Shown here: in pieces, positions 1-64,000 of the stretch
How the letters are laid out: each line of letters begins with the position of its first letter
Position numbering within the stretch: position 1 is the stretch's first letter
Assembly: GCA_040264895.1 (NCBI GenBank)
Contig: JBDQHL010000001.1
Coordinates: forward strand, 79,060 to 143,059
From: Bacteroidota bacterium
GTDB taxonomy: Bacteria > Bacteroidota > Ignavibacteria > Kapaibacteriales > UBA2268
Reading direction: 5' to 3'
DNA length: 64,000 nucleotides
Notes under the pieces: generated by a model
Seen by the model: the letters and a program-made list of their open reading frames with translations, nothing else
The model's database searches: none
Told to the model about the DNA's origin: nothing
Program-made: the position numbers and the translations under genes

Positions 1-537
1 AGTGCTGGAGCTAGCAGAGTTGTCACTGCAGCCAAGGATATGACTCAAATGGTAAACGGACTTATACTTATAGAACCAGCTGGTCCACCAGATGCTGATG
101 ACTTCCCTGATTTAAACGGTTTAAATATGTTAGGAGTTTATGGTGATTACATAACCTCTAGGAACCAAACAAATAGGAAACTAGCAACTGAACAAGCAGC
201 AGAATTTTTTAGTAATTCTGGAGGAGTCGCAAATGTTATTTCACTTCCAGAAGATTCTCTGGTTTATGGAAATAGTCATTTATTGATGCAAGATATGAAT
301 AGTAAGGAAATATTTGAAATTGTCGAGACTTGGTTACAACAATTCAGCTCAACAACTTCGATTGAAAGCAATGAAATAGATGAAAATATAAGAGGACAAA
401 AATATGATGTAGAAGAAGATGCTTTTTATTATTTATACTTACCCGATGATTTAGGAAAAAGATTATCAAAATATGAATATAAGAAGAATAAAGTCACAAA
501 TCTTTATGAAGGACTATTAGGGTATAGACAAATCTAG
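1..537 (+). CDS. secreted alpha/beta-hydrolase-like protein, 5'-partial; ends at a lone in-frame TAG (535-537)
   Basis: Frame 1 is open from nt 1. The segment LILIEPAGPP...GNSHLLMQD resembles the C-terminal His region of alpha/beta hydrolases. The family call is from motif memory only. Confidence 0.45.
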   Translation, partial: SAGASRVVTAAKDMTQMVNGLILIEPAGPPDADDFPDLNGLNMLGVYGDYITSRNQTNRKLATEQAAEFFSNSGGVANVISLPEDSLVYGNSHLLMQDMNSKEIFEIVETWLQQFSSTTSIESNEIDENIRGQKYDVEEDAFYYLYLPDDLGKRLSKYEYKKNKVTNLYEGLLGYRQI

Positions 538-579
538 TTTAGTGATAATAATGAGATTTATTTATATGAAAATGGTGTA

Positions 580-1017
580 TTGCATAATCTAATTCTTAAT
601 GAATTTTTGAGATTAAGACCTGTAGATGCAATACAATATACTGCTTCTTCATGCGAAGGATTAGAAACTATATTAATTAGAGAAAAAACTTCATTACAAA
701 GTCATAAGTTAAGAAAAATAAATGTAGATGATTTATTGACTAATATTGAAACTGGTTATAATAATACAGAAAATTATTTATATCCTAACCCAACAACAGA
801 AGATATAAATATACAACTCAACAACAAATACGCATCCGAATTTCATTATGAGTTAATCTCAACTGCTGATCTAGTAGTTCAATCAAATCCATTAGGTATT
901 ATTAATCCAAGTGGACAAAGCAGAATTGACATTTCAAATCTTGCAAATGGGCATTACTCGTTGAGGATTTACAGCGAGAGAGAAGAATTCATATTCAGCA
1001 TTATAAAAGAGGTGTAG
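580..1017 (+). CDS. T9SS C-terminal sorting domain segment, same frame as 1-537 (probably the severed C-terminus of that gene)
   Basis: Ends YLYPNPTTEDINIQL...GHYSLRIYSEREEFIFSIIKEV, a type-A Por CTD pattern. It has no ATG start or signal peptide of its own. Frame 1 is continuous from 1 to 1017 apart from one TAG. Confidence 0.5.
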   Translation: MHNLILNEFLRLRPVDAIQYTASSCEGLETILIREKTSLQSHKLRKINVDDLLTNIETGYNNTENYLYPNPTTEDINIQLNNKYASEFHYELISTADLVVQSNPLGIINPSGQSRIDISNLANGHYSLRIYSEREEFIFSIIKEV

Positions 1018-1192
1018 GTTTCCTACTTGCTAATTCATTCATTTTGATTAATTTACAGCCTAGATAATTATATTAAAAATCTAATTCGGCACACTAAACG
1101 TACAATATATAAACAAAACAATCATCCATTAATTAAACAATCCCATTATTTGTGACAAAAGTCATATAAAACTGTTAATAACTTAAGTAGCT

Positions 1193-1762
1193 ATGAGCAA
1201 AGATCTATTAGACATATCTGACGCTGAGCTTTATTATATGCTTTCTGGTACAAAATCAGAATCAAAAAAGGCATTCGATGAGCTCTACAGGCGTTATTCA
1301 CCCAATATCTATACCTATTGCAGGAAGGTATTGAATAATGCCCCTATGGCTGAAGATATATTTCAAGAGACCTTTATGCGCTTCTACACTAGTGCCAAAA
1401 AAGACAGAAAAATGACTAATGTTGCTGGTTATCTCACCAAGATAGCAAGGAACTTATGTCTGAACGAAAAGGCAAAAAAGTACAACGACAAGGTATCTTT
1501 GGAAGATTTGGAACTGCCACACTATGATAAATCATACGGTAATAGACAGCTGAACGAACTGCTCCAAACCGCACTCGATGCCCTACCAAAAAAGTACAGA
1601 GAAGTAATTGTGTTGCGTGAGTATATGGATATGTCTTACAAAGAGATAGCCGAAGCACTAGACACGAAAATGCCCATAGTTAGAATAAGAATATATAGAG
1701 CTAAAGGTAAAATCAAAGAACTTTTAGCACCTTACTTTGATGAAATAAAAGACTATAGTTAA
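1193..1762 (+). CDS. ECF (sigma-70 family, group 4) RNA polymerase sigma factor
   Basis: Region 2 reads DIFQETFMRFY and region 4 HTH reads MSYKEIAEALDTKMPIVRIRIYRAKGKIKE. At 189 aa the size is typical. Confidence 0.9.
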   Translation: MSKDLLDISDAELYYMLSGTKSESKKAFDELYRRYSPNIYTYCRKVLNNAPMAEDIFQETFMRFYTSAKKDRKMTNVAGYLTKIARNLCLNEKAKKYNDKVSLEDLELPHYDKSYGNRQLNELLQTALDALPKKYREVIVLREYMDMSYKEIAEALDTKMPIVRIRIYRAKGKIKELLAPYFDEIKDYS

Positions 1763-3060
1763 TGGAAATGAAAGATTATAATATGACTGATTCTGAAAAA
1801 TTAGCAATGTTGCTAGACGGAGAAACCGAAGGGCTAGACACTACAGAAGTGCTCAATTCCTTGGCGGAAAGTCCCGAGCTGCAAAAGGAATTTCTGGACA
1901 CCATGCGGATGCGCCGTATGATGAGTGGCCAGTTAGAAACTCCACCAAACAGACTCCGCAGGGGCGTACTTGCTGGTATCGGCTTAGGTGGCAGTGGATT
2001 GTGGTATCACTTGCAAAACACAGGTTTCGCAGCAGCATCGGCACTTATCGGTTCTAAGGTTGGTGTAGCTATTGCAGCTACTACTATCGCAGTAGTATCT
2101 AATCTATTCCTTGTCGATATGGACAATAACGAGGAACCAACTACAGTAAGTAACAGTACAAACAAACAATTTGCAGCTTTGGCTAGCGCTGAGCCAGTAG
2201 AAATGTCTGTACCATTTGTTAGTAGTAAAAGCGTTGTAGAGGAAGACGTAGCAGCTAAGGGTAGCAACAACTCTTTCATTAGCAGTTCAAACTCTTCTGA
2301 GGGTAGTTATATTGCAAATAATGATATTGAAACAGACGTAGCGGGTAACAATAATGCAAAAACTAGTAATAATAGTTTATTAATTTCCGAAAGCTCAATT
2401 GCTAACAGCAATGACACAGAAAGCTATTTATTAGTTTCTGACAAGTCAGATTATAATATTGACAGTTATAACAATAGAGAGTTCAATACAAGCTATGACA
2501 ATGGTACAAATAGTGGGTTCATAGTAAATCCATCTAAAAGAATGCAATATGATTATAGTTCAGACAGAGCACTGCTATTCAACTTACAAGCAAAAGGAGT
2601 ATCAAATTCATCACTGACCGATGCTAACATGTCAGTTGTCGAGTCACCGACTATCAATAATATTGGTATAGCACTTATGTATTCTGTAAATGAAGATTTT
2701 GAATTAGGTTTAGAGTTTGGGCAAGAGTTCTTTGTTAACAAAGTGAGAGTAAGCACATTTGAAACTGATGAGACGATGCTAGAAAATCAATTAACTTTTT
2801 GGGGTGGTCTGAAAGCAAACTATACCTTCAGTGAGCTTAGTATATTAACTCAAAACCTAAAGCCAATGACGTCATTATTAATTGGGGGTACTAACCGTGG
2901 CTGGGTAACAAAAGCTTCAGCTGGGTTGGTGTACGATGTATCTAACAAAATATCGATGTTCGCAGGTCCAGAATGGACTACGGGACTTTATAACTTTAAT
3001 TCAAGCCTACTGTCAACTCATAAGTTTGGAATTATATATGGTATGTCCATTAGGTTCTAA
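1762..3060 (+). CDS. putative anti-sigma factor with N/S-rich linker and C-terminal OMP-like beta-barrel domain
   Basis: TAATG overlap with the sigma gene. The N-terminus has LAMLLDGETEGL...PELQKEF, typical of anti-sigma domains, followed by one TM (VGVAIAATTIAVVSNLFLV). The C-terminal 160 aa show alternating hydrophobic strands and a terminal Phe (GMSIRF). Confidence 0.6.
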   Translation: MEMKDYNMTDSEKLAMLLDGETEGLDTTEVLNSLAESPELQKEFLDTMRMRRMMSGQLETPPNRLRRGVLAGIGLGGSGLWYHLQNTGFAAASALIGSKVGVAIAATTIAVVSNLFLVDMDNNEEPTTVSNSTNKQFAALASAEPVEMSVPFVSSKSVVEEDVAAKGSNNSFISSSNSSEGSYIANNDIETDVAGNNNAKTSNNSLLISESSIANSNDTESYLLVSDKSDYNIDSYNNREFNTSYDNGTNSGFIVNPSKRMQYDYSSDRALLFNLQAKGVSNSSLTDANMSVVESPTINNIGIALMYSVNEDFELGLEFGQEFFVNKVRVSTFETDETMLENQLTFWGGLKANYTFSELSILTQNLKPMTSLLIGGTNRGWVTKASAGLVYDVSNKISMFAGPEWTTGLYNFNSSLLSTHKFGIIYGMSIRF

Positions 3061-3105
3061 TCAAAGTTAGATTGAACATAATCTTACTGGTTAGCAATGG
3101 TCGTT

Positions 3106-3426
3106 TTAGTTAAGCGACAACTCTGGTAATTTATGGGTAGAATTGCTGAAGAACATAAGAGGCACAATATTGAATGTCATGTACTTGAAAAGTGGGAACT
3201 TTTCAGTCATTAGTCTTATTTCTTCACTGTCTTTACCGACTGCCACTAACCATAGCTTTGTGCTATCGTCCGAAAGACAATAACTAAGTATTACGCCCTT
3301 ATCCATTAGGTCAAGAACCATATCGCGCTGAGTAGCTATTTGCAAATAGAAATCAGATGGTGGATTGTCATCAATATCCACATCAATCATAAAGTGTTTT
3401 AATATATTAAAATTTTTCTCTTCCAT
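3106..3426 (-). CDS. muconolactone delta-isomerase-like small protein
   Basis: FPLFKYMTFNIVPL closely resembles the LPLFPYMDIEV segment of muconolactone isomerases. At 106 aa it lies 5 nt downstream of the GT9 gene. Confidence 0.45.
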   Translation of the reverse strand: MEEKNFNILKHFMIDVDIDDNPPSDFYLQIATQRDMVLDLMDKGVILSYCLSDDSTKLWLVAVGKDSEEIRLMTEKFPLFKYMTFNIVPLMFFSNSTHKLPELSLN

Positions 3427-3431
3427 AACTT

Positions 3432-4514
3432 TTATACCTTTACTTCAATATTTTTTACCACTGCTTCATAAAGCATATCAGCACTCACAAGATCAATACA
3501 AGAATAGTCATCATTCGTACACTTTGCACTGAAAAAGCAATGACACTGTTTAGTTGGCTCTACAATTTCACCACGTCCATATAGTTCAAACTCTTCAGCG
3601 TTAAAAATATTGTTAACCAATATTAACGGTTTTCTGAGTCCTATAGCTAAGTGTGCACCCATAGTAACTGCACTTACCACCAAATCGCATTCACTGATGA
3701 GCGAAATAAATTTATTCAAACTAAAGTGACCCAAATAAGCTGCCTTAGTAGTCGCTGCTAGATATTCATTTTTGTAATGCTCTTGCGAACCACCTAATAG
3801 CAATGGGTAATAACCATTTTCCTTTAGCTTATTTATCAATTCTATCCAAGTTGAATCAGGAATCAAACGGCTAGTCCACCTGTCGCCACAACCAGTATTA
3901 AGACCTACAATTTTTCTGCCTTGGTTAGCCAAATCCCAATCTTGCTTCAAGTAATCTATAATGTAAGGCTCTTTGTTAAATTTCCATCCGCATATTTCAA
4001 ATATTTCTTCTGGATAGGACTTAGTATTTGCCTTGTTTACATTATCAAAAAGCCCAGTCAAATACTTTTGCTCAGCTCTTTCGTTAGCAGGAACTGGTTT
4101 ACCATCACGCATAGTAAATCCATCTAACTTTTTTGTAGTTAGTGATTTTGTGAGTCCACAAGCTTCGTAATCTTTGTCTAAGTTAATTACATAGTCAAAC
4201 TCTGTATTTTGCATAGTAAGTATTGACTTTGCATCGAATTTGAAAACTCTATCTACTTTATCGGGCACAACTGAGGGGAAATCGGTAATCCACCAAATTT
4301 CAGAGTCACTATATTCTTCCCATACTTTTTTCAAAATGGGAGTGGTTCTTATTACATCACCAATAGCACCGAGTTTTATAATTAGTACTTTACCTTTCTT
4401 CGGTTCATAATAACTACAGTCCTCGCACATAACTCCATGTATTTTGTGAGGTCCACATGGAATATGACCTAAAAAGTATTTACAATCTAAATTGTATTTA
4501 ATCTTTTCTGACAT
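3432..4514 (-). CDS. glycosyltransferase family 9 (heptosyltransferase-like) with N-terminal Cys-rich segment
   Basis: KVLIIKLGAIGDVIRTTPIL, GLNTGCGDRW, LLLGG and CDLVVSAVTMGAHLAIGLRKPLILV are GT9 hallmarks. Confidence 0.85.
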   Translation of the reverse strand: MSEKIKYNLDCKYFLGHIPCGPHKIHGVMCEDCSYYEPKKGKVLIIKLGAIGDVIRTTPILKKVWEEYSDSEIWWITDFPSVVPDKVDRVFKFDAKSILTMQNTEFDYVINLDKDYEACGLTKSLTTKKLDGFTMRDGKPVPANERAEQKYLTGLFDNVNKANTKSYPEEIFEICGWKFNKEPYIIDYLKQDWDLANQGRKIVGLNTGCGDRWTSRLIPDSTWIELINKLKENGYYPLLLGGSQEHYKNEYLAATTKAAYLGHFSLNKFISLISECDLVVSAVTMGAHLAIGLRKPLILVNNIFNAEEFELYGRGEIVEPTKQCHCFFSAKCTNDDYSCIDLVSADMLYEAVVKNIEVKV

Positions 4515-4519
4515 ATATG

Positions 4520-5308
4520 CTAATATCTGTATTGAATCATTATTGAAAAGTAAAAATTATAGGTAAGCTCTTCTTCCTGTTCTATTCCTAAAGCAGAATT
4601 GAAACTTTCAGGTCCGAATGGTGTCAGAAGATTCCCACGACTATCGTCAGCACCCAATAGGTTAAGGGCATCGACTCCCCAACTAACATTGATCATATAA
4701 TTTTCGTAAAGTTCACCTTCTAAACCAAGTTTCAACAATCCACCAAATCTACCCACAGACTGTTTATCTCCAAACTCTCTTTCTTCTATCTCTCCGGTAG
4801 AAAATATCTCTTCTTGTCGAATCAAACTAATAGCATGAATATAATTATATCTTGCTTCTACACCCACATAAACTGAAGACATAGCTGAAGGAAATCTGAT
4901 AAGTGTATAGTTAATACCAACTAGTGGAGATAGAATATTCAAATTATTCATTAATCTGAAAGTACTAATATCTCTTGGTATTCTCTCTCTAGCACTATAA
5001 AAATTGTAATTAATACCACCTACTAATCTCCAATCACCAACATCATCTAGTTTGTATTGACCTTTAACTTCAATACCTGGCATAGCTCCATTAAAACTAC
5101 CACCCGGAGGGTTTGCAGCATTGATTGGACTAATAGTATTAATAGCAGGGTTGTTGCCTAGTACTTTTGTAGTTGTAAATCCTATACCTAAACTATACTC
5201 ATAGTTATAGACATTGGTGTTACTAAAACTATATTGGCTCATCATTACAAATGATACCAAGCCAACAATTATTAAATTATAAAGTTTCTTTAATTTGATA
5301 TTCTTCAT
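4520..5308 (-). CDS. small outer-membrane beta-barrel protein (PorT/SprT-sized)
   Basis: Signal-like N-terminus (MKNIKLKKLYNLIIVGLVSFVMMSQYSFS), alternating beta-strand pattern and an aromatic C-terminus (IQYRY). The start is chosen at the second Met to reduce overlap with the GT2 gene. Confidence 0.6.
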   Translation of the reverse strand: MKNIKLKKLYNLIIVGLVSFVMMSQYSFSNTNVYNYEYSLGIGFTTTKVLGNNPAINTISPINAANPPGGSFNGAMPGIEVKGQYKLDDVGDWRLVGGINYNFYSARERIPRDISTFRLMNNLNILSPLVGINYTLIRFPSAMSSVYVGVEARYNYIHAISLIRQEEIFSTGEIEEREFGDKQSVGRFGGLLKLGLEGELYENYMINVSWGVDALNLLGADDSRGNLLTPFGPESFNSALGIEQEEELTYNFYFSIMIQYRY

Positions 5309-6419
5309 CTCTTTTAAAATTTTTGACAATCATTTCGCCCAGTAGTCCCAATGAGACTAACTGAACACCAACTATTATTAATCCAATACCAAGAAGTGCT
5401 GCTGGTCTGTTACTCAAGAAAGTATCTCCCATCAACCATTCTATTGTTAGCCAAGCGTCTATCCCAAATCCTAACAATCCTAATAAAGTACCTAGTGTAC
5501 CAAAAAAGTGTAGTGGTCTTTTAAGATAACGTGATGTAAACAATAATGTTAATAAATCAAGGAATCCTTTTACATATCTAGAAGCGCCAAATTTGGTAAC
5601 TCCATGTTTTCTATGGTGATGCAAAACAGGTATTTCAGCTATTCTAAAACCATTCCAGTGGGCTAGTACAGGTAAATACCTATGCATTTCGCCATATATA
5701 TCGAGTGACTTTGCAGTTTCAGACCTATAAGCCTTTAGTCCACAATTAAAATCATGTAGCTTTAACCCGCTAGTTTTTGATGTAACGAAGTTAAAGAATT
5801 TAGAAGGTAACGTTTTATTAATTGGGTCATTTCTTTTCTTCTTCCAACCAGAAACCAAATCATAACCTTCTCTAATTTTGGACATTAAGTTAGGTATCTC
5901 ATCTGGATCATCTTGAAGGTCAGCATCCATTGTAATTATAACTGCACCTTTCGCACGCTTGAAACCAACTGACAAAGCAGCTGATTTACCATAATTTCTT
6001 CTAAATCTTATTAGCTTAAACCGTCTATTCTTTTTATTAATCTCTTTGATTACCGAATAAGTGTTATCGTCGGAACCATCATCTATATATATTACTTCGT
6101 AGTTTCCTTTTGCTTCTCTCTTTAGGACGTGTTCCAATCTATTTGAAAGCTCTTCGAGTGAGTCTTGCTCATTGAAAGTTGGAATCACAACTGATATCAG
6201 AGGTCTTTTAGAGTTGTTAGAATAATTCTTTTTCCTCTTGATGCCCTGCTTATTATCTTTACCTTCAGAATTATCTTTTGGCTTATGAGACTTCTTAACA
6301 GGGTTTATTCTGCTATCTCTTTTCTTATAATTCTTAGGTTTATGAGCATCTGTACTCCTTTGCCTTTCTGGCTTAGAGCTCTCTGAATTTTCTATTTGCT
6401 TTTTATCTTTATCAGGCAT
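5277..6419 (-). CDS. glycosyltransferase family 2, polyprenyl-phosphate glycosyltransferase-like (ArnC/GtrB type) with about 70-aa basic N-terminal extension
   Basis: VVIPTFNEQDSL, DDGSDDNT and DADLQDDP motifs plus two C-terminal TM helices. The N-terminus is K/R/S/N-rich low complexity. Confidence 0.85.
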   Translation of the reverse strand: MPDKDKKQIENSESSKPERQRSTDAHKPKNYKKRDSRINPVKKSHKPKDNSEGKDNKQGIKRKKNYSNNSKRPLISVVIPTFNEQDSLEELSNRLEHVLKREAKGNYEVIYIDDGSDDNTYSVIKEINKKNRRFKLIRFRRNYGKSAALSVGFKRAKGAVIITMDADLQDDPDEIPNLMSKIREGYDLVSGWKKKRNDPINKTLPSKFFNFVTSKTSGLKLHDFNCGLKAYRSETAKSLDIYGEMHRYLPVLAHWNGFRIAEIPVLHHHRKHGVTKFGASRYVKGFLDLLTLLFTSRYLKRPLHFFGTLGTLLGLLGFGIDAWLTIEWLMGDTFLSNRPAALLGIGLIIVGVQLVSLGLLGEMIVKNFKRDEEYQIKETL

Positions 6420-6483
6420 CTGGTATCTATTCTTTACTGCTTATATAATAAACAAAATTTTCCAATATTAATTACAGTATAAA

Positions 6484-7242
6484 CTACAATTTAACAATCT
6501 TTAGCTTACCAACCACATTATCATTGTAGTAAATATATGCAAAATATACTCCCCTGCCTAATGAGTTTACATTAAAACTAGAGTTGCTACCTTTCACTTC
6601 TATTTGTTTTGTACCATTTAAGCCATATACAGCTACTCTATCGGCGTTGTTGCCCTCATTATATATAATACCATTAGAATAGTAAAAACCATTATCTTCA
6701 GCGGTATTAGAAACTGATGTCTCAGTTTGTATAAACCTAACACTAATAGTATATGTTTCTATAAAGATATTATCAATTACTAAAGGAACACCATTTACAA
6801 TATTAGAATCAACTAAGGTACCACCTGTAATATTATCAACTACTCTAATTTCCTTTATCCGCTGGTCTAAATCACCAATCGGAACAGTTAATCTAAAGTC
6901 TTTTCCTTGTTCTCTATTTCCAAGAAGTTCAAAAGCATAATCTATAATAGTGTCATTCTGTATTGGTTTTGCCCTTAAGTCAATATCTGTAAAAATTAAT
7001 TCGTCTTCTCTACCTTCATACTCTCTTATAATTCTAAAAGTAGGGATAATCCCCTGTGGTGGGGGAAAAGGTGGCAAATCATTTTCATAATTTTCGTCAT
7101 AAACATTAGTAGTAGAGTCAGAATACCCTGCCTCTAAAAAAGTGCTAACACCATCATAACTTACATTTAGTTTGAATGATGTTTTATCAAGACTAAAAGA
7201 GAAATATGTAGTAAAAATAAATAGTAAAACAACTAATCGCAT
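6484..7242 (-). CDS. T9SS-sorted secreted protein, function unknown
   Basis: Signal peptide MRLVVLLFIFTTYFSFS; the start is moved to this Met because the longer ORF would run into a terminator hairpin. CTD end reads GVYFAYIYYNDNVVGKLKIVKL. Carries an LPPFPPP motif. Confidence 0.75.
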   Translation of the reverse strand: MRLVVLLFIFTTYFSFSLDKTSFKLNVSYDGVSTFLEAGYSDSTTNVYDENYENDLPPFPPPQGIIPTFRIIREYEGREDELIFTDIDLRAKPIQNDTIIDYAFELLGNREQGKDFRLTVPIGDLDQRIKEIRVVDNITGGTLVDSNIVNGVPLVIDNIFIETYTISVRFIQTETSVSNTAEDNGFYYSNGIIYNEGNNADRVAVYGLNGTKQIEVKGSNSSFNVNSLGRGVYFAYIYYNDNVVGKLKIVKL

Positions 7243-7264
7243 AGTGTTCTTCTCCGTATCATTA

Positions 7265-7305
7265 AATAAAAAAAGGGATAGCACAACTTGCGTCTAGCTA
7301 TCCCT
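7265..7305 (-). terminator. intrinsic terminator after the 1066-aa gene
   Basis: 9-bp stem AGGGATAGC/GCTATCCCT (7274-7282 and 7297-7305), followed on the minus strand by a run of 8 T. Confidence 0.7.
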
Positions 7306-7332
7306 AAGAATGTTATAGTTTACAACTACAGA

Positions 7333-10300
7333 TTATTTAACGATTTGTAATCTCATAATCTTGTTGTAAGAACCAGCTTGAACTTTAACAAAGTAGTTAC
7401 CAGAAGAGAAGCCGTTAGCATCAAAGCTAATAGTCTTAACATCTTCGTTTACGTTTCCACTGTAAAGATTAGCTACTTTGTTACCAACTGAGTTGATTAA
7501 AGTAACATTGTAAGCACCTTCTACAGGAGCATTGAAACTAATAGTAGCTTCAGATACAACTGGGTTAGGGTAAACATTGTTTACTTCACTTAATTCTTCA
7601 GTTTCTACTCTATTCAATTGAATTGAGTTAGAAGAAGACTTAATTTCAACTGAAGAGAAATTATCAGAACTGATAGTACCAAAGTACTCGTAAGTAGCTG
7701 CGTCTTTCACTTCAAAAGTACCATTCATTCCTTTAGCAGATATAGAAACTGGATACTCAACGTTAGTCAATTTGATAATTGATTCGTTGTTGTTAGTCAT
7801 CTCAGTATTACCGTCAAACCTTACGTCAAAAGATGGTGGTAGTGGTGGTAATTCAATGCTGTTAATTTCTGTGTTGTTAGTTACATATAATGCTTTAGAA
7901 CTTTGGTTATTGTCAGAAACAATAATTTGAGTTGCATTGTTTTTAACACTATTTCTAGAGTCAAACATTACTGGAACTTCGTTAGTTCTCTTAGCACTTT
8001 CTGTATTAAAGTAGTAGTAACCATCAGTATCAACTTTCAACCAGTAACCTAATCCAGGTTGTAATTCAGATACTTCTTTGTAACCTTCTTTAGTTTCATA
8101 TTTCCAGACACCATGTTGTAGCATGTAGTTTCTGTCAGGTCTGTTACCTTGACCAACTGATCTAAACTCTAATGCTTCAACATTGATAGGAGTTGTAGGA
8201 GCACCAACTGTGTTCCAACCACCTCTTCCTTCGTCAGCAACATAAACTCTTACTGGGTTAACCAATGGGCTAACTTCAAAGATGCTAGTTCCTCTGAATG
8301 TAGTAGGTAAGTTATCTTTATTCGCACCGAATTTTACGAAATAACCAACACCTGGACGAATGTTTCCGTCATCTTCTTGTTGATATGAATTTAAGAAGAA
8401 GTAATAAGGTCTTCTAGTTAGTAGACCTGTTGACTCCCAAGGATTACCATTATCAATTGGTTTTACAGGCATAGATAGTAAATTCCATCCTGGCTCTATA
8501 ATTGGGTTACCCTCAAAATCAGTGTATTCGATTAATTTAGCAGGAGTATATTCTATATAGAATTCTCTTACTCTAGGGTCATTTATATTGAATGTATATA
8601 CATTAGGATCAATACTTGGAGTACCTTCATTCCACAAATCAACTGGATCAAAAGTTTGACCATTGTCTGTATCTCTTAAGAATATTGAAGAACCTTCAAT
8701 AAAGTCTTCTCTGTTCCATGAAATGATAATAGGATATCTTTGATCTTGATTATCTTCACCTGGATTAAATTTAACTTTATAAATTAATGAACGCGTCGTA
8801 TCATCAGAACTTCTAATATCTCTAGAATTTGATTTCAATTGCTCATCACTAGTAGCAAAGTCACCAAGACCAAATTGGATATCAGGATCATCAATTTCTT
8901 CTCCAGATTCATCTACAGGATAGAATCTAGCTTCCATTTCAGTAGAAGAAAGAGCAGATTCTTTAGCGTGCTCACCATATAGTGAATCTACACCAATTGT
9001 AGCTCTGTCACCAGTACCAAATACTATTCTTGAAGACTCTCCATCTCTATTTGTTAATGTCAATGGAATACCATTCAATCTTGAACCAGCTGGATCTTGA
9101 CCTTCTAATGGTGGTCTGAAGTAAATAAATGTTACTTTAATTCTTACTGGAGAAATGATAGCATAATCAGAACTGAATGTTAGATAACCAGTATAAATAC
9201 CAGTTTTCTCAATTTCAGGATCATCATTCAAATCATCACCAGCTTGGATTTTTGCAGGATCACAAGTTATTGTTAAACTTAATGGACCTTCGTCATCTGG
9301 AACTTCATTCTGTTCATCTCTTTGACTGTCTTCACCTAATAAACCATTATCTAAATAAGTTACAAAGCCTTCTGTTGTAGGACCTTGTATATCACGGCCA
9401 TCAAATTCTAACCATGGTTTATCAGATACGATATGGATGTTTTTAAGTAAAGTTAATTCTGTACCATTCAAAACTTCCATAATTCGTGTTGCCACATTTG
9501 GATAAGGGTTTTGATTTCTATTCGCATTCAAATCAACAGTAAAAGGATCTACTATTTCATATAAACCTTCCTCTATTTCTACAATTGGAGGTTGTTGACC
9601 TAATTGTCTGTTAATCTCAAATTCAAAAGATGGTTGATCTGTCATATATTGGAACCAAATACCACCTGGTAAAATTTTGTTCTCAACGATATCATTTTGG
9701 ATAGTTCTATTGTCCATACCAGCAAGACCAGAGAAAGTTACACCAAGTGGTGAATCATAATTAGGTCTTTGTGGATCTGGGAAATCTTCACTAACTCGTG
9801 TATCATAATCTCTGTAGTCAACAAAAGGAGCTTCTTGTAATACATTCAAGTCATTGTAAATAATAGTGTCTCTACCAATATGGAAGAAAGAAAAACTATT
9901 TTCTAACTTCTCGCCTTCATTCAATACAGCTTTAAATCTTACATAAAGTAAAACTCTAAACTGTTGGAAGTCCAACGCTGTATTTGGCAATGGTTTGTTA
10001 CTTGCAGCAGATATTGATACTGCACGGCCTCTATTAACAGTTACCGTTTGAGATGCATCAATATGAGTATAGAAGTTTTTATCTACTTCATCATGCCAGT
10101 CAATTTGGAAGCCAGCAGCCAATGGTTGCTCTCCTCTTAATTTAACAGAACGAGGAATGTATTTAGGATGTACAGTTTCTACACCAATTGGTCTTACTGT
10201 TGCTGAATCATAGAACAATTTAAAGTTGAAACTAGTGATAGGAGCAACAGGTAAATCAACAGAATATCCATCTGGATTATCTGCCCATCTGTTATCAATA

Positions 10301-10533
10301 AAGACAGGAACTAAAAATTCTCTGTCAAAATTCGTGTTTCTAGGTAGCAATACTCTACCATTTTCGAACCACTGGTCGTTATATCCACCTTCTTGTCCAG
10401 TTAAAGATAAAACTGGGATTCGAGGATAATCTTGAGCTTCTACAGAACCGAACCCAATAAGGAATAGCAATGCTGCTACTGCCATACTGGTAAGTCTGTT
10501 TACGCCCTTTACCTTAGTATTTTTATTATACAT
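7333..10533 (-). CDS. large T9SS-sorted surface protein with N-terminal cohesin-like module
   Basis: Signal peptide and a cohesin-like segment (FLVPVFIDN...SFNFKLFYDSATVRPIGVE). CTD reads VYPNPVVSEATISF...GNYFVKVQAGSYNKIMRLQIVK. Confidence 0.8.
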   Translation of the reverse strand: MYNKNTKVKGVNRLTSMAVAALLFLIGFGSVEAQDYPRIPVLSLTGQEGGYNDQWFENGRVLLPRNTNFDREFLVPVFIDNRWADNPDGYSVDLPVAPITSFNFKLFYDSATVRPIGVETVHPKYIPRSVKLRGEQPLAAGFQIDWHDEVDKNFYTHIDASQTVTVNRGRAVSISAASNKPLPNTALDFQQFRVLLYVRFKAVLNEGEKLENSFSFFHIGRDTIIYNDLNVLQEAPFVDYRDYDTRVSEDFPDPQRPNYDSPLGVTFSGLAGMDNRTIQNDIVENKILPGGIWFQYMTDQPSFEFEINRQLGQQPPIVEIEEGLYEIVDPFTVDLNANRNQNPYPNVATRIMEVLNGTELTLLKNIHIVSDKPWLEFDGRDIQGPTTEGFVTYLDNGLLGEDSQRDEQNEVPDDEGPLSLTITCDPAKIQAGDDLNDDPEIEKTGIYTGYLTFSSDYAIISPVRIKVTFIYFRPPLEGQDPAGSRLNGIPLTLTNRDGESSRIVFGTGDRATIGVDSLYGEHAKESALSSTEMEARFYPVDESGEEIDDPDIQFGLGDFATSDEQLKSNSRDIRSSDDTTRSLIYKVKFNPGEDNQDQRYPIIISWNREDFIEGSSIFLRDTDNGQTFDPVDLWNEGTPSIDPNVYTFNINDPRVREFYIEYTPAKLIEYTDFEGNPIIEPGWNLLSMPVKPIDNGNPWESTGLLTRRPYYFFLNSYQQEDDGNIRPGVGYFVKFGANKDNLPTTFRGTSIFEVSPLVNPVRVYVADEGRGGWNTVGAPTTPINVEALEFRSVGQGNRPDRNYMLQHGVWKYETKEGYKEVSELQPGLGYWLKVDTDGYYYFNTESAKRTNEVPVMFDSRNSVKNNATQIIVSDNNQSSKALYVTNNTEINSIELPPLPPSFDVRFDGNTEMTNNNESIIKLTNVEYPVSISAKGMNGTFEVKDAATYEYFGTISSDNFSSVEIKSSSNSIQLNRVETEELSEVNNVYPNPVVSEATISFNAPVEGAYNVTLINSVGNKVANLYSGNVNEDVKTISFDANGFSSGNYFVKVQAGSYNKIMRLQIVK

Positions 10534-10563
10534 TAGGACACCTTAAAAATTATTTATAAAAAA

Positions 10564-11727
10564 TTAATTATTTATTTTCTTGTATATTTTAGTAAAGTTA
10601 CTTGTTGTAACCTTAATAAAGTATATGCCTTTCTTTAATCTATTCGAGTCATATACGTTATTAACATTACAATACTTTTCATCTACCTTATTTCCAAGAA
10701 CACTATATACCTGAACATTTATTCCATTTACTTTAGGAATAATCAGACCATTCACGTTTTCAAATTCTGTGAAGTAATTAACACTTGACTTAACAGAGTC
10801 TTTGGACTGCCTATTAGTAAAGTTAAATTCCAAATTTGGAAACCTTGTTGCACATACGCATTCAGTAGTTTCAACCGTCTCTATATTCAAATTTACATCA
10901 GCAGTATCATACTTACTAGATATTATGTTTAACATGATATTAGTCTCATCTGAATCTAATATACTCATATCAACCAAATAACCATTGTCATCTTCTATTG
11001 TTACATCGTCAATTATTATAGAGTTGTTACCAACTATATCATTAATTGAAATACTATCCGTATCTAGAGTTAGTCGTACTTTCCAATATTCTAAAGAACT
11101 TAGTTCTCCTAAGTCTAACTCAATATTTAGACTTGTCGAACTATCTTGTTTGAGAACTATTTCAGTGTCCTCAATATCAAAACCAATACTTCTGCTTGGC
11201 TTATCAACTATTCTTCCTGCAATTTCTAATGAAGTATCTGCATCTACAGAACCTTTGAAATCATCAAAAGGAAAAAAGTAATTGATCCCAAATACAACTG
11301 TATCATTGCAATCTCCTATAAAATCTCCAGCAAAACCTACAAGTGGTAAGCTACCAGAAAGTGGGTTAGGAAATCCTTTCAAATCAACAGCACCTTCAAA
11401 TATTATTTCACCGTTATCACCATCTGCATTTGATTTTTTATATTTAAACCTATCTGCAAAAGTGTTTATAGTAAGTACTCTATTCATTCTTACTACTTCT
11501 GGATCATAACTCAAAGAGAGCTCAAAACCTATAAGAGAATCTGATTTAATAACAGTTCCTATAGTTGGAGCTACTATTACCTCTCTCTCAAATTCTTTAC
11601 CGCAAAGATCAACTGGATTCAAATCCAAAATTTCAAGCTTGTAATCTTTAGATTTAGCTTGGGAGCTGCTCATTAATATGAGCAACCCCAAAGCAAAAAT
11701 CGTATTTACAAACTTAGAGTCAATCAT
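10564..11727 (-). CDS. T9SS-sorted protein with N-terminal cohesin-like module
   Basis: Signal peptide. LIGFELSLSYDPEVVRMNRV...GEIIFEGA follows cohesin logic. CTD reads GIYFIKVTTSNFTKIYKKINN. TAATG overlap with the upstream gene. Confidence 0.7.
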   Translation of the reverse strand: MIDSKFVNTIFALGLLILMSSSQAKSKDYKLEILDLNPVDLCGKEFEREVIVAPTIGTVIKSDSLIGFELSLSYDPEVVRMNRVLTINTFADRFKYKKSNADGDNGEIIFEGAVDLKGFPNPLSGSLPLVGFAGDFIGDCNDTVVFGINYFFPFDDFKGSVDADTSLEIAGRIVDKPSRSIGFDIEDTEIVLKQDSSTSLNIELDLGELSSLEYWKVRLTLDTDSISINDIVGNNSIIIDDVTIEDDNGYLVDMSILDSDETNIMLNIISSKYDTADVNLNIETVETTECVCATRFPNLEFNFTNRQSKDSVKSSVNYFTEFENVNGLIIPKVNGINVQVYSVLGNKVDEKYCNVNNVYDSNRLKKGIYFIKVTTSNFTKIYKKINN

Positions 11728-13589
11728 TATCTATTGATAATAATCTTTTCTATTTCATTCACGCCTTTACCTTCTAACTTGATAAAGTAAACACCTGAAT
11801 TAAGTTCGTTGCCATAAACATCATTTAATTCTAATACATTAGTAGCACTAGAATTGATATTACCACTATAGATTTCAGAAACCTTGTTACCAACTGCATC
11901 AAATACAGAAAGTGTATAGTTTCCTTCTTGTGGTACGTTCACTGAGTAAGTAGACATTCCATTAACAAATGGGTTAGGAGTTACTACTAGATTAGCAGAA
12001 GAAACTTCGCTAGCTTCAGTAATAGTACCAACTGGTTTGTCATTCACTCTGATGTTATTTAAAGTCAAATTACCATTAAGATCCGTCAATTCTACATAGA
12101 ATACAGCTTCTTTAGAATCAAATTCTTTAGCAGAAGCAGCAAAGAATACAGAATTAGTACCGTGATCTGTCATTTGGAATTCATTATTTAATTCAGTTCT
12201 TACACCATTAACAGAAGCGTTAACATCAAAAGAAATTGAAAGTGGTCCGTAATGATTGTTGTTTATGTAAACAGGAACAACAGTTTTACCATTAAGTACT
12301 TCTTTATCACCTACTACAATGTTGTCAGCAACATTAGCTTGTTTAGGATCGAATACTACTTCGTCAGGTATTAACCATGGAAGTTGAGTAGTAGAAGCAG
12401 ATAGATATTGCAAAATAATTGCAGCATCGTGCTCATTTACTTGATAGAATACTTTCTTCAATGAAGTAACTTCATTTGGAATGTTATCAAAGTAATTTTC
12501 ATCTTGACTTCTTATTTCTACTTTCTCATCATTACCACCATTAGTTCTGTAGTAATATCTACCATTGTGATTTACATCACCGTGGTAAGCAGCTCTTCTT
12601 CTTACACTATCCAATGGAATTTGAGTAGCCATAGAACGAAGAATTAATCTTACGTCATTGAAAGTAACATATCTGTTTTGTGGTAGGTTGAAGTGTCTTT
12701 GACCAGGAGTCTTAGAAAAATCAACATCTCCATCACCCCAAGATTCTTCAATGTTAAGAGTCTTCTTAGCAGTGAATAATATTCTGTAATTAGAAGCACC
12801 AGATGGTTGCCATGCATTTGATAAATTAGTACTGTCAGTAGCAGCAGAAGAAACACCTGAAGTGCCATCTGGCTCATCACTGATAGGGAATAATCCATTC
12901 ATAAAGTCGTCAAACTCACCTTTGATTCCAACTGAAGCACCTCTTGTTACTACAATTGTTTCGTTAGTTAATGTATTACCACCAACTTGACCATAAGCGA
13001 ATTCAATATCACCTTGTGGAGTTGCAGGATCATCTGATCTGTAAAGAATTACTTGGAAATCTGCGATACTTGATGGCTTAGTCTTGTCCATAATGTTCAA
13101 GTCTTTCCATTCAATTACCATCATGTCAGCATCTCCTTTGTAAGAAATTGTTGTCTCAACGTAATTGTTTAACTCATCAACCTTATTTCTAAAAATGTGA
13201 TCACCCCAGAAAGGAGCCAATACATTTTGTTGGTAAGTAGATGGTAAATCTCTAAACAAACCTCTAGGATTTGTTTGTGGCAAAAAGTTTGGTCTGTCGA
13301 ATGTAACAAATCCATTCACACTGATCCAAAGTTCTGTATATACCTCTCCATTGTACTCAAAAGGGAAACCGATATCAATTTTATGATATCCATCATCCGA
13401 ATCTTGAACATTTGGAGGTAAGATAAAATCAACGTCTTCCAACTCGGTACCACCAACGATAGGTGTGTAATCCTTATCAACAAGTTCCATTGACATAAAT
13501 TCACCAGGTACATTCGACTTTAGCGCTAAGCTAGAAAGAGCAACTAGTGCTACTGTCATTCCAGCTATTATGCTTTTTGTAAGTCTCAT
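11727..13589 (-). CDS. T9SS-sorted protein with NIDO-like, dockerin-like and cohesin-like modules
   Basis: IDIGFPFEYNGEVYTELWISVNGFVTF, VLAPFWGD and FQVILYRSDD are NIDO-like. GDGDVDFS and GDVNHNG, each followed by an amphipathic helix, are dockerin-like. CTD reads VTPNPFVNG...GVYFIKLEGKGVNEIEKIIINR. Confidence 0.7.
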   Translation of the reverse strand: MRLTKSIIAGMTVALVALSSLALKSNVPGEFMSMELVDKDYTPIVGGTELEDVDFILPPNVQDSDDGYHKIDIGFPFEYNGEVYTELWISVNGFVTFDRPNFLPQTNPRGLFRDLPSTYQQNVLAPFWGDHIFRNKVDELNNYVETTISYKGDADMMVIEWKDLNIMDKTKPSSIADFQVILYRSDDPATPQGDIEFAYGQVGGNTLTNETIVVTRGASVGIKGEFDDFMNGLFPISDEPDGTSGVSSAATDSTNLSNAWQPSGASNYRILFTAKKTLNIEESWGDGDVDFSKTPGQRHFNLPQNRYVTFNDVRLILRSMATQIPLDSVRRRAAYHGDVNHNGRYYYRTNGGNDEKVEIRSQDENYFDNIPNEVTSLKKVFYQVNEHDAAIILQYLSASTTQLPWLIPDEVVFDPKQANVADNIVVGDKEVLNGKTVVPVYINNNHYGPLSISFDVNASVNGVRTELNNEFQMTDHGTNSVFFAASAKEFDSKEAVFYVELTDLNGNLTLNNIRVNDKPVGTITEASEVSSANLVVTPNPFVNGMSTYSVNVPQEGNYTLSVFDAVGNKVSEIYSGNINSSATNVLELNDVYGNELNSGVYFIKLEGKGVNEIEKIIINR

Positions 13590-13676
13590 TATAAAACCTC
13601 TTATATATTATTAATTATTGTCATTGTTATAAATGGAAGTACCCTACCTAAGTAAGGTACCCCAAGTTTAGTCGTC

Positions 13677-16600
13677 TTATTTAACTATCTGTACTTTCAT
13701 GAATTCAGTTACACCACCAGCATTCATTCTTAGAGTATAAGAACCGTTGCTTAAGTCATTCGCAAATCTTTCTTTGATATCAAAGTCGAATGCGTGAGGA
13801 CCTACAGTGTAGTTACCTTCGTTAAGTACGCCGATTACTCTACCAACGTTGTCAATTAGTTCGAATGTTACGTAAGCAGCTTTGTTAAGGTTAAAGTTAA
13901 CAGTACTTACAGTTGTAACTGGATTAGGAGACACATTAGTAATGTTAGAAACAGCAGCTACTTCATTGTTCTCTACACTAGATTGAATATCTCTGTAGAT
14001 AATGAATGCGCTTATTTCACTATTAGTAATAGTCAATTTAGCTTCACCAGTTGCATCGTCATATTCGAAGCTGTTACCTGACAAATATCTTACATTAGGA
14101 TCGTGCATATTGATGTGGAAGATTGAACCATCAGAAGCAGGGTCTCTTAAGTACCAGCTTGAACTAGAAGGGTTCGCAGTTGCATCATCAATAGCAGGAA
14201 CGTCATTTGCATTCCACTCAATAGTAATTGGGTAGTTAATTGCAGTTTGACCATTCTCACCACCAACTTGTATTTGAGCTACATATATTTGGTCTCCAGT
14301 AGCAGAAGCTTCTGGATAAATATTTCTCAAGATACCGTTAATTGTTGGTACAGTCCATCTTGCGTCAAATATATCTTGTTGTGGATAAGGAGGTAATTCA
14401 TACTCACAATAGTTAGGGTCTACCTTACCTTCTTTATCACCATCTCTACCATCACCAGTTGAAACGTTAGTTTCAGCAGTACCAAACTCTAGCACTTGGA
14501 AAGAACCAATTGAGTTACTTACTGTTATAGGAGCAGCAAAGAATGTTGGATCTGAACGTTTGAATCTAAATCTGTAGATAGTAATTTCACCTTCAGCATC
14601 AGTAGCTCTAATTTCAACAGTAATTCTACCGTCTGCATCAGGAGTTACATTTTCAATTGCTTGAGTTACGATTACATCAACTCTTACAGAGTCATTATCA
14701 ATGTCTTCACCTTTAAGTTCATATTGATCTAATTCTACACCTTGTACAGGTTGAGTAACTTCTAGAGTAACTAATTCTTGTGGAGTTACATCTGCATCTC
14801 TCAAGAAGTCTTTGTCTATTACATAGATAAAGTAGTCATTATCTAAGTTACTATTAGGATCTACACAGTCTACGTTTGGAGCAACTGCGATGTCTGGACC
14901 TTGATTGCTAGCTTCAACTCTTAGGTCGAATTCCATCAATGCAGGTAAGCCATCTTCATCAGTTACTAGTACAATTACTTTCTCATCTTTAAGAGCGTCT
15001 TCTACTTCAGGAGTACCATATAGTAAACCACTTTCAGGGTTGATTTTCAACCATTCTGGAGTGAATTGACCATTAGTACCGTAATCAACACCTTCTTCCC
15101 AAACACCAGCTTCAGTATAACATGGATCTTTAGGAATATCACCTCTACCATCATAAATTAATTCAAATTCATGCTCTTGGAAGAAGTTAGGGTCGAATAC
15201 TTTGATTGCTTTAGAAGAATCAAGTAATTGGTTGTTATAATCAATACCTTCTACAGCATTTGGTAAAGTAGTAGTTAAGATTTCAGGAGCAAAGTTGATT
15301 AGAACTTCTAATCTTCTTTCCATTCTTCCACCATGACCATCATTTACTACAAATACGAAAGATGTATCAGTGTTATATTCACCATTGTTTCTGTTTAACG
15401 GAGTCAATATGCTTACTGCATCAGCTCTGTCGATACGTATGTTCAATTTACCGAATGTAGTAAAGTCTGCACCTAATAGATCTTGTGTAGTCTCACCATC
15501 ATATCTGTATAGATATTGGTCAGCCATCCAAAATGGTCTTTCTTGATCGATAATTTGATCAACATTACCATCTTCTCCATTAATTGAAACAGTGTCAATT
15601 ACTACTGTATCACCAGCAGAGATAGTTTTGTTTACAAAACCATAAGCAGTTCTACCATATCTGAAGTCCCAGCCGTGCTCTTGCTCAGCATAGAAATCTT
15701 CAATTTCGTCATCAGTATTTATGTCAATTTGAAATCTTAACTTATCAGTTACGTTTGCTATTAATCTTGGCTCATCTTCATTAGTTTCACCACAAGTCAA
15801 CACAGTTGGCTCGTAAATAGCAACAGTATCTAGGATAGTAACACCATCAGATTCGTAACGATATTTCTCAACAACACCAGTACCTGGCTCTATGTACTCA
15901 GGGATCTCGTCAACTACGAAGATTTTGAATTCGTAATCAGCTTTCCATCCGTTAGCACCACCAAAGTCGATAGTATCTTGTTGTAAGTATCTTGCCCTGT
16001 CTACATCATAAGAACCAGCATTGTAGTAAGGACCAAAAGTCTCTACATACTTCTCTAATTGCTCATCGCTGAATAAACCAGAGTTTACTAATGAATCTAA
16101 TGTTCTGTAATGTGGAGGATAGTTTGCAGCAGTAACATCTACTGTTTCACCACCAGGAACTACATAAGGGTTAACAGGACAACCTTTTAATACAATGTGA
16201 CCAGTAGCAGCGTCTTTCACTGAATTGTTGTCGCTTACATATAACGTATCTGCTTGTAACCAATTAGCTAAACCAGAATTGTTATCTACATCCCAAGAGT
16301 AAGTTAAGTAAGTATAATTTTCCCCATCAGCTAGTGCTCTAGGATCGTAGAAGTTGTTTGAATCAACTGCAGTAATCGAAAGAATACTGTCTCTACCTTC
16401 GTTAAAGTTACCAGGATATTCTCTATCTTCTCTTAAGAAAATAGTATTAGCGAAATCATCATAGTATAATGTATCTAAAATATCATTAGCTCTCTTAACA
16501 GGATCCAATGAAGGAACCAATTTAACTAATGTATCATTTTGTAATTCAACTATATCGCCAGTGAATACTGGAGGATAAGTGCTTCTTTCGATTTTGAAAG

Positions 16601-19600
16601 AAATACCATCTTCGTAAGCTTCTACAACACCTTCTTTCCATAGTACTTGTCTAGAGATAACTCTAATAACATCACCAGTATCTACAGGAAGTGCATCATA
16701 TCTTTCACCAGCGAAGTAAGTTACAATACCACTACCATTATCAATGTTAGTATTTTGGTCAATTGAAGGTCTGTTACTGAATAAATCATTAACACCACCT
16801 AATTGACGGTAGTCAGCTTCATACTTTCTACCAGGTAAAGTAGCACCTACTTCATTATAACCATTATCTTCTAATTCAGATAATAAGCTATAACCAACAC
16901 CGAAGTTAAATAAACCTTCGTTAGTTCTTCTTAACAATGTGTTAGGAGTTCTGTTAGATGAATCTGGAACAAACTCAACTCTTGATCTAAATACTTCTCT
17001 ATAAGGAGCAACTTCAGAAACTTGCTCTAAATTAACTCTTATAAAGTCAGTTGTAGTTTCATTTATTACAAAGAATACTGTTTGATTCATAGTTTCGGGT
17101 ATGTGGTTGCTTCTTTCAGCAAGACCATCATAATCTACATGAGTCTCTAAGTAAAGTGGGTAACCAATTGGGTGATAGAAATCACCTTCTGGGTTAGCTT
17201 TGAACTCAGATTGTAATGCAGTAATGTAAGGGAATTTCAAGTCGCCATTGTCGTCTAGTAAACCTACACAATATGGATCTCTAGTAGTTCTCTTAACATA
17301 TTTACCAAATGAAGGTTGTGAATCATCAGTAAATCTCTTAGTATTATAAGGAATACCTACTGCAAAGTCCTCGATAGGGCTCATGATTCTCTTAGAGTAA
17401 TCAGCAGTTTTGATATCAGTTCCTTTGTCATATAAGTCATAAACTTTACCAGACATTAATAGTTGCTCATTCAAGCTAGTTGCAGCAGGAGTATTTTCAT
17501 CACCAGCAGCATTTTTTAATAATATCGGAGTATAAGTGTATTCGTCAAATATAGATTCGAATGGACCTTGCTCCAATGGATCAGCTGAACCTCTTACGAA
17601 TGGTAATGGAGATGATCCGTCACCGTCGATAAAGAATGTTTCGTTATCAGCTAATGGGTAACCTAAGTCATTAATAACTTCAACTGTTACATTAGCTTCA
17701 GTTTGACCCCAGTAGTTACCATTCATTGGGTTAGTTCCACCCAATCCAAGACCAATGCTACCAGCTAAAACACCTTTAGTATTCGGTGCATCAGGTAATC
17801 TAACAATAAATCTTGCATTGTTACCATATACAGAGTTACCAGATTCTGGACCTACTCCTACTGGTAATGGACCTTGTAGTTCACCATAAATAACAGCACT
17901 TGCTAAATCAGAAGAAGCTTCGTTCTCAATAATACCACCGTTACCATCTTGAACCATTGGGCCATGGATAGCATTTTGTTCAACACCAATATCCGTTAAC
18001 GCAGTGTTTGCAGATATTAATGATTTTTGGAATATTAATTTTAAGTCATAGTTATCAGAGTAGATAGCAGCACCAGTGTAAGCAGTGTTATTTAACATTC
18101 TTACTCTGTTGAATGATACTGTATCGATTCTGTCTAATACTCTTATGTTAGCACTATCTAAGATGTACATTGCACCACCAAGACCAATACCATTTTCTGG
18201 TAATGAAGTTCCTGGGTGCATTCTAGCTACATCATAGTGACCAGCGTCAGAAGGATTAACTTCGTTCCAAGTAGCACCACCGTCTTCAGTTTTCAACAAT
18301 GTACCATAGTCACCTACAGCAAAACCAGTTGAATTAGAAGCAAAGTGAATACCTTGAAGACCGAATCTTGTTAAATCTTCCATCTTGGTCCAAGTAGCAC
18401 CACCATCTTCAGTCATTAACATGTCACCGTTAACAGTAGTTACAAAACCTTTCATAGCTGAGATAAATTCTATATCAGTTAAGTTAGCTCTTGTATCAAC
18501 ATCAACAGTAAACCATGAATCACCACCGTCAGTAGTAGATAACATAGTACCACTGTTACCAATGATGAAACCTTTGTTCTCACTAGTAAAGAGGATTTTT
18601 TGTAAATCATAGTTAGGGATTGGAGGCACAACTTCTTCCCAAACACCATTTTTAGTTCTTAAGATTAATCTATCATCGCCAACAACATAACCAGTGTTTA
18701 AGCTAGCAAAATATACACCATTCAGATCTTGCATCTGTGGTTGCACAGAAGTCCAAGTATCACCAGCATCGTGTGATTCGTAAATCAAACCATTGTTAGT
18801 TACTGCATATAGATCATTTTGACCTATAGAATAGAAATCATTAAATTGATTGTTAGTTCCAGTATTTAAATCAAACCATGTATTACCAGCATCAGTTGAT
18901 TTCTTCATAATACCTTGTGCACCAACGATGTAACCAGTACTAGAGTCAACAAACTCAACGTCAGTTAATCTATGGTTAGTGTTAGACTCTGGGTATTCCC
19001 ATTTTTCACCACCTTGAGTGAACTTAACAATAGTACCAAACAAACCAACTGCATATCCTACAGACGCGCTAGTGTGGTAGTTTGATAATAATGGGCTTCT
19101 AGTTCTAAATACACCATCAGCGAACTGAGTTGCACCAGAACCTTGCTCATCAGAAGCTCTTTCTTCATACATTGCTTCGTTATTTTTGAATGTAGTTAAC
19201 ATTCTAGCATCAGGAGGGAATGATACATTTTCATCATATGTAAAGATATCATCTCTTGAGCTCATGTTTGTAGCTACATCATTTGCGTCATAAGTAATTT
19301 CGTCTGCATCAGAAACAAAGTATCTCTTATTTAGGTTATAAGGTCCTACCATTGAAACAGCACCACCGTTACCATTGTAAACCATGTTACCGTCAAATTC
19401 AACACCTTTAACTAAGTTTAAGTCACCACCGTTAGAGTAAACTGCACCACCACCTCTTAATTGGCTTAAGTTTTTATCAGCAACGTTAGCACCAACTGTG
19501 TTGTCTCTGAATAATGCTCTTGATAATTGTACTGCTCTTTGGTAATAAGGAGGATTATCAGCTATAGGAATTTGGAAGTGAACAGCACCACCAGCATAGC

Positions 19601-21683
19601 CAGCAGAGTTACCTTCAAATCTTACAGGATATTTACCACCATAACCGATAAGCTCTTGGCTATTAATACCACCAGCACCAGTTATACTACCTTGTCTCTT
19701 AGAGAAGATTGCACCACCCCAAGAAATAGCAGAGTTATTGTTAAACTGAATGTCAAAACCATAATCTCTAGTTTCTAAAAAATCATCAGAACCACCAATT
19801 ATAGTAGTCAAAATTGGGTTAGTATTACCATCTACGTAAATTGCACCACCAGCACCCGAAGTATTACTTTCGAATCTAGTTGGGTTACTTACGTCTTCTC
19901 TAGCAGGACCACCTTTAACAAATAGTCTATTTAAAGAGTTCTCAACGAAAATAGCACCACCCATAGAGTAAAGACCTGCAACAGAACCAACAACTTCATC
20001 AGTTAAGTATTCTGCGCCAGTCATGTTTGACTCAAAGTGACCTGCTACTTGTAGTGAAGTATATCTACCAGCGTAGATAGCACCACCACGAGCACCAAAT
20101 GAACTACCATTAGATTGGTAGTTATTAGCTTCGTTACCTTCAGCTATAAATGAATCTAACTCATCAAAGAATACCTCTTGACCATCAACCATAATACTAT
20201 TGTTGATACCAAAACCGATATCCATTTTATTACTTTCCATTGTTTCTTCACCAGAAACATAGATAGCACCACCATAAGCGTGGTTACCATAAGTTTGAGG
20301 ATACATAGCTGGCTCGTTTAACAAATCAGATACGATTCTTACTGGTGGAGTACCAACAGTAGTTTGACCATAATTTGCTAATTGAACTACGTTATCTTCA
20401 AAATGTAAATTTCTCATTCTACCTAAATAAACAGCAAGACGACCATCGTCGTGTCCCATTCTTTCGTAATCAGAAAGTTCAGAACCAGTGCTTCCGCTAC
20501 CAGGAGAGTCAATTCTATCTATTGCTAAGATAGGATTTTGCTCTACAACAGTAGAAGGAGTACCATCTCTGTCTGTAATGTTAGGGTTTTTGTCTGCTGG
20601 GTAATAACCAACTGTATTAGCTAAGTCATTAACGCTAATTGTTTTTGGCAATTCTCTAGGTGCTTGTAATATTTGTAATGCACCACCTTTGAATCTTGAT
20701 CTGTTGCCCATAAAGTCAACATCTAATAACCAAGTTCTAGATGAGAAAGTTGTAATTGCACCACCACTACCGTTAGTCAACATATTTAATTTGTTGTTAA
20801 CAGCAGCCCAGTCAGCATTATTGTTGTTTTCAAAGTAAAGAGGATCGCTATCTACAGTAGTATCTTTCTTGAAGTTTTCAAATGATACATTTCTGAAGAA
20901 TGCTGCTCTAGCACCAGGAAGTACTATTACGTGTCCCCATTCTACTGATACATTGTTTATTGGTTGACCAATAAATCTAATTTTTTCTTGAACTACATCA
21001 ACAGAGTTTCCACCAATTCTTCTCCAAGATCTAACATTCAGATTTACATCATTGTTAGGGTCTTGGTTTAATCTAGCTGCAACGTAAACAATTGCTTCTT
21101 CAAAAGATACAATCTCTAAGTCTGGATCAGCATCAACGATCGCTGCATCCATAGCATCTAAATCAATGATTCTTCTGTTTGCCTTATCTAATACAACATT
21201 AAATATGTAGTTGTACTTATCAGGGTGAACAGTTTTATCTCTATCTGTAGTAACATCTAATGTTCTTACTATAGTAGTATCTGTTGGCATATTATCGCCA
21301 TCAAAATTGAAATAATCAAAATCCGCATAGCCAGTCCAGCTAAAAGGATTCTGAGAAGTTCCTGCTATACCTAATGGGTCAATACCATGAGGGTTTGCAG
21401 TATATATTGCTTCAGCAAAACCATCTGCGATAATTCTACCACCTGTTGAATCTATTAACCTTCCGTTAGGATGGAAATAGACTTCTGTTCCCGGCTCAAT
21501 GATTAGCGTCCCGCCAACCACATATTCTCTTTCGACTAAATATGTGGAGTCCTTGACAAAGACTCTAACATCACCTGGAGCTATCCTTCCGGATATTTTT
21601 ACTTGGGTCTGCGCAAATCCTGAACTTGATGACAGGATAAATGCGAAGGCCATGAGTACGCAAAGACGAATTAATCGTTGCAT
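13677..21683 (-). CDS. giant (about 2670 aa) T9SS-sorted adhesin-like protein: Pmp-type beta-helix, BNR/Ycf48-like propeller, He_PIG-like Ig domain and CTD
   Basis: Signal peptide MQRLIRLCVLMAFAFILSSSSGFAQ. More than 9 GGA(I/V) repeats and six Asp-box motifs (such as TDGGDSWF, TEDGGATW, HDAGDTW). Also LPNAVEGIDY...PEWLKINPESGLLYGTP. CTD reads VSPNPV...GSYTLRMNAGGVTEFMKVQIVK. The ORF maximum extends to 21701. Confidence 0.85.
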   Translation of the reverse strand: MQRLIRLCVLMAFAFILSSSSGFAQTQVKISGRIAPGDVRVFVKDSTYLVEREYVVGGTLIIEPGTEVYFHPNGRLIDSTGGRIIADGFAEAIYTANPHGIDPLGIAGTSQNPFSWTGYADFDYFNFDGDNMPTDTTIVRTLDVTTDRDKTVHPDKYNYIFNVVLDKANRRIIDLDAMDAAIVDADPDLEIVSFEEAIVYVAARLNQDPNNDVNLNVRSWRRIGGNSVDVVQEKIRFIGQPINNVSVEWGHVIVLPGARAAFFRNVSFENFKKDTTVDSDPLYFENNNNADWAAVNNKLNMLTNGSGGAITTFSSRTWLLDVDFMGNRSRFKGGALQILQAPRELPKTISVNDLANTVGYYPADKNPNITDRDGTPSTVVEQNPILAIDRIDSPGSGSTGSELSDYERMGHDDGRLAVYLGRMRNLHFEDNVVQLANYGQTTVGTPPVRIVSDLLNEPAMYPQTYGNHAYGGAIYVSGEETMESNKMDIGFGINNSIMVDGQEVFFDELDSFIAEGNEANNYQSNGSSFGARGGAIYAGRYTSLQVAGHFESNMTGAEYLTDEVVGSVAGLYSMGGAIFVENSLNRLFVKGGPAREDVSNPTRFESNTSGAGGAIYVDGNTNPILTTIIGGSDDFLETRDYGFDIQFNNNSAISWGGAIFSKRQGSITGAGGINSQELIGYGGKYPVRFEGNSAGYAGGAVHFQIPIADNPPYYQRAVQLSRALFRDNTVGANVADKNLSQLRGGGAVYSNGGDLNLVKGVEFDGNMVYNGNGGAVSMVGPYNLNKRYFVSDADEITYDANDVATNMSSRDDIFTYDENVSFPPDARMLTTFKNNEAMYEERASDEQGSGATQFADGVFRTRSPLLSNYHTSASVGYAVGLFGTIVKFTQGGEKWEYPESNTNHRLTDVEFVDSSTGYIVGAQGIMKKSTDAGNTWFDLNTGTNNQFNDFYSIGQNDLYAVTNNGLIYESHDAGDTWTSVQPQMQDLNGVYFASLNTGYVVGDDRLILRTKNGVWEEVVPPIPNYDLQKILFTSENKGFIIGNSGTMLSTTDGGDSWFTVDVDTRANLTDIEFISAMKGFVTTVNGDMLMTEDGGATWTKMEDLTRFGLQGIHFASNSTGFAVGDYGTLLKTEDGGATWNEVNPSDAGHYDVARMHPGTSLPENGIGLGGAMYILDSANIRVLDRIDTVSFNRVRMLNNTAYTGAAIYSDNYDLKLIFQKSLISANTALTDIGVEQNAIHGPMVQDGNGGIIENEASSDLASAVIYGELQGPLPVGVGPESGNSVYGNNARFIVRLPDAPNTKGVLAGSIGLGLGGTNPMNGNYWGQTEANVTVEVINDLGYPLADNETFFIDGDGSSPLPFVRGSADPLEQGPFESIFDEYTYTPILLKNAAGDENTPAATSLNEQLLMSGKVYDLYDKGTDIKTADYSKRIMSPIEDFAVGIPYNTKRFTDDSQPSFGKYVKRTTRDPYCVGLLDDNGDLKFPYITALQSEFKANPEGDFYHPIGYPLYLETHVDYDGLAERSNHIPETMNQTVFFVINETTTDFIRVNLEQVSEVAPYREVFRSRVEFVPDSSNRTPNTLLRRTNEGLFNFGVGYSLLSELEDNGYNEVGATLPGRKYEADYRQLGGVNDLFSNRPSIDQNTNIDNGSGIVTYFAGERYDALPVDTGDVIRVISRQVLWKEGVVEAYEDGISFKIERSTYPPVFTGDIVELQNDTLVKLVPSLDPVKRANDILDTLYYDDFANTIFLREDREYPGNFNEGRDSILSITAVDSNNFYDPRALADGENYTYLTYSWDVDNNSGLANWLQADTLYVSDNNSVKDAATGHIVLKGCPVNPYVVPGGETVDVTAANYPPHYRTLDSLVNSGLFSDEQLEKYVETFGPYYNAGSYDVDRARYLQQDTIDFGGANGWKADYEFKIFVVDEIPEYIEPGTGVVEKYRYESDGVTILDTVAIYEPTVLTCGETNEDEPRLIANVTDKLRFQIDINTDDEIEDFYAEQEHGWDFRYGRTAYGFVNKTISAGDTVVIDTVSINGEDGNVDQIIDQERPFWMADQYLYRYDGETTQDLLGADFTTFGKLNIRIDRADAVSILTPLNRNNGEYNTDTSFVFVVNDGHGGRMERRLEVLINFAPEILTTTLPNAVEGIDYNNQLLDSSKAIKVFDPNFFQEHEFELIYDGRGDIPKDPCYTEAGVWEEGVDYGTNGQFTPEWLKINPESGLLYGTPEVEDALKDEKVIVLVTDEDGLPALMEFDLRVEASNQGPDIAVAPNVDCVDPNSNLDNDYFIYVIDKDFLRDADVTPQELVTLEVTQPVQGVELDQYELKGEDIDNDSVRVDVIVTQAIENVTPDADGRITVEIRATDAEGEITIYRFRFKRSDPTFFAAPITVSNSIGSFQVLEFGTAETNVSTGDGRDGDKEGKVDPNYCEYELPPYPQQDIFDARWTVPTINGILRNIYPEASATGDQIYVAQIQVGGENGQTAINYPITIEWNANDVPAIDDATANPSSSSWYLRDPASDGSIFHINMHDPNVRYLSGNSFEYDDATGEAKLTITNSEISAFIIYRDIQSSVENNEVAAVSNITNVSPNPVTTVSTVNFNLNKAAYVTFELIDNVGRVIGVLNEGNYTVGPHAFDFDIKERFANDLSNGSYTLRMNAGGVTEFMKVQIVK

Positions 21684-21779
21684 AATACCTCCAATAAACA
21701 AATTATTATTAAAAAATTAACTTTTAGTTTCATTATTATTATGTTTTTTTATCACTAAATGCTCTTTATCAATAGTGTT

Positions 21780-22511
21780 TTAATCAATTTTTGTGCCAAG
21801 ACTCGCCAATTTCGCTTTTGATTGCTTAGCGAATTCCGAACTCTCTGCTATATCTACAATTGACTCATATATTTTTTTTGCTTCATCTTTATTGCCAGCT
21901 TCTTCTCTATTCAATGCAGAGTAGTAAAGATATTTTGCTTTCAATGTCGGTTCTTCCAAATTTTCTGCAGCATTTTTATAGTTATCAGCAGCTGTAGAAT
22001 AATCATTATTATTTTCTGCTACTAAAGCAAGTCCTGCATAAGCGCCTGATTTAACTAGGCTTGCATCGCTGGCTGTAGCCATTTCAAAGAATCTTTTAGC
22101 ATCATCATACTGACCACCGTCGGCATGTGCATTACCTGCGTAAAGAGCAGCAAGCTTACCTTCAGCTACATCGTCATATTTTTCTGCAATACTTGCCAAA
22201 CCAGTTACTTCCGAACCGTCTGCACCAACACCACCGTCTAAAGCAACGCTATAATTACCAGCATCGTACTCTGTAAGTACTTTACTTAAAGCAACTGCAG
22301 CCTCTCTCTCTGCTTTTTCAGCTTGATTTGATGAGTAGTAATAATACCCTACTGCAGCCAATACAACTACTAAGAATATACCTAATACAGTTCCATTTTT
22401 CTTTAACTTTTCTGCTGTATCATCATCTACAAGATCTTCCGTTAACTTTCTTCCGACTTGTAGTTCTTCTTGCTCTTCTGCGTCTGACATTCTTAATTCC
22501 TTATTTGTCAA
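21780..22511 (-). CDS. membrane-anchored TPR protein (YfgM-like)
   Basis: Acidic N-terminus, a single TM (VLGIFLVVVLAAVGYYYY), then TPR-like Ala/Tyr-rich repeats. Confidence 0.6.
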   Translation of the reverse strand: MTNKELRMSDAEEQEELQVGRKLTEDLVDDDTAEKLKKNGTVLGIFLVVVLAAVGYYYYSSNQAEKAEREAAVALSKVLTEYDAGNYSVALDGGVGADGSEVTGLASIAEKYDDVAEGKLAALYAGNAHADGGQYDDAKRFFEMATASDASLVKSGAYAGLALVAENNNDYSTAADNYKNAAENLEEPTLKAKYLYYSALNREEAGNKDEAKKIYESIVDIAESSEFAKQSKAKLASLGTKID

Positions 22512-22596
22512 TCATTTATAATTAATTTCTAACCGCTCGTAAAACGTAAAAAGTTATGCACACTTTCCATTCTACTTAGCATACAAATATAAAACA

Positions 22597-22635
22597 ACTT
22601 ACCCGAATATCCAATTATTGAATATTCGGGTAAGT
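22597..22635 (-). terminator. intrinsic terminator downstream of the E1 gene
   Basis: Perfect 14-bp stem ACTTACCCGAATAT/ATATTCGGGTAAGT with an 11-nt loop. The flank is T-rich on the minus strand (TGTTTTATATTTG). Confidence 0.8.
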
Positions 22636-22727
22636 ATTTATTTCGTATTTTATTTTAATTGTGTGTAATTATGTTATAACAGTGTCAGATTAATTCCACA
22701 CATCTGGTATTCCATTTACACCTAAAT

Positions 22728-25049
22728 CTAAAAATTTAAACATTCTTCTACTTTAGCTTTTACTTTGTCTACATTTATCAGAATCTCATCTTCATAACTT
22801 TTAGCAAATCCTACTGGACAATCTTCAGAGCCTAATCTCATAACTGGAGCATCTAATTCATTGAATGCAAGCTCAGTTATTGTTGAAGCAATTTCTCCAC
22901 CAAATCCACCAGTCATATTATCTTCGTGTACTACTACCAATCTGTGTGTTTTCTTCACAGACTCTAATACTATGTCTTTATCCCAAGGAGAAAGCGAACG
23001 AAGATCAATTACTTCAACTGATTTTCCTTCTTCTTCCAATTTTTCGGCAGCAAACAAGCTCATGTGAACTCCTGTTCCATAAGTTGCTATAGTTACGTCA
23101 GTACCCTCTTTTCTAATTTTCCCTTTACCGAATGGTACTACCCAGTCTTCATCACTTACTGGCCCTGCAGCAGCTTTGAAATTGTATAAGAACTTGGGTT
23201 CTAAAAACATTGTAGGTCCTTCTGAACGGATACAGTTTCTCAATAGACCCATAGCGTCATCAGCAAACGCAGGTGTTACCACTCTCATTCCTGGAATAGA
23301 AGTAAATACAGCTTCTAAATTCTGAGAGTGATACAATCCACCTTGTATATAGCCACCTGAAGCTAAACGAAGGGTTACATTTGGTGTGTTTTGTCCTCTA
23401 GTTCTCCAATGCTCATGAGTCAACTCAATGAATTGCTCCATAGCAGGCCAGAAATAGTCAGCAAATTCAGCACCCTCAATTACAACTCTAATATCTTCAC
23501 GATAACGGCTAAACCCATTAGCAGTACCGACAATCATATCCTCAGCTATAGCTGCGTTGAATACTCTTTCGCGACCAAATTCCTCTGGCATTCCCTTAAC
23601 TACGTTGAACACACCACCTTTTCCGATGTCTTGTCCCCACATGTAAGTGTTAGGATTTGATCTGAATTCTTGCTTTAGTGTTCTATTAATACCTTCAATC
23701 AGATTTACATTCTCAGCACTTGTATCAAGAGGATACTCAGTGTCTGCATCTGGCCCAGCAAATGCTGTAGCATAGATGAAGTCTGGCCAGCTTTTACCAT
23801 CAGCATCTGGTGCAGCTTCTGCTTCGTCTGCTGCATCAAAAATCTGTTGCTTAATTCCGCCTTCTATCTCTTCTAATTCTTTTTGCGTTAAATATTTTTT
23901 CTCAATTAACCTGTATCTGAACTGCATTAGTGGGTCTCTTAATATAGCACCCTCTATCTCTTTTTCAGGTCTGTAATTGTCTTGTTTGTCTGAATTTGAG
24001 TGAGAACCAACTCTATCACATTCTGCGTGAACAATAGCAGGTCCTTTGCCAGCCCTAATATGCTTTATTGCCTCTTTTATAGCTCTGTCAGAATCAAATG
24101 GATCTCTACCATCACACTCTATTATTTTAGTGTTAGGGAAGCCTTTGAGGTTATCAGATACAACTAAGTTTGATGACACTTGTTCCAATGGAACAGAAAT
24201 TCCAAACTGGTTATTTTGAATTACAAAAACAACTGGCGCCTTATCTAAATCAGCGCTTGCTATTGCTTCATAGAAATAACCTTCAGCACAAGCAGACTCA
24301 CCACCAGAATAAAATACTATCTCATCGCCATCATATTTCTTAATTGCTCTACCAAGACCAGCTGCGTGAAGCGAGTGGTTACCTGTACAAGAAGAAACAT
24401 TTTGAACATTTATTTCTGGTTTGGCAAAGTGATTAGACATATGACGACCACCACCAGCTACGTCTGTATCTTTCGATAGACCATTTAATATAATCTCAAC
24501 AGGAGTCATACCTGCAGCTAATGATGTCATAAAATCACGGTAGTAAGGGAATAAATAATCTTTATTCTCTCTAAAAGCTTGTCCAAGAGCTAACTGAATA
24601 CCATCATGCCCAGCAAATGGTGCGTGGTAAGACCAACCTTTAGCCATCTTTAAATAAAGAGCTGCCTTATCATCTAACTTTCTACCCATCAATTGAAGCT
24701 TATACCAATCAATCACTTGCTCTTTGTCATATCCTTTAAAGTCAAACTTCGAGTACATTTGTACTTTTACTTCCTTACCACCAAATGTCATTTTGTGTGT
24801 TTTCAATGAATTAGACTTAGAAGTTTTTCCAACCTTTGTCTTTTCTTTTGTAACAGCTTTTTTAGCTTTACTTTTTGATTTAGGAGCAGTCTTTTTGGTT
24901 GTTTTCTTCTTAGTAGAAGCTTTACCATTTTTAGATGTAGTTTTTGCCTTACTTTTTGTAGCAGGTTTCGTTACCTTCTTTTTCTTTTTTTCTTCTGCGC
25001 TTGCAGTCTTTTTGCTTTTAGTAGCTGATTTAGCCATAACTAACTCCAA
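22728..25049 (-). CDS. TPP-dependent 2-oxoacid dehydrogenase E1 component, fused alpha/beta subunits, with Lys-rich N-terminal extension
   Basis: The alpha part (GNHSLHAAGLG, YSGGESACAEG) and the transketolase-like beta part (NAAIAEDMIVGTANG, VVVHEDNMTGGFGGEI) lie in one ORF. The first 86 aa are K/T/S/A-rich. Confidence 0.85.
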   Translation of the reverse strand: MELVMAKSATKSKKTASAEEKKKKKVTKPATKSKAKTTSKNGKASTKKKTTKKTAPKSKSKAKKAVTKEKTKVGKTSKSNSLKTHKMTFGGKEVKVQMYSKFDFKGYDKEQVIDWYKLQLMGRKLDDKAALYLKMAKGWSYHAPFAGHDGIQLALGQAFRENKDYLFPYYRDFMTSLAAGMTPVEIILNGLSKDTDVAGGGRHMSNHFAKPEINVQNVSSCTGNHSLHAAGLGRAIKKYDGDEIVFYSGGESACAEGYFYEAIASADLDKAPVVFVIQNNQFGISVPLEQVSSNLVVSDNLKGFPNTKIIECDGRDPFDSDRAIKEAIKHIRAGKGPAIVHAECDRVGSHSNSDKQDNYRPEKEIEGAILRDPLMQFRYRLIEKKYLTQKELEEIEGGIKQQIFDAADEAEAAPDADGKSWPDFIYATAFAGPDADTEYPLDTSAENVNLIEGINRTLKQEFRSNPNTYMWGQDIGKGGVFNVVKGMPEEFGRERVFNAAIAEDMIVGTANGFSRYREDIRVVIEGAEFADYFWPAMEQFIELTHEHWRTRGQNTPNVTLRLASGGYIQGGLYHSQNLEAVFTSIPGMRVVTPAFADDAMGLLRNCIRSEGPTMFLEPKFLYNFKAAAGPVSDEDWVVPFGKGKIRKEGTDVTIATYGTGVHMSLFAAEKLEEEGKSVEVIDLRSLSPWDKDIVLESVKKTHRLVVVHEDNMTGGFGGEIASTITELAFNELDAPVMRLGSEDCPVGFAKSYEDEILINVDKVKAKVEECLNF

Positions 25050-25111
25050 ATTTTTTTAATTTTTTCTTTGTTTTATATTCTACTTAATGTGATTGGTCTA
25101 TTAGTATTAAA

Positions 25112-26572
25112 TTAACCTTCCAAATGTTTGTCAACCAAATCAGAAACTAATTGTGGGTTTGCTTTGCCCTTAGTCCCCTTCATCACTTGACCAACAAAAA
25201 ACCCTTTTACTTTAGCATTTCCCGCTTTGAATCTCTCTACAGTTTCGGGATTGTTTTCAATTGCTTCTATCACCAATTTATCAATTAGTGAAGTATCAGA
25301 AACTTGTTTTAGTCCCTTTTCTTCTACTATTTCTTTTGGTGATTTACCTCGCTCAACTTCTTCAAATATATCCTTTGCTATCTTATTAGAAATTGTGCCA
25401 GAGGTAATAAGATCTACTATCTCTGCTATGCTGTTTGGCTGCACTTTCAAATCAGACACACTTAGATCAGGGTCTTGTAATATACGCATTATCTCAGTCA
25501 TTACCCAATTGCTAACTAGCTTGTAGCTATTAGAATCTTTCGTCTCTAATTCATTGGCAGCACTTTCGTAATAATCAGCTACCTCTTTTTCAGCAACTAA
25601 AACACCTGCATCATAGTTGGGCAACTCATACTGATCTATCATTCTACTCTTTCTTGCCATTGGCAATTCGGGCATCATAGCTCTTACTCTCTCTACCCAA
25701 TCTTCTTTGACAACTAGTGGTGACAAATCTGGCTCAGGGAAGTAACGATAATCATGAGACATCTCTTTTGTTCTCATCTCTTTCGTTTCGTTCTTATTTC
25801 CATCCCATTGCATAGTGACTTGTCTTACTTCGCCACCAGATTCTATAACTTCAATCTGTCTGCTAATTTCATAGTCAATAGCTTTTTCTACATTTCTAAA
25901 GCTATTTAGGTTTTTAATCTCTGTTCTGGTGCCAAATATATCGCTTCCTTTAGGCATAACTGAAACGTTAGCATCCACCCTTAGTGCACCTTCTTCCATA
26001 TTACCAGTGTTAATTCCCAAATAGACTAATATTTGCTTCAACTGAGTTAGGTAAGAGTATGCTTCTGCAGAATTTCTAATATCTGGTTCACTCACTATCT
26101 CTATCAGTGCTACTCCAGCACGGTTGAAATCTACTAATGTATCGATGTCCAAATCGTGAATTGACTTCCCAGAATCTTCCTCCATATGAATACGAGTTAT
26201 ACCAATTCTTTTGGTGCTTTCGTCTTCTAACTCAATATTCAAATATCCATCGTAGCAAATAGGAGTGTCATGCTGAGATATTTGATAGCCCTTAGGCAAA
26301 TCCTGATAAAAATAATTTTTTCGAGCAAAAAGGTTCCATTCCCTAATATTACTGTTTGTTGCTAGCCCCATCATAATAGCATGGTCTACAACTTTTTTAT
26401 TCAGCACTGGTAATGTACCAGGGTGTGCCAATGTTACTGGATCAGTGTTGGTATTAGGTGAAGAGCCAAACCTACTAGAACTAGAACAAAACGCCTTTGA
26501 TTCAGTTAATAACTGTGCGTGAATTTCTAATCCTATTACTGGTTGGTACTTTTCGTAACTCTCTTTGTTCAT
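25112..26572 (-). CDS. gatB: Asp-tRNA(Asn)/Glu-tRNA(Gln) amidotransferase subunit B
   Basis: YQPVIGLEIHAQL hallmark, a full-length 486 aa, and a GatB/YqeY C-terminal domain (FFVGQVMKGTKGKANP). Confidence 0.95.
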   Translation of the reverse strand: MNKESYEKYQPVIGLEIHAQLLTESKAFCSSSSRFGSSPNTNTDPVTLAHPGTLPVLNKKVVDHAIMMGLATNSNIREWNLFARKNYFYQDLPKGYQISQHDTPICYDGYLNIELEDESTKRIGITRIHMEEDSGKSIHDLDIDTLVDFNRAGVALIEIVSEPDIRNSAEAYSYLTQLKQILVYLGINTGNMEEGALRVDANVSVMPKGSDIFGTRTEIKNLNSFRNVEKAIDYEISRQIEVIESGGEVRQVTMQWDGNKNETKEMRTKEMSHDYRYFPEPDLSPLVVKEDWVERVRAMMPELPMARKSRMIDQYELPNYDAGVLVAEKEVADYYESAANELETKDSNSYKLVSNWVMTEIMRILQDPDLSVSDLKVQPNSIAEIVDLITSGTISNKIAKDIFEEVERGKSPKEIVEEKGLKQVSDTSLIDKLVIEAIENNPETVERFKAGNAKVKGFFVGQVMKGTKGKANPQLVSDLVDKHLEG

Positions 26573-26751
26573 ATAAGCAGATTATTAGATTTCAAATTCT
26601 ACAAATCTAAGAAATATTAAGTAATTTTTTTCACATTTATTAACACTTATAACTCGATATAATCTATAAAATTGTAGAATAGTTGTGATTATAATTTATT
26701 TCGCATATTTTGTAATCATATTTTTCAATCAAATACCCTAATATTTTCCAT

Positions 26752-27423
26752 ATGTCTAGAAGGTTTATAATTGGTGATATTCACGGCTGCTACAAGACAC
26801 TAGTGGCTATGATAGAACAACAAATTGTACCCAATTTAGATGATGATATTTATTTCTTAGGTGATTATACTGGCAAAGGACCTGATTCGAAAAATGTAGT
26901 AAAATACATTATTCAAATGAAAAAAAACGGGTATAAACTAAGATGCCTTAAAGGAAATCACGAAGCCATGTTATTAGACTCGCTGAAATCGGATAAGCTT
27001 CATTACAAATGGCTTTGGAGTGGTGGCTCCAAAACCTTACGTAGTTTTGGAGTTTACAGAGCAAATGAGATAAAGAAGAAGTATATTAAATTTTTTAAGA
27101 AATTAGAGCACTACATCGAATTAAAAGATTTCATCTTAGTTCATGGAGGTCTCAACTTTAATATCCCTAATCCATTAAGTGATAAGAAGTCAATGCTATG
27201 GGTTAGAAACCAGCATATAGACAAAACAAAGATAGGTGGTAAAAGAATAATAGTAGGACATACTCCAAAAAAATACAAACGAATTAAGCGTTCCCTAAGG
27301 GAAGATATAATTTTCCTCGATGGTGGATGTGTTTACTCCAAGGTAAAAAACAAACAAGGTAATTTGATGGCATTAGAACTAAACGAGATGAAACTATATA
27401 AACAGCCAGATCTGGATATGTAG
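26752..27423 (+). CDS. metallophosphoesterase / Ser-Thr protein phosphatase family (ApaH/PrpA-like)
   Basis: GDIHG, GDYTGKGPDS and GNHE motifs in the canonical order. Confidence 0.85.
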   Translation: MSRRFIIGDIHGCYKTLVAMIEQQIVPNLDDDIYFLGDYTGKGPDSKNVVKYIIQMKKNGYKLRCLKGNHEAMLLDSLKSDKLHYKWLWSGGSKTLRSFGVYRANEIKKKYIKFFKKLEHYIELKDFILVHGGLNFNIPNPLSDKKSMLWVRNQHIDKTKIGGKRIIVGHTPKKYKRIKRSLREDIIFLDGGCVYSKVKNKQGNLMALELNEMKLYKQPDLDM

Positions 27424-27427
27424 TGAT

Positions 27428-27784
27428 ATGAATATTGAAGAATTACGAGAATATTGCCTTAGTAAACCCAACGTAACTGAAGATACTCCATTCGATGAGA
27501 CTACTTTAGCTTTCAAAATTGGAGGCAAAATATTTGCACTCACTAATATCAAATCACTTCCAACAAGGGTGAACCTTAAGTGCGAACCGCAACGCGCCAT
27601 AGAACTGAGGGAAAAGTATCCTGATGTAATTATACCTGGTTACCATATGAACAAAAAACATTGGAATACTATATACATAGAAGAAATGACAAATGAATCT
27701 ATGAGTGAGCTAATAGACCACTCTTACGAGTTAGTATTTAACTCTTTAACAAAGAAAATTAAGAATGAATTAAGTAAATATTAA
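27428..27784 (+). CDS. MmcQ/YjbR family DNA-binding protein
   Basis: The N-terminus LREYCLSKPNVTEDTPFDETTLAFKIGGKIFAL is typical of the YjbR family. Confidence 0.8.
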   Translation: MNIEELREYCLSKPNVTEDTPFDETTLAFKIGGKIFALTNIKSLPTRVNLKCEPQRAIELREKYPDVIIPGYHMNKKHWNTIYIEEMTNESMSELIDHSYELVFNSLTKKIKNELSKY

Positions 27785-27786
27785 AC

Positions 27787-28368
27787 TTATCGCTTTACTG
27801 CTCCAAAATAAAACATCTTAATTAATTGAATTATAAGTTCCTCTGTATCAGGGTATATTTTTTGCAGCTTTGGGTTGAAGAGCATTTCAATAATATTATT
27901 TCTAAAAAAATTAAGAAACTCAATGTCAACATCTGCTCTTATATTCCCTTTACTTTGCTCACGTTTTAAAAGTTGCAAAACAGATTCATTGTAAATCATA
28001 TGTTTTTTTTGGATAAATTCCTTAAGCTCAACATTATCCTGATGGGCTATATCATCAATATATTTTTTGCTAATGCCTTTTAATAATTCAGAGTGAGCAA
28101 ATATCAATTCCATAATCTTTTCATTAAAGGGAAGATTTTTTTGGAATATTTCTTCATATTTTCGGTTAAAACCATTGTAGTTCTCTTCAATTATTTGCTT
28201 GAGCAGCTCATACTTGTTTTCATACTTTCTATAGAAAGTCATATTGCTAACGCCAGCTTCCTCACATATATCAGCTACATTGGTTTTGCTAATACCATTT
28301 TTCCATATTAATTCTTTTGCAGCTTGATATATTTTATCCTTCGTGTTTTCCATAAACCTACCCTCCAT
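27787..28368 (-). CDS. TetR/AcrR family transcriptional regulator
   Basis: N-terminal HTH ISKTNVADICEEAGVSNMTFYRKYENKYEL. The start could instead be the Met at 28353. Confidence 0.85.
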   Translation of the reverse strand: MEGRFMENTKDKIYQAAKELIWKNGISKTNVADICEEAGVSNMTFYRKYENKYELLKQIIEENYNGFNRKYEEIFQKNLPFNEKIMELIFAHSELLKGISKKYIDDIAHQDNVELKEFIQKKHMIYNESVLQLLKREQSKGNIRADVDIEFLNFFRNNIIEMLFNPKLQKIYPDTEELIIQLIKMFYFGAVKR

Positions 28369-28669
28369 AAGTGTTTACAGCGAAAAATAATAGCATCCAA
28401 ACTGTAGAATTTGGAGCTTAGTTGTTCTCAGTTAATAACATCTTCTGTATAAAAAATAGTAGATTTGGGTTCAGTAAGCACTCCTTGCAAATTTAATTAA
28501 ATAAAATTTTGTTGAAACGAACTTAATAAATTTTTATAGACGATATGAACGTCACACAAGTCAGAACCATTATTGGAGCATTTTGTTACAGAAAGTGGTA
28601 AAATTAAAACATAAATATTGTAATTTCGTTTTTTGAACACTTCAACAATACAGATAATAGTTATATATT

Positions 28670-29047
28670 TTGGAATCAACTTCTAGTGATAAAATAGGAA
28701 TAGTGGCATCAGTTCTTTGCCTAATTCACTGCCTGGCTTTGCCGATTGCGTTCACTCTATCAGCCGACACACTCTACTTGGTTGAACACGAAATGCCAAT
28801 AGTCGATTATATCTTTGCTGGCATTGCGCTGTTCGCAGCTGTATTATCTGCTCGCAAAACGAGTGATCCAAAAATAAAAGCTGCTTTTGCAGTTGGCTGG
28901 GGGCTTTTTATATTAGGTGTACTATTCCATCACCATTATATTATGGTGTACTTACTTCACCTTGGCTCACTAGTCCTGATAGTTACACACTATAAAAACA
29001 TAAGAAACTGTAGAGTAAACCTTAAAAAACCTGATAAAATGAAATGA
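28670..29047 (+). CDS. MerC-like small membrane protein
   Basis: GIVASVLCLIHCLALPIAF (CxxxC in TM1) plus three further TM helices. TTG start is uncertain. ATGA overlap with polX. Confidence 0.55.
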   Translation: MESTSSDKIGIVASVLCLIHCLALPIAFTLSADTLYLVEHEMPIVDYIFAGIALFAAVLSARKTSDPKIKAAFAVGWGLFILGVLFHHHYIMVYLLHLGSLVLIVTHYKNIRNCRVNLKKPDKMK

Positions 29048-30741
29048 GAAACGAAATTACAAGAATACTAAAAGAAGTAGCTGAATTGTTAGAGTTAAAA
29101 GGTGAAAACCATTTTAAAACTCGCGCATACACAAACGCTTCGAACTTAATATCTGAAGAAAGAATAGATATAGAAAGGCATGTAAGAGAAGGCACACTTA
29201 GGGAAATTGATGGAATAGGCAAAGCATTGCAAGAAAAACTCACAGACTATGTCGAAAATGGGACTATGCAATACCACCAAAACTTACTCAAAGAAATACC
29301 TTCTGAAATGGTAGCACTTAGCAAGATAAAAGGAGTAGGACCAAGAAAAGCTAGAAAGTTAGTAGAGCAACACAATGTTGATTCAGTTGCAACCCTAAAA
29401 GAAATGGCAGAGAATGGAGAGCTTGAAAAAATAAAAGGCTTTGGAGCTAAATCTGTACAGCAAATACTTAATTCAATCGAAGAGTCAGCAGGGTACGAGG
29501 GCAAGTACAGATTAGACACTGTCTACAAAGCTGCTGAAGATATATTAGAAATTATAAAAGAAAGCAATACTGTAAAAAAAGCGAGCTATGCTGGTGAGCT
29601 TCGCCGTTGGTTAGAAGTTATAGAGAAACTAGATTTTGTAATTATTCCCAAAGACTTAGATAAACTCAAAGAAGTTCTAAGCAAAGAACACAATATTGAA
29701 TCAGATGAGAAGAAGATAGAGTTTAAATATGGGTATAAAGTTTTGCCTGTTGTTTTGCATATTGCAAATGAAGATAATTTTGGATTAATAGCACACGACT
29801 TAAGTTGTTCTGAAAGCTATTTATCAGCTTTTTCAGATTTAAGAAGTAATGCCTTCAAGGTAAATGATGTGTATCTTTACGATGGCGAAGAAAAGTTAAG
29901 TATCGCCACTGAAGAGGAACTCTACAAAAAAATGGCATTGCAGTACGTAGAACCCGAAACACGCGAGCAGCCACAAGCATTGCAGTTTGCAAATACTAAT
30001 GAACTTCCGAAATTAATCGAAGAATCCGATATGAAGGGAATGCTCCACTGCCATAGCCACTGGAGTGATGGGCTTAATACAATAGAAGAAATGGCACTGG
30101 AAGCAAAAAAACTTGGGTACTCGTATTTCGCAATAACTGACCATAGTAAGACTGCCGTATATGCAAATGGTTTATCTCCCGAACGAGTTCTGGCACAGCA
30201 CAAAGAAATAGATGAACTGAACGAAAAGGACTTAGGAATAAAAATATTAAAAGGTATAGAATCTGACATACTTAATGACGGCAGCTTAGATTACGATGAA
30301 GAAATATTAGAAAAGTTTGACTTAGTCGTGGCATCAATTCACTCAAATTTTACAATGAGCAAGAAAGATATGACCGATAGAGTTATCAGAGCAGTAATGA
30401 GCCCTTACACCACAATACTTGGTCACCCTACTGGAAGATTATTACTTAGAAGAAAAGGTTATGAAATAGATCAAAAGGCTGTTATAGATGCCGCAGCTGA
30501 ACACAAAACAGTAATAGAAATAAATGCTAATCCATATCGATTAGATTTAGATTGGCGACTGCTTGGCTATGCAAAGCAAAAGGGAGTAAAAATAGCAATC
30601 AACCCCGATGCGCATAACTTAAGGGGACTTAAGCACGTAAAATACGGTATCCGTATGGCAAGAAAAGGTTGGCTAACTCACAATGATATAGTCAACACTT
30701 ACAGCTATAATAAATTCAAAATGACAGTATTGAGCAAATGA
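29044..30741 (+). CDS. polX: family X DNA polymerase with C-terminal PHP phosphoesterase domain
   Basis: N-terminal ELLELKGENHFKTRAYTNA and HhH motifs (IKGVGPRKA, IKGFGAKS). PHP domain reads LHCHSHWSDG...ITDHS. Confidence 0.9.
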   Translation: MRNEITRILKEVAELLELKGENHFKTRAYTNASNLISEERIDIERHVREGTLREIDGIGKALQEKLTDYVENGTMQYHQNLLKEIPSEMVALSKIKGVGPRKARKLVEQHNVDSVATLKEMAENGELEKIKGFGAKSVQQILNSIEESAGYEGKYRLDTVYKAAEDILEIIKESNTVKKASYAGELRRWLEVIEKLDFVIIPKDLDKLKEVLSKEHNIESDEKKIEFKYGYKVLPVVLHIANEDNFGLIAHDLSCSESYLSAFSDLRSNAFKVNDVYLYDGEEKLSIATEEELYKKMALQYVEPETREQPQALQFANTNELPKLIEESDMKGMLHCHSHWSDGLNTIEEMALEAKKLGYSYFAITDHSKTAVYANGLSPERVLAQHKEIDELNEKDLGIKILKGIESDILNDGSLDYDEEILEKFDLVVASIHSNFTMSKKDMTDRVIRAVMSPYTTILGHPTGRLLLRRKGYEIDQKAVIDAAAEHKTVIEINANPYRLDLDWRLLGYAKQKGVKIAINPDAHNLRGLKHVKYGIRMARKGWLTHNDIVNTYSYNKFKMTVLSK

Positions 30742-31703
30742 GATTATTTACAAAGTTAATATTATCAATCACTTTAATACCACTTTCATTATTTTCTAAC
30801 GATATATTTGTTGGTTCTGTACAGCAAGGTGTTGGGGCTGACTCAATAGCACCAAAGCGTATTTATTCTGCTCTAAAGTTCTCGCTTGATATGACTACAG
30901 AACATCATACTGTTCCAGATTCTGTTAGAACTAAAGCCATAGTTGAAGCTGACTCGAATGATACTTACGAAGATTTAGCAAGACAGGTAGAAGCCCAATT
31001 CACTTGCTACGCAAGTGTAGATGTACTTCATAATATGTTAAGAGCAAACATAACACTAACTAACAGTGATGGTAATGATAAAATCGGCTTTGGCTATGCT
31101 GCAATTCACCACATTCAAGATGGAAAGCAAGTATATGACATAGCATTAGTAAAGGCATTCCAAAGGGCAACTATGAATGTAATTGGAGATACTACAATTT
31201 ACCAGCACCAACCCAAGGAATTTCAATTAAAGCCAGCCGGCTCTCTAGTTGTAGGTGGGTTCATAATGAACAATAATAATATCCCATTTAACTGGGAGCT
31301 CTTTACAAATAAATCAGTAACATCATACTATGCATCCGAATCGATATACGAAGCTGCCATAGAATCTGACAATTATGCTATTTATGATATAGCTACTCGT
31401 GATTCTATGTATGCCATATTCAAAATATATATGGTCGAAAATTCATCTCCTGCATCGGCGTCAGAGTTAAAAATGCTCAGCCAGTTTGATGTACAATATT
31501 ATCTATATGGTATCTTGGATAGGGATTTGAATTCTGCTAATATGAAAATAATTTTAGCTGAATTGAACAATGGGAAAATCAAAATACTAAACACTGCAGA
31601 TGGTGTATTGAATAATGATAATAAAGAAAAAATGAAAGCTCTTGTTCAAAAGCTTACAAAAGAGGTCCTATCAATTGGCTATAACGAAAGGGATACTGAC
31701 TAG
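30738..31703 (+). CDS. secreted hypothetical protein
   Basis: Signal-like N-terminus MRLFTKLILSITLIPLSLFS and ATGA overlap with polX. I recognise no motif. Confidence 0.5.
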   Translation: MRLFTKLILSITLIPLSLFSNDIFVGSVQQGVGADSIAPKRIYSALKFSLDMTTEHHTVPDSVRTKAIVEADSNDTYEDLARQVEAQFTCYASVDVLHNMLRANITLTNSDGNDKIGFGYAAIHHIQDGKQVYDIALVKAFQRATMNVIGDTTIYQHQPKEFQLKPAGSLVVGGFIMNNNNIPFNWELFTNKSVTSYYASESIYEAAIESDNYAIYDIATRDSMYAIFKIYMVENSSPASASELKMLSQFDVQYYLYGILDRDLNSANMKIILAELNNGKIKILNTADGVLNNDNKEKMKALVQKLTKEVLSIGYNERDTD

Positions 31704-34484
31704 TTTATTTTCGCATACTACACCAAAGTGGTACATTCCAGAAGATAAACCCTCACTACTAAATTTTATCAATTTGTAGCCATTGTACAAGGTTTCATTT
31801 CCAAATTCTTTGACTATTCTTCCTCGATTATCATATATAGCATAACTTGCATTCATTTGCTTATCACAGTTTATCATAACACTCACCTCTCCGTTAGAAT
31901 AAACTGGGTTGGGTGAAATTGCATCAATTGTTATATTTGTGTTATCCTCTACACTAGTAAATACAGTCAAGTCATCTATTTTATTATCTATCTCATTTGA
32001 AGTTTCTATAATTTCTTCCTTTATTGTTCCTGCATTTATACTCATTTGTAGTACAACTGATTTCTTACTCGGAATCAAAAATGGCCCAGCACCACTATAC
32101 ATTGAGGCATCGCGAACCACACTAGTCTTTCTGCCAATTCCATTAGTCATAGCTGATCTTTTTGAAAAATCATCGAACGAGCTGTAAACTGTTATGGAAT
32201 TATCAGCTCCATCATTATTGAACGCGTAGAAATTCTGCTCTTGGCCACTATGAAGCTTTACCGCAACCTTTGGGCTGATCTCTTCCCCAACAATTTCAGC
32301 AATCCCTACATTTTCTTCTTCATTATAATAAATTATATCATCAGCACCACCATAACTAATATCCCAATCGAAAAAGAGTCCTGCATAGATTGAATCTAAA
32401 TCAACATCACTATTATTAGTTAACTCATACTCCAAAATGAGTGAATTGGGATGTTCTGGTACTATATACGCCTTTTGGTTTACAGTGATTCCTAAAGCAT
32501 TAACATTTGTATTACCGAACCCTTCTGGTTTATCCGTATATTTTGCTTCCGAATAGATAGTACCATCTTTATCATTCGTAGTTATTCTCTTTTCTCTAAT
32601 CCAATCTCTTTCCTTTCCGCCACTGCTATTTCTTATAACATCAGCAACATAGACACTATCATTAGTGCTAATCCTTTGTGTAAGCATTAGTCCACCTTCA
32701 AACATCATATTTCTATTGTTTAAAGTAAAGCCCTCACCTTGCAAATTGCTCGGGAAATCGTTAAATCCTATATTACCATTACTATTCAATGTTACAGAAA
32801 TTCCTTCACTTCTCATTGTTATATATGTTTGGTTAACACTAAAAGTAACATAAAGCTTATTAACAAACTGGGCATCGCTATATACATCTAAAGTAATTGT
32901 GTACTCATAGTCATTGGGGACATTATCGGATATTTCAATGTTTACACCGTTTATACTGAAATCAGCTCCAGATTCGATAAATTCAAATTCATAAGAAGAT
33001 TCTTCCAATACGAATGGGTATAACTCATCGCCTTCGATAATCACATCGACATTGCTTAGGTCACCAAGTATATTTCTCATTTCAAAATCAATACTAATAT
33101 TATCCTCAGGAAGAATATTCTCAGCACCATTGAGATTTATTATTCCATAACTATCTAGAGCAACGGATTTCAGATTAACTCTTTCTAAAGCTTTTCTTAA
33201 GTTTACCCTTCCTCTACCAATCTTGTCATTGAAGCTACTATTAAGATCTGAAATATCATCGGCGTTAACCATTATCAAGTGCTTGATTTCTTCAGCATTA
33301 TATTCTGGGAATTCTGACATAAGTACTGCCGCTACACCAGCTACAACTGGCGATGCCATAGAAGTTCCACTTTTATAATCATATGTGCTGTTAGGTGTAG
33401 TTGCTAAAACAAAACTTCCTGGTGCCGAAACACCTACAGAAGTGTGATAGTTCGAGAAACCAGATTTTCTATCATCATCAGCCGTAGAAGCTACAGAAAG
33501 CACACCGTCATACCCTGCTGGATAGAACTTTAAATCAGAGCCATTATTACCTGCAGCAGCAACAATAAGAGCTCCCATTTCATTTACTAATCTGACTACA
33601 TCTGCATCCGTTTGCGAATAACCAGATGAACCCCATGAACAATTAATTACTCGGCAGCCCATAGCTCCAGCGTATAGCAATCCTTCGAACTGGTTATAAA
33701 CTGATCTATCCAAACCATTGTCCGAACCAATTTTTACATTCAATAATTTAACTCTTGGAGCTACTCCTGCTACACCAATACCATTGTCCACTTCGGCAGC
33801 TACTATACCAGCTACGTGAACTCCGTGGTCATTAGCAAAGGTAGGATCATTATCCTTCCCACTTTCAGAGCCAAAGTCCCATCCCCTCCAATCGTCAACG
33901 TAACCATTGCCATCATCATCTCTCAAATTTGTTCTCTTGTCATCTCCATTCTCATCCAATCCACTTTCGCCAGGATTAACCCAATTCGTATTAGCTAAGT
34001 CTTCATGCTCAAAATCAATCCCCGTATCAACTACACCAGCTAAAACTGTATCACCAGTTAGGTTCTCCCATGATTCGGCAATCTGAGTAATAAACAAATG
34101 ATATTGACTACCTAATTGTGGATCATCTGATTCACCTATTAGCAATTCTGCCTTGGGAATTCTCTCCGCATATATAATTGACTTGTCCTTGTTCAGTATG
34201 CTCGATATTTTTGCAATATCCACTTTTCCTGGAAATATAACCCTTCTCACGTTTCTTAATTCATTCAATAATGAGTCGCCTCTCGGTGTCAAATCAACAT
34301 TTCTGAATAGTTTGTCATTGATTAGTGGCAGTGACATATAACCATTATTACTCGCACTGAGCAATGATGTCTGTTTACCACCATTATCAAATTTTACGTA
34401 AAGTGAGTTGGATTCATATCCAGTTTGCCCTGAAAGCAATAAGGGAACTATGAGAATTAGTATTATTAAATTTAGATTTTTCAT
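31671..34484 (-). CDS. subtilisin-like serine peptidase (S8) with T9SS CTD
   Basis: Catalytic triad contexts VVDTGID, HGVHVAGIV and SGTSMASPVVAG. CTD reads ISPNPVYSNGEV...GMYHFGVVCENKLVSIPFVIAN. The start is set at the Met preceding the signal peptide MKNLNLIILILIV. Confidence 0.9.
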   Translation of the reverse strand: MKNLNLIILILIVPLLLSGQTGYESNSLYVKFDNGGKQTSLLSASNNGYMSLPLINDKLFRNVDLTPRGDSLLNELRNVRRVIFPGKVDIAKISSILNKDKSIIYAERIPKAELLIGESDDPQLGSQYHLFITQIAESWENLTGDTVLAGVVDTGIDFEHEDLANTNWVNPGESGLDENGDDKRTNLRDDDGNGYVDDWRGWDFGSESGKDNDPTFANDHGVHVAGIVAAEVDNGIGVAGVAPRVKLLNVKIGSDNGLDRSVYNQFEGLLYAGAMGCRVINCSWGSSGYSQTDADVVRLVNEMGALIVAAAGNNGSDLKFYPAGYDGVLSVASTADDDRKSGFSNYHTSVGVSAPGSFVLATTPNSTYDYKSGTSMASPVVAGVAAVLMSEFPEYNAEEIKHLIMVNADDISDLNSSFNDKIGRGRVNLRKALERVNLKSVALDSYGIINLNGAENILPEDNISIDFEMRNILGDLSNVDVIIEGDELYPFVLEESSYEFEFIESGADFSINGVNIEISDNVPNDYEYTITLDVYSDAQFVNKLYVTFSVNQTYITMRSEGISVTLNSNGNIGFNDFPSNLQGEGFTLNNRNMMFEGGLMLTQRISTNDSVYVADVIRNSSGGKERDWIREKRITTNDKDGTIYSEAKYTDKPEGFGNTNVNALGITVNQKAYIVPEHPNSLILEYELTNNSDVDLDSIYAGLFFDWDISYGGADDIIYYNEEENVGIAEIVGEEISPKVAVKLHSGQEQNFYAFNNDGADNSITVYSSFDDFSKRSAMTNGIGRKTSVVRDASMYSGAGPFLIPSKKSVVLQMSINAGTIKEEIIETSNEIDNKIDDLTVFTSVEDNTNITIDAISPNPVYSNGEVSVMINCDKQMNASYAIYDNRGRIVKEFGNETLYNGYKLIKFSSEGLSSGMYHFGVVCENKLVSIPFVIAN

Positions 34485-34595
34485 ATTAAAGTATAACAAA
34501 TGATATCTGTTATTCGTTATATAATGTTGCAAATACTGACTAAAGAAACTTTAATTTTTTAAGTTTGTTAAACAAAAAAAATAGATAATAAGAAA

Positions 34596-35636
34596 TTGCT
34601 TAAACTAGAAAACGAAATATATTTATATCTGCATGGTGCACTGCCTGTACTGGTATTGGTGTATCTTGTTTACAGAGCAAAAAGAAAGAAATTACTGAAT
34701 TCATTCGCCAGTACTGAAGCCCTCAAGCGACTATCGCCTAATGTTTCTACATTCAAAAACAGCTTCAAATTTATTTTAATAGCTGTAGCATTCTCTGCTA
34801 TGGTAGTCGGATTAGCTAACCCTCTTATTGGAACTAAGATGAAAGAAGTTAAGCGAGAAGGCGTAGAAGTAGTGATAGCAGTTGATGTATCCAACTCGAT
34901 GTTAGCAGAAGATATTAGGCCCAACAGGTTAGAAAGAGCAAAATCAGCTATAAACAGAATGATTAGCGAACTCTCTCAAGATAAGATTAGCATCGTTTTA
35001 TTCGCAGGTGATTCATTTCTTCAGCTTCCACTCACTACTGATTATTCGGCAGCAAAGCTGATGGTGTCGTCAATGAGTACAGATATGATCGAGAAGCAAG
35101 GAACGGCAATAGGTAGCGCAATAGAATTAGGTATGAAATCATTCTCTGAAGATGAAGAAGTGAACAAAGTATTGATAGTAATTACCGACGGTGAAAACCA
35201 CGAGGACGACGCACTCGGAGCAGCAGAAGAAGCTGCTGAAAAAGGCATAACAGTCCACACAATCGGTATGGGCTCTGTAGAAGGTGGCCCAATACCACGT
35301 TACATAAATGGAAGACCCCAAGGGTTTATAAAAGATAACAGCGGGGCAACTGTAGTATCTAAACTAAACGCAAATATGCTACAAGAATTAGCTTCAGTTG
35401 CTGATGGCAAATTTGTCCGTGCAGCAGGTGGTGAAGTCAATCTATCAGACTTGCTTGCCGATATATCAGAGATGGAAAAAACAGAATTTGAAGCTAAAGT
35501 ATTCACTGACTTCGAAGATAGATTTCAATATTTATTCGGGTTTGCTTTGCTGCTACTTCTGATAGAAATGTTAGTGAGCAATAGAAAGAACAAGCGATTA
35601 ACTTTAAGAAAAATAGTAGGTGAAAACAATGAGTAA
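34596..35636 (+). CDS. batB: VWA domain protein, BatB-like
   Basis: N- and C-terminal TM segments, MIDAS site AVDVSNSM, and DIRPNRLERAK typical of BatA/BatB. Confidence 0.8.
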   Translation: MLKLENEIYLYLHGALPVLVLVYLVYRAKRKKLLNSFASTEALKRLSPNVSTFKNSFKFILIAVAFSAMVVGLANPLIGTKMKEVKREGVEVVIAVDVSNSMLAEDIRPNRLERAKSAINRMISELSQDKISIVLFAGDSFLQLPLTTDYSAAKLMVSSMSTDMIEKQGTAIGSAIELGMKSFSEDEEVNKVLIVITDGENHEDDALGAAEEAAEKGITVHTIGMGSVEGGPIPRYINGRPQGFIKDNSGATVVSKLNANMLQELASVADGKFVRAAGGEVNLSDLLADISEMEKTEFEAKVFTDFEDRFQYLFGFALLLLLIEMLVSNRKNKRLTLRKIVGENNE

Positions 35637-36465
35637 AATAAATATAATAATATTGCTTTTGCTTGGAGTTACTGCTTTGCAAGCAGAAGAACCAAAAAAG
35701 TTCATCTATGAAGGAAATGAAAAATACAAAAGCAACAAATACAAAGACGCAGAAATAGATTATAGAAAGTCATTGGAAGAAGACCCAAATTCCTCCATTG
35801 CAAAATACAATTTGGCAAACTCACTATACAAACAAGGAAATTACGAAGAGGCAAAAACAGAATTTGAGGAGCTTGCACATTCCAATTTCTCAAAAAGTGA
35901 ATTGGCAAATATATATCACAATATGGGTAATGCTCTCTTGGAAGACAAAAAGTACCAAGAAAGTATAGATGCTTATATACAATCACTGAAAAACAACCCT
36001 AAAGACCCTGAAACTAAGTATAACTTAGCTTATGCAAGAGAGATGCTTAGAAAACAAGAACAGCAAAACAAAGATAATCAGGACCAGAACAAAGATCAGC
36101 AAGAACAAAAGGACAAGCAAGAACAAAATAAAGATCAAAATGGTGACCAAAACAAGGACCAACAAAACAAAGATGGTCAGAACGAAGATCAGAATAAAGA
36201 TCAAAACGGGCAAGACAAAGACAAGCAAGACGGGCAGAATCAGAAAGAAAATCAAGACCAACAAAACAAAGATGGTCAGGGCAATCAGCAAAACAAAGAA
36301 AAACCAAAAGATGGCGACAAGGCTCAGAAACAAATGCAGCAAAACAAAATCTCTAAAAAAGATGCTGAAAGAATACTTCAAGCTATGATGCAAGAGGAGA
36401 AAAAGCTGCAGAAGAAAATGAGAAAACTTAAATCTGACGACAAAAAAACTGGAAAGAATTGGTAA
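35620..36465 (+). CDS. batC: TPR protein, BatC-like, with Q/N/K/D low-complexity tail
   Basis: Signal peptide, TPR repeats (AKYNLANSLYKQGNYEEA and others), and its position between the VWA and BatD genes. Confidence 0.7.
   Translation: MKTMSKINIIILLLLGVTALQAEEPKKFIYEGNEKYKSNKYKDAEIDYRKSLEEDPNSSIAKYNLANSLYKQGNYEEAKTEFEELAHSNFSKSELANIYHNMGNALLEDKKYQESIDAYIQSLKNNPKDPETKYNLAYAREMLRKQEQQNKDNQDQNKDQQEQKDKQEQNKDQNGDQNKDQQNKDGQNEDQNKDQNGQDKDKQDGQNQKENQDQQNKDGQGNQQNKEKPKDGDKAQKQMQQNKISKKDAERILQAMMQEEKKLQKKMRKLKSDDKKTGKNW
36060..36330 (+). repeat. imperfect coding low-complexity repeat (AACAAAGAT-rich; encodes QNKDQ-type repeats)
   Basis: About 90 codons drawn almost only from Q, N, K, D, E and G. 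It opens spurious ORFs in three other frames and strands. Confidence 0.85.
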
Positions 36466-38300
36466 TGAGAGGATTTACGAAAACTTATCTGCTATTGATA
36501 CTATTAGTAACTGCTACTGCATCTATTATAGCACAAAACTTCACTGCGGCAGTGTCGAGCAATCCTGTGATAGAAGGTGAGCCTTTTCGAATACAATTTA
36601 GTGTTGACACCGATGCGTCTAACTTTAGACCACCCAGCTTTAGTGGTATGGAAGTGCTCCAAGGACCATCTCAATCGAGTAGCACTCAGATAATTAATGG
36701 GCGTTACAGCAGAGCACTAACCTTCACCTATGTGTTGAAAGCAACAAAAACAGGCACAATAGACATAAAGCCAGCCACTATACAAGTAGAAGGCAAACGA
36801 CTACGTTCTAACTCTATAAAGTTAAGAGTTGTAGAACCTTCGGAAGCTGAAAAACAAAGACGTCAGCAAGAAGCAGAACGCGAAAAGAAAATGAAAGGCG
36901 ATGCGATTGATATTATCAAGGATAATCTATACCTACGCACCAATGTTTCTAAGCGTGATGTATATGTGGGTGAGCAAGTAACCGCATCCTTTAAGCTGTA
37001 TCAAAATGCTGATTTGAATATAGTTGGATTAGAATTAGAAAGTTCACCTGTACTTAATGGATTTTGGAGTCAGGAAATAGACTTAGGTGAATTACAATGG
37101 AAACGAGAGCAAGTTAATGGCGTTTGGTTTCGAGTAGCTAACCTAAAGCAAGTCGTGCTTTTCCCTCAACAAAGCGGTAAATTAACTGTTGAGCCTTATG
37201 AGTTTAAGACAGTAGTAAGACTAAGAACAAGCGGTCAGCAAAGAAGTAGACGAAGTATTTTCGATGATTTTTTCAACCGTGGCTCTTACAAAGACTTTGA
37301 GTACAACCTAAGCTCATCACCAATAACTGTGAACGTAAAGTCACTACCCGAAGGAGCACCAAATGGCTTTAACGGTGCAGTTGGCAAATTCGATATGGAA
37401 GCCTGGGTAGATAACACTAAAACAGTTGCCAATGAGCCAATAACAATGAAAGTAAAGATAAACGGCAAAGGTAACATAAAGCTATTCGACGCACCGAATA
37501 TCAATCTACCACCCGATATGGAGACATTCGACCCAAAAACTGCCGACAACTCACGGTTGTCACTTGCTGGTATGTCTGGCGAGAAGATATTCGAATATCT
37601 TATCATTCCCCGTACACCTGGTGAATATAAAATAGAACCAGTTACTTTTTCTTACTTCGATTTGGGCTCCAAAACATATAAGACTCTCTCATCAGAAGAG
37701 TTTCTAATAACCGTTGGCAAAGGAGAATATGACGGCACAAGCAATGTATCCGGTGTCAGCCGCGAAGAGCTTCAGTTAATAGGGAAAGATATCCGATACA
37801 TAAAATCGGACACCGAACTACAAGACAAAAATCATGGTGGATTTTTTGGTACTCCATCATTCTATGCATTGATAATGCTACCATTCTTCTTATTCCTAAT
37901 CTTGTTCATCATAATAGCAAAACGTAGAAAAGAAGACGACAACACAGAATTAGTAAAAAACAAAAGAGCAAATAAATTAGCAAAGAAACGTTTAGCAGCA
38001 GCAGGAACTGCACTGAAATCGAACAACAGTTCTGACTTTTACGAAGAGATAACAAAAGCATTATGGGGCTATATTTCTGACAAGCTGAACATACCAGTAT
38101 CAGAGTTAAACAAAGATATGGTTCGCCAAAAATTAAACGATATAGCGATAGATGAAGATACAATCGACAAATTTATTTCTGCATTAGAAGAATCGGAATT
38201 CGCTCGCTATTCACCAGGTGGTGACACCACAGGAAAGATGCAGGAACTTTATGATAAATCGACTAATGTGATAACAAGCATAGAGCGAGGTATAAAATGA
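36459..38300 (+). CDS. batD: BatD (oxygen-tolerance) family protein
   Basis: Signal peptide, repeated beta-rich modules, one TM near the C-terminus (FYALIMLPFFLFLILFIIIA), 613 aa, and operon position. Confidence 0.75.
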   Translation: MVMRGFTKTYLLLILLVTATASIIAQNFTAAVSSNPVIEGEPFRIQFSVDTDASNFRPPSFSGMEVLQGPSQSSSTQIINGRYSRALTFTYVLKATKTGTIDIKPATIQVEGKRLRSNSIKLRVVEPSEAEKQRRQQEAEREKKMKGDAIDIIKDNLYLRTNVSKRDVYVGEQVTASFKLYQNADLNIVGLELESSPVLNGFWSQEIDLGELQWKREQVNGVWFRVANLKQVVLFPQQSGKLTVEPYEFKTVVRLRTSGQQRSRRSIFDDFFNRGSYKDFEYNLSSSPITVNVKSLPEGAPNGFNGAVGKFDMEAWVDNTKTVANEPITMKVKINGKGNIKLFDAPNINLPPDMETFDPKTADNSRLSLAGMSGEKIFEYLIIPRTPGEYKIEPVTFSYFDLGSKTYKTLSSEEFLITVGKGEYDGTSNVSGVSREELQLIGKDIRYIKSDTELQDKNHGGFFGTPSFYALIMLPFFLFLILFIIIAKRRKEDDNTELVKNKRANKLAKKRLAAAGTALKSNNSSDFYEEITKALWGYISDKLNIPVSELNKDMVRQKLNDIAIDEDTIDKFISALEESEFARYSPGGDTTGKMQELYDKSTNVITSIERGIK

Positions 38301-39043
38301 AAAACATAATCATAGCCATATTATTTATACCATTTTTGTTAATTGCTAATGCCTCCGATGATCTATTTCAAAAAGGCAACGAACAATATAGCAACAAGCA
38401 ATATTCGGACGCCATTAATACTTATGAGCAGATACTAGACCAAGGAAATGCCTCTGCTGAGCTTTATTACAACTTAGCGAATGCTTATTATAAAACTGAC
38501 AATATCGCCTACGCAATACTCAATTACGAAAGAGCCGACAAGCTAAGTGACAACGAAGACATAGACCACAATCTAACTATAGCTCGACTAAAAACCATAG
38601 ACAAAGTAGAACGAGTAGAGCAAATATTCATAGTAGATTGGATAGACGCACTCCGCAATTTGCAAAACTCCTCAAGTTGGGGTTGGTGGACAGTTGGCTT
38701 CGTTTGGGTGCTATTCGTATTCGCTGGGCTGCTAATATACAGCCGAAGCACAGCAATCAAAAAGCTATCAGTAGCAATGATATTTGCTACTTTAGTAATA
38801 TCAATCGTAACATCGTATTTAGCATTTAGCTCACATCAAAACGAATATGTAAAAGAATTTGCCATACTCACAGAGCAGAGTACTTACGTAAAAAGCTCAC
38901 CCGACTCACAGAGCCAAGACCTATTCATCCTCCACGCAGGAGTGAAAATGCAAGTCTTAGACTCCGTCGGCGATTGGAGAAAAATCCGATTGGACAATGG
39001 CGAAATCGGCTGGGTTGACAGCGGCACATTCACAGTGATTTAA
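38297..39043 (+). CDS. batE: TPR + SH3b protein, BatE-like
   Basis: TPR repeats (AELYYNLANAYYKTDN), TM segments, and a C-terminal SH3b-like GDWRKIRLDNGEIGWV. ATGA overlap with batD. Confidence 0.75.
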   Translation: MKNIIIAILFIPFLLIANASDDLFQKGNEQYSNKQYSDAINTYEQILDQGNASAELYYNLANAYYKTDNIAYAILNYERADKLSDNEDIDHNLTIARLKTIDKVERVEQIFIVDWIDALRNLQNSSSWGWWTVGFVWVLFVFAGLLIYSRSTAIKKLSVAMIFATLVISIVTSYLAFSSHQNEYVKEFAILTEQSTYVKSSPDSQSQDLFILHAGVKMQVLDSVGDWRKIRLDNGEIGWVDSGTFTVI

Positions 39044-39053
39044 TCCTTGGAAG

Positions 39054-39085
39054 TCCTCCCTTATCAGGGAGGATTTAGGTGGGTT
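39054..39085 (+). terminator. hairpin/terminator after batE
   Basis: Perfect 8-bp stem TCCTCCCT/AGGGAGGA with loop TATC, 10 nt after the stop codon, followed by TTTAGGTGGGTTT. Confidence 0.5.
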
Positions 39086-39118
39086 TGAGATAAATAGAAC
39101 CGTAGAAAAGTATCTTGG

Positions 39119-39160
39119 TCATTGAGCCTGTCAAAGTACAAGCACAACGTACTTACTAAA
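39119..39160. repeat. REP-like palindromic element fragment
   Basis: The 14-mer TCATTGAGCCTGTC recurs exactly at 47967-47980. An adjacent 6-bp hairpin reads AAGTAC...GTACTT. Confidence 0.55.
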
Positions 39161-40498
39161 TCAGACTACCTCCACCTTCCTCTCCTCAATATAATATGTC
39201 TTCATCTTACCCTTGCCTTTTATCTCTATCTCACCTCGCTCTACGTACTCAAACTCCTCGTATTCACTTACAGCTTCTTTGAATCGTTCGGTTATGTGCA
39301 CTTGACCTGCTTCCGATGATGTTTCCATGCGGCTGGCTGTGTTTACTGCATCTGACCACATGTCATAGATGAACTTGTTCTCACCAATTACTCCTGCTAC
39401 TACTGGGCCACAGTCCAGTCCAATTCTGACTTCTATCTTGGTGCCATCGGCTGTTCTGTAGTCACTCATCAGCTGTTTTACTTCTAGTGCCATTTGTGCG
39501 GCTCTGTGGGTGTTGTCTTTCTGTACTTCCGGTATACCAGCTGCTGCCATATAGCTATCGCCTATGGTCTTTATCTTCTCCAAGCCATACTTGTTCGAAT
39601 AGTGTCATAGCTGATGAAAATAGCATTGAGAGCTTCGACTAACTTTCGTGGGTCTTCATCCTTAGCCAGCTCTGTGAAGTTTACTATATCAATAAACACA
39701 ATAGATGCTTGTGTGAAGTAGTCTGATATTGGATGTTCTCTCTTCTTCAATCGCTTGGCTATGCTGACTGGCAGTACATTGTACAACAGCTTGTCTGAGC
39801 GCTTCAGCAGTCTATAGATTATAAACATAACCACAGCCATCACAATGATAAAACCAATGGAAAAGTAAAGAATTAGCTTTTCTCTCTTCTCTTGTTCTGC
39901 TATCTTCAGCTTCTGTTTTTCTATTTCTTTCTGCTTTAGGTCGTCTTCTCTAGCTTTTTCTAAAGCTGCTATTTTGTCACTGTTTTCTTGATTGAAGACA
40001 GAGTCTTTAAGCTTGTGATGTTCTTCAAGGGCATCATACGCTTTTCCCATTTCCCCTTTTTGTTTATAAGCCTCAGCTAACACACCTAAAACAAAACTCC
40101 TGCCATTCAGCTTACCAATTTCTTCATTGATTGTTAATGCCTTTTCAATATACTCAAGGGCTTTGGGATAGTCTGATTGACGACGATAGATATTCCCCAT
40201 ATTCCCTAGGCAAACTGCTTTTCCCTTTTATTTCCAATTTTTTCAGTTATCTTTAATGCTTTTCCAAAATACTCTAGGGCTTTGGGGTAGTCCGATTGAA
40301 AAGTATAAATATTACCCATACTTGCGAGATACGTTGCAATTCCAGATTTACCTCATTAGTATCACCCTTTGCATTTGGTAGTTCGGCAAGTAGTGAGTCT
40401 ATTTTTGCCTGGCCTTGGAGGGGTTTTGCATTAGCTGTTGCTTGGGTTGTTATGCTTAGTGATAGCAGTGTTATTAGAACTATTAATATTGATTTCAT
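39161..40498 (-). pseudogene. TPR-sensor class III adenylate/guanylate cyclase, disrupted by at least three frameshifts
   Basis: Signal peptide plus TPR piece (40274-40498). A TPR piece in another frame ends at a TAG near 40210. A TPR-coiled coil-TM-cyclase start (39571-40200) ends in ...FISYDTI, and the cyclase continues as NKYGLEKIKTIGDSYMAAAG in a third frame (39161-39583). Confidence 0.85.
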
Positions 40499-40733
40499 AC
40501 ATTGTCTGTTTAGATATGGGTTTAAAATGCACTGCAATATATGAAATTATTGGGTATTGTTTTTAGGAAAACTTAGTAAGGTTTTAATCTCATGTCTTCC
40601 AACCCTCATAATTAATAACAGCCTTTCACTTTTTTATTATCGTCACAATTACTTTGATATTAATTAACATGTGGATAGTTTGAAATAAAAAAATTCGCTA
40701 TATTCTATAATAACAAAAGAAGATAATTGATTA

Positions 40734-41207
40734 ATGACTAACAACGATATATTACGAAGATTACGATACCTCTTCGACTACAGTGATTCCAAGATAATCG
40801 AACTATTCAAACTAGCCGGTTCAGACGTGGAAGAAGCTGACTTATTCGACTGGTTTAGGAAAGACGACGACCTCGATTTAGCTGAGATGAGCGATAGGGA
40901 AATGGCGACTTTCCTCAACGGATTGATAATAGAAAAACGAGGAAAAAGAGATGGCCCACAACCCGAACCCGAAGATCGGCTGACCAATAATATTATACTC
41001 CGAAAGCTAAAAATAGCATTGGATTTGAAGTCCGATGACATAATAGAATTATTCGCACTGACGGATAAGAAGATTAGCCCACATGAGTTAAGCTCCTTTT
41101 TCCGAAGACCAGGACACAAATCATACCGTCCATTTATGGATCAGTATTTGCGTAATTTTTTGAATGCACTGCAAACTAAAAACTCAAAAGAACCGGGAAG
41201 TATTTAG
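40734..41207 (+). CDS. DUF1456 (YehS-like) protein
   Basis: Two tandem repeats, NDILRRLRYLFDYSDSKIIELF and NNIILRKLKIALDLKSDDIIELF, as in the YehS family. Confidence 0.75.
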   Translation: MTNNDILRRLRYLFDYSDSKIIELFKLAGSDVEEADLFDWFRKDDDLDLAEMSDREMATFLNGLIIEKRGKRDGPQPEPEDRLTNNIILRKLKIALDLKSDDIIELFALTDKKISPHELSSFFRRPGHKSYRPFMDQYLRNFLNALQTKNSKEPGSI

Positions 41208-41213
41208 TTAGAA

Positions 41214-41248
41214 TTATCAAAACTTGCAAAATTTACAAGTTTTGATAA
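41214..41248. other. perfect 13-bp inverted repeat (TTATCAAAACTTG-N9-CAAGTTTTGATAA)
   Basis: Read directly from the sequence. It lies 7 nt after the DUF1456 stop and 73 nt before the BLUF-cyclase start, with no T-run after it. Confidence 0.8.
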
Positions 41249-41320
41249 CTAGTAAATAAGCAATATATCCGAAATTGTATAAATACTGAGAAGAGAGCTA
41301 GGAATGACAAAAGGTAAATA

Positions 41321-42328
41321 ATGAAAAGGATAACATATATTAGTAGAATTACTAATACACTTTCATCTAAAGAAATTGAAACCATTGGTATTATTTCTAG
41401 TGAAAATAATAAGCAAGTTAATATTACTGGCACATTAGTTTGCTTCGAAAAATTGTTTTTCCAGATTATTGAGGGAGATGAAAAAGACGTTGATCGGCTT
41501 TATCTAAAAATTGGCAAAGACCCTAGGCATAAAGAAGTTCTGAGACTTAAGACAGAATATAACGTAAGCAAACGACTTTTTCCTAAATGGTCTATGAGAA
41601 CTATCAATCTGGATAATAATGTTGATGATTTATTACGCCCAATTAAGATTTTGTTACAAACCGTTGTAGAGTCGCATTCCATTATAGCGCGTTATACGCA
41701 ACCTACTATTCTAAAAATATTGAACAGAGGTATAAACCCTCTATATGCTACACCTGTCAGAGCAGAAAAAGTAATTTTATTTGCAGATATCCTCTCCTAT
41801 ACTTCAATTAGTGAAAAAATGCCAACAGATAGTATTCTATTAGTCCTGGACACCTATTTTGAAATTTGTAGTCGCATAATCCTTGAAAAAGGAGGCGAAG
41901 TTAACAAATTTATGGGTGATGGGTTAATGGCATATTTTGATACTTCGCAAGCGGACAATGCCATACATTCATGTCTAGAAATATTAGAAGAATTGCAGAC
42001 TTTACACAAAAACTCGTCAGAAGATTCACCACTGCAGTTACTTAATTCTGGATTTGGGCTTGCTCAAGGATCAGTTATTGAAGGTAATATGGGTTCTCAC
42101 TTTAAAACAGACTATACGATTATAGGTGATGCCGTGAATTTTGCAGCCCGGTTAGAAGGTTTGACTCGTCAAGTCAAACGGTCATTGGTTTTCTCAGAGT
42201 CGCTTAAACATAGCACAAAGGAACCCTGGCCTTTTACAAGTCTTGGGAAATTTTATCTTAAAGGGAAAGAGAATCATAAAGAAGTTTATTCAATTGACCA
42301 TCACCTGGTCAACAACTTTAAAGGATAG
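41321..42328 (+). CDS. BLUF-domain photoactivated adenylate cyclase (bPAC/BlaC-like)
   Basis: BLUF domain: ITYISRI (Tyr), NITGTLVCFEKLFFQIIEGDE (Gln), RLYLKIGKDPRH. Class III cyclase: ILFADILSYT and VNKFMGDGLMAYF (metal Asp, substrate Lys), DYTIIGDAVNFAARLE (Thr, Asn, Arg). It is collinear with the Beggiatoa bPAC sequence as I remember it. Confidence 0.9.
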   Translation: MKRITYISRITNTLSSKEIETIGIISSENNKQVNITGTLVCFEKLFFQIIEGDEKDVDRLYLKIGKDPRHKEVLRLKTEYNVSKRLFPKWSMRTINLDNNVDDLLRPIKILLQTVVESHSIIARYTQPTILKILNRGINPLYATPVRAEKVILFADILSYTSISEKMPTDSILLVLDTYFEICSRIILEKGGEVNKFMGDGLMAYFDTSQADNAIHSCLEILEELQTLHKNSSEDSPLQLLNSGFGLAQGSVIEGNMGSHFKTDYTIIGDAVNFAARLEGLTRQVKRSLVFSESLKHSTKEPWPFTSLGKFYLKGKENHKEVYSIDHHLVNNFKG

Positions 42329-42444
42329 ATATATTCAATGAAAAAGAAATGTATAACGTCATAAGACACAAAACAAACGTTAAGCCTTTTTTAAGTCTTT
42401 TCGAATGGCGAAGATAAAATTATAAAAACAAACAAATAGTAGAC

Positions 42445-43605
42445 ATGAACAATTTTGAATTTAAGAATCCAACCAAAATATTATTTGGTAAAGGACAAAT
42501 AGAAAACATAGCAAACGAAATCCCTAAAGATGCCAAAGTATTGATGCTATTTGGTGGGGGAAGTATCAAAAAGAACGGAATTTATGAGCAAGTAAATGCA
42601 ACACTTCAAAATCACAACGTCTTGGAGTTTGGAGGCATTCCTGCAAACCCAGAATATTCTGTCCTTATGGAAGCACTAAAAGTAATCAAAGAAGAGAATA
42701 TCACTTATTTACTTGCTGTAGGTGGAGGTTCAGTGATAGACGGAACAAAATTCCTTTCTGCTGCTGCCCTATACGAAGGTGAAGAGCCATGGGAAATACT
42801 AACCAACAAAATTCCTATAGATGAGGGGATGCCCTTTGCAACTGTGCTGACCTTACCTGCTACTGGGTCTGAGATGAACTCAGGTGCTGTGATAACAAGA
42901 GAAGAAACAAAAGAAAAACTAGTCATGGGTGGCTCAGGATTATACCCAGTGTTTTCGGTGCTCGATCCACAAGTAATACACTCAATACCTCACAAACAAT
43001 TGGTGAACGGAATAACTGATGCCTTTACTCACGTATTGGAACAGTATGTTACATTTCCTATTGGAGCCAGTCTCCAAGATAGATTGTCGGAAAGTATATT
43101 GCAAACCCTAATAGAAGTTGCTCCAAAAGTTTTGGAAGACCCAACAGATTACACAACTGGCTCTAACTTTATGTGGAGTTGTACTATAGCTTTGAATGGT
43201 TTGATCAAGCAAGGAGTTCCTACTGATTGGGCAATACATGCTATGGGTCATGAGCTAACCGCTCTTTATGGCATTGACCACGCGAGAACCCTAGCTATTA
43301 TAGCACCGAGCCATTATGAATATAATCTCGATACGAAAAAAGAAAAGCTCGCTCAATATGCCGAGCGTGTTTGGAATATTACAGATGGATCTACGGAAGA
43401 TAAAGCAAGAGCTGCAATCAAAAGAACAGAGGCATTCTTTAACGAGATGGGAATAGACACTAAACTTTCTAAGTACACTGACGAATATGAAGGTACCGCT
43501 GAAGAAATCTCAAAAAGATTTACAGAACGAGGCATTGAGGGTCTTGGAGAGCATCAGAATCTAACCCCTGATGACGTAGAAAAAATTGTAAGAATGTCTT
43601 ACTAA
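42445..43605 (+). CDS. iron-containing alcohol dehydrogenase (YqhD/butanol dehydrogenase-like)
   Basis: FEFKNPTKILFGKGQIENI, GGGSVIDGTKF and HAMGHELTALYGIDHA motifs. Confidence 0.9.
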   Translation: MNNFEFKNPTKILFGKGQIENIANEIPKDAKVLMLFGGGSIKKNGIYEQVNATLQNHNVLEFGGIPANPEYSVLMEALKVIKEENITYLLAVGGGSVIDGTKFLSAAALYEGEEPWEILTNKIPIDEGMPFATVLTLPATGSEMNSGAVITREETKEKLVMGGSGLYPVFSVLDPQVIHSIPHKQLVNGITDAFTHVLEQYVTFPIGASLQDRLSESILQTLIEVAPKVLEDPTDYTTGSNFMWSCTIALNGLIKQGVPTDWAIHAMGHELTALYGIDHARTLAIIAPSHYEYNLDTKKEKLAQYAERVWNITDGSTEDKARAAIKRTEAFFNEMGIDTKLSKYTDEYEGTAEEISKRFTERGIEGLGEHQNLTPDDVEKIVRMSY

Positions 43606-43643
43606 ATAATATTAGAAAACTAACTCAAAAACACGAACACAAA

Positions 43644-44984
43644 ATGTCAAACAACGAAAACACAAGCAACCCACTTACCAAATCTATACTCGAAAAATTT
43701 GAGATAGAAGAGCTGAACCCAATGCAGTTGGAGGCAGGTAGAAACATAAGGAAGAAGTCCGATGTAGTATTGCTCTCCCCTACTGGTACTGGTAAAACTC
43801 TGGCGTTTCTGTTGCCGCTAATAGAGACATTAGACCCAGAGAATACGGAGATTCAGATTCTAATAATAGTGCCTTCGCGTGAGTTGGCACAGCAGCTGTT
43901 ACAAGTAGCTCGGGATATGGGTTCGGGGTTCAAGGTGAATGCTGTGTATGGTGGTCGTGCTGGCTCGCAAGATAAGCTCGATTTGCAGCACTTACCAGCT
44001 ATTCTAATCGGAACTCCGGGACGTATAGCCGATAGATTTTTCAAGGATACTTACTCGCTCGATCATATCAAAACACTTGTGTTAGACGAGTTCGACAAAT
44101 CGCTTGAAATGGGCTACGAAGATGATATGATGGATATAATAGAATCGCTGCCTAATGTAAAGCAGAGGATTCTTACATCAGCTACTCGTGATAATAAGAT
44201 ACCGAAGTTCGTGGGGTTGCAAAAGCCAGTATTCATCAACTATGCTGATGAGGGTGTTCCTCAGCTGGCTATCAAAACGGTACTTGCACCCGACAGAGAT
44301 AAGTTAAATTCTCTGGAAAAAACACTTGCTCACATTGGCCCAAAACCTGGCATTATCTTCTGTAGTTTCAAAGATGAGCTATATGACGTCAGTGAATTTC
44401 TGGATGATTGTGACATTTCGCACGAGTGCTTCCACGGAGATATGGAGCAACTTGACAGGGAACAAGCACTGATCAAATTCAGGAATGGAACTACACAGCT
44501 ATTACTGGCAACCGATTTGGCTGCTCGTGGGCTCGACATTCCCGAACTTGCGTTTATTCTACATTACCGCTTGCCACTGCGATACAACGAATTTTTACAC
44601 AGGAACGGACGTACTGCACGGATGAACACCGACGGAGTAGCGTACATACTCCACTGGACGGGCGAAGAACTACCGGAATACATACAGGACATAGCTCCAG
44701 AAGAAATAACGGTAGGCGATCTGCAGCCCTCACACGAGCCGGCACCAGTCAGATGGGTGACTCTATACATAACTGGTGGAAGACGCGAGAAAATATCCAA
44801 AGGCGACATAGCAGGTCTGTTTATGAAGCAAGGCAAGATAGACAAAGACCAACTTGGCGTAATAGAACTACAAGAGGGCTGCTCTTACGTAAGTGTACAC
44901 GCCAACATAGCAAGCAAGGCAGTAGAGAAAACCAATAATACTAAGCTGAAGAAAAAGAAAGTTAGGATTAGTGTAGTGAAGTAA
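43644..44984 (+). CDS. DEAD-box RNA helicase, DbpA-like C-terminal RNA-binding domain, motif II variant DEFD
   Basis: Motifs SPTGTGKT, VLDEFD, SAT and HRNGRTAR. The C-terminal segment LYITGGRREKISKGDIAGL resembles the DbpA RBD. Confidence 0.85.
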   Translation: MSNNENTSNPLTKSILEKFEIEELNPMQLEAGRNIRKKSDVVLLSPTGTGKTLAFLLPLIETLDPENTEIQILIIVPSRELAQQLLQVARDMGSGFKVNAVYGGRAGSQDKLDLQHLPAILIGTPGRIADRFFKDTYSLDHIKTLVLDEFDKSLEMGYEDDMMDIIESLPNVKQRILTSATRDNKIPKFVGLQKPVFINYADEGVPQLAIKTVLAPDRDKLNSLEKTLAHIGPKPGIIFCSFKDELYDVSEFLDDCDISHECFHGDMEQLDREQALIKFRNGTTQLLLATDLAARGLDIPELAFILHYRLPLRYNEFLHRNGRTARMNTDGVAYILHWTGEELPEYIQDIAPEEITVGDLQPSHEPAPVRWVTLYITGGRREKISKGDIAGLFMKQGKIDKDQLGVIELQEGCSYVSVHANIASKAVEKTNNTKLKKKKVRISVVK

Positions 44985-45199
44985 AGAGCCCAACAGTAAT
45001 TACTAATGTCACTGCGAGACTTATCAATTTACTGATATGTTGTGGCAGTCTCAATTTGAGAATTGTGTACCTCTCTAAAAAAAGAGCTATTCAGCAAGGG
45101 AGCAAGTTCCCTTTTTGCTTTCCTGAATTTTTGTGAAAACGAGTAACAGAGTAACTGAAAAAACAGAAAAATAATTTATACATACACCCCTTGTATATT

Positions 45200-45634
45200 A
45201 TAAAAAACGTGATTTCCAGCTGAGTACTCTTGATGTAATCTTTCCAAGTTTTCCCTTCTGGAAATTCTACTTTGTTGTGGTTTGTTTTCCATCGGAGTGA
45301 ATCTTTCTCTTCTGTTAATTCATGATTGAACACATTCTTTCTTCCGAACCAAGCGTTATCAATTAGATTTACTTGTGCGTTGCATATCCACAAAGGAGTA
45401 AATATCTCGGCTTTGTCTTTGGTCCTCGACTTTTGTAGTAACTTGTCTTTGTGAACTCTTGGCATTATCTCCAGTTATCTGTTGGTCAAATCGATATTCA
45501 TCACCTAAATTCTGATAATTATCCGTTGCCCATATTATATTATTTCTGGTCGTACGGTCGAACAGAAGCATATCCAGAACATTGGGATATTTTCTTACTA
45601 TTTCGTTTTCTAATATGTCTATTTGTTGAGGCAA
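45200..45634 (-). pseudogene. frameshifted, truncated remnant of an unidentified gene (possibly the N-terminus of a DNA methyltransferase/restriction-modification enzyme)
   Basis: Two overlapping ORFs in different frames (45359-45634 and 45091-45465). KAEIFTPLWICNAQVNLID is reminiscent of the F/Y-TP motif near the N-terminus of adenine methyltransferases. Sense degenerates after ...LEITF. Confidence 0.35.
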
Positions 45635-45772
45635 TTATTTTAGGTGTTTGTTCAAATGTTATAAAACCAATATAAGGAAAATTTGGAAGATGGCACATAC
45701 CCTAAACAGGGTATAATTGTTATCTTAACCCACCCCACTTCCATTTCTTACTCCATTTCATTAACTTCGAAT

Positions 45773-47857
45773 ATGACAAAAGCAATTACCATTCTAATCG
45801 TTCTACTTACAGTTGTTGCAGCTTGCAATAGTAATGATGAACCGAGGAAAAACGAAATGAAAAACACGAACAGATTGATAGATGAGACTAGCCCTTACTT
45901 ACTCGAACACGCCCACAACCCTGTGGATTGGTACCCTTGGGGCGACGAGGCGTTAGCAAAAGCCAAGAAGGAGAACAAGCCAATTATTGTGAGCATTGGC
46001 TATGCCGCTTGCCACTGGTGCCACGTTATGGAGGGGGAATCCTTCTCCGATTCGGAGGTGGCTAAGCTGATGAACGAGAAGTTCGTCTGTATAAAAGTTG
46101 ACCGCGAGGAACGTCCCGACATCGACAATCTGTATATGAACGCGGCATTGATGATAAATGGGCGTGGTGGCTGGCCGCTCAATGCCATTGCCCTGCCCGA
46201 TGGTCGCCCGTTTTTTGTTGGTACTTACTTCCCCAAAGAAGACTGGATGCGGTTGCTGGAACAGATTAGCAATATGTACGCTAATAATTATGACAAAATT
46301 ATAACTAATGCCGTAGCGGTTGAGAATGGGCTGAAAGAACAGGTGGGCGATTTGGTGAGTCAACCGAAGAGAAAAGATTGGGACTATTCCAATCTGTATG
46401 ACACTGTGGACGGTAAGCTTGACTCGGAGTATGGCGGTATGCGTGGTGCACCGAAGTTCCCAATGCCCTCGGTGTGGGATTTTTTGCAGCAATACAGCTA
46501 TCTGGAAAAAAGCCAACCAGCTTATGACAATGCGGTGCTGACACTGGAAACTATGGGTACGAGCGGCACTTATGATCAGCTGGGTGGTGGTTTCCATCGC
46601 TATGCTACGGATATGGCTTGGATGATTCCCCACTTTGAGAAAATGCTGTACGACAATGCACAGCTGCTCAGTACTTATTCCAATGCTTATAAGGCAGATA
46701 AGAATGAGTTCTACGAGCAGATTGTGAGCGGTACGGTGGAGTTTGCAGAGCGTGAGCTGATGTCCGATGAGGGTGGCTTTTACTCCTCTCTGAATGCTGA
46801 TAGCGAGGGCGAAGAGGGTAAGTTTTATGTCTGGGAATACGATGAGATATACAAACTGCTAAGCAAAGACGAGTTCGATTTGCTGGAAAGCTACTATGGT
46901 CTAACTGAGGAAGGTAATTGGGAAGATGGAAAGAATATACTCCACTTCAATTGGACGCTGAGTGAGTTCAGTGAACAAAATGATTTGGATTCTGCCAAGG
47001 TAGCTGAAGCAATGCAATCAGCCCACAGAAAACTGATGGCTCACCGAGACACAAGAATAAGACCAAGCACTGATGATAAGATTATCACTTCGTGGAATGC
47101 CATGATGATTAGTGGTTTGGTGACTGCCTACACAGCTTTTGGTGATGATAAATACTTGCAATTAGCTCTACGGAACGCCGAGTTTGTCGAATCAAAATTG
47201 ATGAATAGCGATAGCAGTTTGAATCGAACATACAAGAATGGTGAGAGCAAAATCAATGGCTTTTTGGATGATTATGCCTTGCTATCTCGAGCATATATTG
47301 ATTTATACCAATCGACTTTTGATAAGAAATGGCTCGATTTGTCTGAGCAATTGATGGAGAATATCAAGAGCAATTTCCTTGACGATGCGACTGGATTCTA
47401 CTTCTACAAAAGCACTAAGGACACTCCATTGGCTGCTGAAACTATGGAGCTACAAGACAATGTAATTCCTGCTTCTAACTCTGTGGTGGCGCATCTGCTA
47501 TTCGATTTGGGGCATATACTCTACAAAGATGATTACATAAAGAAAGCGGAAGATATGGCAGCCACTATGTTAAGCGGGATAGAGCGTAGTCCCAGCTTCC
47601 ATTCCAACTGGGCAAAGTTAGTTGGTAAGCTACAACACGGGATATACGAAGTAGCTATAGTAGGCAAAGATGCAAGTAAATTAGCACAACAAATGCAATC
47701 GCACTACCTACCGAATGCTCTTTTCCTTGGTGGTACAGCGGAGAACTTGCCATTATTAGAAGGCAAGCTAACAGACGGCACTATGATATATGTATGTAAA
47801 GACAAGGTGTGTAATTTACCAGCAGAGAACGTGGAAGTGGCATTGGAGCAGTTCTGA
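45773..47857 (+). CDS. yyaL: thioredoxin-domain protein YyaL (DUF255 + six-hairpin glycosidase-like domain), lipoprotein-type signal
   Basis: [28 protein letters not shown]...[12 protein letters not shown]. The start is moved to [20 protein letters not shown]. Confidence 0.9.
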
Positions 47858-47889
47858 GGTTAACTGTCAGAGTGATGAAATAATGTGGA

Positions 47890-47985
47890 CATTGAGCGTA
47901 CTACGACGACGCTCAGTTCAAGTGTTTAAAAACACGGTGCTTCGACAAGCTCAGCAACCGCTGAGATCATTGAGCCTGTCGAATT
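47890..47985. repeat. cluster of REP-like palindromic elements
   Basis: Hairpin TGAGCGT-N9-ACGCTCA (47893-47915). Nested hairpin TTCGACAAGCTCAGC-AACC-GCTGAG...TGAGCCTGTCGAA (47941-47983). Core 14-mers recur at 39119 and 53784. Confidence 0.65.
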
Positions 47986-48146
47986 GATGCTTTTTCAAAA
48001 TAGATCCCCTCGTTCGTCTTAGGAACTCCCTAGATATGACACCCCCACACTAACTAAACCAAACAAATTTTGTAATTTGCCAATAAGATATGTTGGAAAT
48101 GCTCTGCAATTAATCTAGAGCAAAAATTTACAGATGGACTGTACCT

Positions 48147-49649
48147 ATGAACAGAGCTTACTATTACGCAATTGTCAACTTAATTATATTAGCACAAATA
48201 GTTGTGTCTTTTATCATAGCAGATGGTTTTGCCTACGCTATCGATGATCCATATATCCACCTTGCAGTAGCAAAAAATCTATTCTATAATAGCACTTGGG
48301 GCGCGGTGTGGAATGAGTTTTCTGGTACATCATCGTCTATTCTATTCACAATGCTCAATTGGTTGCTCTATGTATTTTTGCCAGCTGCTATTTCGGAATA
48401 CTACCCAATGATTCTGAACGTAATTGCAGCAAACTTGCTTGTACACCTTACTTTCAAGCTGAGCGATGAGTTCAAATTCGATAAAAAGTTACAACTGGCG
48501 CTATTCGCTATCCTAATTGTGTATCTGCCATTAGTAGCCAATGTGATGAACGGAATGGAGCACCTATGGCATATCTTCTTCCTTGGGTTTTATATTATAA
48601 ACCTAAAGCGAATAATAGCAAATGAAAACTACTCACCAATTGTGTTTTATCTGGCAACTATATTTATGTCGGCTTCGCGCTACGAAGGACTTTTCGTAGT
48701 GGCTGCTGGGTTTTTAGTACTAGCAATCAACAAAAAGTACGCAGTCTCAGTACTACAGGTGTTTGCTGCATTTCTACCACTAACAATTTATGGAATTTAC
48801 TCTATGGGCCAAGGGGGATATTTCTTACCCAATACCCTGTTGGCTAAAGGAAAAGCATTAGAGCCAAACTTAAGTGCCATAATAGTGCTAGTTCAAAGAG
48901 TTGGCGAAATACTAATGACCAAAAAGCAGATATTACCGTCGGTGGTTATACTATTAGCATCCGGATATTACTTTGCCAGAAGTAAGAGCAAGGTATCGCT
49001 ATACTTGACCATTTTTGTGGGGTTGGTGTTCTTGCAACATATCACTTTTGCTGATTTTGGTTGGTTTTTCCGCTACGAGGCGTACTTGATTTTCATGTCA
49101 GGTGTGGTACTACTAATTGCACTGAAGCAATTACATACAGAAAACAAGCTGAACAAGTTAGTAGTGATTGCAGCAATAGTTATCTCTCTTCCATTAGTTT
49201 ACAGATTTGTTGTATCAATAGAAAGGTCGAACACTTCGGGCAAATACTTCAAGGAAGTGCACGAAGACTATGCCCTCTTTGTGCGAGACAACTTCGACAA
49301 TAATGAGATGATAATGGCAGGCGACATAGGCACACTCTGCTTTTTCACAGAGAACCCAATACTCGATGTTAATGGATTGGCGACTGGCGAAGTAACAGAA
49401 GCCATTCGAAATGGCTACCAAACAAGTAATTTTATGGACAGCTTGGCAGCCGCGTGGGATACTGATCTTGCAATTATGTATCGCACTTGGGAAGGTGATT
49501 TACTCTCAGACAAATGGAAAAATATCGGCTATTGGTATCAGTACAATCCAACTGCTGGAGACAGCACTTACTTTGGACTGTACACAACAAATGAAGCCAA
49601 GATAGAACGTTTAGAACAACTGTTTGAAAAAAATAAACAAGAGAATTAA
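48147..49649 (+). CDS. polytopic membrane protein, GT-C-fold glycosyltransferase-like
   Basis: About 11 predicted TM helices, acidic DDPY in the first extracytoplasmic loop, and a soluble C-terminal domain. It lies next to sugar-nucleotide genes. The family call is inferred. Confidence 0.45.
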   Translation: MNRAYYYAIVNLIILAQIVVSFIIADGFAYAIDDPYIHLAVAKNLFYNSTWGAVWNEFSGTSSSILFTMLNWLLYVFLPAAISEYYPMILNVIAANLLVHLTFKLSDEFKFDKKLQLALFAILIVYLPLVANVMNGMEHLWHIFFLGFYIINLKRIIANENYSPIVFYLATIFMSASRYEGLFVVAAGFLVLAINKKYAVSVLQVFAAFLPLTIYGIYSMGQGGYFLPNTLLAKGKALEPNLSAIIVLVQRVGEILMTKKQILPSVVILLASGYYFARSKSKVSLYLTIFVGLVFLQHITFADFGWFFRYEAYLIFMSGVVLLIALKQLHTENKLNKLVVIAAIVISLPLVYRFVVSIERSNTSGKYFKEVHEDYALFVRDNFDNNEMIMAGDIGTLCFFTENPILDVNGLATGEVTEAIRNGYQTSNFMDSLAAAWDTDLAIMYRTWEGDLLSDKWKNIGYWYQYNPTAGDSTYFGLYTTNEAKIERLEQLFEKNKQEN

Positions 49650-50375
49650 ATGAAAACATTAGTAATGGGTGCAAGTGGAGCAACTGGGAAACATCTGGTA
49701 GAGCAGCTTTTGGGTAGTGGGCAAGAAGTGAAAGCGATAGTCCGTTCACCTGAAAAATTACCCCAATCTTGGAAAGAGGATAAGCAACTCACAATAGTTA
49801 AAGCAAGTATTTCGGATATGACAACTGAAGAAATGAAATCTCACTTAGTTGATTGTGATGCCATTGACTCTTGCTTAGGACATAATATTTCATTCAAAGG
49901 TCTGTTCGGAAAGCCACGCAGACTAGTGACAGATGCAGTGAAGTTAGCTTGCAAATCTGTAAAACAAAATGATACCAAGAAGCCAGTAAAATTTGTGCTA
50001 ATGAACACTACTGGCAATAGAAACAGAGACCTAAACGAAAAGGTGTCATTTGGTCATAAAATTGTAGTTGGTTTACTTCGATTATTACTTCCACCACATT
50101 CGGGCAATGAACATGCTGCTGATTATCTGCGAACTGAAATTGGTCAGAAAGACAGCCACATAGAGTGGGTAGCAGTCCGACCAGATGGCTTAGTTGACAA
50201 CGATAAGGTAAGTAAGTATGAGTTACACCCATCTCCAATAAGGGATGCTATATTCGATGCAGGTAAAACCAGCAGAATAAATGTAGCTAACTTTATGGCG
50301 AGGTTAGTAACAGAGCAAGAACTATGGAATGAATGGAAAGGGCAAATGCCTGTGATATATAATAGCGAGGTGTGA
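49650..50375 (+). CDS. NAD(P)H-binding atypical SDR (NmrA/BVR-B-like)
   Basis: Rossmann motif VMGASGATGKHLVEQLL. The ATG directly abuts the upstream stop. Confidence 0.75.
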   Translation: MKTLVMGASGATGKHLVEQLLGSGQEVKAIVRSPEKLPQSWKEDKQLTIVKASISDMTTEEMKSHLVDCDAIDSCLGHNISFKGLFGKPRRLVTDAVKLACKSVKQNDTKKPVKFVLMNTTGNRNRDLNEKVSFGHKIVVGLLRLLLPPHSGNEHAADYLRTEIGQKDSHIEWVAVRPDGLVDNDKVSKYELHPSPIRDAIFDAGKTSRINVANFMARLVTEQELWNEWKGQMPVIYNSEV

Positions 50376-50563
50376 GAGGGTGCATTAGCATCCTAAGAGT
50401 CGAGGTAAAACCAAACTAAACTCTTATTTGATTACCAACTTAAATTCAATAATGACAATATTATTCTTCACCATTCGCATCTAACTTTATTTATAGAATC
50501 ACAACCACCATTTATCACATTTTTATTAATTTACCTAAAATCAAAAATGAAAAAGTAATAACT

Positions 50564-51682
50564 ATGCAATTCATTGACTTAAAAACTCAGTACGCTCAGA
50601 TAAAAGAGCAAGTAAACAAAGGAATAGACGGAGTCTTAGAACACGGAAGATATGTGTTTGGACCAGAGATAGAAGAGCTGGAAAAACGCCTAGCAGAATA
50701 CGTAGGCACTAAGCACGCTTTGGCATGCTCCAGCGGGACTGATGCCCTGCTTATGCCTCTTATGGCATGGGGTATAGGCCCTGGTGATGCAGTGTTCACT
50801 ACTCCATTCTCATTCGTAGCTACATCGGAAGTGGTTAGCTTAGTAGGCGCTACTGCTGTGTTTGTAGATATAGATGAAAGGACTTATAATATTGACCCCG
50901 TAAAGCTAGAAGAAGCTGTAGAAAAAGTAAAAGCTGAGGGCAAACTAAATGCTAAGGCAGTTATCCCAGTCGATCTATTTGGTCTTCCGGCAGAGCTTCA
51001 CAGAATAGAAGCAATTGCCGAGAAGCACAACTTAATGTTGTTAGAAGATTGTGCACAAGGTTTTGGTGGTTCACTCGATGGTAAGAAGGCCGGCTCGTTT
51101 GGTCACGCTGGAGCTACTTCATTCTTCCCTGCTAAGCCACTTGGCTGCTACGGTGACGGGGGTGCAGTATTTACAGATAGTGATGAGATGATAGAGAAAC
51201 TAAAGTCTATCCGTGTACACGGTATGAGTACAACTGAAAGATATGACAATGTAAATATAGGTCTGAATGCTCGTATGGACTCTATCCAAGCAGCTATATT
51301 ACTTACAAAATTAGACATTTTCGACGGTGAGTTAGTGAAACGAAATAACGTTGCAGCTCGCTATTCAGCTAACTTAGGTAACTCAGTAGTTACTCCATTT
51401 ATCCCAGGTGGATACTACTCTTGCTGGGCGCAATACTCGGTCTTGGCAAAAGATGCCGCGCACCGAGATGAATTAAGAAACAAGCTTCAAAAGCACGAAA
51501 TTCCAACTGCTGTCTACTACCCAATTCCACTGCACTTGCAGACTGCTTATAGCTATTTGGGATATAGCAAAGGCGATATGCCAGTGTGTGAAGGAATTTC
51601 AGAGAGAATATTCAGCTTACCAATGCACCCATATTTGACTGAAGAAGAAATAGACAAAATCTGTGAAGTAATAAAAGGTTAA
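50564..51682 (+). CDS. DegT/DnrJ/EryC1/StrS family sugar aminotransferase
   Basis: FIDLKTQY...[13 protein letters not shown]...SSGTDAL, with PLP-Lys context SFFPAKPLG. Confidence 0.9.
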
Positions 51683-51686
51683 GGCC

Positions 51687-52577
51687 ATGAAAGGAATAGT
51701 ATTAGCAGGTGGTAGCGGCACTCGTCTCTACCCAGCGACCAAGGCAGTCAGTAAGCAGCTTTTGCCAATATATGACAAGCCAATGATATACTATCCTATT
51801 TCTGTGCTTATGTTAGCCGACATTACTGAGATACTCATTATCTCAAATCCTGAATTCATCGACCTTTACAAATCATTACTTGGTGATGGTTCGCAATTAG
51901 GAATGAAGTTTGAGTATGCCGTACAGACCAAACCACGCGGCCTAGCCGATGCATTCATATTGGGTGAAGATTTCATTGGCGATGATGATGTATGCCTTAT
52001 TTTGGGAGACAATATATTCTATGGGCAAGGGTTCACAGGTATATTACAATCTGCTGCTAGGCTCGATTTGGGAGCTACCATATTTGGCTATTATGTGAAA
52101 GACCCAACGGCTTATGGAGTGGTTGAGTTCGATGTGAACAACAAAGCTATATCCATAGAAGAAAAGCCAGATAACCCTAAATCAAATTATGCCGTACCTG
52201 GGTTATATTTTTATGACAATAGTGTGATAGAAATAGCCAAAAATGTAAAACCATCCGCTCGTGGCGAAATAGAAATCACAGCCGTAAACAATGAATACTT
52301 AAGACAAGGACGACTGAAAGTGGAACTTTTGGGTCGTGGCTTTGCTTGGTTAGATACTGGTACCAGTGATAACCTGATGAATGCTGCAGACTTTGTCCGC
52401 ACCGTACAGAAACGCCAGGGCTTTTACATAGCTTGTTTAGAAGAAATAGCTTACAATAAAAATTTAATAAATTCACAGCAATTGGAAGACTTGGCACAAA
52501 ACTTGTTGAAAACTGAGTACGGACAGTATTTAAAGGAAATAACAAGTTATATTGAAAATAGTACTAATAGAAGATGA
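51687..52577 (+). CDS. rfbA: glucose-1-phosphate thymidylyltransferase
   Basis: [37 protein letters not shown], and collinear throughout with the RmlA family. Confidence 0.93.
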
Positions 52578-52914
52578 TAGCATTATGGCAAGCTCTGTAA
52601 GACTGCAGCTAAAAGTCTTGCTTAAAAATGACTATGAACTTACAACTTTCAAGCGCTTGGAAAAAGCAATGTCATATATAGAGAATAACGACTGCGATAT
52701 TGTTATCTCCGATATGAATGTAATGGATTCACGTGGACAAGAAACTATAGACAGACTAACTTCCAATTCAAATAACTTCAAACTTATAATTATTTCTGGT
52801 TGTTTTGAGCAGTTAGAAGTTAATAAATCTGACGAAGACAACTACCAATTCATACCTAAAGATATGGATTTAAACGAATCTATTAGCTCCGCTATACAAA
52901 GTGTGTATGGGTAG
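52552..52914 (+). CDS. stand-alone response-regulator receiver domain
   Basis: KIVLIEDD, phospho-acceptor context [11 protein letters not shown], and a conserved Lys (FIPKD). TTG start overlaps the rfbA 3' end by 26 nt. Confidence 0.65.
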
Positions 52915-52917
52915 GAT

Positions 52918-53262
52918 TTACCTTTCTCTTACTACTTTATAAGTCTTCTTACCATTTCCACAAACCAGTGTAACAAAATATACGCCCGATGGGTATTCTG
53001 ATAAGTCTAATTGTAACTGATTTTCATAAACAACTTTCGTGTTATTAAATAGATCTACACTCTCTGTATTAGTAATCGAATAATCGATTATCTTCGATTC
53101 ACAAGCTAATTTTATATTAACTAGGCCATTAGTAGGGTTGGGCGAAATTGAAACTTCATTAACTAACTTTTCTTCGGTGTTAGTTTGTGTTGGGTCAACT
53201 ATAGTAAAATATGCATCTGAAGTGTCTGTTTGTATGATGATTGAAATTGAATATTGAAACAA
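52918..53262 (-). CDS. orphan T9SS CTD-only ORF (probable gene remnant)
   Basis: ISPNPTNGLVNIKL...GVYFVTLVCGNGKKTYKVVRER. It has no signal peptide and no passenger domain. Its 5' end overlaps the divergent ORF. Confidence 0.45.
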   Translation of the reverse strand: MFQYSISIIIQTDTSDAYFTIVDPTQTNTEEKLVNEVSISPNPTNGLVNIKLACESKIIDYSITNTESVDLFNNTKVVYENQLQLDLSEYPSGVYFVTLVCGNGKKTYKVVRER

Positions 53263-53702
53263 ATTTTGACGATGGTTTAGACATTGCAGACATGAATAAA
53301 GAAATAATTGATGGGAAAGCAGCTTTCATAATAGAAACCCATTATGGGACAATTGAAATACAATCAGAAGGGTACAAGCAAATCTTTCGAAGACCTCCTG
53401 TACTTAAGTTACATCAAACACTACTCGATATAGAAAGAGGCCCTACTGGAGTTTCAGAAAAAATAGAAAAGGATTACAAGCCGACATTACAAGCAATAAC
53501 ATATAGAGAACTCTCTTTCAAATTTGATGAAATTAGATTTCTAAGAAACCAATTTCAAAAAGAATATGAAGATTTCAATTTCTATGAATTAGGTATGAAA
53601 GAAAGGTTTTATAAACGAAAAGAATATAAAGATAAGTTAGAATCTCTAAACAGAGAATTAGATGAAGCAGGTAAGAAAATAGATGAATTGTTTAAGGGTT
53701 AA
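53241..53702 (+). CDS. hypothetical cytoplasmic protein (coiled-coil C-terminus)
   Basis: ORF only, with an uncertain start (TTG, or the Met at codon 18). A strong terminator follows. Confidence 0.4.
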   Translation: MKLNIETNFDDGLDIADMNKEIIDGKAAFIIETHYGTIEIQSEGYKQIFRRPPVLKLHQTLLDIERGPTGVSEKIEKDYKPTLQAITYRELSFKFDEIRFLRNQFQKEYEDFNFYELGMKERFYKRKEYKDKLESLNRELDEAGKKIDELFKG

Positions 53703-53731
53703 TAAATATTAAATTTCATATATAACAATAA

Positions 53732-53759
53732 AAAGACCCATAATTACTTATGGGTCTTT
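53732..53759. terminator. bidirectional intrinsic terminator between convergent genes (hypothetical gene and dnaK)
   Basis: Perfect 12-bp stem AAAGACCCATAA/TTATGGGTCTTT with loop TTAC and T-rich tracts on both strands. Confidence 0.85.
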
Positions 53760-53783
53760 GTGATTTTATCTTTCTTCGTTTAT

Positions 53784-53812
53784 TTCGACAAGCTCAGTGC
53801 CCGAAACAAAAG
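53784..53812. repeat. REP-like element fragment
   Basis: The exact 14-mer TTCGACAAGCTCAG is also present at 47941-47954. Local hairpin TTTCG...CGAAA. Confidence 0.5.
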
Positions 53813-53819
53813 TATTTAT

Positions 53820-55748
53820 TTACTTATTATCGTCTTCGTCAACTACTGTGTAGTCAGCTTCCTCTACATCATCATCCGAATCTGCACTAGCGTCTCCAGT
53901 TGGCTCGCCGCCTGATGCTGCACCTTGTGAAGGATCACCTTGTGCATTTGGGTCGCCATACATATTCTGCGATGCTTCGCTCCATGCCTTATTTAGCTCT
54001 TCCATAGCTGGCTTAATGTCAGATTCGTTGTCTTTCAGAGCTGTTTCCAGTCTGCTCTTAGCACTTTCTATAGCCGAGATTTGCTCTTGGCTTAGCTTTT
54101 CGCCCACTTCTTCTAACTGCTTGTTAGTCGAAGCTACTAGTGCGTCAGCTTGGTTGCGAGATTCCACAGCTTCTTTCTTTTGCTTATCAGCTTCAGCGTT
54201 CAACTCAGCATCTTTCTTCATTTTTTCTATCTCTTCTTTCGATAGTCCAGAAGAAGACTCAATTCTGATTTTTTGCTCTTTACCAGTTCCTTTGTCCTTA
54301 GCAAATACATTCAAGATACCGTTGGCATCTATATCGAACGTAACTTCTACCTGAGGTACACCACGAGCTGCTGGTGGTATTCCGTCTAAGTGGAATTTAC
54401 CTAGCGATCTGTTATCTGCTGCCATCTTTCTCTCACCTTGTAGAACGTGTACTTCTACTGATGGTTGATTGTCAGCCGCAGTCGAGAACACTTCCGATTT
54501 CTTAGTCGGTATAGTAGTGTTCGACGGAATCATTGGAGTCAATACGCCACCTAATGTTTCGATACCCAATGTTAGTGGAGTAACGTCAAGTAATAATACG
54601 TCAGTTACATCGCCACCAAGTACACCACCTTGCACAGCAGCACCAATTGCTACTACTTCGTCAGGGTTCACACCTTTCGATGGATCTTTACCGAAAAAGT
54701 CTTTTACTAATTCTTGTATCTTAGGGATACGAGTAGAACCACCCACTAAGATGATTTCGTCAACTTCGTGATTCGAAATACCAGCGTCTTTCACTGCTTG
54801 CTCACATGGCTTTAGCGTTCTTTGGAACAAGTCATCACATAAACTCTCAAACTTAGAGCGAGTGATAGTAATGTTCAAGTGCTTAGGGCCGTCTTGAGTA
54901 GCTGTGATGAAAGGTAAATTCACATCAGTTTGCATAGATCCAGAAAGCTCAATCTTAGCTTTCTCGCCTGCTTCTCTTAATCTTTGTAGTGCCATAGCGT
55001 CGTCGCGAAGGTCAATTCCTTCTTGCTTTTTGAACTCTTCTGCTAAGAAATCAATCATTTTTCTATCGAAGTTGTCACCACCAAGGTGAGTATCACCATT
55101 TGTAGATTTTACTTCAAACACACCGTCACCAATCTCAAGGATAGATACGTCGAATGTACCACCACCAAGGTCATAGACAGCGACTGTCATATTCTTGTCT
55201 TTTTTGTCCAAACCATAAGCCAATGCCGCAGCAGTCGGCTCATTAATTATACGTTTTACTGTTAGTCCAGCAATTTCGCCAGCATCCTTAGTTGCTTGTC
55301 TTTGCGAATCGTTGAAGTAAGCAGGAACAGTAATTACCGCTTCCGTTACTTTCTCGCCAAGATACTCTTCAGCTGTTTGCTTCATTTTTGTCAAAATCAT
55401 AGCAGAAATTTCTGGTGCAGAATACTTCTTACCATCTATATCTACTCTGATTGAGTTGCCATCGTCGGATGGAACAACTTTGTAAGGAACTAATTTTGCT
55501 TCTTCACTAACTTCTTCCAATCTGCTACCCATAAATCTCTTGATAGAGTATATAGTGTTGTGCGGATTAGTAACTGCTTGTCTTTTTGCAGCTTGACCAA
55601 CCAAACGATCGTCATTTTTAGTGAATGCAACCATAGAAGGAGTAGTTCTAGAACCCTCGGAGTTAGCTATAACTTCGGGCGAACCACCTTCCATAACTGA
55701 AACGCAAGAATTTGTCGTTCCTAAGTCAATTCCAATTATTTTTCCCAT
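53820..55748 (-). CDS. dnaK: molecular chaperone DnaK (Hsp70)
   Basis: [17 protein letters not shown] and [11 protein letters not shown] motifs, a full-length 642 aa, and an acidic C-terminus. Confidence 0.98.
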
Positions 55749-55885
55749 TTTTATTACCTCTTTTCAGTATTAAATTATTATTTTGTCTATTTGTCATAAA
55801 ATTTAGGACACAATGTCTGTAAATTCTACATTTATGTGCTAAAGTGTATGGCGAAAGAACTGTGCCAAGTTTTTATTTTAGAATA

Positions 55886-55909
55886 ACCCGCCCTATTTCT
55901 AAGGCAGGT
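55886..55909 (-). terminator. weak hairpin downstream of the hsp20 pair
   Basis: On the minus-strand RNA, ACCUGCC...GGGCGGU forms a 7-bp stem with one G-U pair. The tail is only moderately U-rich. Confidence 0.3.
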
Positions 55910-55935
55910 ATTATTCAAGCTTATCTGGTATGATA

Positions 55936-56388
55936 TTAGCTAATCTCTACTTCCAGCTCTTTAAGTTTTTCTGGCTCTTTTTTGTTCAGTGTTACCTTCA
56001 GCAAGCCGTCTTTGAACTCAGCGTTAATGCTGTCCGTGTCCACATTGTCAGGTAACATGAACGAGCGGGTGAACTCACCGAAGCTGCGCTCTACTCTTAG
56101 GAAAGTAATGCCGTCTTTCTCTTCTTCCGTCTTGTTTTCGCGGTTTTTTGTCCCCTTTAGGACTAATACGTTGCCGTCGTTAATGCTTACCTTTATGTCG
56201 TCTTTCTTCACTCCAGCTATCTCTGCTTCCAGTGTAATTTGCTTTTTGTCTTCGTGTAAATCAATCGATGGATTGAAGCCACTGTTGTTGTTGAACATTC
56301 TGTCTGTATCAAATTCATCTAACATAGAGTTCATTATATTAGTCAGTGAGCTGAAATTTCTGAATGGATCGAATTTTACTAAACTCAT
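55936..56388 (-). CDS. Hsp20/alpha-crystallin family small heat-shock protein
   Basis: Alpha-crystallin domain: PSIDLHEDKKQITLEAEIAGVKKDDIKVSINDGNVLVLKG...AEFKDGLLKVTL. Confidence 0.9.
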   Translation of the reverse strand: MSLVKFDPFRNFSSLTNIMNSMLDEFDTDRMFNNNSGFNPSIDLHEDKKQITLEAEIAGVKKDDIKVSINDGNVLVLKGTKNRENKTEEEKDGITFLRVERSFGEFTRSFMLPDNVDTDSINAEFKDGLLKVTLNKKEPEKLKELEVEIS

Positions 56389-56405
56389 TTTAGAATACCT
56401 CCGTA

Positions 56406-56816
56406 TTATTTTATATTAATTGTTTTTGGTTTGAGTGTTTCTTTTTTCGGAATGCTAATCATCAGCATACCATTCTTAAAGTTTGCGTCTATTTTCTCAG
56501 TCTCGTACTTAGTCGGAATAATAAATGAACGTTTGAAGTCAACTGAGCTAAGCTCATCAATCATCAATCTTTCTCCCTCGCTCTCGCCGATTGTTCTGCT
56601 TGCCGATAGCGTCATTACATTTTCGTCATTCACCACTAATTTCATCGTCGATTTGTCCACTCCCGGCAGCTCTACCACAAAGTTTAGAGTGTCTTCCACT
56701 TCCGAAACTCTTACTTTCGGCTTAGTAGTCGCTTCTCTTTCTTCGTGAGTGATATTGCCTACTGGTGCAAAAAATCTTTCAAAATCAGTCATTGGTGTTC
56801 TTCTTTGTACTAACAT
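56406..56816 (-). CDS. Hsp20/alpha-crystallin family small heat-shock protein (divergent paralog)
   Basis: PKVRVSEVEDTLNFVVELPGVDKSTMKLVVNDENVMTLSA...ANFKNGMLMISIPKK. Confidence 0.85.
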   Translation of the reverse strand: MLVQRRTPMTDFERFFAPVGNITHEEREATTKPKVRVSEVEDTLNFVVELPGVDKSTMKLVVNDENVMTLSASRTIGESEGERLMIDELSSVDFKRSFIIPTKYETEKIDANFKNGMLMISIPKKETLKPKTINIK

Positions 56817-57194
56817 ATTTTCTATTCTCCATAATTGTGTCAGTTAATTAAATAATTATCTTTTTTTTGTTCTGATCAGTATAGTAGCAAAAGTGTGCCA
56901 ACTGTTGCAGCACAGACGATATGGCAGATACACGACATAAAGGCATATCAGGTGGCAGACTGTTTGTCAGAAATCTATTGGTGTGATTGTTATTGTGTCA
57001 GGGGTAGTGGCAGATTACAGTAAGGGATTGGATGGAGATTATTTACTCTTCATTTGATATTGAATGTTCAAATTAAATGAGTATTATACTTTCCACCACA
57101 TTTGCATATCTTATTATATTTAACTAAGTTGGAACAAATAGTAAATTATCAGAAGTTCGGTTTATTTTTCAATCACTTTTCAAAGAGGATTCTT

Positions 57195-57827
57195 ATGAAA
57201 ACTTCTAAACTGTTTTTCTTACTATTAGTTGTTGCTCTTACAACTGCAATCACGCCAACAGAAGCCCACGAAAAGGGCGACTTCGGGATGACGGCTGCTA
57301 TAGGGATGCCAAATGGTGTAACTCCATCTATTGGTCTACCTACCAACACAACATCTAGACTAAGTATTTCTGCTACTGCATCCAGTAGTTTTAATATTAT
57401 GCTAACTAACAATATACAATTAGACTTAGGTCTTGGGTATTTGTCAGTTGACCCGGGTGGAGATGCTGACCCTGCAAATACCCTTTCGATTATGGCAGGC
57501 GGTAAGTATTTCTTTAATACAGGTGATGTTAGTCCATATTTGAATTTAGGAATTAGCTATACGCAAATACCAACAATTGAAAGTGGAGATACTGGGTTCA
57601 CAACTGAGGTATCTGGTAATATGATGACTGTATTAGCTGCATTTGGTGCACAAGCATTTATTACACCAACCCACAATATAGCATTATTTGTACAAATGGG
57701 TATTGGTTATAATATGGGTACTGTAGATACCGAAACCTCTTCTGGTGGTTCTAGCTCGACTATGAGCAGCGAGGTTACTAACCTAAATTTAGGTGGCTCA
57801 GCAGTTGGCGTAACCGTTTATTTCTAA
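57195..57827 (+). CDS. small outer-membrane beta-barrel protein
   Basis: Signal peptide MKTSKLFFLLLVVALTTAITPTEA, alternating strands, and a terminal GVTVYF. The start is moved from 57102 to the Met preceding the signal peptide. Confidence 0.7.
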   Translation: MKTSKLFFLLLVVALTTAITPTEAHEKGDFGMTAAIGMPNGVTPSIGLPTNTTSRLSISATASSSFNIMLTNNIQLDLGLGYLSVDPGGDADPANTLSIMAGGKYFFNTGDVSPYLNLGISYTQIPTIESGDTGFTTEVSGNMMTVLAAFGAQAFITPTHNIALFVQMGIGYNMGTVDTETSSGGSSSTMSSEVTNLNLGGSAVGVTVYF

Positions 57828-57846
57828 TTATTTTTATTAAAATTAA

Positions 57847-57885
57847 CCCCTTTGTGAATTATTACAAAGGGGTATTTATTCTTTA
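57847..57885 (+). terminator. intrinsic terminator after the OMP gene
   Basis: 9-bp stem CCCCTTTGT/ACAAAGGGG with an 8-nt loop, then TATTTATTCTTT. Confidence 0.8.
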
Positions 57886-57887
57886 AT

Positions 57888-58751
57888 ATGAAAATTTTAT
57901 CCTTTCTGTTATTAGCATTATTATTTTTTTCCTGTAAGGAAGAAAACTCTACCGTACCTAGTGATAACGGTTATTTTAGCTCTGGTAAGACAGCATTAGT
58001 CATGGTAGTAGAAAATTCAGATAGGGCTAACGAACAGATAGAAGACCTAGCATTTGAAACATACCCCTCGGAGACTTTACAAATCTTTTCAGATATATTT
58101 AGTGTTCCTTTCGACTCACTATATGGTAAGGATCTGAATGCAATTTTAGATCAATATGGTGAGCCTTGGCAGATAGAAACTATAATAGATAACACTAATG
58201 GCTATTATGATGAAATTATAGTATTAACTGATAGTACTGCAACTAAGGAAAAACTAAAGGAAGAGCTTCAAAAATTAGCAAGTCAGAATTATAATATAGA
58301 TATGGTTTTCAGTTTACACGGATCACAAACGAACATTGTTTTTGCTGACGAAAGTATCCCAGTAGACGAAGTTACAAAAGAACTACAAGATTTAGATGTG
58401 CCTATTAGGGTTTTGTACCAGACTAATTGCAAAAGTGCAAACACTATTGGTTTATGGAATAGATTGGGAGTAGTTGCTTGCAACGGCACTGTAGACAATA
58501 ATTACCTTACTATATTTGCACCTGCTAATTTTATTAAGCATTGGGTCAGTGGTAAATCCTATTATGAATCTGTAGAAGGAGCATATAATAATGAAATTGC
58601 AACTCTAAAATCTTATAATAATATCCTACCTGTTCTGGATTATATTACTCAAGGTAATTACTTAGCGGGAAGCCTACCAATCTATTCAGGAAAAGACTTA
58701 ACTATAACAAAAGACGACTTTATAGTAGATGACTCGGGTAATGCCCCATAG
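57888..58751 (+). CDS. lipoprotein with caspase-like (clan CD peptidase) His/Cys dyad pattern
   Basis: Lipobox LLFFSC. VLTDSTATKEKLKEELQKLA...IDMVFSLHGSQ and IRVLYQTNCKSAN are spaced 37 aa apart, mirroring the SGHG and D-x-C-x-SG strands of C14/C13 peptidases. Confidence 0.4.
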   Translation: MKILSFLLLALLFFSCKEENSTVPSDNGYFSSGKTALVMVVENSDRANEQIEDLAFETYPSETLQIFSDIFSVPFDSLYGKDLNAILDQYGEPWQIETIIDNTNGYYDEIIVLTDSTATKEKLKEELQKLASQNYNIDMVFSLHGSQTNIVFADESIPVDEVTKELQDLDVPIRVLYQTNCKSANTIGLWNRLGVVACNGTVDNNYLTIFAPANFIKHWVSGKSYYESVEGAYNNEIATLKSYNNILPVLDYITQGNYLAGSLPIYSGKDLTITKDDFIVDDSGNAP

Positions 58752-58764
58752 TTATTGCCTAATA

Positions 58765-60744
58765 TTAAAACGCTACACTTACTCCACCATAAACCATTCT
58801 TCCTGGTGCCGATATTCCGATTCGTGTTAATCTTGATTGGTCAAATATATTATTTGCTCGAATAAAGAAGGTATATAAGTTCTCGTTATAAGTAGTTAAA
58901 TAACTCATTCGCAGGTTTACCAATGCTGATTGGTCTATCTCTTCCAAAACGTCAGTTATATCAGATATACCGTATTGACGACCCATAAAGTCCAATTCAG
59001 CCATTAAGTCAAAACCACCGCCAACACGCCAATCTGCTTGCAAAAATGCAATGATTTCTGGCTTAGCTTCCAAATCTTGTTCTACACCATCTACCGTACC
59101 CTTGCTATTCATATAAGTGAAGTGACCAGATATGTCAATATCATTTGTAACATAATACTTAGCTCTAAATTCGGCCCCTAATATCGTAGCTTCATCTAAA
59201 TTGATTCGCTGTCTTCTGTTAAGTGTGTCACCTTCCACGGCAGCTTGTGTTATCAAATCTGAAAAGCTATTTGCAAAAAGTGATAGTGTAGTCTCCAAAT
59301 CTCCTGCTGAATAGTCTATACCGATTTCCGATAGTATCCCTGTTTCTGGTTTCAGATTAGGGTTAACTACGAATCTATTAAGTGCTGCAGAAAATGACTC
59401 ACGCATGGTTGGAAATCGGCTCTTTTTACCAACATTACCAAATAGATTAATACTACTGCTTATGTTATAATTAACTCCAAATACGGCAGCAATATCATCA
59501 TACGAACTACCATTCGCTTCCGTAAAGTCACCGGCATCACTGATATCGAATCTGTCATAAGAAGAACCAATAGTAAATACCCAGTCGCCTTGCAATCTTT
59601 TGTACTCCGCTCCAAAGCTTGATGTTGTTTGTCCGTAGTCTTTGGTCACAGAATTACCATCTGCATCCTCTATTTCTTCAGTATGAGAAGAAGTAAACCC
59701 ATTAATAGTGAAATTCAATATATCGTTATCACTTATGTCAGCCTTCAAGTTCATTCGAGTGCCAAAAGTGTTGTCATCATCATATTGTATTTCATTAATT
59801 TCTTCGAATGCTATGCTTTGGTAATCCTCAATTGTCTGATTAAACTGATCGCCCCATATAGCTCCCCTAAAAGATATGCTTTCAGATATTTGTGAGCTAC
59901 CATTTACAGTAACTATACTTCTCATCCACTCGGGATATTTCCAGAATCGAGTGTTAACACCTTCTGGGTTGTTAACTGGTATTACCCCTTTATTTCCGTT
60001 TACATGATTGAAGGACACACCTAATTTGTCTGTCTCACTGAATGAATATTCCCCACGTCCGTAAGCCGTAATCCTCTCGTTTTGACTATTCGGAATCAAA
60101 TTTTCTCCCTCTCCAGTTCGTAAGTTCAAGCTATTATCTTTCGGAGCTTTCAGCCCATCACGTGTCATGAATGAGATATTACCCAGATAGTTGAATTTAC
60201 CATCTTTCCCTTCAATTTTTACAGCGCTATACTTCCTTCCAGCTTCTCCAATTTGCAATGAAACATTCCCCCCTAAACCTTCGCTTTCTCTTTCGGAAGT
60301 AGTAATATTTATTGCACCACCCAACACATTTGCCCCATACAGAACTGAGTTCGTACCAGTACTAATTTTTAGGTTTCCAATTATGTCTGTGGGTATCATA
60401 CTTAGGTCCAACCTATTATCCCAAGGAACATTGAAGTATATGCCATCGAAGAAAATGGAGATAGACCTTTCCCCTGCTCCACGTAGAAATATAAGTGACT
60501 CGCCACGCGAGTTAGTTTGCAGAAAACCAGCAGGGATTACAGCATTCAACTCTTCAAAATTAACAGCATCCTGTTCTTTAATTTCGTGATATTTTATCTC
60601 TTTTATATTAGTAGGAGTAATATTAACTCCCTTATCCGATTCAGATACTATCTCCCCAAGCCTATAAGTTTTTATAGTGTCTCTGGGCGATTGAGAATTA
60701 GATAATGTTGCTACTAATAATAAGATAAATACTAATCTTTTCAT
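58765..60744 (-). CDS. TonB-dependent receptor (BtuB-sized, 659 aa)
   Basis: Signal peptide, plug motifs (SLIFLRGAGERSISIFFDGIYFN, SVLYGANVLGGAINITT) and a terminal GGVSVAF. Confidence 0.9.
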   Translation of the reverse strand: MKRLVFILLLVATLSNSQSPRDTIKTYRLGEIVSESDKGVNITPTNIKEIKYHEIKEQDAVNFEELNAVIPAGFLQTNSRGESLIFLRGAGERSISIFFDGIYFNVPWDNRLDLSMIPTDIIGNLKISTGTNSVLYGANVLGGAINITTSERESEGLGGNVSLQIGEAGRKYSAVKIEGKDGKFNYLGNISFMTRDGLKAPKDNSLNLRTGEGENLIPNSQNERITAYGRGEYSFSETDKLGVSFNHVNGNKGVIPVNNPEGVNTRFWKYPEWMRSIVTVNGSSQISESISFRGAIWGDQFNQTIEDYQSIAFEEINEIQYDDDNTFGTRMNLKADISDNDILNFTINGFTSSHTEEIEDADGNSVTKDYGQTTSSFGAEYKRLQGDWVFTIGSSYDRFDISDAGDFTEANGSSYDDIAAVFGVNYNISSSINLFGNVGKKSRFPTMRESFSAALNRFVVNPNLKPETGILSEIGIDYSAGDLETTLSLFANSFSDLITQAAVEGDTLNRRQRINLDEATILGAEFRAKYYVTNDIDISGHFTYMNSKGTVDGVEQDLEAKPEIIAFLQADWRVGGGFDLMAELDFMGRQYGISDITDVLEEIDQSALVNLRMSYLTTYNENLYTFFIRANNIFDQSRLTRIGISAPGRMVYGGVSVAF

Positions 60745-60854
60745 ACTTGAAGTTTGGTTCTGTGCTTACAATTAGACATTTCGAATTGCAAAGATAGCAA
60801 AGTGAAGTCAAAATTTTGAATTTTTAGAATAATAGTATAGATTTGAATTACTGA

Positions 60855-61012
60855 TTAGTCATTAGTTATTGGGAATCCTGTGAAAATCAGGAACGGTTCC
60901 GCCGCTGTAACGAGATACGACCGAACTATGTAATTAATTGCAGTCACTGTGCTTTAGGCGCGGGAAGGCAGTTCGGAAGGTTTGAAGCTTGAAGTCAGAA
61001 CACCTACTAAAT
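60855..61012 (+). promoter_or_regulatory. cobalamin (B12) riboswitch aptamer
   Basis: GGGAATCCTGTGAAAATCAGGAACGGTTCCGCCGCTGTAA core, GCGGGAAGGC, and a B12-box-like GAAGTCAGAACACCTAC in canonical order on the + strand, with P1 pairing TTAGT/ACTAA. Confidence 0.85.
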
Positions 61013-61187
61013 TATACTCATTGGATAAATTCTTAAATTAGAGAATTGAACATCTGCGGAATACAGATGCTTTGAGGTAAAAAGCACCCCCTAACGTAGC
61101 GATTGGCTACCCCTGACTCAAGTGCCTTGCCTCTTAATACAGAAAGAAATAGATTTAATATTTAATAATTAACAAGGTACAATTCTT

Positions 61188-63527
61188 ATGAATAAGTATT
61201 TAATAGCTTTTGCTGCATTGCTATGTAGCTATGGAATAGTTAGTTCTTCTGTCATCACCGAATCTGCGGTACAGTATGAAGTTGGTAGTAATGTGGTAGG
61301 GATAACTGAAAACCCGATAGACAATGTGGTGCACATTTTTTGTGCTGGTATTGACGTAAACGAGAACGGTATATACGACGAGGGTGAGGATGAAAAACCA
61401 TCTTGGTGGAGAGTTGACCCCAATGGCTCATCAGTGGAGCCTACATTATTAAAAGAATTTGACACTTATTTCATGGAGCCATTTGTACTGACAACCGATA
61501 TTACCAAAGGGTATGCAACTGTTGTACTCAATTTTGCATCTATTATTGAAAATGAAACTGTAACTCAAGATGGTTATACTCAAGGATTTCAAATGAAAAA
61601 TGCCGTACCTGCATTCAAAATTGATGTTGATAATGGTGAGCCAGTAATCTTAAAACAGTTCGACACTTATTCTGTTGCGGCTATTAATTCTACTATTAAT
61701 GGGATTGTTTCTGTTATTAATAATGAAACAAAAGAGGAGAAATTAGTTAACCTAAACGGCAATATTTACTCGGCAATTTTTGTTGATTTAGAAAATGATG
61801 GAACAGAGGAGTTAGCAGTATTAACTGAGTCAGGTTTTTTCAACTTCTACCAAATAACTAATGATGCAGAGGCGACTTTAGTAGCAACTTATGATGCAAG
61901 CACAGAACCACAATTCACAGGTACCTTTGGTGATTTATATTCAGACTATGGTGCTGTATTCACTTTGTTCGAGGGGTCTAGCTCTGTAATAAAAATCACT
62001 GCAGATTATAACGGTACCGTGTCTAGTGATATTGAAGAAAAAGACTGGTTCTCTGAACCAACTCTTTATTTCCCAATTACTACTCAATGGAATTTGATTT
62101 CGAATAGGGATTTTGAGACTCTTGTATTTAATTTCCTTTATGAATTAGAAAAACATAGAACAGGTCATGTAATTCAAACTGCCTACAAAGCAGGTGACAG
62201 ATTATATTTGGGTTCCAGCAATGTAGTAATACCATTTACAATAACTGATGAAAGGATTGAGGACATTAAGTATGTTGATCACAATTTTTCTGGTTATCAA
62301 CCATTGGATATATTGAGTGACGGACCTGAGTACTATGTGTTGAACTTAGGGGTTGACTTCGATTTCAACGGTGTGGTAGATTCTGACAAAGGTGATGTAA
62401 GTTCTTCAATCACCAAGTTTGTTGGCCTTGGTCAACAAGCATTTGTACCTGGAGAAACGCGTGAAATAGCAGATTTACCATTCTATTTGAACTTTCCCAT
62501 CAATACTAATTTGTCGTTCGATGGAATTATAATCCTACCATCTGGTAATAAAGCATATATGTTCGATATAGAAAGTGAGACTATTATAGACTCAATTGAT
62601 GCTGGTATGTATGTTACTTCAGCATTCTCAGTACTCGATTACTTAGTTTTAGGTACCAGAGATTATGATGAAGGCAAGAGCTATGTTAGAATTATTAATG
62701 ATGAAGTTGGTATAGATGTAAGCGAAGAAGTTGGTCCTAATGTAATTGATGTAACAGTCTATCAGAACGGTTCTGGATTTGGTGTAATTTCTGTTTCTGA
62801 AGGTAACTTCAACGAGTCAGATGCAACTATCAATATTTTGAAACTTGGTTTTGTAGGATTCACTGAAAACATAAGCATAGATGCAGGTATGACTGGTAGC
62901 AATGTAGTTACTAATTCTATCCAAACTAAAGCTGCCGTAGTAATGAACGGTAGTCACGAGATTCATATTATTGACTTATTAAAAGCAGAAAAGGAGCTTA
63001 CATTCTCAACAGGAACAACGGGCTATGGGGGTCCAAGAGATGTGATATTTATAAATAAATTGCTTTTTGTAACTACTTATAGCAATAGAGTTTTAGTATT
63101 CGATTCCGAAAATGGTGATAAGCTATCTGAATACAGTGTAGATGGCCACTCAGAAGGAATAATAGAAGCGAATAGTTACTTTTATATAGCTAACAATAAC
63201 TACTCAAACTATAAACCAAATAGCAGAGTAGTAGCTTATAATAAGAATCCTAGAATAACAAATGTAGATTCTGAAGCTAGTGACTATACCTCTCCCATCC
63301 GTATCTACCCGCACCCAGTTGGGAACGAGTTCCATATGGTGTCAGATGAGTTAGTGGGTGAGTTGGAGATTGCAATCATAGACGGACAGGGCAAGATAGT
63401 AGCCACACACTCTGCTGTTGCCGATGGCGAAGTAGCAATGAGTGCAGATGAACTTGGTCTTGGTGCTGGTAACTACACTGCGATTATCAATGGAACCAAA
63501 GCAGTGAGATTTATAGTCATTAAGTGA
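61188..63527 (+). CDS. T9SS-sorted beta-propeller surface protein (candidate BtuG/YncE-like B12-capture protein)
   Basis: Signal peptide and repeated strand-turn blocks typical of propellers (for example RDVIFINKLLFVTTYSNRVLVFDSENG). CTD reads IYPHPVGNEFHM...GNYTAIINGTKAVRFIVIK. First gene after the B12 riboswitch. Confidence 0.6.
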   Translation: MNKYLIAFAALLCSYGIVSSSVITESAVQYEVGSNVVGITENPIDNVVHIFCAGIDVNENGIYDEGEDEKPSWWRVDPNGSSVEPTLLKEFDTYFMEPFVLTTDITKGYATVVLNFASIIENETVTQDGYTQGFQMKNAVPAFKIDVDNGEPVILKQFDTYSVAAINSTINGIVSVINNETKEEKLVNLNGNIYSAIFVDLENDGTEELAVLTESGFFNFYQITNDAEATLVATYDASTEPQFTGTFGDLYSDYGAVFTLFEGSSSVIKITADYNGTVSSDIEEKDWFSEPTLYFPITTQWNLISNRDFETLVFNFLYELEKHRTGHVIQTAYKAGDRLYLGSSNVVIPFTITDERIEDIKYVDHNFSGYQPLDILSDGPEYYVLNLGVDFDFNGVVDSDKGDVSSSITKFVGLGQQAFVPGETREIADLPFYLNFPINTNLSFDGIIILPSGNKAYMFDIESETIIDSIDAGMYVTSAFSVLDYLVLGTRDYDEGKSYVRIINDEVGIDVSEEVGPNVIDVTVYQNGSGFGVISVSEGNFNESDATINILKLGFVGFTENISIDAGMTGSNVVTNSIQTKAAVVMNGSHEIHIIDLLKAEKELTFSTGTTGYGGPRDVIFINKLLFVTTYSNRVLVFDSENGDKLSEYSVDGHSEGIIEANSYFYIANNNYSNYKPNSRVVAYNKNPRITNVDSEASDYTSPIRIYPHPVGNEFHMVSDELVGELEIAIIDGQGKIVATHSAVADGEVAMSADELGLGAGNYTAIINGTKAVRFIVIK

Positions 63528-64000
63528 TAAAAATTCTATCATATATTACTGTGATTTTGATTGGTCTCAACTTTACTTATGCAGCAGACACCAACTCGGT
63601 GGATATGCAAGAAGTTGTAGTAGAAGAGAAATCAGAACCCAGTAATAATGGGTTTAACTATCTCTCGAATCAATCACTAAGTGAGAAAGATTTGAAGCAG
63701 ATAAACCCAGTGCAAGTTAGCGACGCTCTGCAATATATATCTGGTGTCAATATTCGAGATTACGGTGGACTTAGCTCTGTGCAAACTGTTTCGCTAAGAG
63801 GGTTGCCATCTAATCAAACACTAGTACTATTCGATGGTATGAATATCACGAATTCCCAAACCGGACTGACTGATGTTAGTAAGCTATTTATCAGCTCGGT
63901 TGATAAAATAGAGGTGGCAAAGGGAGCTAGTTCATCGCTCTATGGGAGCAATGCTATTGCAGGGGTAGTAAACTTGAATACAGGTAACACAATGGACAAC
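63524..64000 (+). CDS. TonB-dependent receptor, BtuB-like, 3'-partial (runs off the window)
   Basis: GTG start in a GTGA overlap with the upstream stop. Signal peptide IKILSYITVILIGLNFTYA, TonB-box-like MQEVVV, and plug motifs DALQYISGVNIRDYGG and SSLYGSNAIAGVVNL. Open to nt 64000. Confidence 0.85.
   Translation, partial: MIKILSYITVILIGLNFTYAADTNSVDMQEVVVEEKSEPSNNGFNYLSNQSLSEKDLKQINPVQVSDALQYISGVNIRDYGGLSSVQTVSLRGLPSNQTLVLFDGMNITNSQTGLTDVSKLFISSVDKIEVAKGASSSLYGSNAIAGVVNLNTGNTMDN

Follow-up and report, generated by a model that had tools for sequence, protein, structure and literature searches.

A predicted single-polypeptide trans-envelope anti-sigma factor encoded with an ECF sigma factor in deep-branching Bacteroidota

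Organization of the Sigma/Anti-sigma Locus

We analyzed a stretch of DNA of 64,000 nucleotides (64 kb, referred to as the window), in which an ECF sigma factor gene is directly followed by a gene encoding a putative anti-sigma factor of 432 aa. The following features were assigned, all of them on the forward strand:

1151..1177 (+), candidate promoter of the ECF type for autoregulation, TGTGAC-N16-TGTTA (TGTGACAAAAGTCATATAAAACTGTTA), with its 3' end 16 nt from the sigma factor ATG
1193..1762 (+), ECF sigma factor gene, 189 aa
1762..3060 (+), gene of the 432-aa anti-sigma factor, sharing 1 nt (TAATG) with the sigma factor gene
1783..1938 (+), predicted anti-sigma domain in the cytoplasm, aa 8-59, three helices resembling RseA_N, motif SEKLxxLLDGE...PELQKEF
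2056..2115 (+), predicted single inner-membrane helix, aa 99-118, N-in/C-out, from hydropathy and an AlphaFold2 helix at 99-117
2116..2562 (+), predicted periplasmic disordered tether, aa 119-267, Ser/Asn-rich, about 150 aa, from pLDDT, composition and indels
2209..2226 (+), short conserved tether motif VPFVSS, aa 150-155
2563..3057 (+), predicted 8-stranded outer-membrane beta-barrel domain, aa 268-432, from AlphaFold2, Foldseek and amphipathic strands
3028..3057 (+), C-terminal strand with the beta-signal-like sequence GIIYGMSIRF, aa 423-432, from the family consensus

All parts of the pair that had been proposed in a preliminary description of this DNA were present where it had placed them. 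This includes the overlap of one nucleotide between the two genes, where the final A of the sigma factor stop codon TAA (1760-1762) is also the first base of the anti-sigma ATG at position 1762. The genes surrounding the pair encode T9SS cargo, glycosyltransferases and other proteins. No TonB-dependent receptor was found among the neighboring genes and no FecR domain was found in the window protein by Pfam, which agrees with the earlier suggestion that the pair departs from the FecR/TonB arrangement. The organisms carrying this family are uncultured MAGs.

The sigma factor was matched by Pfam Sigma70_r2 (E = 4e-14) and Sigma70_r4_2 (E = 5e-15), and scored 95 bits against the NCBIfam model sigma70-ECF, for which the cut-off is 42.9. 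The nearest specific NCBIfam models, TIGR02985 Sig70_bacteroi1 and NF058625 PG0214/GFO_1088, gave 92-112 bits, which is below their cut-offs of 126-130, and the cut-off was reached for none of the Bacteroidia ECF models in NCBIfam. Sigma factor identity was found to be 78-93% within the close subfamily and 41-54% at distant loci.

The association between the two genes was found to extend beyond the window. An ECF sigma factor of 187-191 aa is encoded directly 5' of the anti-sigma gene in all nine distinct loci examined (the window and eight others), with a spacing that ranges from a 4-nt overlap to a 21-nt gap, and this coupling was kept down to an anti-sigma identity of 20%.

A generic scan for sigma-70 promoters and terminators was uninformative. 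The motif TGTRAC-N16-TGTTA, on the other hand, has a single match in the 64-kb window, compared to 0.10 expected by chance, and was found in exactly one copy in 16 of 17 related loci, including the distant loci L015 and L017. The motif is located 40-60 nt upstream of the sigma factor start in every locus that carries it, while locus L016 has a variant differing by one base. From this we infer that TGTGAC-N16-TGTTA is the promoter of the operon itself. No second copy was found in the window, even when two mismatches were allowed, and the motif search found no regulon member within the 64 kb. The motif is sharply defined, which makes it usable for regulon prediction.

Extent and Conservation of the Family

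Thirty-three close homologues of the 432-aa reading frame were found, and an exhaustive HMMER search gave 1186 cluster representatives (50% identity clusters) at E ≤ 1e-3. Because of these numbers the reading frame is, on the evidence of sequence conservation, a conserved gene far beyond chance. Among the best 150 of the 1186 representatives, nearly all have a length of 380-500 aa and match from end to end; the few shortened entries (e.g., P0034 and P0110) are probably fragments. A genome scan with the close-family alignment matched nine close MAGs, and three proteins were returned when the barrel profile was used for a word-indexed search. No Bacteroides proteins were found among the matches listed, including those from the search with a diverse full-length profile. 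An artefact of gene fusion or of assembly was considered as the origin of the reading frame and was rejected, as many assemblies independent of each other contain the architecture at full length.

The Predicted Anti-sigma Domain and Inner-Membrane Helix

The N-terminus had been described as that of an anti-sigma factor, and this was supported by profile comparison. The N-terminal profile of the family matched the RseA N-domain from the sigmaE complex in PDB (1OR7 chain C, E = 5.1e-5), and also the anti-sigma factor DdvA (8RLZ, E = 0.18). When members of the family were scanned individually, Pfam RseA_N was found in 16 of 24 (best E = 3.3e-5) and zf-HC2 in 10 of 24. The window protein itself scored 12.7-17 bits for RseA_N, under the Pfam cut-off of 24, its N-terminal fragment alone gave E = 0.009, and no RseA_C was found in it by Pfam. 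AlphaFold2 predicted helices at residues 10-18, 27-36 and 38-55 with a pLDDT of 65-70. The lack of an anti-sigma fold, which would have spoken against the preliminary description, was not observed; the N-domain was found to resemble RseA. Judged from these matches the N-domain is related to RseA, but the 432-aa protein is no RseA orthologue.

The single inner-membrane helix of the preliminary description was recovered as the sole strongly hydrophobic segment of the protein, a 19-residue stretch at aa 100-118 with a Kyte-Doolittle value of 2.18 (family median 2.05). The flanks of the helix are charged in the positive-inside manner, with family-wide net values of +2.35 for the preceding 35 aa and -0.95 for the following 15 aa. 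The Gly-rich stretch aa 67-90 was rejected as a second transmembrane helix, since its hydropathy is about 0-0.4 and it is unconserved across the wide family.

The Predicted Periplasmic Tether

The segment following the helix had been taken to be a disordered linker rich in Asn and Ser, and several observations agree with this. The AlphaFold2 pLDDT of this 147-aa tether is about 30, Ser makes up 20% and Asn 15% of aa 119-268, and the segment is highly variable, with numerous indels among the aligned family members. The length of the tether in 184 family members ranges from 101 to 228 aa, with a median of 137.5 and an interquartile range of 126-147.

Within the variable tether the short motif VPFVSS was found conserved, with P151 and S155 being invariant across the close subfamily. 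The general form P-phi-phi-[STNKE]-[ST] is present in 73 of the 184 tethers, compared to a mean of 9.7 and a maximum of 18 in shuffled tethers, and is located a median of 34 aa past the transmembrane helix. VPFVSS is possibly a site for a protease or for recognition of a partner.

The Predicted C-Terminal Barrel

The C-terminal part had been proposed to form an outer-membrane barrel of 8-10 strands. Using a diverse alignment of the barrel domain, AlphaFold2 predicted eight strands (aa 273-284, 301-308, 313-331, 336-355, 366-377, 380-392, 397-412, and 415-431) with a pLDDT of 92.6 and a pTM of 0.85. The six amphipathic segments listed in the preliminary description are located in six of these eight strands. 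Hydrophobic and polar residues alternate in every strand throughout the family, leaving one face strongly hydrophobic, and the charged residues E318, E322, E404, and K421 are invariant. Every Foldseek match in PDB at E ≤ 1e-3 was an outer-membrane barrel, and no soluble barrel was among them. The best match was the OmpA transmembrane domain (TMq 0.62/TMt 0.60), followed by NspA (0.57), OmpW (0.54) and the N-domain of OprF (0.53); Ail was also matched. The predicted closure of the barrel, by pairing of strand 1 with strand 8, rests on the pTM and on the TM-scores to OmpA. Of the four connections predicted to be extracellular, three have a length of only 2-4 residues, and since they are so short it is doubtful that the barrel senses an external ligand.

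The outer-membrane beta-signal recognized by BAM has the pattern polar-x-G-x-x-hydrophobic-x-aromatic. The C-terminal consensus of the 184 members is G-phi-[TSQN]-Y-G-phi-[SA]-phi-[KRN]-F, which we take to fit this pattern. The last residue is Phe in 143 members, Leu in 24 and Tyr in 9, and in 157 of the 184 the protein ends exactly where the barrel profile ends. The window protein ends with ...YGMSIRF, and thus has the terminal Phe that had been pointed out earlier.

Sequence comparison identified the barrel less readily than fold comparison did. When the complete 432-aa protein and its C-terminal 163 aa were scanned with Pfam and NCBIfam, only the faint RseA_N match was returned, and the barrel profile had no meaningful match to PDB sequences, so that the barrel is recognized by fold comparison only. 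Two Pfam models had been put forward in the preliminary description for a check of the barrel. OMP_b-brl (PF13505) was found, as weak matches below threshold in 7 of 23 members (best E = 0.014), together with sub-threshold matches to OprF (E = 0.0033) and Porin_4. OMP_b-brl_2 (PF13568), in contrast, was absent at E ≤ 1 to 5 from the window protein, from ten distant relatives and from the 23 barrel domains.

The window protein reaches the threshold of no Pfam or NCBIfam model for an outer-membrane protein, its barrel profile matches no PDB sequence and AlphaFold2 is by itself silent on the compartment of the barrel. This would be in agreement with the C-terminal domain being a soluble periplasmic beta-domain, either the beta-sandwich named earlier as a counter-hypothesis or a lipocalin-like barrel, that acts as the ordinary sensor of a single-membrane anti-sigma factor. 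However, the Foldseek matches at E ≤ 1e-3 are all integral outer-membrane barrels, one face of each strand is strongly hydrophobic family-wide, and the conserved terminal Phe and beta-signal-like motif are found in a protein that stops at its last strand. The Pfam matches below threshold are likewise to outer-membrane families, and a periplasmic sensor has no need for a disordered spacer with a minimum of 101 aa. A soluble C-terminal domain is thereby largely refuted in silico, and we consider it extremely improbable.

Compared to the small outer-membrane barrels (N-domains of OmpA and OprF, NspA, OmpW, and OmpX/Ail), the window barrel is similar in fold (query-normalized TM 0.53-0.62), in its amphipathic strands and in its C-terminal aromatic residue. 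It differs by being the C-terminal domain of a protein predicted to be anchored in the inner membrane, whereas theirs follows a cleaved signal peptide. Also, the sequence similarity is below threshold (best E = 0.003-0.014), and in the window barrel all but one of the four predicted extracellular connections have an unusually short length.

Altogether, the predicted architecture of N-domain, transmembrane helix, tether, and barrel supports the suggestion made in the preliminary description, that a single polypeptide reaches from the cytoplasm to a barrel in the outer membrane and acts as a trans-envelope anti-sigma factor.

[quoted passage not shown]

The dual-membrane design was published for gut Bacteroides between 2022 and 2024, and the window pair is a divergent new example of it and no new principle. 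A trans-envelope anti-sigma factor consisting of one polypeptide was predicted in 2022 for M0N98_03760 of P. vulgatus (PMC9308784), and the design was demonstrated by fractionation for Dma1 of B. thetaiotaomicron in 2024 (PMC10927553). The sigma factor Das1 was pulled down by residues 1-40 of Dma1, and full-length Dma1 was present in total membranes, while OMVs contained C-terminal fragments only (PMC10927553). The toxins BcpT and Bd-A induced ecfO-reo more than any other gene pair (PMC13114119), and BamA is bound and inhibited by Bacteroidetocin A (PMC9308784).

The likeness to Dma1, Dma2 and Dma3 of B. thetaiotaomicron (WP_008766767.1 and relatives) is drawn from architecture. The same four modules are found in the same order (sigma-binding N-domain, one transmembrane helix, long disordered tether, and 8-stranded barrel), the anti-sigma gene is located directly downstream of an ECF sigma factor gene, and the host lineage belongs to Bacteroidota in the current NCBI taxonomy. 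With 432 aa, compared to about 55 kDa for Dma1, the window protein is the smaller of the two, and its host is Kapaibacteria/Ignavibacteria-like and not a member of Bacteroidia. The cognate sigma factor of Dma belongs to ECF group 21. The window sigma factor scores below the cut-off of every Bacteroidia ECF model in NCBIfam. The Dma1 barrel is annotated as PF13568, whereas the window protein and 33 relatives have no match to this model; PF13568 is the annotation of the founding member Dma1 and no stated definition of the Dma family. Since this match is lacking, homology to the Dma proteins studied is unproven, and the mechanism would be carried over by analogy.

We consider it likely that the sigma and anti-sigma factors of the pair form a dual membrane-spanning switch of the Dma/Reo type. 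The computations gave the four-part architecture and its conservation, the coupling of the genes and the promoter motif; physical binding of the sigma factor, localization to both membranes, the kind of signal and release by proteolysis are what we infer. In such a switch the 432-aa protein, having no cleavable signal peptide, would keep its RseA-like N-domain in the cytoplasm, where it would sequester the co-translated ECF sigma factor. The helix at aa 99-118 would anchor the protein in the inner membrane with the remainder outside, the tether of about 150 aa would span the periplasm, and the last 165 aa would form an OmpA-like 8-stranded barrel, with the terminal ...YGMSIRF strand as an insertion signal of the type recognized by BAM. 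The sigma factor would be kept inactive for as long as the barrel remains correctly assembled. When the outer membrane or the assembly of the barrel is disturbed, the periplasmic part would probably be cut by proteases, and removal of the leftover membrane stub, as for RseA, would free the sigma factor. The freed sigma factor would then transcribe its own operon from TGTGAC-N16-TGTTA, along with a further regulon.

The tether might alternatively be cleaved constitutively. The N-terminal part would then be a conventional inner-membrane anti-sigma factor and the barrel an independent small outer-membrane protein (e.g., structural or an anchor for a partner), with no signaling through the tether. 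Dma1 does give rise to C-terminal fragments of about 20 and 17 kDa, which are its sole forms in OMVs (PMC10927553), the positionally conserved tether motif is a possible processing site, and the barrel is conserved far more than the tether. On the other hand, full-length Dma1 was detected in membranes (PMC10927553), and the fusion of the modules is kept in nearly all of the best 150 representatives and in 184 members that have the two domains along with a tether no shorter than 101 aa, which would be needless if the parts acted separately. We find constitutive cleavage distinctly unlikely.

The constrained length of the tether is what would be expected of a ruler or tension sensor, which would report the distance between the membranes or blebbing of the outer membrane (vesiculation) instead of damage to the outer membrane or to barrel assembly. 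Dma1 and Dma2 of Bacteroides do control the production of outer-membrane vesicles (PMC10927553, PMC13088901). Vesiculation is, however, an output of the Bacteroides system and no demonstrated input, and the strongest known inducers are envelope-damaging toxins, a BamA binder among them (PMC13114119, PMC9308784). A ruler function is therefore, in our view, very unlikely.

The family comprises at least 1186 clusters at 50% identity that are invisible to Pfam and NCBIfam. It could be a separate, old and large family, not orthologous to Dma1/Reo, in which an RseA-type anti-sigma domain became joined to a different small outer-membrane barrel and the anti-sigma factor measures its own BAM-dependent insertion. 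An uninserted barrel, or an exposed ...Y-G-x-x-x-x-F end, would in that case lead to cleavage at VPFVSS and release of the sigma factor. This reading appears rather doubtful to us.

Under the Dma/Reo-type reading, the design that has so far been studied only in gut Bacteroidales would be widespread in deep-branching environmental Bacteroidota (Kapaibacteria/Ignavibacteria-like MAGs), within a family missed by current domain databases. This large unannotated family is the new element here, and a modest one. The Dma authors themselves raise the question whether BAM inserts Dma proteins. The family adds comparative constraints beyond the Bacteroides proteins, i.e., a tether that is at minimum about 100 aa long and carries a conserved motif at a set distance from the inner membrane, the four invariant charged residues of the barrel, a clear beta-signal, and the promoter motif. 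These bear on how one protein is inserted into two membranes and transmits a signal between them.

Comparison to RseA and FecR Systems

Like RseA of the E. coli sigmaE system, the window protein has an RseA_N-like N-domain with no zinc motif, and is a predicted N-in anti-sigma factor that passes the membrane once and whose gene directly follows that of the ECF sigma factor. It probably also shares a response to stress in the outer membrane or in outer-membrane protein assembly, with proteolytic release. It differs in having no RseA_C/RseB-binding periplasmic domain. Whereas the RseA system senses the C-termini of other, unassembled outer-membrane proteins via DegS, the window protein carries a predicted outer-membrane barrel and an outer-membrane-type C-terminus of its own.

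In systems of the FecR/FecI/FecA type, which are common in Bacteroidota as SusC/TonB-linked ECF systems, an ECF sigma factor is likewise governed by a signal derived from the outer membrane. These systems, however, consist of three proteins, i.e., a TonB-dependent transducer in the outer membrane, the FecR anti-sigma factor in the inner membrane, and the sigma factor.

A plasmid collection was also searched with the anti-sigma factor and gave no match. ECF sigma factors on Bacteroidota plasmids were observed to have either a FecR/TonB neighbor or no anti-sigma neighbor, and the one on a Parabacteroides plasmid was found in the FecR/TonB layout.

Gene Pair, Putative Promoter Motif and Family

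The signalling genes and the motif in front of them are located on the forward strand of the window.

Promoter-like motif and gene pair
1151-1177 (+): TGTRAC-N16-TGTTA, ECF-type promoter-like motif upstream of the sigma gene
1193-1762 (+): ECF sigma ORF, 189 aa
1762-3060 (+): anti-sigma ORF, 432 aa

All features named in the preliminary description were recovered at the positions it gives. As given there, the two ORFs meet in TAATG, where the sigma stop codon TAA (1760-1762) and the ATG at 1762 have one base in common. The 189-aa ORF matched Pfam Sigma70_r2 (E = 4e-14) and Sigma70_r4_2 (E = 5e-15) and scored 95 bits with NCBIfam sigma70-ECF (cut-off 42.9); judged by sequence, its product is an ECF sigma factor. 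Co-occurrence of the two genes, proposed as a check, was found wherever we looked: in the window, in five loci (four close homologues) and in three loci with a 20-28% identical anti-sigma, an ECF sigma gene (187-191 aa) lay directly 5' of the anti-sigma gene, the two overlapping by up to 4 nt or standing up to 21 nt apart.

The motif TGT(G/A)AC-N16-TGTTA, which lies outside the 1193-3060 stretch of the preliminary description, had one match in the 64-kb window compared to 0.10 expected by chance; there was no further copy in the window, and it was absent before the cluster genes 3432-4514, 4520-5329 and 5277-6419. It was found exactly once in 16 of the 17 fetched related loci, always 40-60 nt 5' of the sigma start, and the remaining locus, L016, had a one-base variant. 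We infer that it is an autoregulated ECF promoter, and it could be used for regulon prediction in complete MAGs.

The initial search found 33 full-length anti-sigma homologues (415-443 aa, 41-100% identity) in metagenomes and in MAGs labelled Chlorobiota, Ignavibacteriae or Candidatus Kapaibacterium; Kapaibacterium belongs to phylum Bacteroidota, class Eximiradiia, in the current NCBI taxonomy. Their alignment had a conserved N-terminal zone of ~118 aa, a variable middle region rich in indels, and a highly conserved C-terminal zone of ~180 aa whose last residue is always Phe. Used as the query of an exhaustive HMMER search, the alignment retrieved 1186 cluster representatives at E ≤ 1e-3, 587 of them at E ≤ 1e-10, and the best 150 were nearly all 380-500 aa long and matched the profile end to end. 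The close subfamily was present in nine MAGs in a scan of GTDB-species genomes. By this conservation the anti-sigma ORF is a real conserved gene.

N-Terminal Domain and Membrane Helix

The anti-sigma N-terminus is hydrophilic and acidic, and no signal peptide was found in the 432-aa protein. The whole window protein gave only a faint RseA_N match in Pfam (E = 0.19). A profile built from residues 1 to ~70 in 24 diverse members was more sensitive: its best match, at E = 5.1e-5, was 1OR7 chain C, the N-domain of E. coli RseA crystallised in complex with the sigmaE that it binds, in agreement with the classic anti-sigma N-terminus described previously; the second-best match was the anti-sigma DdvA (E = 0.18). 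Scanned individually, 16 of the 24 members matched Pfam RseA_N (best 3.3e-5) and 10 matched zf-HC2. AlphaFold2 placed three helices within aa 10-55 (pLDDT 65-70). Together with the absence of a His/Cys zinc motif from the N-domain, the RseA matches identify it as a non-zinc, RseA-like anti-sigma domain.

The single inner-membrane helix noted earlier corresponds to aa 100-118, the sole strongly hydrophobic window of the protein (Kyte-Doolittle 2.18). Family-wide, the net charge is +2.35 in the 35 residues preceding it and -0.95 in the 15 residues behind it, and one transmembrane segment with this charge asymmetry points to an N-in/C-out topology. A Gly-rich juxtamembrane segment (GIGLGGSGLWYxLQN, window 1960-2031, aa 67-90) hardly varies within the close subfamily. 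A second transmembrane helix at aa 67-90 was ruled out, as hydrophobicity was too low and conservation of the segment is lost across the wide family.

Predicted C-Terminal Barrel

Polar and nonpolar residues are mixed in the last ~165 aa, and Phe is the final residue. With the initial shallow alignment AlphaFold2 predicted eight strands (pLDDT 65-84), and all 33 Foldseek matches of this model in the PDB at E ≤ 1e-3 were outer-membrane barrels. When aa 268-432 were refolded alone with a diverse 23-sequence alignment, the suggested AlphaFold check gave eight long antiparallel strands at pLDDT 92.6 and pTM 0.85, and 19 of 19 fold matches at E ≤ 1e-3 were outer-membrane barrels, with no soluble barrel among them.

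Fold matches to the aa 268-432 model (TMq and TMt, TM-score normalised to query and target)
OmpA transmembrane domain: TMq 0.62, TMt 0.60
NspA: TMq 0.57, TMt 0.60
OprF N-barrel: TMq 0.53, TMt 0.63
OmpW: TMq 0.54, TMt 0.49

Hydrophobic and polar faces alternate in all strands throughout the family, as expected from the amphipathic, Phe-ended C-terminus of the preliminary description. The C-terminal consensus is G-phi-[TSQN]-Y-G-phi-[SA]-phi-[KRN]-F, with Phe as the last residue in 143 of 184 members and Leu or Tyr in 33, and in 157 of the 184 protein and barrel profile stop at exactly the same position. The consensus fits what we take to be the BAM beta-signal pattern, polar-x-G-x-x-hydrophobic-x-aromatic. 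That the C-terminal domain is a soluble sensor is essentially refuted by the confident eight-strand model and its exclusive matches to the outer-membrane-barrel fold; the amphipathic strands, the consensus and the coinciding ends of protein and barrel also speak against it.

At the level of sequence the barrel is an outlier. It had no match among PDB sequences, and that of the window protein had none in Pfam, while the barrels of relatives had sub-threshold matches only, to OMP_b-brl (7 of 23, best E = 0.014), OprF (0.0033) and Porin_4. Of the four connections predicted to be extracellular, three have just 2-4 residues. The charged residues E318, E322, E404 and K421 are invariant or nearly so in the wide family and plausibly face the lumen.

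Tether

The linker of about 150 aa behind the helix is N/S-rich and disordered as first described, with 20% Ser and 15% Asn, and aa 120-270 had an AlphaFold2 pLDDT of ~30. In the 184 members with both end domains, 101-228 aa (median 137.5, interquartile range 126-147) separate the end of the transmembrane segment from the start of the barrel. Fully extended, 101 residues measure ~36 nm, more than the usual periplasmic width. That the tether itself acts as a distance or tension sensor we consider improbable.

Tether motif
2209-2226 (+): VPFVSS, aa 150-155, window form of P-phi-phi-[STNKE]-[ST]

The general motif was found in 73 of 184 tethers compared to a mean of 9.7 (maximum 18) in shuffled tethers, a 7-fold enrichment across the family, and its spacing from the membrane helix is fixed at ~34 aa. 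VPFVSS may serve as a site for cleavage or docking.

Relation to Known Systems and Proposed Mechanism

The structural conclusion of the preliminary description, one polypeptide from cytoplasm to outer membrane, was right; the concept was already published. For the P. vulgatus anti-sigma M0N98_03760, a 2022 study predicted a periplasm-spanning protein with an outer-membrane barrel at its C-terminus and linked it to envelope stress (PMC9308784). B. thetaiotaomicron Dma1 (BT_4721), encoded next to the ECF21 sigma Das1, was described in 2024 with the same four modules as the window anti-sigma (PMC10927553), and later work gave an explicit four-module definition of the Dma type. The Dma family is reported to be Bacteroidota-restricted (PMC10927553).

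Five architectural and contextual Dma-type features are present in the window pair, which we therefore class as a Dma-type system on the grounds of its architecture and its probable mechanism; the likeness to Dma1 is one of architecture, not demonstrated homology. As to ECF21, the group of Das1, the specific NCBIfam models nearest to the sigma factor, TIGR02985 and NF058625, stayed below their cut-offs (92-112 bits against 126-130). PF13568, the annotation of Dma1, was not reproduced for the window protein or for 33 relatives, and the window anti-sigma may be either a Dma1 orthologue or an independent fusion. Since the concept was published earlier, the pair represents a new, divergent example and not a new principle. 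The added value is comparative: the family is large and unannotated, comes from environmental Bacteroidota of deep-branching lineages, and supplies a lower bound on tether length, a motif conserved within the tether, a defined promoter motif and a clear beta-signal.

Residues 1-40 of Dma1 pull down Das1, and total membranes contain full-length Dma1 while OMVs contain C-terminal fragments only (PMC10927553). Constitutive cleavage of the anti-sigma into two independent proteins is in our view unlikely, if somewhat less so than a sensing tether. We favour, as the probable mechanism, sigma release upon sensing of damage or failed assembly. The N-domain would bind the co-translated sigma factor, as suggested by RseA similarity and the Dma1 data, and the helix, judged by its sequence, would be an uncleaved signal anchor. 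The tether would cross the periplasm, consistent with its conserved length, and BAM would insert the barrel via the beta-signal. If the outer membrane is damaged or barrel assembly fails, proteases would gain access to the periplasmic part and cut it, possibly in or close to the conserved tether motif, and RseP-type cleavage would then free the sigma factor to switch on its own promoter. These last steps are modelled on RseA and on the induction of Reo, the anti-sigma paired with EcfO, by envelope toxins: ecfO-reo was the gene pair most induced by BcpT and Bd-A (PMC13114119). Bacteroidetocin A binds and inhibits BamA (PMC9308784).

Genomic Context

The remaining neighbour genes vary from locus to locus around the pair.

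Neighbour genes in the window
580-1017 (+): Por_Secre_tail (T9SS C-terminal sorting domain) protein
3432-4514 (-): GT9 heptosyltransferase-like gene
4520-5329 (-): 269-aa ORF with a signal-like N-terminus and the end ...YRY, no Pfam match
5277-6419 (-): GT2 glycosyltransferase
7333-10533 (-): Por_Secre_tail (T9SS C-terminal sorting domain) protein

The T9SS sorting domains are consistent with a Bacteroidota-type (FCB) host and agree with the placement of Kapaibacterium in Bacteroidota. The genes at 3432-6419 (-) form an envelope-related cluster convergent with the anti-sigma gene, in which the 269-aa ORF possibly encodes an outer-membrane protein. Directly 3' of the anti-sigma gene, the homologous loci L001 (6662-7928), L003 (5293-6553) and L005 (4748-5983) have a minus-strand gene pair (129-133 aa and 202-204 aa, no Pfam match) that is not found in the window. 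In the distant loci L015 (4267-4842) and L016 (4261-4992), a gene of 191 or 243 aa without Pfam match follows closely in the same direction and may belong to the operon as a third gene in these lineages. The window also contains a cobalamin riboswitch at 60826-61025 (+) (Rfam RF00174, 73 bits, E = 4.5e-16).

Follow-up and report, generated by a model that had tools for sequence, protein, structure and literature searches.

On the minus strand of the window, by which we mean the whole 64-kb stretch of DNA that was analysed, a gene for a YfgM-like TPR protein is followed by A (2674 aa), B (620 aa), C (387 aa), D (1066 aa), a hairpin and E (252 aa) (Table 1). The five open reading frames A-E, called as genes in the first-pass annotation, proved to be real on an ORF check, and the spacing given there was correct throughout: 87 nt between A and B, a 1-nt overlap between B and C, and 30 nt between C and D. 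All five encoded proteins have a pI of 4.3-4.5. Translation of A most likely begins at M7 (ATG at 21683), because the family alignment shows no variation at M7, R9 or R12, and we place the start of E at the ATG at 7242, since an extension to GTG-7284 would cross the hairpin.

Table 1 Features of the locus (positions in the window; residue numbers refer to the named protein)
Feature	Position	Strand	Basis or remark
Hairpin with T-run, 18-bp perfect stem	22597..22635	-	Terminator scan; ends upstream E1-dehydrogenase gene
Membrane-anchored YfgM-like TPR protein, ~240 aa	21780..22511	-	N-terminal TM segment, then periplasmic TPR-like domain
Gene A, 2674 aa, ~294 kDa, pI 4.3, T9SS cargo	13677..21701	-	ORF, domain searches, family alignment
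A ~290-860, Pmp-type (GGAI / FxxN) repeat region	19122..20834	-	PF02415 47.6 bits, TIGR01376 32.7 bits
A ~870-1160, seven-bladed Ycf48/BNR-type beta-propeller	18222..19094	-	PF14870 107 bits; PDB Ycf48 E-value 3e-30
A ~1160-2150, highly conserved orphan region	15252..18224	-	Conservation profile; Pfam, PDB, protein-database searches
A ~2380-2585, module X copy 1, motif CEYELPPYP..FDARW	13947..14564	-	Directly ahead of CTD; hhalign
A CTD, T9SS type A	13680..13949	-	hhalign 99.6% to B and D CTDs; single-sequence HMM below cutoff
Gene B, 620 aa, T9SS cargo	11727..13589	-	NIDO-like N-domain, Asp-rich conserved stretch, beta-sandwich, CTD
B 275-420, proposed dockerin-like pair	12330..12767	-	WGDGDVDFSK...VTxNDxRxI and HGDVNHNGRYY...NEYDAAxIL
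Gene C, 387 aa, T9SS cargo	10564..11727	-	Start overlaps B stop by 1 nt
Gene D, 1066 aa, T9SS cargo, all-beta, ~nine beta-sandwich domains	7333..10533	-	AF2 pLDDT 79
D ~485-668, module X copy 2	8530..9081	-	hhalign to E passenger and A
Intercistronic hairpin with T-run, 9-bp stem AGGGATAGC/GCTATCCCT, 14-nt loop	7264..7305	-	Sequence
Gene E, 252 aa, T9SS cargo	6484..7242	-	Signal peptide, module X copy 3, CTD
GT2 polyprenyl-phosphate glycosyltransferase (ArnC/PgfS/AglJ-like)	5277..6419	-	Follows E in most loci
Small outer-membrane beta-barrel protein, ~250 aa	4520..5308	-	Signal peptide; C-terminal ...QYRY
GT9 heptosyltransferase-like glycosyltransferase	3432..4514	-	Syntenic in most loci

Conservation of the gene block and its hairpin

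The run of consecutive cargo genes picked out at first is not peculiar to this genome. In a species-level sample of ~80 uncultured genomes labelled Kapabacteria or Ignavibacteria (loci L004-L086), the orthologues were co-located in every sufficiently long locus, with the order TPR-A-B-C-D-hairpin-E unchanged and gene lengths near-equal, and synteny was lost only outside the TPR gene and beyond E. This co-location speaks strongly for the first-pass reading. Even between lineages at ~40% identity the genes co-occur one to one, keep their order and stop-start overlaps and hardly change in length, the B/C junction having a median gap of -1 nt (10 nt or less in 69 of 73 loci). Conserved gene order inside one bacterial class may stem in part from slow genome rearrangement.

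The unit is larger than the five cargo genes, since the TPR gene always accompanies them, immediately upstream of A in all loci long enough to show that position, and genes for GT2, the small barrel and GT9 usually follow E. The GT2 gene is missing 3′ of E in L029, L031, L075, L079, L080 and L086, and the gene upstream of TPR differs by locus (E1 dehydrogenase or TatC). In this genome the unit is bounded on its 5′ side by the hairpin that ends the E1-dehydrogenase gene. The TPR protein just misses the cutoff for PF09976 TPR_21 (25.0 bits against 25.5) and has weak similarity to the PorW/SprE TPR, while OMP_b-brl and OMP_b-brl_2 are matched by 5 and 3 of 19 barrel orthologues, respectively.

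As the first-pass annotation had noted, a hairpin with T-run follows the fourth gene, D, and none was found within the window after TPR, A, B, C or E, nor any terminator-like site between E and GT2. The stem-loop spans 7305-7274, with T7 directly after it, and lies ~20 nt ahead of the ribosome-binding site and start codon of E, a gene that across loci usually begins 15-30 nt past the T-run. The element is conserved in 60 of 66 loci and its stems covary through compensatory changes; equivalent elements occurred at 7-15% at other junctions and at 2% inside A.

Export signals and domains of the cargo proteins

Signal peptides, claimed for all five proteins, were evident from a direct reading of the sequences and family alignments as a basic n-region and a hydrophobic core, after which come FAQ/TQ in A, SQA/K in C and VEA/QD in D. 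The claim of a common type-A C-terminal domain (CTD) also stood. Against TIGR04183 (cutoff 23 bits) B, C and D scored 31.1, 31.4 and 30.4, above the cutoff, and E (22.8) and A (15.5) fell below it; all 20 E orthologues scanned match this model, the tail of A aligns with the CTD profiles of B and D at 99.6% probability (hhalign), and the family profiles match solved T9SS CTDs (8glk_D, for example, at E-values of 9e-11 for E and 8e-07 for C). The literal motif proposed for these domains survived in part: G.Y(F) occurs in all five, PNP is found in A, B and D but is missing from C and E of this genome, and the C-terminal ends differ (IVK, INR, INN, IVK and VKL). The assignment of A-E as T9SS type-A cargo is supported at the level of sequence.

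The adhesin-type repeats first reported were recovered in A, as the Pmp-type region and the propeller of Table 1. The former contains ten GGA[ILVF] motifs and is presumably a parallel beta-helix. Its GGA(I/L/V) and FxxN repeats, which exceed the PF02415 and TIGR01376 thresholds, suggest an adhesin-like passenger as in the chlamydial Pmps, but those, being type V autotransporters, end in a beta-barrel, whereas A has a T9SS type-A CTD and over 1700 aa in unrelated domains. The propeller aligns over full structures of the photosystem II assembly factor Ycf48/HCF136, yet it scores 110.6 bits against an equivalog cutoff of 326, and here, in an organism that is not phototrophic, it is an optional extracellular insert within a giant surface protein, of which the orthologues from L004 and L078 retain 4 residues. 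The orphan region (~900 aa) had no Pfam match in 20 family members and no PDB match, and its 81 matches among 1.84 billion representative proteins were all orthologues or fragments. Within it, residues 1200-1600 contain the best-conserved parts of A, where Asp, Glu, Lys, Arg and His form dense invariant clusters (for example 1421-1446), and conservation peaks in the block 1401-1450 (YDKGTDIKTADYSNRRMSPIEDFAVGIP). At the greatest depth A orthologues share 43-50% identity over 2.7 kaa, compared with 60-70% for the E1 dehydrogenase, and their segment lengths vary by only a few residues.

Shared cryptic modules, suspected from the beginning, were also detected. A module of ~150 aa, module X, is common to A, D and E at hhalign probabilities of 97-99%: A 2404-2577 aligned with D 506-666 (98.7%, E-value 1.9e-16), D 489-660 with E 23-165 (98.1%, E-value 7.6e-14), and the A copy with the E passenger (96.8%). 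It lies ahead of the CTD in A and in the middle of D, and forms the entire passenger of E. The searches with D and 22 relatives gave no recurring Pfam family besides the CTD, and Foldseek matched the D model to multi-Ig chains, the S-layer chain 7ptp, alpha-2-macroglobulins and the cohesin-FN3 structure 2w1n; this all-beta row of sandwich domains looks like the chains of S-layer proteins and adhesins.

The three cohesin-like modules and one dockerin-like pair of the first-pass annotation fared less well. Four cysteines of C are invariant, and its N-domain bears the cohesin-like motif DSLxGFxxxIxYD; C and D share the motif G(F/I)xFxLxYD, the D N-domain has nine strands in its AF2 model, and cohesins are the best or near-best among weak matches of both proteins, at marginal E-values of 0.035-0.18. 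The beta-sandwich of B gave no match in a cohesin search, and this putative cohesin is the least conserved segment of B. Members of the B family are full-length at ~615-710 aa, and residues 275-420 are their best-conserved part (conservation 0.74, with invariant residues), although AF2 confidence on B is low at 225-421, with pLDDT below 50 in 275-420. Here two Asp/Asn-rich loops, each with a V(T/N)xxDxxxI(L) helix further on, recall the dockerins of cellulosome-type systems (including non-cellulosomal ones), but these putative Ca loops are parted from their helices by inserts of 13-45 residues, there are no enzymes to dock, and neither a dockerin nor an EF-hand was matched in Pfam or in the PDB at E-values up to 10. 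Neither the dockerin identity of B 275-420, whose motifs were read by eye, nor a cohesin-dockerin basis of assembly is therefore supported.

A putative surface assembly and its alternatives

We favour, with a probability of about one half, the reading that a single acidic, non-enzymatic assembly on the cell surface, with A-E as its subunits, is a hallmark of Kapabacteria-type Bacteroidota. That they form a complex we infer from conserved gene order, coupled translation and the modules they share, and we prefer one assembly to a random set of adhesins because the block recurs, in the same order, in ~80 related genomes. The closest parallel is offered by TfsA and TfsB of Tannerella forsythia, which are T9SS-exported, co-transcribed, glycosylated surface-lattice proteins. 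On background knowledge and fold class, both loci have adjacent large, non-enzymatic, beta-sandwich-rich T9SS CTD proteins, presumed to form one surface structure, with glycosyltransferase genes nearby, and the S-layer chain 7ptp is among the best fold matches of D. However, there are five proteins here rather than two, one of them a 294-kDa giant with Pmp repeats and a propeller, and no search gave sequence similarity to TfsA or TfsB.

It is rather unlikely, in our estimate, that A-E are instead independent surface proteins such as adhesins and binders, co-regulated, each anchored by the T9SS on its own and held together by a shared promoter and lineage history. Each does have its own signal peptide and CTD, and could thus be exported and anchored separately; the Pmp-type repeats, the Ig chains and the NIDO-like domain are features typically seen in adhesins; and the Pfam and PDB dockerin searches confirmed no interaction domain. 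Independent adhesins usually differ in copy number, length and repeat content, so the strict co-occurrence, order, overlaps and lengths kept at ~40% identity would be unusual for them, and the identity of A is high for an exposed adhesin. With its constrained lengths and this level of identity, A looks more like a structure held by many fixed contacts than like an adhesin that evolves fast. We consider it very improbable that the locus encodes an apparatus for motility or attachment like the SprB/RemA gliding adhesins of Flavobacteria, with A as a mobile surface filament. As in sprC-sprD-sprB-sprF of Flavobacterium johnsoniae, a giant, repeat-rich T9SS-secreted surface protein shares an operon with smaller accessory proteins, and the E family profile weakly matches the pre-CTD region and CTD of RemA (E-value 0.067). 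Against this, the CTDs here are of type A and not type B as in SprB, no PorP/SprF-like gene was recognised beside the cargo genes (the small barrel matches generic OMP models only), and none of the searches linked A by sequence to SprB or RemA. Moreover, two descriptions of Kapabacteria genomes report flagellar genes and chemotaxis and do not mention gliding (PMC7509429, PMC6338057).

The absence of hydrolases, proteases and lyases from the passengers, asserted at first sight, was upheld: no such family was significant in A-E in Pfam, NCBIfam and PDB profile searches, and AlphaFold with Foldseek revealed no enzyme domain in B or D, while a CTD-bearing S8 subtilase encoded elsewhere in the window was readily detected. 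We nonetheless considered whether an enzymatic or enzyme-like binding function, directed at an extracellular polymer, lies hidden in A and perhaps in B at the cell surface, with B-E as accessory or substrate-binding proteins and the locus functional or degradative rather than purely structural; this we judge unlikely. The invariant charged clusters in the most conserved, orphan part of A would suit a catalytic role, the propeller approaches the BNR-type 'F510_1955 family glycosylhydrolase' model (48.5 bits, below its cutoff of 175), and parallel beta-helices often house the sites of polysaccharide lyases or hydrolases. However, A matched no catalytic family in Pfam or NCBIfam, as a single sequence or with 20 orthologues, nor in PDB profiles, the orphan region has no relatives beyond the A family, and the propeller, being cleanly deleted in some orthologues, cannot itself be the core function of A. 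The orphan region of A and the NIDO-like domain of B, neither of which could be given a fold, may yet have an enzymatic or ligand-binding role.

If A-E do form one assembly, its export can be modelled on the established T9SS biology of Porphyromonas and Flavobacterium. Sec would carry the five proteins over the inner membrane, possibly helped by the YfgM-like TPR protein, the T9SS translocon would take them across the outer membrane, and the PorU sortase would cut off the CTD and join each protein to anionic lipopolysaccharide. The scaffold would be A itself, with its Pmp-type repeat helix, optional Ycf48-type propeller, 900-aa family-specific core, Ig domains and module X. Given the stop-start overlap of B with C in nearly all genomes and the short gap between C and D, the products of these three genes would be made at linked levels, and the terminator-like hairpin after D may reduce the expression of E, GT2, barrel and GT9, which would fix the stoichiometry of the subunits. 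Candidate contact surfaces are module X in A, D and E and the invariant Asp-rich, Ca-site-like stretch of B. The two glycosyltransferases and the barrel encoded behind E may have a part in providing or altering the glycolipid anchor, or else in glycosylation of the subunits. Such a cell-surface assembly, if A-E form one, would be previously undescribed.

A conserved block of five T9SS cargo genes

Five consecutive minus-strand ORFs, here called A to E, lie directly downstream of a gene for a YfgM-like TPR protein and are followed by the GT2, barrel and GT9 genes. A and B lie 87 nt apart, the B stop overlaps the C start by 1 nt, and the C–D and D–E gaps measure 30 and ~90 nt. Family alignment places the conserved start of A at M7, and the start of E was taken as the ATG at 7242 because a longer GTG start would cross the hairpin that follows D. 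In the source annotations they appear only as 'T9SS type A sorting domain-containing protein' or 'hypothetical'.

Features of the window (window positions; strand in brackets where given)
Feature	Position	Details
ECF-type sigma-70 gene	1193-1762 (+)	
432-aa ORF	1762-3060 (+)	ATG begins on last base of sigma gene stop codon
GT2 gene	5277-6419 (-)	extension at residues 1-72
Block A-E	6484-21701 (-)	
E	6484-7242 (-)	252 aa
Post-D hairpin	7305-7297 / 7282-7274	T-run to 7264
D	7333-10533 (-)	1066 aa
C	10564-11727 (-)	387 aa
B	11727-13589 (-)	620 aa
A	13677-21701 (-)	2674 aa; conserved ATG at 21683
TPR gene	21780-22511 (-)	
Hairpin terminator	22635-22597	18 bp; between E1-dehydrogenase and TPR genes
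S8 subtilase gene	31671-34532 (-)	953 aa
Same-strand ORF run	34596-39043 (+)	
BatD-family gene	36459-38300 (+)	PF13584, E-value 2e-46
TonB-dependent receptor gene	58765-60744 (-)	
Cobalamin riboswitch	60826-61025 (+)	RF00174, 73 bits
779-aa ORF	61188-63527 (+)	

All five proteins are acidic (pI 4.3-4.5) and have Sec-type N-termini, in which basic residues precede a hydrophobic core and a cleavage motif of small residues, as judged by eye from the sequences and family alignments. The predicted signal-peptidase sites leave an N-terminal glutamine in A (FA/QTQ), D (VEA/QDY) and most B orthologues (KA/QVYG), which fits what is reportedly described as the 'Bacteroidetes Q-rule'.

The first-pass annotation had assigned a type-A C-terminal sorting domain (CTD; TIGR04183/PF18962) to every one of the five, and this held: for B, C and D by HMM, for A and E by profile methods. 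The domain was defined as a C-terminal Ig-like sorting domain of ~70-90 aa, with a TIGR04183 cutoff of 23 bits; as single sequences B, C and D scored 31.1, 31.4 and 30.4 bits, and E and A fell below the cutoff at 22.8 and 15.5 bits. The last 90 residues of A aligned with the CTD profiles of B and D at 99.6% probability, and TIGR04183 matched 20/20 of the E orthologues scanned. The C and E family profiles matched a solved, translocon-complexed CTD (8glk_D; E-values 8e-07 for C and 9e-11 for E), and the solved CTD 8glj_D was also matched by family profiles. The literal terminal motif proposed for the whole set was recovered in part of it; PNP is absent from C and E here, and the last residues differ.

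B belongs to a family of full-length homologues, ~615-710 aa long, from MAGs that carry the labels Kapabacteria, Ignavibacteria or Chlorobiota. Three distant loci (~40% identity) have the gene order of the window with nearly equal sizes: TPR (~240 aa), A (2394-2688), B (~620), C (~385), D (~1060), E (~260), GT2, a ~240-aa unassigned protein and GT9. When one genome per species was scanned, 157 relatives of B came up, and the best 80 were taken as loci L007-L086. Co-location in related genomes, on which the earlier reading had been staked, was firmly borne out, with tblastn and ORF tables placing TPR, A, B, C, D and a ~250-aa ORF in the same order in every sufficiently long locus. The gene upstream of TPR varies, being an E1 dehydrogenase or TatC, and the GT2-barrel-GT9 trio follows E in most loci and is absent in L029, L031, L075, L079, L080 and L086. 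Since the flanks vary on both sides, the unbroken unit is the TPR gene plus A-E. The locus is retained in the streamlined genome of isolate Ch6 (L023), a complete Kapabacteria genome of 2.66 Mb (PMC7509429). Complete genomes with the locus include CP058732, OY761611 and OY762428.

Between the window proteins and their most diverged counterparts, identity is 43-50% for A, 36-45% for B, 30-40% for D, 20-30% for C and about 20-25% for E; for the adjacent E1 dehydrogenase it is 60-70% and for GT2 about 60%. Many carriers (L016, L018, L020, L024, L025, L030, L031, L033, L038, L053, L077 and others) have discordant MAG titles, such as 'uncultured Hyphomicrobiales', 'Desulfobulbaceae', 'Chloroflexota', 'Bradyrhizobiaceae' and 'Chloroherpeton', and these are evidently mislabelled or mis-binned, judging by the conserved block and its flanking genes.

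Domain content of the cargo proteins

The giant protein A is conserved over its whole length, and its segment lengths are constant to a few residues with two exceptions, a propeller and the region 2150-2380. Conservation peaks at residues 51-100, 251-350, 1201-1350, 1401-1450 (0.73) and 1501-1600. Pmp-type repeats occupy residues ~290-860 (PF02415, 47.6 bits, cutoff 20.6; TIGR01376, 32.7 bits, cutoff 15), as in chlamydial Pmp autotransporters; the type V C-terminal beta-barrel of those proteins, however, was not found in A, which ends in the T9SS CTD. A seven-bladed Ycf48/BNR propeller follows at 870-1160 (PF14870, 107 bits; PDB E-value 3e-30), and it is in this domain only that A resembles the PSII assembly factor Ycf48/HCF136 (NF010237, 110.6 bits versus a cutoff of 326). 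In most orthologues the propeller takes up 291-307 residues, and L004 and L078 have exactly 4 in its place, a clean presence/absence pattern; it is probably missing from the entire ~2330-2400-aa size class of A.

Residues ~1160-2150 of A, scanned in the window protein and in 20 orthologues, had no Pfam match, and they had no PDB match. Searched exhaustively with phmmer against 1.84 billion representatives, this region returned 81 proteins, all of them giant orthologues or fragments thereof, and a word-indexed search for remote homologues likewise gave only fragments of orthologues; neither search offered a lead to function. Beyond it lie a weak He_PIG/dystroglycan-type Ig domain near residue 2200, then a module shared with D and E, and the CTD; the orthologues of L069 and L085 carry about 350 additional residues at 2150-2380.

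The shared cryptic modules suspected earlier were confirmed by profile-profile comparison. Protein E consists of a signal peptide, one ~150-aa module (module X) and the CTD. Residues 489-660 of D are homologous to the E passenger (probability 98.1%, E-value 7.6e-14), and residues 2404-2577 of A to both the D copy (98.7%) and the E passenger (96.8%); D 868-980 is a possible fourth, partial copy. Searches of Pfam, NCBIfam and the PDB gave no significant match to module X, whose motif reads ELPPxPP..FD.R(F/W).

The AF2 model of D (pLDDT 79) is an all-beta chain of about nine sandwich domains, with structural matches to hydin-like Ig chains, an archaeal S-layer protein, alpha-2-macroglobulins, antigen I/II and a cohesin-FN3 pair. 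That of B (pLDDT 65) comprises a moderately confident N-domain (30-220), a low-confidence region (225-421), a beta-sandwich (422-525) and the CTD; Foldseek returned tandem Ig and CTD-type matches only. The B N-domain contains an NGFxxF...APFWxD motif, and NIDO (PF06119) matched B below threshold (15.2 bits versus a cutoff of 25, E-value 0.023, in 2/17 members). Conservation of B peaks (0.74) in an Asp-rich stretch at 301-350 and is lowest in the beta-sandwich before the CTD. Protein C has four invariant cysteines, and no domain besides the CTD was found in it.

An assembly principle based on cohesins and dockerins had been suggested by the sequence alone, with three cohesin-like modules and one dockerin-like pair. 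The dockerin reading of B did not survive. Two tandem ~22-residue Ca-binding loop-helix repeats define PF00404, and none of 17 members of the B family matched it at E<=10. A PDB search with a profile of 35 sequences covering the stretch was likewise empty at E<=10, and AF2 models the stretch with a pLDDT below 50. By eye it holds two DxDxD / DxNxNG loops, each with 13-45 inserted residues before a V-x-x-x-D-x-x-x-I-L helix, and this stretch, dockerin-resembling at motif level, is the most conserved part of B. As for the cohesins, the B sandwich gave no signal in Pfam, PDB profile or Foldseek searches, and the N-domains of C and D kept marginal matches (E-values 0.035-0.18). The D N-domain, nine-stranded in the model, matched cohesin 4dh2_A weakly over a 35-50-residue motif (E-values 0.035 and 0.098), and D matched the cohesin-FN3 structure 2w1n at Foldseek rank 32 (E-value 2e-4). 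The C N-domain matched PF00963 in 2/19 members and a ScaB cohesin, both weakly at E-value 0.18. Cohesins were thus weak best or near-best matches independently for the two N-domains, whose profiles did not align significantly with each other (20% probability). From Pfam scans of single sequences and of the family members, PDB profile searches with whole proteins and with excised domains, and AF2 plus Foldseek, cohesin-dockerin pairing was rejected as the assembly principle; the dockerin was rejected at HMM level, and the evidence for cohesin is marginal. A place in the known T9SS machinery (PorU, PorZ, PorW) was also rejected, the similarity being at CTD or TPR level only.

Expression signals and the genomic neighbourhood

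An 18-bp hairpin terminator precedes the TPR gene. Within the block, the window has a single terminator-like site, a hairpin and T-run after D, the fourth gene, just as first described. Such a site follows D in 60/66 loci; it occurs at TPR–A in 5/67, at A–B in 11/71, at B–C in 8/79, at C–D in 11/73, after E in 1/63 and in random windows inside A in 7/355. The stem appears as GGGCAAC/GTTGCCC, GGGCAGC/GCTGCCC, GGGTAAC/GTTACCC or GGGATAG/CTATCCC, that is, it varies by paired changes, and therefore the structure is maintained beyond sequence alone. Rfam holds no known RNA family at this hairpin. In most loci the ribosome-binding site and ATG of E lie 15-30 nt past the T-run, leaving no room for a promoter, and we infer that read-through accounts for the expression of E, GT2, barrel and GT9. 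On that view the hairpin would be an attenuator, or else would protect the 3' end of the TPR-A-B-C-D message.

The B–C gap has a median of -1 nt and is <=10 nt in 69/73 loci, and the C–D gap a median of 18 nt (<=10 nt in 30/67), which is consistent with translational coupling. A consensus promoter scan did no better than on shuffled sequence, the consensus being uninformative for this phylum. In the metatranscriptome table of Ca. Thermonerobacter (PMC6338057, Table S1), whose copy of the block is locus L021, searched around three annotated heptosyltransferases by guessed gene numbers, none corresponded to this locus.

The TPR protein has a membrane anchor, with a TM segment visible at residues ~44-60, and comes close to TPR_21 (PF09976, YfgM-type), scoring marginally under the cutoff (25.0 bits versus 25.5). 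On the other side of the block, GT2 resembles the polyprenyl-phosphate glycosyltransferases ArnC, PgfS and AglJ, and GT9 resembles LPS heptosyltransferases. The gene between them encodes a small outer-membrane beta-barrel of ~250 aa with a C-terminal QYRY, two generic OMP models matching 5/19 and 3/19 of its orthologues. It is plausible that the trio makes an LPS-type anchor or glycosylates the cargo. GT2 also has a ~70-residue Lys/Arg-rich low-complexity N-terminal extension, missing from distant orthologues (~335-360 aa); close relatives (L007-L015, 380-428 aa) are comparably long.

Several other features of the window were recorded. A few kb downstream of GT9, on the opposite strand, the ECF-type sigma-70 gene abuts the 432-aa ORF, which had no Pfam or NCBIfam match and is possibly the cognate anti-sigma factor. 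The S8 subtilase is a separate T9SS cargo with a type-A CTD (Por_Secre_tail, 21.4 bits), so the genome is predicted also to export ordinary enzymes by this route; as a further CTD protein it is indirect support for a T9SS translocon and PorU/PorV attachment machinery in the host. The plus-strand ORF run that includes the BatD-family gene is probably a Bat (Bacteroides aerotolerance)-type operon. The cobalamin riboswitch lies upstream of the 779-aa ORF, divergent to the TonB-dependent receptor gene; this ORF matched no Pfam family at E<=0.01 and may be an unrecognised B12 uptake protein.

A putative surface assembly and its alternatives

The best-supported reading, to which we give a probability of about one half, makes A-E the subunits of a single non-enzymatic assembly at the cell surface. 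From established T9SS biology, the five proteins would be exported by Sec and the T9SS and anchored via CTD processing. On this reading A would be the scaffold, B, C and D coupled partners, and E a minor module X subunit whose dose the post-D hairpin may set. That they are independent adhesins sharing their regulation seems to us rather doubtful. A cryptic enzyme in the orphan core of A is unlikely. No significant enzyme family was found in any of the five, and the sole enzyme-named match, to a BNR-type 'glycosylhydrolase' model, is sub-threshold (48.5 bits, cutoff 175) and falls in the A propeller, which some orthologues do without; the CTD-bearing S8 subtilase, taken as a positive control, was recognised as Peptidase_S8 (E-value 8e-49). 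Even less probable by far is a gliding-type adhesin system. SprB-type gliding adhesin operons have a type-B CTD and an adjacent PorP/SprF-family partner, whereas the CTDs of A-E are type A and no PorP/SprF match was found among the neighbours; the host lineage, moreover, is described as flagellated (PMC7509429, PMC6338057).

A bolder extension of the single-assembly reading, which we offer tentatively, is that the locus encodes a hitherto unrecognised organelle, common to the class, that Kapabacteria would build outside the cell from the five T9SS cargo proteins as a defined multi-subunit structure, for instance a fibril, a spike or an unusual coat. Its new interaction modules would be module X and the split Ca-site-like putative docking stretch in B, its stoichiometry would be set by the intercistronic attenuator hairpin, and the neighbouring GT2, barrel and GT9 genes might make a dedicated glycolipid anchor on which it relies.

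Surface proteins and S-layers exported by the T9SS are already known as a kind, and T9SS cargo is usually studied singly, as enzymes, adhesins or S-layer proteins of cultured Bacteroidia. No description of this locus was found in the literature on the T9SS of Kapabacteria and Ignavibacteria, on T9SS cohesin-dockerin systems or on the class Eximiradiia. The novelty lies in four features occurring together: a fixed block of five cargo genes, a 900-aa core confined to its family, a private module shared between the proteins, and a conserved internal hairpin resembling an attenuator.

The five-cargo set, with its chaperone-like gene and RNA hairpin, is kept in ~80 species-level genomes from an almost uncultured class. 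The locus could serve to mark contigs of Kapabacteria type, which public records often mislabel, and it would be a clean marker if A-E form one structure. Such a structure would be a defining envelope feature of the lineage, a natural case of extracellular multi-subunit assembly through the T9SS and a source of new protein modules, namely module X and the 900-aa core of A.

Follow-up and report, generated by a model that had tools for sequence, protein, structure and literature searches.

A BLUF-domain photoactivated adenylate cyclase of the OaPAC/bPAC type predicted at a variably occupied site in a Kapaibacterium-like Bacteroidota bacterium

Photoactivated adenylate cyclases (PACs) serve as optogenetic tools, and measurements exist for only a few natural enzymes. 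EuPAC of Euglena carries four BLUF/cyclase modules across its alpha and beta subunits, and bPAC (BlaC) stems from a non-phototroph, Beggiatoa sp. PS. Structures exist for bPAC (PDB 5m27, 5mbk and others) and for another characterised natural PAC, OaPAC of Oscillatoria acuminata (PDB 4yus, 5x4t, 8qfe-j, 9f1w-z). When bPAC, EuPAC, TpPAC, mPAC and LiPAC were compared side by side, dark leak and light activity were found to vary widely (PMC8522238). In OaPAC, roles in light signalling have been assigned to Leu111, Leu115, Tyr125 and Asn256 (10.1101/2023.09.05.556344), the metal and ATP ligands have been described (PMC11533990), and the last 9 residues inhibit the enzyme 30-60-fold (PMC6937261). 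A light-sensing domain coupled to a class III cyclase, as in the protein reported here, is also found in TpPAC and LiPAC (both spirochaete BLUF cyclases), EuPAC, mPAC and LprA of Leptospira kobayashii (PMC8522238, PMC9043183). The sensor is a LOV domain in mPAC and neither BLUF nor LOV in LprA, whereas it is a BLUF domain in our protein. The native role of LprA is motility (PMC9043183).

The PAC gene described here lies in a stretch of 64,000 nucleotides, referred to below as the window. Its coding sequence (41321..42328, plus strand) is a single intact ORF of 335 aa running from ATG to TAG. The first-pass annotation had called the product a compact BLUF cyclase of the bPAC/OaPAC type, and the ORF and all motifs that it quoted were found at the residues given: ITYIS (aa 4-8), FFQIIEG (aa 46-52), PIKILLQTV..SH (aa 107-119), FADILS (aa 154-159), VNKF and FMGDG (aa 194-201), TDYTIIGD (aa 263-270), and AVNFAARLE (aa 271-279). 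In the Pfam search, the BLUF model (PF04940) matched over profile positions 1-91 of 92 with E 2.2e-25 and 89 bits (cutoff 25), and Guanylate_cyc (PF00211) with E 4.1e-13 and 49.8 bits (cutoff 21.9); a search of NCBIfam returned no matching model. The BLUF flavin-binding domain occupies aa 1-92 (41321..41596) and holds Tyr6, Ser26, Asn30, Gln48, Trp90, and Met92. It is followed on the same plus strand by the alpha-3 linker helix (aa 106-125, 41636..41695), with Leu111, Val115 and Tyr125, and by the class III adenylate cyclase catalytic domain (aa 152-320, 41774..42280), with Asp156, Lys196, Asp200, Asp264, Thr266, Asp270, Asn273, Arg277, and Glu279.

Searches of the PDB, a residue table and a fold search agreed with this assignment. 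With phmmer, the protein aligned without gaps to OaPAC (5x4t, aa 1-332 to 1-332, 52% identity, E 1.1e-114) and to bPAC (5m27, whose chain A was used as the reference sequence; aa 1-326 to 5-330, 46% identity, E 1e-99). The collinearity with bPAC described in the first-pass annotation thus holds without internal gaps, but OaPAC is the nearer of the two, and bPAC and our protein fall into separate clades of a neighbour-joining (NJ) tree. An AF2 monomer model (pLDDT 80) was compared with the PDB by Foldseek. All of the top 23 fold matches were OaPAC or bPAC chains, with E down to 7.5e-44, and OaPAC was the best. Against the isolated bPAC cyclase domain (5mbg), the TM score was 0.87 (target-normalised; rmsd 1.5 Å, 181 columns), while whole-chain TM scores were 0.57-0.60, as the relative placement of the two domains is not recovered in the monomer model. 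A helix is predicted for aa 106-125, with low confidence in the monomer and a linker pLDDT below 55. Judged by sequence and modelled fold, the protein is by every criterion a new member of the well-studied OaPAC/bPAC family, with the same BLUF/alpha-3/cyclase architecture as both.

The comparison covered 25 positions for which a part in photochemistry, signal relay, metal binding or ATP specificity is known or has been proposed. At these positions the protein differs from OaPAC only by L115V, K29N, and R63K. The last two are the residues found in bPAC, and L115V is a conservative change; position 115 is Val here and in 9 of 15 aligned Bacteroidota sequences, Leu in OaPAC and Ile in bPAC. Tyr6, Asn30, Gln48, Trp90 and Met92 of the flavin pocket are identical in OaPAC and bPAC, and Leu111, Tyr125, Asp156, Lys196, Asp200, Asn256, Asp270, Asn273, Arg277 and Glu279 are identical in OaPAC. 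These include all the cyclase residues Asp156, Asp200, Asp270, Asn273, Arg277 and Glu279, as well as the interface residues Leu111, Tyr125 and Asn256, of which the latter two form the contact with the cyclase tongue. From bPAC, S27, K197, F198, D265, T267 and R278 are kept; Lys196, Asp264 and Thr266, the equivalents of K197, D265 and T267, specify ATP and not GTP. The BLUF Tyr and Gln, the metal-binding Asp residues, the Lys/Asp/Thr set and the Asn/Arg pair named in the first-pass annotation are therefore all present, and the alignment to bPAC and OaPAC that it had set as a test revealed no loss of flavin-binding or catalytic residues. Across 77 aligned relatives, Y6, N30, Q48, D67, H70, W90, M92, D156, K196, D200, N273 and R277 are invariant, T266 is kept in 75, and position 264 is Asp or Glu in all. 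Ser26 is variable outside the cyanobacterial and Thiotrichaceae members.

The protein differs from both characterised enzymes at residue 201 and at its C-terminus. Residue 201, beside the metal-binding Asp, is Gly here and in all 15 aligned Bacteroidota sequences, but Cys in OaPAC and in bPAC (Cys202). Of 51 sequences aligned from cyanobacteria and Thiotrichaceae, 49 also have Cys and two have Ser. C201G is one of four clade-fixed changes near the active site and core, together with V202L, I245F, and L285V. In addition, OaPAC has 366 aa and the C-terminus of bPAC is 15 residues longer than ours. As our protein ends at residue 335, it has no C-terminal extension and thus lacks the tail that inhibits OaPAC. 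A naturally tail-less PAC with Gly201 might show an activity or a dark leak unlike those of bPAC and OaPAC.

By analogy with homologues, we infer flavin binding, dimerisation, light activation and a physiological role for this protein. As in the solved structures, it would form a homodimer with a flavin in each N-terminal BLUF domain. Under blue light, the flavin would receive an electron from Tyr6 in a proton-coupled transfer, and the hydrogen-bond network of Gln48, Met92 and Trp90 would rearrange. The signal would then pass along the alpha-3 coiled coil, by way of Leu111, Val115 and Tyr125, to Asn256 in the cyclase tongue and open both active sites, which lie where the two subunits meet. There, two Mg2+ ions would be held by Asp156 and Asp200, the adenine would be recognised by Lys196, Asp264 and Thr266, and Asn273 and Arg277 would act in the transition state as ATP is converted to cAMP. 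In daylight, the enzyme would then raise cellular cAMP. Pfam scans of about 45 ORFs detected no cNMP-binding or CRP protein in the 64-kb window. A search of RNA runs for the gene returned two runs of uncertain type with only low-depth fragments of 96-97% identity, which do not serve as evidence of a transcript.

An intact set of motifs does not ensure a functional tool, because LiPAC was inactive in the side-by-side assay, in which its activity was undetectable and the light/dark ratios of natural PACs ranged from 28 to 1650 (PMC8522238). With such a spread, a protein of the same fold and family could also be constitutive, light-inhibited or practically inactive instead of a bPAC-like switch. 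The four clade-fixed changes would fit this, as would a C-terminus 13 residues shorter than that of Oa-348, the shortest OaPAC truncation tested (PMC6937261). However, the residues whose part in light signalling was proven by mutation in OaPAC or bPAC (Y6, Q48, M92, L111, Y125, N256, K196, R277) are all present. Compared with its 90%-identical homologue at locus L087, the gene shows a dN/dS of 0.083 at dS 0.66, and purifying selection is strong along its whole length. That this includes the BLUF domain argues against altered regulation, which we consider improbable. That light controls the synthesis of a nucleotide other than cAMP, for instance cGMP, is far less probable still: PF00211 spans adenylate and guanylate cyclases alike, and Ryu et al. 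reportedly needed only three substitutions in 2010 to make BlaC/bPAC a guanylate cyclase, but the adenine-specifying Lys196, Asp264 and Thr266 are intact here. We give equally little credence to a decaying relic without function. The locus has several deletions and adjoins a cyclase pseudogene, yet the frame is intact, the catalytic and photochemical residues are in place, dN/dS is low (0.08), and the identical protein sequence occurs in at least six independent metagenomes.

Homologues of the gene are widespread. Public databases contain more than 250 close ones, of which most come from marine Bacteroidota, and members of the family are present in at least 114 GTDB species from at least 8 phylum-level groups, so that a PAC in a non-phototroph, which had been presented as notable, is not. 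The gene is neither rare nor surprising, and what is known of how PACs work is unchanged by it. The nearest relatives are Bacteroidota BLUF cyclases of about 336-344 aa with 69-78% identity, found for example in Saprospiraceae MAGs (MDG2450680.1, MFT5748471.1), Lutimonas halocynthiae CECT 8444 and Urechidicola vernalis P050. They share the clade-specific Gly201, Leu202, Phe245 and Val285 but belong to other Bacteroidota classes and lie in unrelated genomic contexts. Their annotation reads just 'BLUF domain-containing protein' or 'adenylate cyclase', and in the literature searched we found no paper on BLUF cyclases in Bacteroidetes or Flavobacteria and no characterised member of the clade.

The gene had also been described as AT-rich. 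The count of 15/60 GC at 41341-41400 is correct, but 6.4% of the 60-mers in the window are as low. Overall GC is 34.6% against 36.7% for the window (24th percentile among 1008-bp windows), and with a GC3 of 0.277 the gene sits in the middle of the range shown by 32 ORFs of the window. As GC, GC3 and codon-usage distance all lie inside the range of other window genes, we rejected a compositional anomaly. The description of the host as T9SS-bearing has its basis in four cargo proteins with a Por_Secre_tail sorting domain, two of them below the Pfam gathering score, and not in the secretion machinery.

The PAC gene is a single-gene insert, variably present, between the genes for a DUF1456 protein and an iron-type alcohol dehydrogenase (Fe-ADH). 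In the sister MAG L088, the DUF1456 stop and the Fe-ADH start are 27 bp apart with no PAC at the site, and the gene is likewise missing in the more distant relatives L090-L092. Single nanopore reads span DUF1456-PAC-Fe-ADH. The empty site was seen in 0 reads of three sub-sampled nanopore runs, whose depth of only about 1-3x is too shallow to exclude it. On the right, homology with PAC-less genomes resumes at the conserved leader of the Fe-ADH gene (42415..42444, plus strand). Window positions 42415-44983 match L088 9974-12538 at 90%, so that this leader delimits the insert on the right. Both 41209-41222 and 42415-42428 align to L088 9974-9987, forming a 12/14 direct repeat. On the left, a hairpin with a perfect 13-bp stem and a 9-nt loop (41214..41248, plus strand; -16.6 kcal/mol, z -4.9) directly follows the DUF1456 stop and is likely a terminator that separates the PAC gene from its upstream neighbour. 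This region is identical (40/40) to positions 8239-8278 of L090-L092, again 3' of DUF1456, indicating that the hairpin is ancestral and lies outside the insert.

Immediately 5' of the PAC gene, the 3' end of a beta-lactamase-like gene survives as a degenerate tail remnant, stop codon included (41266..41301, plus strand), which matches L090 at 9918-9931 (14/14) and 9940-9960 (20/21). At L087, an intact 76-nt tail that is 97% identical to that of L090 precedes the PAC gene. A possible second remnant (GAATGG and GCGAAGA; 42402..42414, plus strand) follows the gene. Taken singly, its matches of 7-8 nt to the tail in L090 are no better than expected by chance (E about 0.4 and 1.5). We read it as a tail copy because of its position and by comparison with L087, where a repeat of the tail's first 30 nt lies 11 nt beyond the PAC stop. 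No significant hairpin was found in the 3' flank (z -1.2). A promoter/terminator scan, which does not model Bacteroidota promoters, gave counts near the shuffle expectation, and Rfam reported nothing near the gene, its only match in the window being a cobalamin riboswitch. No conserved operon partner emerged: when 11 window neighbours were searched by tblastn against 80 PAC loci, synteny was shared only within the same species, and when 866 flanking ORFs were clustered, the only neighbours conserved beside PAC genes were those shared inside individual genera of cyanobacteria.

The host is an estuarine, Kapaibacterium-like member of the Bacteroidota from a heterotrophic lineage, presumably non-phototrophic like the source of bPAC and in contrast to the cyanobacterial host of OaPAC. 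For its GatB, identity is 94% to the protein of a 'Chlorobiota bacterium' MAG and 83% to that of a Ca. Kapaibacterium sp., and the same taxa appear in the 90% clusters of DbpA, Fe-ADH and the sigma factor. These four proteins led us to reject a Saprospiraceae host, which the PAC matches had suggested. The PAC protein, however, falls inside a clade of Flavobacteriaceae and Saprospiraceae sequences (NJ bootstrap 91-100%), suggesting horizontal transfer, and the gene was probably obtained from Bacteroidia of this type. We favour a single, older transfer from Bacteroidia, after which the gene was lost repeatedly. A recent insertion in this genome alone, or an old gene inherited vertically in Kapaibacteria, is less likely, though it deserves more weight than the rival views of the enzyme's function. 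The empty site of L088, the lack of the gene in L090-L092 and the 12/14 direct repeat around the insert, relative to L088, would suit the former. But the second PAC gene, at L087 (90% aa identity), stands after a tail 97% identical to that of L090 and hence at the same site in another lineage, and remnants of the same tail-PAC-tail duplication surround both copies. The dS between the two (0.66) moreover matches that of flanking core genes (Fe-ADH 0.62, DbpA 0.93). The shared site, shared duplication and matching dS suggest that the gene was inserted once, before the lineages split, with losses thereafter. Vertical descent is opposed by the position of the protein inside the Flavobacteriaceae/Saprospiraceae clade, by its 69-78% identity to PACs of Flavobacteriaceae isolates and Saprospiraceae MAGs, and by the GatB search, whose best 120 matches, down to 58% identity, include none named for either family. 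Taken together, we hold it very probable that the gene encodes a soluble PAC of the OaPAC/bPAC type, a stand-alone accessory cassette that probably came from Bacteroidia and has been under purifying selection since.

Near the PAC gene, on the minus strand (39161..40537), lies a pseudogene of a protein with a signal peptide, TPR, a transmembrane segment and a class III cyclase, in which the Pfam domain Guanylate_cyc is split across two ORFs. Relative to the intact 618-aa orthologue in L088, it has three frame changes and lacks about 530 bp. The same DNA is present in 5 assemblies, and individual nanopore reads run across the region. This TPR-cyclase is a possible functional counterpart of the PAC and not a part of it. 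The TPR-regulated membrane cyclase is thus intact in the PAC-less sister and decayed beside the PAC gene here. It is a long shot that gain of the PAC let the lineage discard its native TPR-cyclase, switching the input to cAMP from a ligand or protein to light, and that the tail-PAC-tail direct repeat makes the gene an excisable cassette. If true, such a cassette would explain the presence and absence of the gene among close relatives.

The protein samples a well-populated, uncharacterised clade of Bacteroidota PACs with short C-termini. Without an inhibitory tail of the OaPAC type and with a fixed Cys-to-Gly change beside the catalytic Asp, it is a reasonable candidate for variant screens. To our knowledge, a native bacterial role has been shown only for LprA among TpPAC, LiPAC, EuPAC, mPAC and LprA, and we know of none for the clade of our protein. 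On the preferred reading, the locus documents a further case in which a gene feeding light into cAMP signalling moved between Bacteroidota classes and was gained and lost at one site, and it raises the question of what role BLUF cyclases play in non-phototrophic bacteria.

The photoactivated adenylate cyclase (PAC) gene occupies window 41321-42328 (+) as one uninterrupted open reading frame from ATG to TAG, encoding 335 aa, and each of the motifs quoted for it in the first-pass annotation was found where that annotation had placed it. In Pfam searches, aa 1-92 matched the BLUF domain over its full length (E 2.2e-25) and aa 152-320 a class III cyclase domain (E 4.1e-13), each hit exceeding its curated cut-off; NCBIfam held no model matching the protein. 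The top matches among all PDB sequences were the two compact photoactivated adenylate cyclases of solved structure, OaPAC of Oscillatoria acuminata (E 1.1e-114, aa 1-332 to 1-332, gap-free) and bPAC of Beggiatoa sp. PS (E 1e-99, aa 1-326; the bPAC sequence used in our comparisons is identical to 5m27_A). The protein is 52% identical to OaPAC and 46% to bPAC, which share 58% with each other. An AlphaFold2 model built from 28 homologues had a mean pLDDT of 80, and the best 23 matches in a PDB fold search with it were all OaPAC or bPAC. The model fitted the isolated bPAC cyclase-domain structure with a TM score of 0.87 and an rmsd of 1.5 Å; over the whole chain, TM reached only about 0.58, since a monomer model poorly positions the linker, which forms a dimeric coiled coil in the crystal structures.

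Functional residues were assessed in an alignment of 80 sequences (77 relatives from GTDB genomes, the query protein, OaPAC and bPAC), using the roles published for flavin pocket, relay, catalysis and specificity (PMC11533990, 10.1101/2023.09.05.556344). The query carries the flavin-pocket residues Tyr6, Ser26, Asn30, Gln48, Trp90 and Met92, the relay residues Leu111, Tyr125 and Asn256, and the catalytic and specificity residues Asp156, Lys196, Phe197, Asp200, Asp264, Thr266, Asp270, Asn273, Arg277 and Glu279. The earlier assignment to the compact BLUF-cyclases of bPAC/OaPAC type is thus supported by the Pfam and PDB searches, by residue conservation and by the fold match. By homology, the protein would be a flavin-bound homodimer in which blue light triggers electron and proton transfer from Tyr6 to the flavin. 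Light would also rearrange Gln48, Met92 and Trp90; the alpha-3 coiled coil would carry the signal to the cyclase tongue, and two Mg2+ sites would serve the conversion of ATP to cAMP.

The query ends at residue 335, whereas OaPAC has 366 aa, so the query is without the C-terminal brake of OaPAC. Removal of the last nine or more residues raised OaPAC activity 30-60-fold (PMC6937261), and even the shortest of the truncations tested exceeds the query by 13 residues. At compared positions whose role is known or has been proposed, the query differs from OaPAC by L115V, which is conservative, and by K29N and R63K, both of which are the bPAC residues. The performance of natural PACs varies greatly, and one of them, LiPAC, was inactive (PMC8522238). 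Four changes are fixed in the query's clade relative to the cyanobacterial/Thiotrichaceae sequences: C201G, V202L, I245F and L285V. The query and all 15 aligned PACs of the Bacteroidota clade have Gly at residue 201 (window 41921-41923), which follows the metal-binding Asp200. OaPAC, bPAC and 49 of 51 aligned cyanobacterial/Thiotrichaceae sequences have Cys at this position, and the remaining two have Ser.

The gene had also been described as notably AT-rich. The count of 15/60 GC at 41341-41400 is correct, but it is no anomaly, since 6.4% of the 60-mers in the window are as GC-poor, the gene (34.6% GC; window, 36.7%) lies at the 24th percentile, and its GC3 and codon usage fall within the spread of 32 other ORFs. 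The closest homologue among those with DNA compared, P0002 on the related-lineage contig L087, is 90% identical in amino acids (dS 0.66, dN 0.055, dN/dS 0.083). Thirteen contigs, drawn from six or more separate metagenome assemblies, encode the identical PAC protein, and single nanopore reads of 4-8 kb cover the locus end to end. Runs containing it were mostly estuary metagenomes; the RNA runs searched yielded no usable transcript evidence.

Four window proteins have a T9SS sorting domain, two of them under the Pfam gathering score. A Saprospiraceae host was considered and rejected, as the housekeeping genes point elsewhere: GatB shares 94% identity with its counterpart in a 'Chlorobiota bacterium' MAG, 83% with that of a Ca. 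Kapaibacterium sp. and 82% with that of an Ignavibacteriae MAG, and the same taxa occur in the 90% clusters that hold DbpA, Fe-ADH and an ECF sigma factor. NCBI taxonomy places Kapaibacterium in Bacteroidota, class Eximiradiia. Unlike these genes, PAC clusters in a neighbour-joining (NJ) tree with Flavobacteriaceae/Saprospiraceae sequences (69-78% identity), within a Saprospiraceae/Lewinellaceae/Flavobacteriaceae/Roseivirgaceae clade (bootstrap 100%); a subclade made up of four Flavobacteriaceae and one Saprospiraceae MAG had 91%. None of the best 120 GatB matches (down to 58% identity) was named Flavobacteriaceae or Saprospiraceae, which gives weak support as many are nameless. Together, the grouping, the identities and the GatB contrast favour, with moderate confidence, a transfer of PAC from Bacteroidia.

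The sister MAG L088 (GCA_046290495.1) is syntenic with the window between the S8 peptidase and DbpA, Bat operon included; PAC is absent there, and 27 bp separate the DUF1456 stop from the Fe-ADH start. PAC is also absent from the more distant L090-L092, where DUF1456 is followed by a hairpin, a 192-aa ORF, a beta-lactamase-like gene, 27 bp and Fe-ADH. Traces of this arrangement persist in the window. The hairpin (41214-41248) is 40/40 identical to L090, and a degenerate remnant of the 3' tail of the beta-lactamase-like gene (41266-41301) lies just upstream of PAC; a possible short trace of the same tail downstream (42402-42414) matches individually at chance level. In L087, PAC is preceded by the tail in intact form (76 nt, 97% identity to L090), and the first 30 nt of this tail recur 11 nt past the PAC stop to form a tail-PAC-tail direct repeat; both contig ends are identical owing to this still-exact duplication. 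The regions compared were window 41208-41320 and 42329-42444, L087 1-86 and 1095-1135, and L090 9884-10000. Relative to L088, the insert edges form a 12/14 direct repeat (TAGAATTATCAAAA / TAAAATTATAAAAA). No mobile-element gene is present at the insert.

Between the window and L087, dS is 0.66 for PAC, 0.62 for Fe-ADH and 0.93 for DbpA, so that PAC equals the flanking core genes. The simplest reading is that PAC was inserted once, before these lineages diverged, and that L088 and L090-L092 lost it later, which would be easy through recombination between the repeats. Deletion in the window's lineage also removed the 192-aa ORF and, apart from its tail, the beta-lactamase-like gene. A recent independent gain of PAC is conceivable, though less simple than the early insertion. 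In the estuary assembly of run X7 (64% of the run read), contigs over window 39000-45000 end at 41278 and restart at 42493, either side of PAC, which may reflect strain-level presence or absence; the X2 assembly is continuous here. The hairpin follows the DUF1456 stop with a perfect 13-bp stem and a 9-nt loop (-16.6 kcal/mol, z -4.9) and is 100% conserved in relatives that match the window at only ~79% across the coding DNA of DUF1456. It probably acts as a terminator; conservation this strong could also point to a protein-binding palindrome.

Immediately upstream of PAC lies a pseudogene (39161-40537, -) of a class III adenylate cyclase with signal-peptide, TPR and transmembrane segments. Its L088 orthologue (5883-7739) is intact at 618 aa; in the window, the reading frame of the pseudogene changes three times, and ~530 bp of its TPR block are missing. 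Five independent assemblies agree exactly in this DNA, so these defects are not assembly errors. The PAC-less sister retains an intact cyclase and the window, with its acquired PAC, a decayed one; a link between this decay and the presence of PAC is speculation. About 1.5 kb of L088 (7795-9454), including a DUF6794 gene (8750-9127), is absent from window 40555-40688, between the pseudogene and DUF1456. Several independent deletions have occurred at this locus. No cNMP-binding protein was found within the window by Pfam scans, and no partner gene of PAC is conserved in other taxa.

Elsewhere, the Bat (aerotolerance-type) operon (34596-39043, +; BatA/VWA, TPR, BatD and TPR-SH3 genes) is kept in the sister MAG. 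A 2674-aa ORF (13677-21701, -) with BNR/YCF48-like, Sortilin-Vps10 and Chlamydia PMP repeats probably encodes a giant secreted or surface protein; it lies in a run of T9SS-sorting-domain proteins (7333-10533 over the Pfam cut-off; 10564-11727 and 11727-13589 under it). A cobalamin riboswitch (60826-61025, +; RF00174, 73 bits) precedes a 779-aa ORF (61188-63527) with no Pfam match, divergent from a TonB-dependent receptor gene (58765-60744).

A 90%-cluster search returned 254 PAC homologues at E <= 1e-20, more than 100 with at least 60% identity, the named ones being Saprospiraceae, Lewinellaceae and Urechidicola. An exhaustive search of 50%-identity representatives gave 121 clusters at E <= 1e-30, about 60-70 of them full-length collinear proteins of 330-370 aa. 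In the GTDB scan, 114 species representatives held relatives, from Bacteroidota (including the cultured Lutimonas halocynthiae and Urechidicola vernalis), Desulfobacterota, Fibrobacterota, Cloacimonadales, Riflebacteria, Acidimicrobiaceae, many cyanobacteria and Thiotrichaceae. Given this spread, a PAC in a non-phototroph is ordinary. Light-dependent activity is the defining property of the family. No paper on a Bacteroidota PAC turned up in our literature search. A native role has been shown for a single light-activated cyclase of bacteria, LprA of Leptospira (PMC9043183), whose sensor domain differs from that of PAC. Judged on sequence and predicted fold, PAC adds an uncharacterised member, with predicted light-dependent activity, to a known and fairly large family. 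It is an unsurprising find, and a moderately useful optogenetic candidate and example of gene mobility.

Follow-up and report, generated by a model that had tools for sequence, protein, structure and literature searches.

We describe a btu operon that is predicted to be repressed by vitamin B12 in an uncultured bacterium of the FCB group that resembles Kapaibacterium, and we slightly favor the reading that its accessory corrinoid-capture proteins are anchored on the cell surface through the type IX secretion system (T9SS). The riboswitch aptamer, the conserved gene order, the homology of the BtuB and BtuG components, and the co-variation between aptamer loop L5 and the downstream loop L13 are established by the data below. 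The window (the whole stretch of DNA analyzed, 64,000 nt) contains the riboswitch, the first gene, here called DP779, and the beginning of the second gene:

60826–61025, + strand: cobalamin riboswitch aptamer (RF00174), with the B12 box at about 60992–61006
61188–63527, + strand: DP779, predicted secreted double-propeller protein of 779 aa, ATG start
63524–64000, + strand: BtuB-like TonB-dependent transporter with a signal peptide and plug, GTG start, running off the window

The initial annotation had described a well-formed B12 aptamer on the + strand, and the Rfam scan that it called for bears this out. RF00174 aligns over its full length (model positions 1–189) with 60826–61025 on the + strand at 73.0 bits (E 4.5e-16), well over the gathering threshold of 31.5 bits, and its B12-box region is aligned with AGUCAGAACACCU; no other Rfam family reaches the gathering level in the whole 64 kb. 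The start had been placed at 60855, which falls about 30 nt inside the aptamer, and the spacer between aptamer and ATG, estimated at 175 nt, measures 162 nt. We infer that a cobalamin riboswitch sensing B12 controls the operon, the response to the ligand being predicted.

The genes beyond the window end were taken from contig L021 (469 kb), whose sequence matches the window without a difference for 12,813 nt. The operon consists of the riboswitch, DP779, BtuB, a 290-aa BtuH-like protein with a T9SS C-terminal domain (CTD), and a BtuG lipoprotein, and its successive genes overlap by 4, 11, and 38 nt. As annotated initially, the second gene encodes a TonB-dependent receptor, whose GTG at 63524 overlaps the DP779 TGA at 63525–63527 (GTGA). 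Its Plug domain scores 86 bits, and its best NCBIfam model is TonB-B12 (142.7 bits, far below the equivalog cut-off of 599.7). The full 637-aa receptor from L021 has BtuB1 as its best PDB match (8BLW_A, E 4.8e-37, full length) and also matches E. coli BtuB. Thus, the receptor has the plug and the 22-strand barrel of a BtuB, the barrel being seen in its homologue, is closest to a characterized BtuB, and lies behind a B12 riboswitch. The last gene of the operon, past the window end in L021, encodes a 370-aa lipoprotein with the lipobox LWGC that matches BtuG1 (8PTF, 8PTD, 8BLW_B) over its full length (E 8e-16), and by homology it is a genuine BtuG. In the 290-aa protein, the N-terminal domain matches the B12-binding BtuH domain of BtuGH (E 3.3e-4) and, at E 0.69, BtuH2, while the C-terminus matches T9SS CTD structures (8GLK_D, E 4.7e-7); PF18962 is found in 23 of the 25 members of this family. 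The family is not always linked to B12, as its gene stands alone in locus L025. No btuFCD genes were found within the 10 kb downstream.

Twelve distinct core loci, counting the window, have this gene order, all of them behind a riboswitch and with one to three tandem DP779 paralogues per locus; the riboswitch is found in three more distant loci as well. Examination of 15 distinct BtuB-linked loci, including the window, showed in each an aptamer immediately before the first DP779-family gene, scoring 68–106 bits in the 14 other than the window. A BtuG gene is present in all 10 relatives with complete loci. The locus is recurrent in environmental FCB-group lineages, always behind a B12 riboswitch among the BtuB-linked loci examined.

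The leader between the aptamer and DP779 contains the following elements:

60897–60901, + strand: loop L5 of the aptamer, UUCCG, one half of the kissing loop, from the covariance-model alignment
61017–61024, + strand: CUCAUUGG, conserved, immediately 3' of P1, possible pairing partner for the UGAG that follows P13
61028–61047, + strand: small hairpin Px, AAUUCU...AGAAUU, between P1 and P13, predicted by RNAalifold
61051–61069, + strand: hairpin P13, CAUCUG-CGGAAUA-CAGAUG, with loop L13 (CGGAAUA, 61057–61063) complementary to L5
61073–61087, + strand: UGAGGUAAAAAGCAC, proposed anti-sequestor element, pairing with 61122–61133 at -12.8 kcal/mol
61122–61133, + strand: GUGCCUUGCCUC, switching strand, with 61074–61087 or the Shine-Dalgarno region as alternative partners
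61173–61180, + strand: CAAGGUAC, Shine-Dalgarno-like region, 8–15 nt upstream of the ATG

The 6-bp hairpin at 61051–61069 is exactly as described initially, and the expression platform, then called unclear, is clarified by it: the hairpin is P13, and its loop is complementary to, and co-varies with, L5 of the aptamer. CGGAA of L13 and UUCCG of L5 form five base pairs (duplexfold energy of -11.1 kcal/mol for 9-mers that include flanking stem bases). The P13 stem does not vary among the 12 core loci, and L5 is identical in 11 of them. Where L5 differs (UUGCG in L013 and L014, UAACG in L026), L13 is altered to match, giving the L13:L5 pairs GCAA:UUGC in L013, CGC-AA:UUGCG in L014, and CGUU:AACG in L026, so that complementarity is kept in three sequence versions over four lineages. 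This complementarity, with its compensatory versions, fits the regulatory L5-L13 kissing loop by which a cobalamin aptamer is joined to its expression platform. Hairpin Px likewise differs between the clades in a compensatory manner, its stem being AAUUCU:AGAAUU in one and UAUUCG:CGAAUA in the other.

P13 precedes the start codon by about 120 nt and has no ribosome-binding site inside, hence a relay of alternative helices is needed. Beyond P13 the two clades fail to align, and whole-platform RNAalifold therefore recovered only Px, P13, and a single short hairpin formed locally; long-range helices were consequently assessed sequence by sequence. CUCAUUG 3' of P1 is common to all 12 core loci and L013, with GG changed to GA in L011, and L026 keeps CUCAUU. 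The element 3' of P13 reads UGAGG(U/A)A in the clade of the window, two clade-B loci, L013, and L026, UGGGGUGA in the other clade-B loci, and AUGGGAA in L014. The duplex between CUCAUUG and the post-P13 element has an energy of -9.3 kcal/mol in L013, -7.6 in L026, and -5.1 in the window, where the CUCA:UGAG helix is only 4 bp long; a role of CUCAUUGG as partner of the UGAG element is inferred from these sequences. Further downstream, GUGCCUUGCCUC can form two mutually exclusive duplexes in the window, each at -12.8 kcal/mol, and constrained folds place the ON state at -35.7 and the OFF state at -32.3 to -34.1 kcal/mol, i.e., within about 3 kcal/mol. In the minimum free energy (MFE) fold of the leader, the Shine-Dalgarno-like region is paired with GUGCCUUG; this region is conserved in clade A, and AGGAG occupies the same place in clade B. 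An equivalent anti-sequestor helix appears in the MFE folds of L001, L004, and L013, each time with a different sequence; the switching helices are invariant inside each clade, so few lineages carry this support. In the window MFE fold, AGUCAG of the B12 box appears to pair with CUGACU at 61112–61117; this was set aside as a chance match, since it is not conserved in L001. A platform acting by transcription termination was dropped because the terminator scan found no intrinsic terminator on the + strand.

These elements suggest the following translational switch. Binding of intracellular corrinoid to the aptamer would let L13 of P13 kiss L5 and thereby hold the UGAGG element, beside P13, against CUCAUUG, beside P1. 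The strand GUGCCUUGCCUC, thus freed, would pair with the Shine-Dalgarno region and turn off translation of DP779, and the downstream overlapping genes would be shut off through translational coupling. Without B12, UGAGGUAA..GCAC would pair with GUGC..UUGCCUC, leaving the ribosome-binding site free. Kissing-loop platforms of the L5-L13 type are known from the riboswitches of E. coli btuB, env8, and T. tengcongensis, and the leader resembles them in having an aptamer with a P13 loop that pairs with L5 and, as predicted here, in translational control by occlusion of the ribosome-binding site. It differs in that P13 is some 120 nt away from the start and the ribosome-binding site lies outside it. 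The leader offers a clear instance from nature of a kissing-loop platform whose P13 is far from the ribosome-binding site.

The domains predicted in DP779 are as follows:

61251–62252, + strand: N-terminal propeller, residues 22–355, the variable domain, from the AlphaFold2 model
62253–63251, + strand: C-terminal propeller of about seven blades, residues 356–688, remotely of BtuG/YVTN type
62796–62810 and 62943–62960, + strand: motifs SEGNF and MNGSHE of the C-terminal propeller
63303–63518, + strand: probable T9SS type A C-terminal sorting domain, residues 706–777, from TIGR04183 and the AlphaFold2 model

The signal peptide and propeller repeats read initially in this 779-aa protein agree with its hydrophobic N-terminus (MNKYLIAFAALLCSYGIVSSS), in which no canonical lipobox is found (...AALLCSYG), and with its AlphaFold2 model (pLDDT 84, pTM 0.75). 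The model is all-beta, with propellers at about 22–355 and 356–688, a disordered linker (689–712), and a beta-sandwich (714–777); as modeled, DP779 is shown to be two tandem beta-propellers followed by a C-terminal beta-sandwich. Modeled alone, the C-terminal propeller reaches pLDDT 85 and pTM 0.85. The family comprises 24 close clusters; among 1.84 billion representatives, it extends to 299. Pfam has no dedicated entry for it, and Pfam and NCBIfam return nothing for DP779 except the weak CTD match. A whole-protein profile against PDB sequences found Drp35 alone, insignificantly, and a PDB search with the single sequence of residues 505–701 was uninformative. The comparison with AlphaFold and Foldseek proposed in the initial annotation upheld the propeller fold: the whole model returned tandem WD40 double propellers and the C-terminal propeller returned generic 7-bladed ones, with YncE 3VGZ having the highest query-normalized TM-score (0.68; TMt 0.72) among the 50 matches listed. 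No BtuG or BtuK entries are among the 50 matches listed for either query. As generic WD40 proteins rank above any BtuG entry, the fold search cannot discriminate here.

Profile searches show a similarity that is remote yet specific. The C-terminal propeller profile has as its best PDB match 1L0Q, an S-layer protein of M. mazei (E 8.5e-5), followed by BtuG1 (8PTD, 8PTF, 8BLW_B; E 2.6e-4 to 1.2e-3) with alignments in register over blades 1–3, and hhalign pairs this propeller with the operon's own BtuG at 53% probability (E 1.3e-4). That propellers of the YVTN/YncE type are related to BtuG in structure is known from earlier work (PMC6143338); 1L0Q and YncE lack the B12 context, the tandem propeller, and the T9SS CTD. 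The motifs E-G-x-F and V-x-N are kept in the C-terminal propeller, and E538, F541, and N587 are invariant or nearly so in the family alignment. Their spacing fits the BtuG2 contacts Glu-55, Phe-58, and Asn-107 (PMC13616437), a correspondence based on numbering offsets and not on structural superposition, and these motifs may correspond to the B12 contacts of BtuG2. DP779 has two propellers and not one, of which the C-terminal one alone is related to BtuG, and remotely so. It lacks the single seven-bladed propeller and the clear BtuG/DUF5074 membership of the BtuG family (no DUF5074 matches in the 22-sequence alignment) as well as the lipobox, which is L-x-G-C in the true BtuG genes.

DP779 was originally proposed to fill the place of the BtuG lipoprotein; it is an extra first gene beside BtuG, not its replacement. 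That the T9SS-displayed propeller is itself the surface lid and partner of BtuB, doing the job of BtuG without lipidation, is improbable. The remote BtuG relationship fits such a lid, as does the overlap of the DP779 stop with the BtuB start, a coupling common to most relatives. So do the distant single-propeller-plus-CTD proteins of L019 and L020, which adjoin, and are coupled to, TonB-dependent transporters and have no BtuG gene. However, a bona fide BtuG is encoded in the same operon in the genome of the window and in all 10 complete related loci, the propeller gene is separated from btuB by about 450 nt in four loci (in L002, this gap contains an annotated ORF of 141 aa) and by a GIY-YIG gene in L026, and a copy number of 1 to 3 is unfit for a 1:1 lid. 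As L019 and L020 lack the riboswitch as well as BtuG, the fold is not intrinsically tied to B12.

We favor an accessory role for DP779, comparable to the one that BtuK, BtuH, or BtuJ has in Bacteroides: the acidic, BtuG-related C-terminal propeller would capture corrinoids and hand them to the BtuB-BtuG complex, and the variable N-terminal propeller, together with the one to three tandem paralogues, would diversify ligand or partner specificity. The net charge is -71 for the whole protein and -37 for the N-terminal propeller; in BtuG2, a negative face attracts B12 (PMC10404256). A rather unlikely alternative is that DP779 is co-regulated with B12 uptake without binding free corrinoids and instead takes B12 off foreign carrier proteins, binds B12-producing cells or particles, or acts as an enzyme on corrinoid precursors. 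Riboswitch control and operon membership fit this reading; the variability of the N-terminal propeller (mean pairwise identity of 39%, versus 61% for the C-terminal one) and the paralogue expansion suggest diversifying recognition, and the Bacteroides propeller paralogue BtuK2 does not bind B12. Pfam also gives weak indications of lactonase, PQQ, and FG-GAP propellers in the family, pointing the same way, but no catalytic motif or enzyme family is significant in Pfam, NCBIfam, or the PDB profile search, and in the alignment with BtuG the best-conserved motifs fall on its ligand-contacting blades.

The T9SS sorting domain called in the initial annotation is probable, with a full-length match at the C-terminus and a modeled beta-sandwich, and scores below threshold in the window copy. 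TIGR04183 aligns model positions 1–71 of 72 with residues 706–777 at 19 bits, below the cut-off of 23 bits, PF18962 gives no match to this copy, and an hhalign comparison with the verified CTD of the 290-aa family does not reach significance. These results would also fit a CTD that is not a functional T9SS signal, DP779 then being a periplasmic or generally secreted propeller of YncE/BamB type, which we consider very improbable. The match spans the whole CTD model at the extreme C-terminus. PF18962, precomputed for most of the family, matches 13 of 22 members and nearly all wider relatives, with above-threshold scores of 37.3, 35.4, and 52.4 bits in relatives, and sources give relatives the name 'T9SS type A sorting domain-containing protein'. 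The CTD has YPxP, GxY, and C-terminal K motifs and a mean identity of 84% across the family, and another CTD protein is encoded nearby in the same genome (L021:1731-2075). Finally, DP779 has the layout of T9SS cargo, an N-terminal Sec signal and a beta-sandwich (strands 714–777) after a flexible linker (disorder 689–712). We predict that DP779 uses Sec for export and then T9SS to reach the cell surface, where it would be anchored.

The locus resembles the BtuB-BtuG loci of B. thetaiotaomicron (BtuB1G1, 8BLW) in the cobalamin riboswitch before the operon, a receptor whose best solved relative is BtuB1, a seven-bladed BtuG-type propeller lipoprotein with a lipobox, and additional genes, for surface B12 binders in Bacteroides and for predicted accessory proteins here. 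It differs in the BtuH-like gene between BtuB and BtuG, the T9SS CTDs in place of lipoprotein signals on the accessory proteins, the lack of btuFCD in the 10 kb downstream, and the host, an uncultured Kapaibacterium-like lineage and not gut Bacteroides. In B. thetaiotaomicron, operon 1 encodes in tandem the accessory lipoproteins BtuK1 and BtuK2 (BT1486/BT1487), each with a seven-bladed propeller, one of which binds B12 while BtuK2 does not; they share with the DP779 family tandem paralogy, a riboswitch-controlled btu operon, and distinctness from the BtuG lid. BtuK proteins are lipidated and combine PKD with one propeller, whereas DP779 has two propellers and a T9SS CTD, with no PKD and no lipobox; 4R5O and 9S6C gave no match in PDB profile searches and are absent among the 50 Foldseek matches listed. 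The resemblance would be only functional and organizational. [quoted passage not shown] It is probably the clearer case of T9SS substituting for lipidation, just outside the window. Of the originally proposed T9SS-based design for vitamin capture, T9SS-displayed proteins at a B12-capture locus are supported, and the replacement of BtuG is not.

To our knowledge, nearly all that has been worked out about B12 capture at the surface comes from gut Bacteroides, whose extracellular components for it are all lipoproteins, and our literature searches on T9SS with B12 or BtuB, and on Kapaibacteria with cobalamin, found nothing relevant. The locus described here joins a BtuB-BtuG core of the Bacteroides type with two further components apparently displayed by T9SS, a BtuH-like protein and a member of an uncharacterized family of double propellers. 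We tentatively suggest, somewhat short of an even chance, that the cobamide relay of Kapaibacterium/Ignavibacteria-like bacteria is largely T9SS cargo, in which DP779 would be a new class of corrinoid binder, with a BtuG-derived propeller and a fast-evolving one that tunes specificity or takes B12 from the carriers of competitors, beside a T9SS-anchored BtuH. If true, this would be the first link of type IX secretion to vitamin acquisition. Should the propeller bind corrinoids, the cobamide-binding repertoire would gain a new protein family, T9SS would be tied to micronutrient scavenging, and it would become clear how such a relay is constructed outside the gut.

An Rfam scan of the whole 64 kb returned the RF00174 cobalamin riboswitch as the only gathering-level match, full model, with 73 bits against a threshold of 31.5 bits (E 4.5e-16), bearing out the B12 aptamer that the initial annotation had placed upstream of the 779-aa open reading frame. 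Those observations are confirmed, except for two minor points: the start of the aptamer lies about 30 nt before the proposed 60855, and its distance from the ATG, estimated at roughly 175 nt, is 162 nt. The hairpin proposed at 61051–61069 lies at exactly those positions, and the receptor start does overlap the upstream stop. The N-terminal part of this receptor contains a Plug domain (86 bits), with TonB-B12 as the best NCBIfam model. An exact protein sequence look-up retrieved a 469-kb contig (L021), identical to the window across 12,813 shared nucleotides, which extends the gene order as follows.

Genes and elements of the locus (window coordinates unless L021 is stated)
60826–61025, +: RF00174 cobalamin riboswitch
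61188–63527, +: secreted double-propeller protein (DP779), ATG at 61188, 779 aa
63524 to past the window end, +: TonB-dependent receptor, GTG start overlapping the DP779 stop (GTGA)
L021: the same receptor in full, BtuB-like, 637 aa
L021:14240–15112 (window coordinates 65427–66299, just past the window end): BtuH-like protein, 290 aa, start overlapping the receptor stop
L021: BtuG lipoprotein, 370 aa, 38-nt overlap with the 290-aa gene, lipobox LWGC

Among solved structures, the 637-aa receptor best matches B. thetaiotaomicron BtuB1 over its full length (8BLW_A; E 4.8e-37); next come other Bacteroides BtuBs and E. coli BtuB. The 370-aa lipoprotein matches BtuG1 over its full length (8PTF, 8PTD, 8BLW_B; E 8e-16), as well as BtuG2-type structures. 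Its orthologues from related loci give E-values of 8e-21 and 3e-35; L-x-G-C is common to all of them, and one scores above the Pfam threshold for DUF5074. A profile of the 290-aa family aligned at its N-terminus with the BtuH part of the BtuGH fusion (8BLW_B residues 396–497; E 3.3e-4) and, at E 0.69, with BtuH2 (7BIZ; PMC8941943). Its C-terminus matches structures of type IX secretion (T9SS) C-terminal sorting domains (CTDs), namely 8GLK_D (E 4.7e-7) and gingipain CTDs, and 23 of 25 members contain PF18962. Taken together, the genes of L021 and their structure matches define an operon of riboswitch, DP779, BtuB, a BtuH-like protein with a CTD, and a BtuG lipoprotein. The proposal that DP779 is the non-lipidated equivalent of BtuG is not supported, since a BtuG lipoprotein sits in the same operon. 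More than 390 members of the 290-aa family occur in Ignavibacteria, Kapaibacterium, and Chlorobi-type genomes, and not all of them adjoin btuB; in one locus (L025), the gene stands alone.

A Pfam search assigned DP779 to no family. Only 24 relatives were found among 5.8 billion clusters, all from Ignavibacteria, Chlorobiota, or Kapaibacterium-type MAGs, and when 1.84 billion representatives were searched exhaustively with an HMM, 299 clusters emerged, in two size classes of about 450 and 780 aa. The AlphaFold2 model, which rests on 22 homologues, is all-beta (pLDDT 84, pTM 0.75) and shows two tandem propellers, in accordance with the propeller-like repeats noticed initially; Foldseek matches of the whole model are tandem WD40 double propellers.

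Modelled domains of DP779
Residues ~22–355 and ~356–688: tandem propellers
Residues 689–712: disordered linker
Residues 714–777: terminal beta-sandwich

Sequence varies much more in the N-terminal propeller than in the C-terminal one (mean pairwise identity 39% vs. 61%). DP779 as a whole is highly acidic (net charge about -71). A separate model of the C-terminal propeller (pLDDT 85, pTM 0.85) shows roughly seven blades of four strands each. Foldseek ranked generic WD40 propellers first, and the highest query-normalised TM-score among the 50 matches listed, 0.68 (TMt 0.72), belonged to E. coli YncE (3VGZ). Sequence profiles are more specific here: against all PDB sequences, 1L0Q, a YVTN propeller of M. 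mazei, ranked first (E 8.5e-5) and BtuG1 second (E 2.6e-4 to 1.2e-3). The paper that first described BtuG had already superposed these two protein types (PMC6143338). The alignment with BtuG is in register across BtuG blades 1–3, and the same local match was obtained by hhalign with the operon's own BtuG (53% probability, E 1.3e-4).

Aligned segments (DP779 / BtuG)
SEGNF / SEGLF
VVMNGSHEIHIID / VVVNVSSTVEVID
GPRD..LFVTTYSN / QPRA..AYICSYDG
EGI..YIANNN / EDI..YVSNSG

The B12 contacts of BtuG2 include Glu-55, Phe-58, and Asn-107 (PMC13616437), and their spacing of +3 and +52 agrees with the E-G-x-F and V-V-x-N motifs, whose residues in DP779, E538, F541, and N587, are invariant or nearly so in the family. 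Judging by numbering rather than superposition, these residues would correspond to the BtuG2 contacts. DP779 has two propellers, no lipobox, and no DUF5074 match, so that it falls outside BtuG proper and is best regarded as a remote relative.

T9SS sorting of the window copy of DP779 is probable rather than proven. Its TIGR04183 match is full-length (residues 706–777) and sub-threshold, at 19 bits vs. the 23-bit cut-off, and hhalign detected no significant match between its CTD and a verified CTD family. PF18962 is present in 13 of 22 close relatives and above threshold (35–52 bits) in single-propeller relatives, which the source records name "T9SS type A sorting domain-containing protein." Independent evidence for T9SS sorting signals in this genome comes from a 114-aa protein (window 52918–53262, −; L021:1731–2075) that consists almost wholly of a Por_Secre_tail domain. 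The CTD (window 63303–63518) is also the most conserved part of the DP779 family, with a mean identity of 84% vs. 39% and 61% for the propellers, an unusual pattern for a domain believed to be removed by cleavage. Possible explanations are gene conversion between the tandem paralogues and a specific role in docking.

The operon order is common to 12 distinct core loci (the window, L001–L004, L007, L009–L011, and L015–L017), each with one to three tandem DP779 paralogues. RF00174 lies directly upstream of the first DP779 gene in all 12, and likewise in three more distant loci, L013, L014, and L026. In L013, a 465-aa single-propeller version is followed by a TonB-dependent receptor, a CTD protein, and BtuG; in L026, the first propeller of a 791-aa CTD protein matches the C-terminal propeller of DP779 with 98% hhalign probability. 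The L013 contig (CAZXYS010000009.1) is labelled "uncultured Hyphomicrobiales," and its locus is AT-rich with T9SS-CTD proteins and a Bacteroidota-type BtuG lipoprotein; the contig is probably mis-binned.

In still more distant loci (22–24% identity; L019:9842–15171 and L020:895–4220), a CTD protein with a single propeller accompanies a TonB receptor, and neither a riboswitch nor BtuG was found; the L019 locus continues with a pair of paralogous lipoproteins, each about 260 aa long. Possibly, this is the same architecture serving a different substrate. Between the last propeller gene and btuB, L026 has a GIY-YIG nuclease gene (4898–5227), L002 a 141-aa ORF without a family (14808–15233), and L007, L011, and L017 a gap of equal size; a second riboswitch was found in none of these five intervals.

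A second TonB-dependent receptor (window 58765–60744, −; 659 aa) diverges from the riboswitch, and such a receptor, itself not behind the riboswitch, precedes the operon in every one of the 12 core loci (64–84% identity). In the window and its closest relative, it adjoins a 287-aa lipoprotein (window 57888–58751, +) with an FFSC lipobox and no family. The heat-shock cluster upstream (window 53820–56816, −; DnaK (HSP70) and two HSP20 genes by Pfam labels from L021) has no relation to the B12 locus.

The hairpin at 61051–61069 had been described as weak, leaving the expression platform unclear. It is in fact P13 (CAUCUG-CGGAAUA-CAGAUG), conserved without change across 12 loci with a protein identity of only about 40%, and its loop (L13) is complementary to the aptamer loop L5 (UUCCG, 60897–60901). 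The two loops change together across lineages.

L5 and L13 in the more distant loci
L013: L5 UUGCG, L13 GCAA
L014: L5 UUGCG, L13 CGCCAA
L026: L5 UAACG, L13 CGUU

Roughly estimated, a random pair of loops of 5 nt and 6–7 nt would contain a 4-nt match in about 3% of cases, and three independent versions are therefore unlikely by chance. One core locus (L011:9664–9842) has UACCG instead of UUCCG in L5 with L13 unchanged, so that only three kissing-loop pairs remain; either natural variation or a faulty assembly may be the cause.

Directly 3′ of P13, the core loci of the window's clade, two clade-B loci, L013, and L026 all have UGAGG(U/A)A, its place being taken by UGGGGUGA in the other clade-B loci and AUGGGAA in L014. 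This element can pair with CUCAUUG beside P1 (4–7 bp) or, alternatively, with a downstream CCUC element, the latter helix appearing in the minimum free energy folds of L001, L004, and L013, each with a different sequence. In the window, GUGCCUUGCCUC (61122–61133) pairs equally well (-12.8 kcal/mol) with upstream UGAGGUAA..GCAC and with the Shine-Dalgarno region CAAGGUAC (61173–61180), and two global folds of the leader are less than 3.5 kcal/mol apart. A scan of the + strand found no terminator. The kissing loop would thus act through alternative helices to repress translation, and the downstream overlapping genes would follow via translational coupling.

The riboswitch, BtuB, and the BtuG lipoprotein lid are common to this operon and the Bacteroides paradigm (PMC10404256, PMC6143338). 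In contrast to the accessory binders BtuH, BtuJ, and BtuK of Bacteroides, all of which are lipoproteins (PMC13616437), DP779 and the BtuH-like protein carry predicted T9SS sorting domains. A full-text literature search found no report tying T9SS cargo to btu loci. The putative key function of DP779, capture of corrinoids at the cell surface, is one that we infer, and the organisms are uncultured. What is new is DP779, an uncharacterised family of double propellers whose gene invariably comes first after the riboswitch, together with the apparent reliance of DP779 and the BtuH-like protein on T9SS sorting domains; both are of relevance to specialists in B12 uptake and T9SS.
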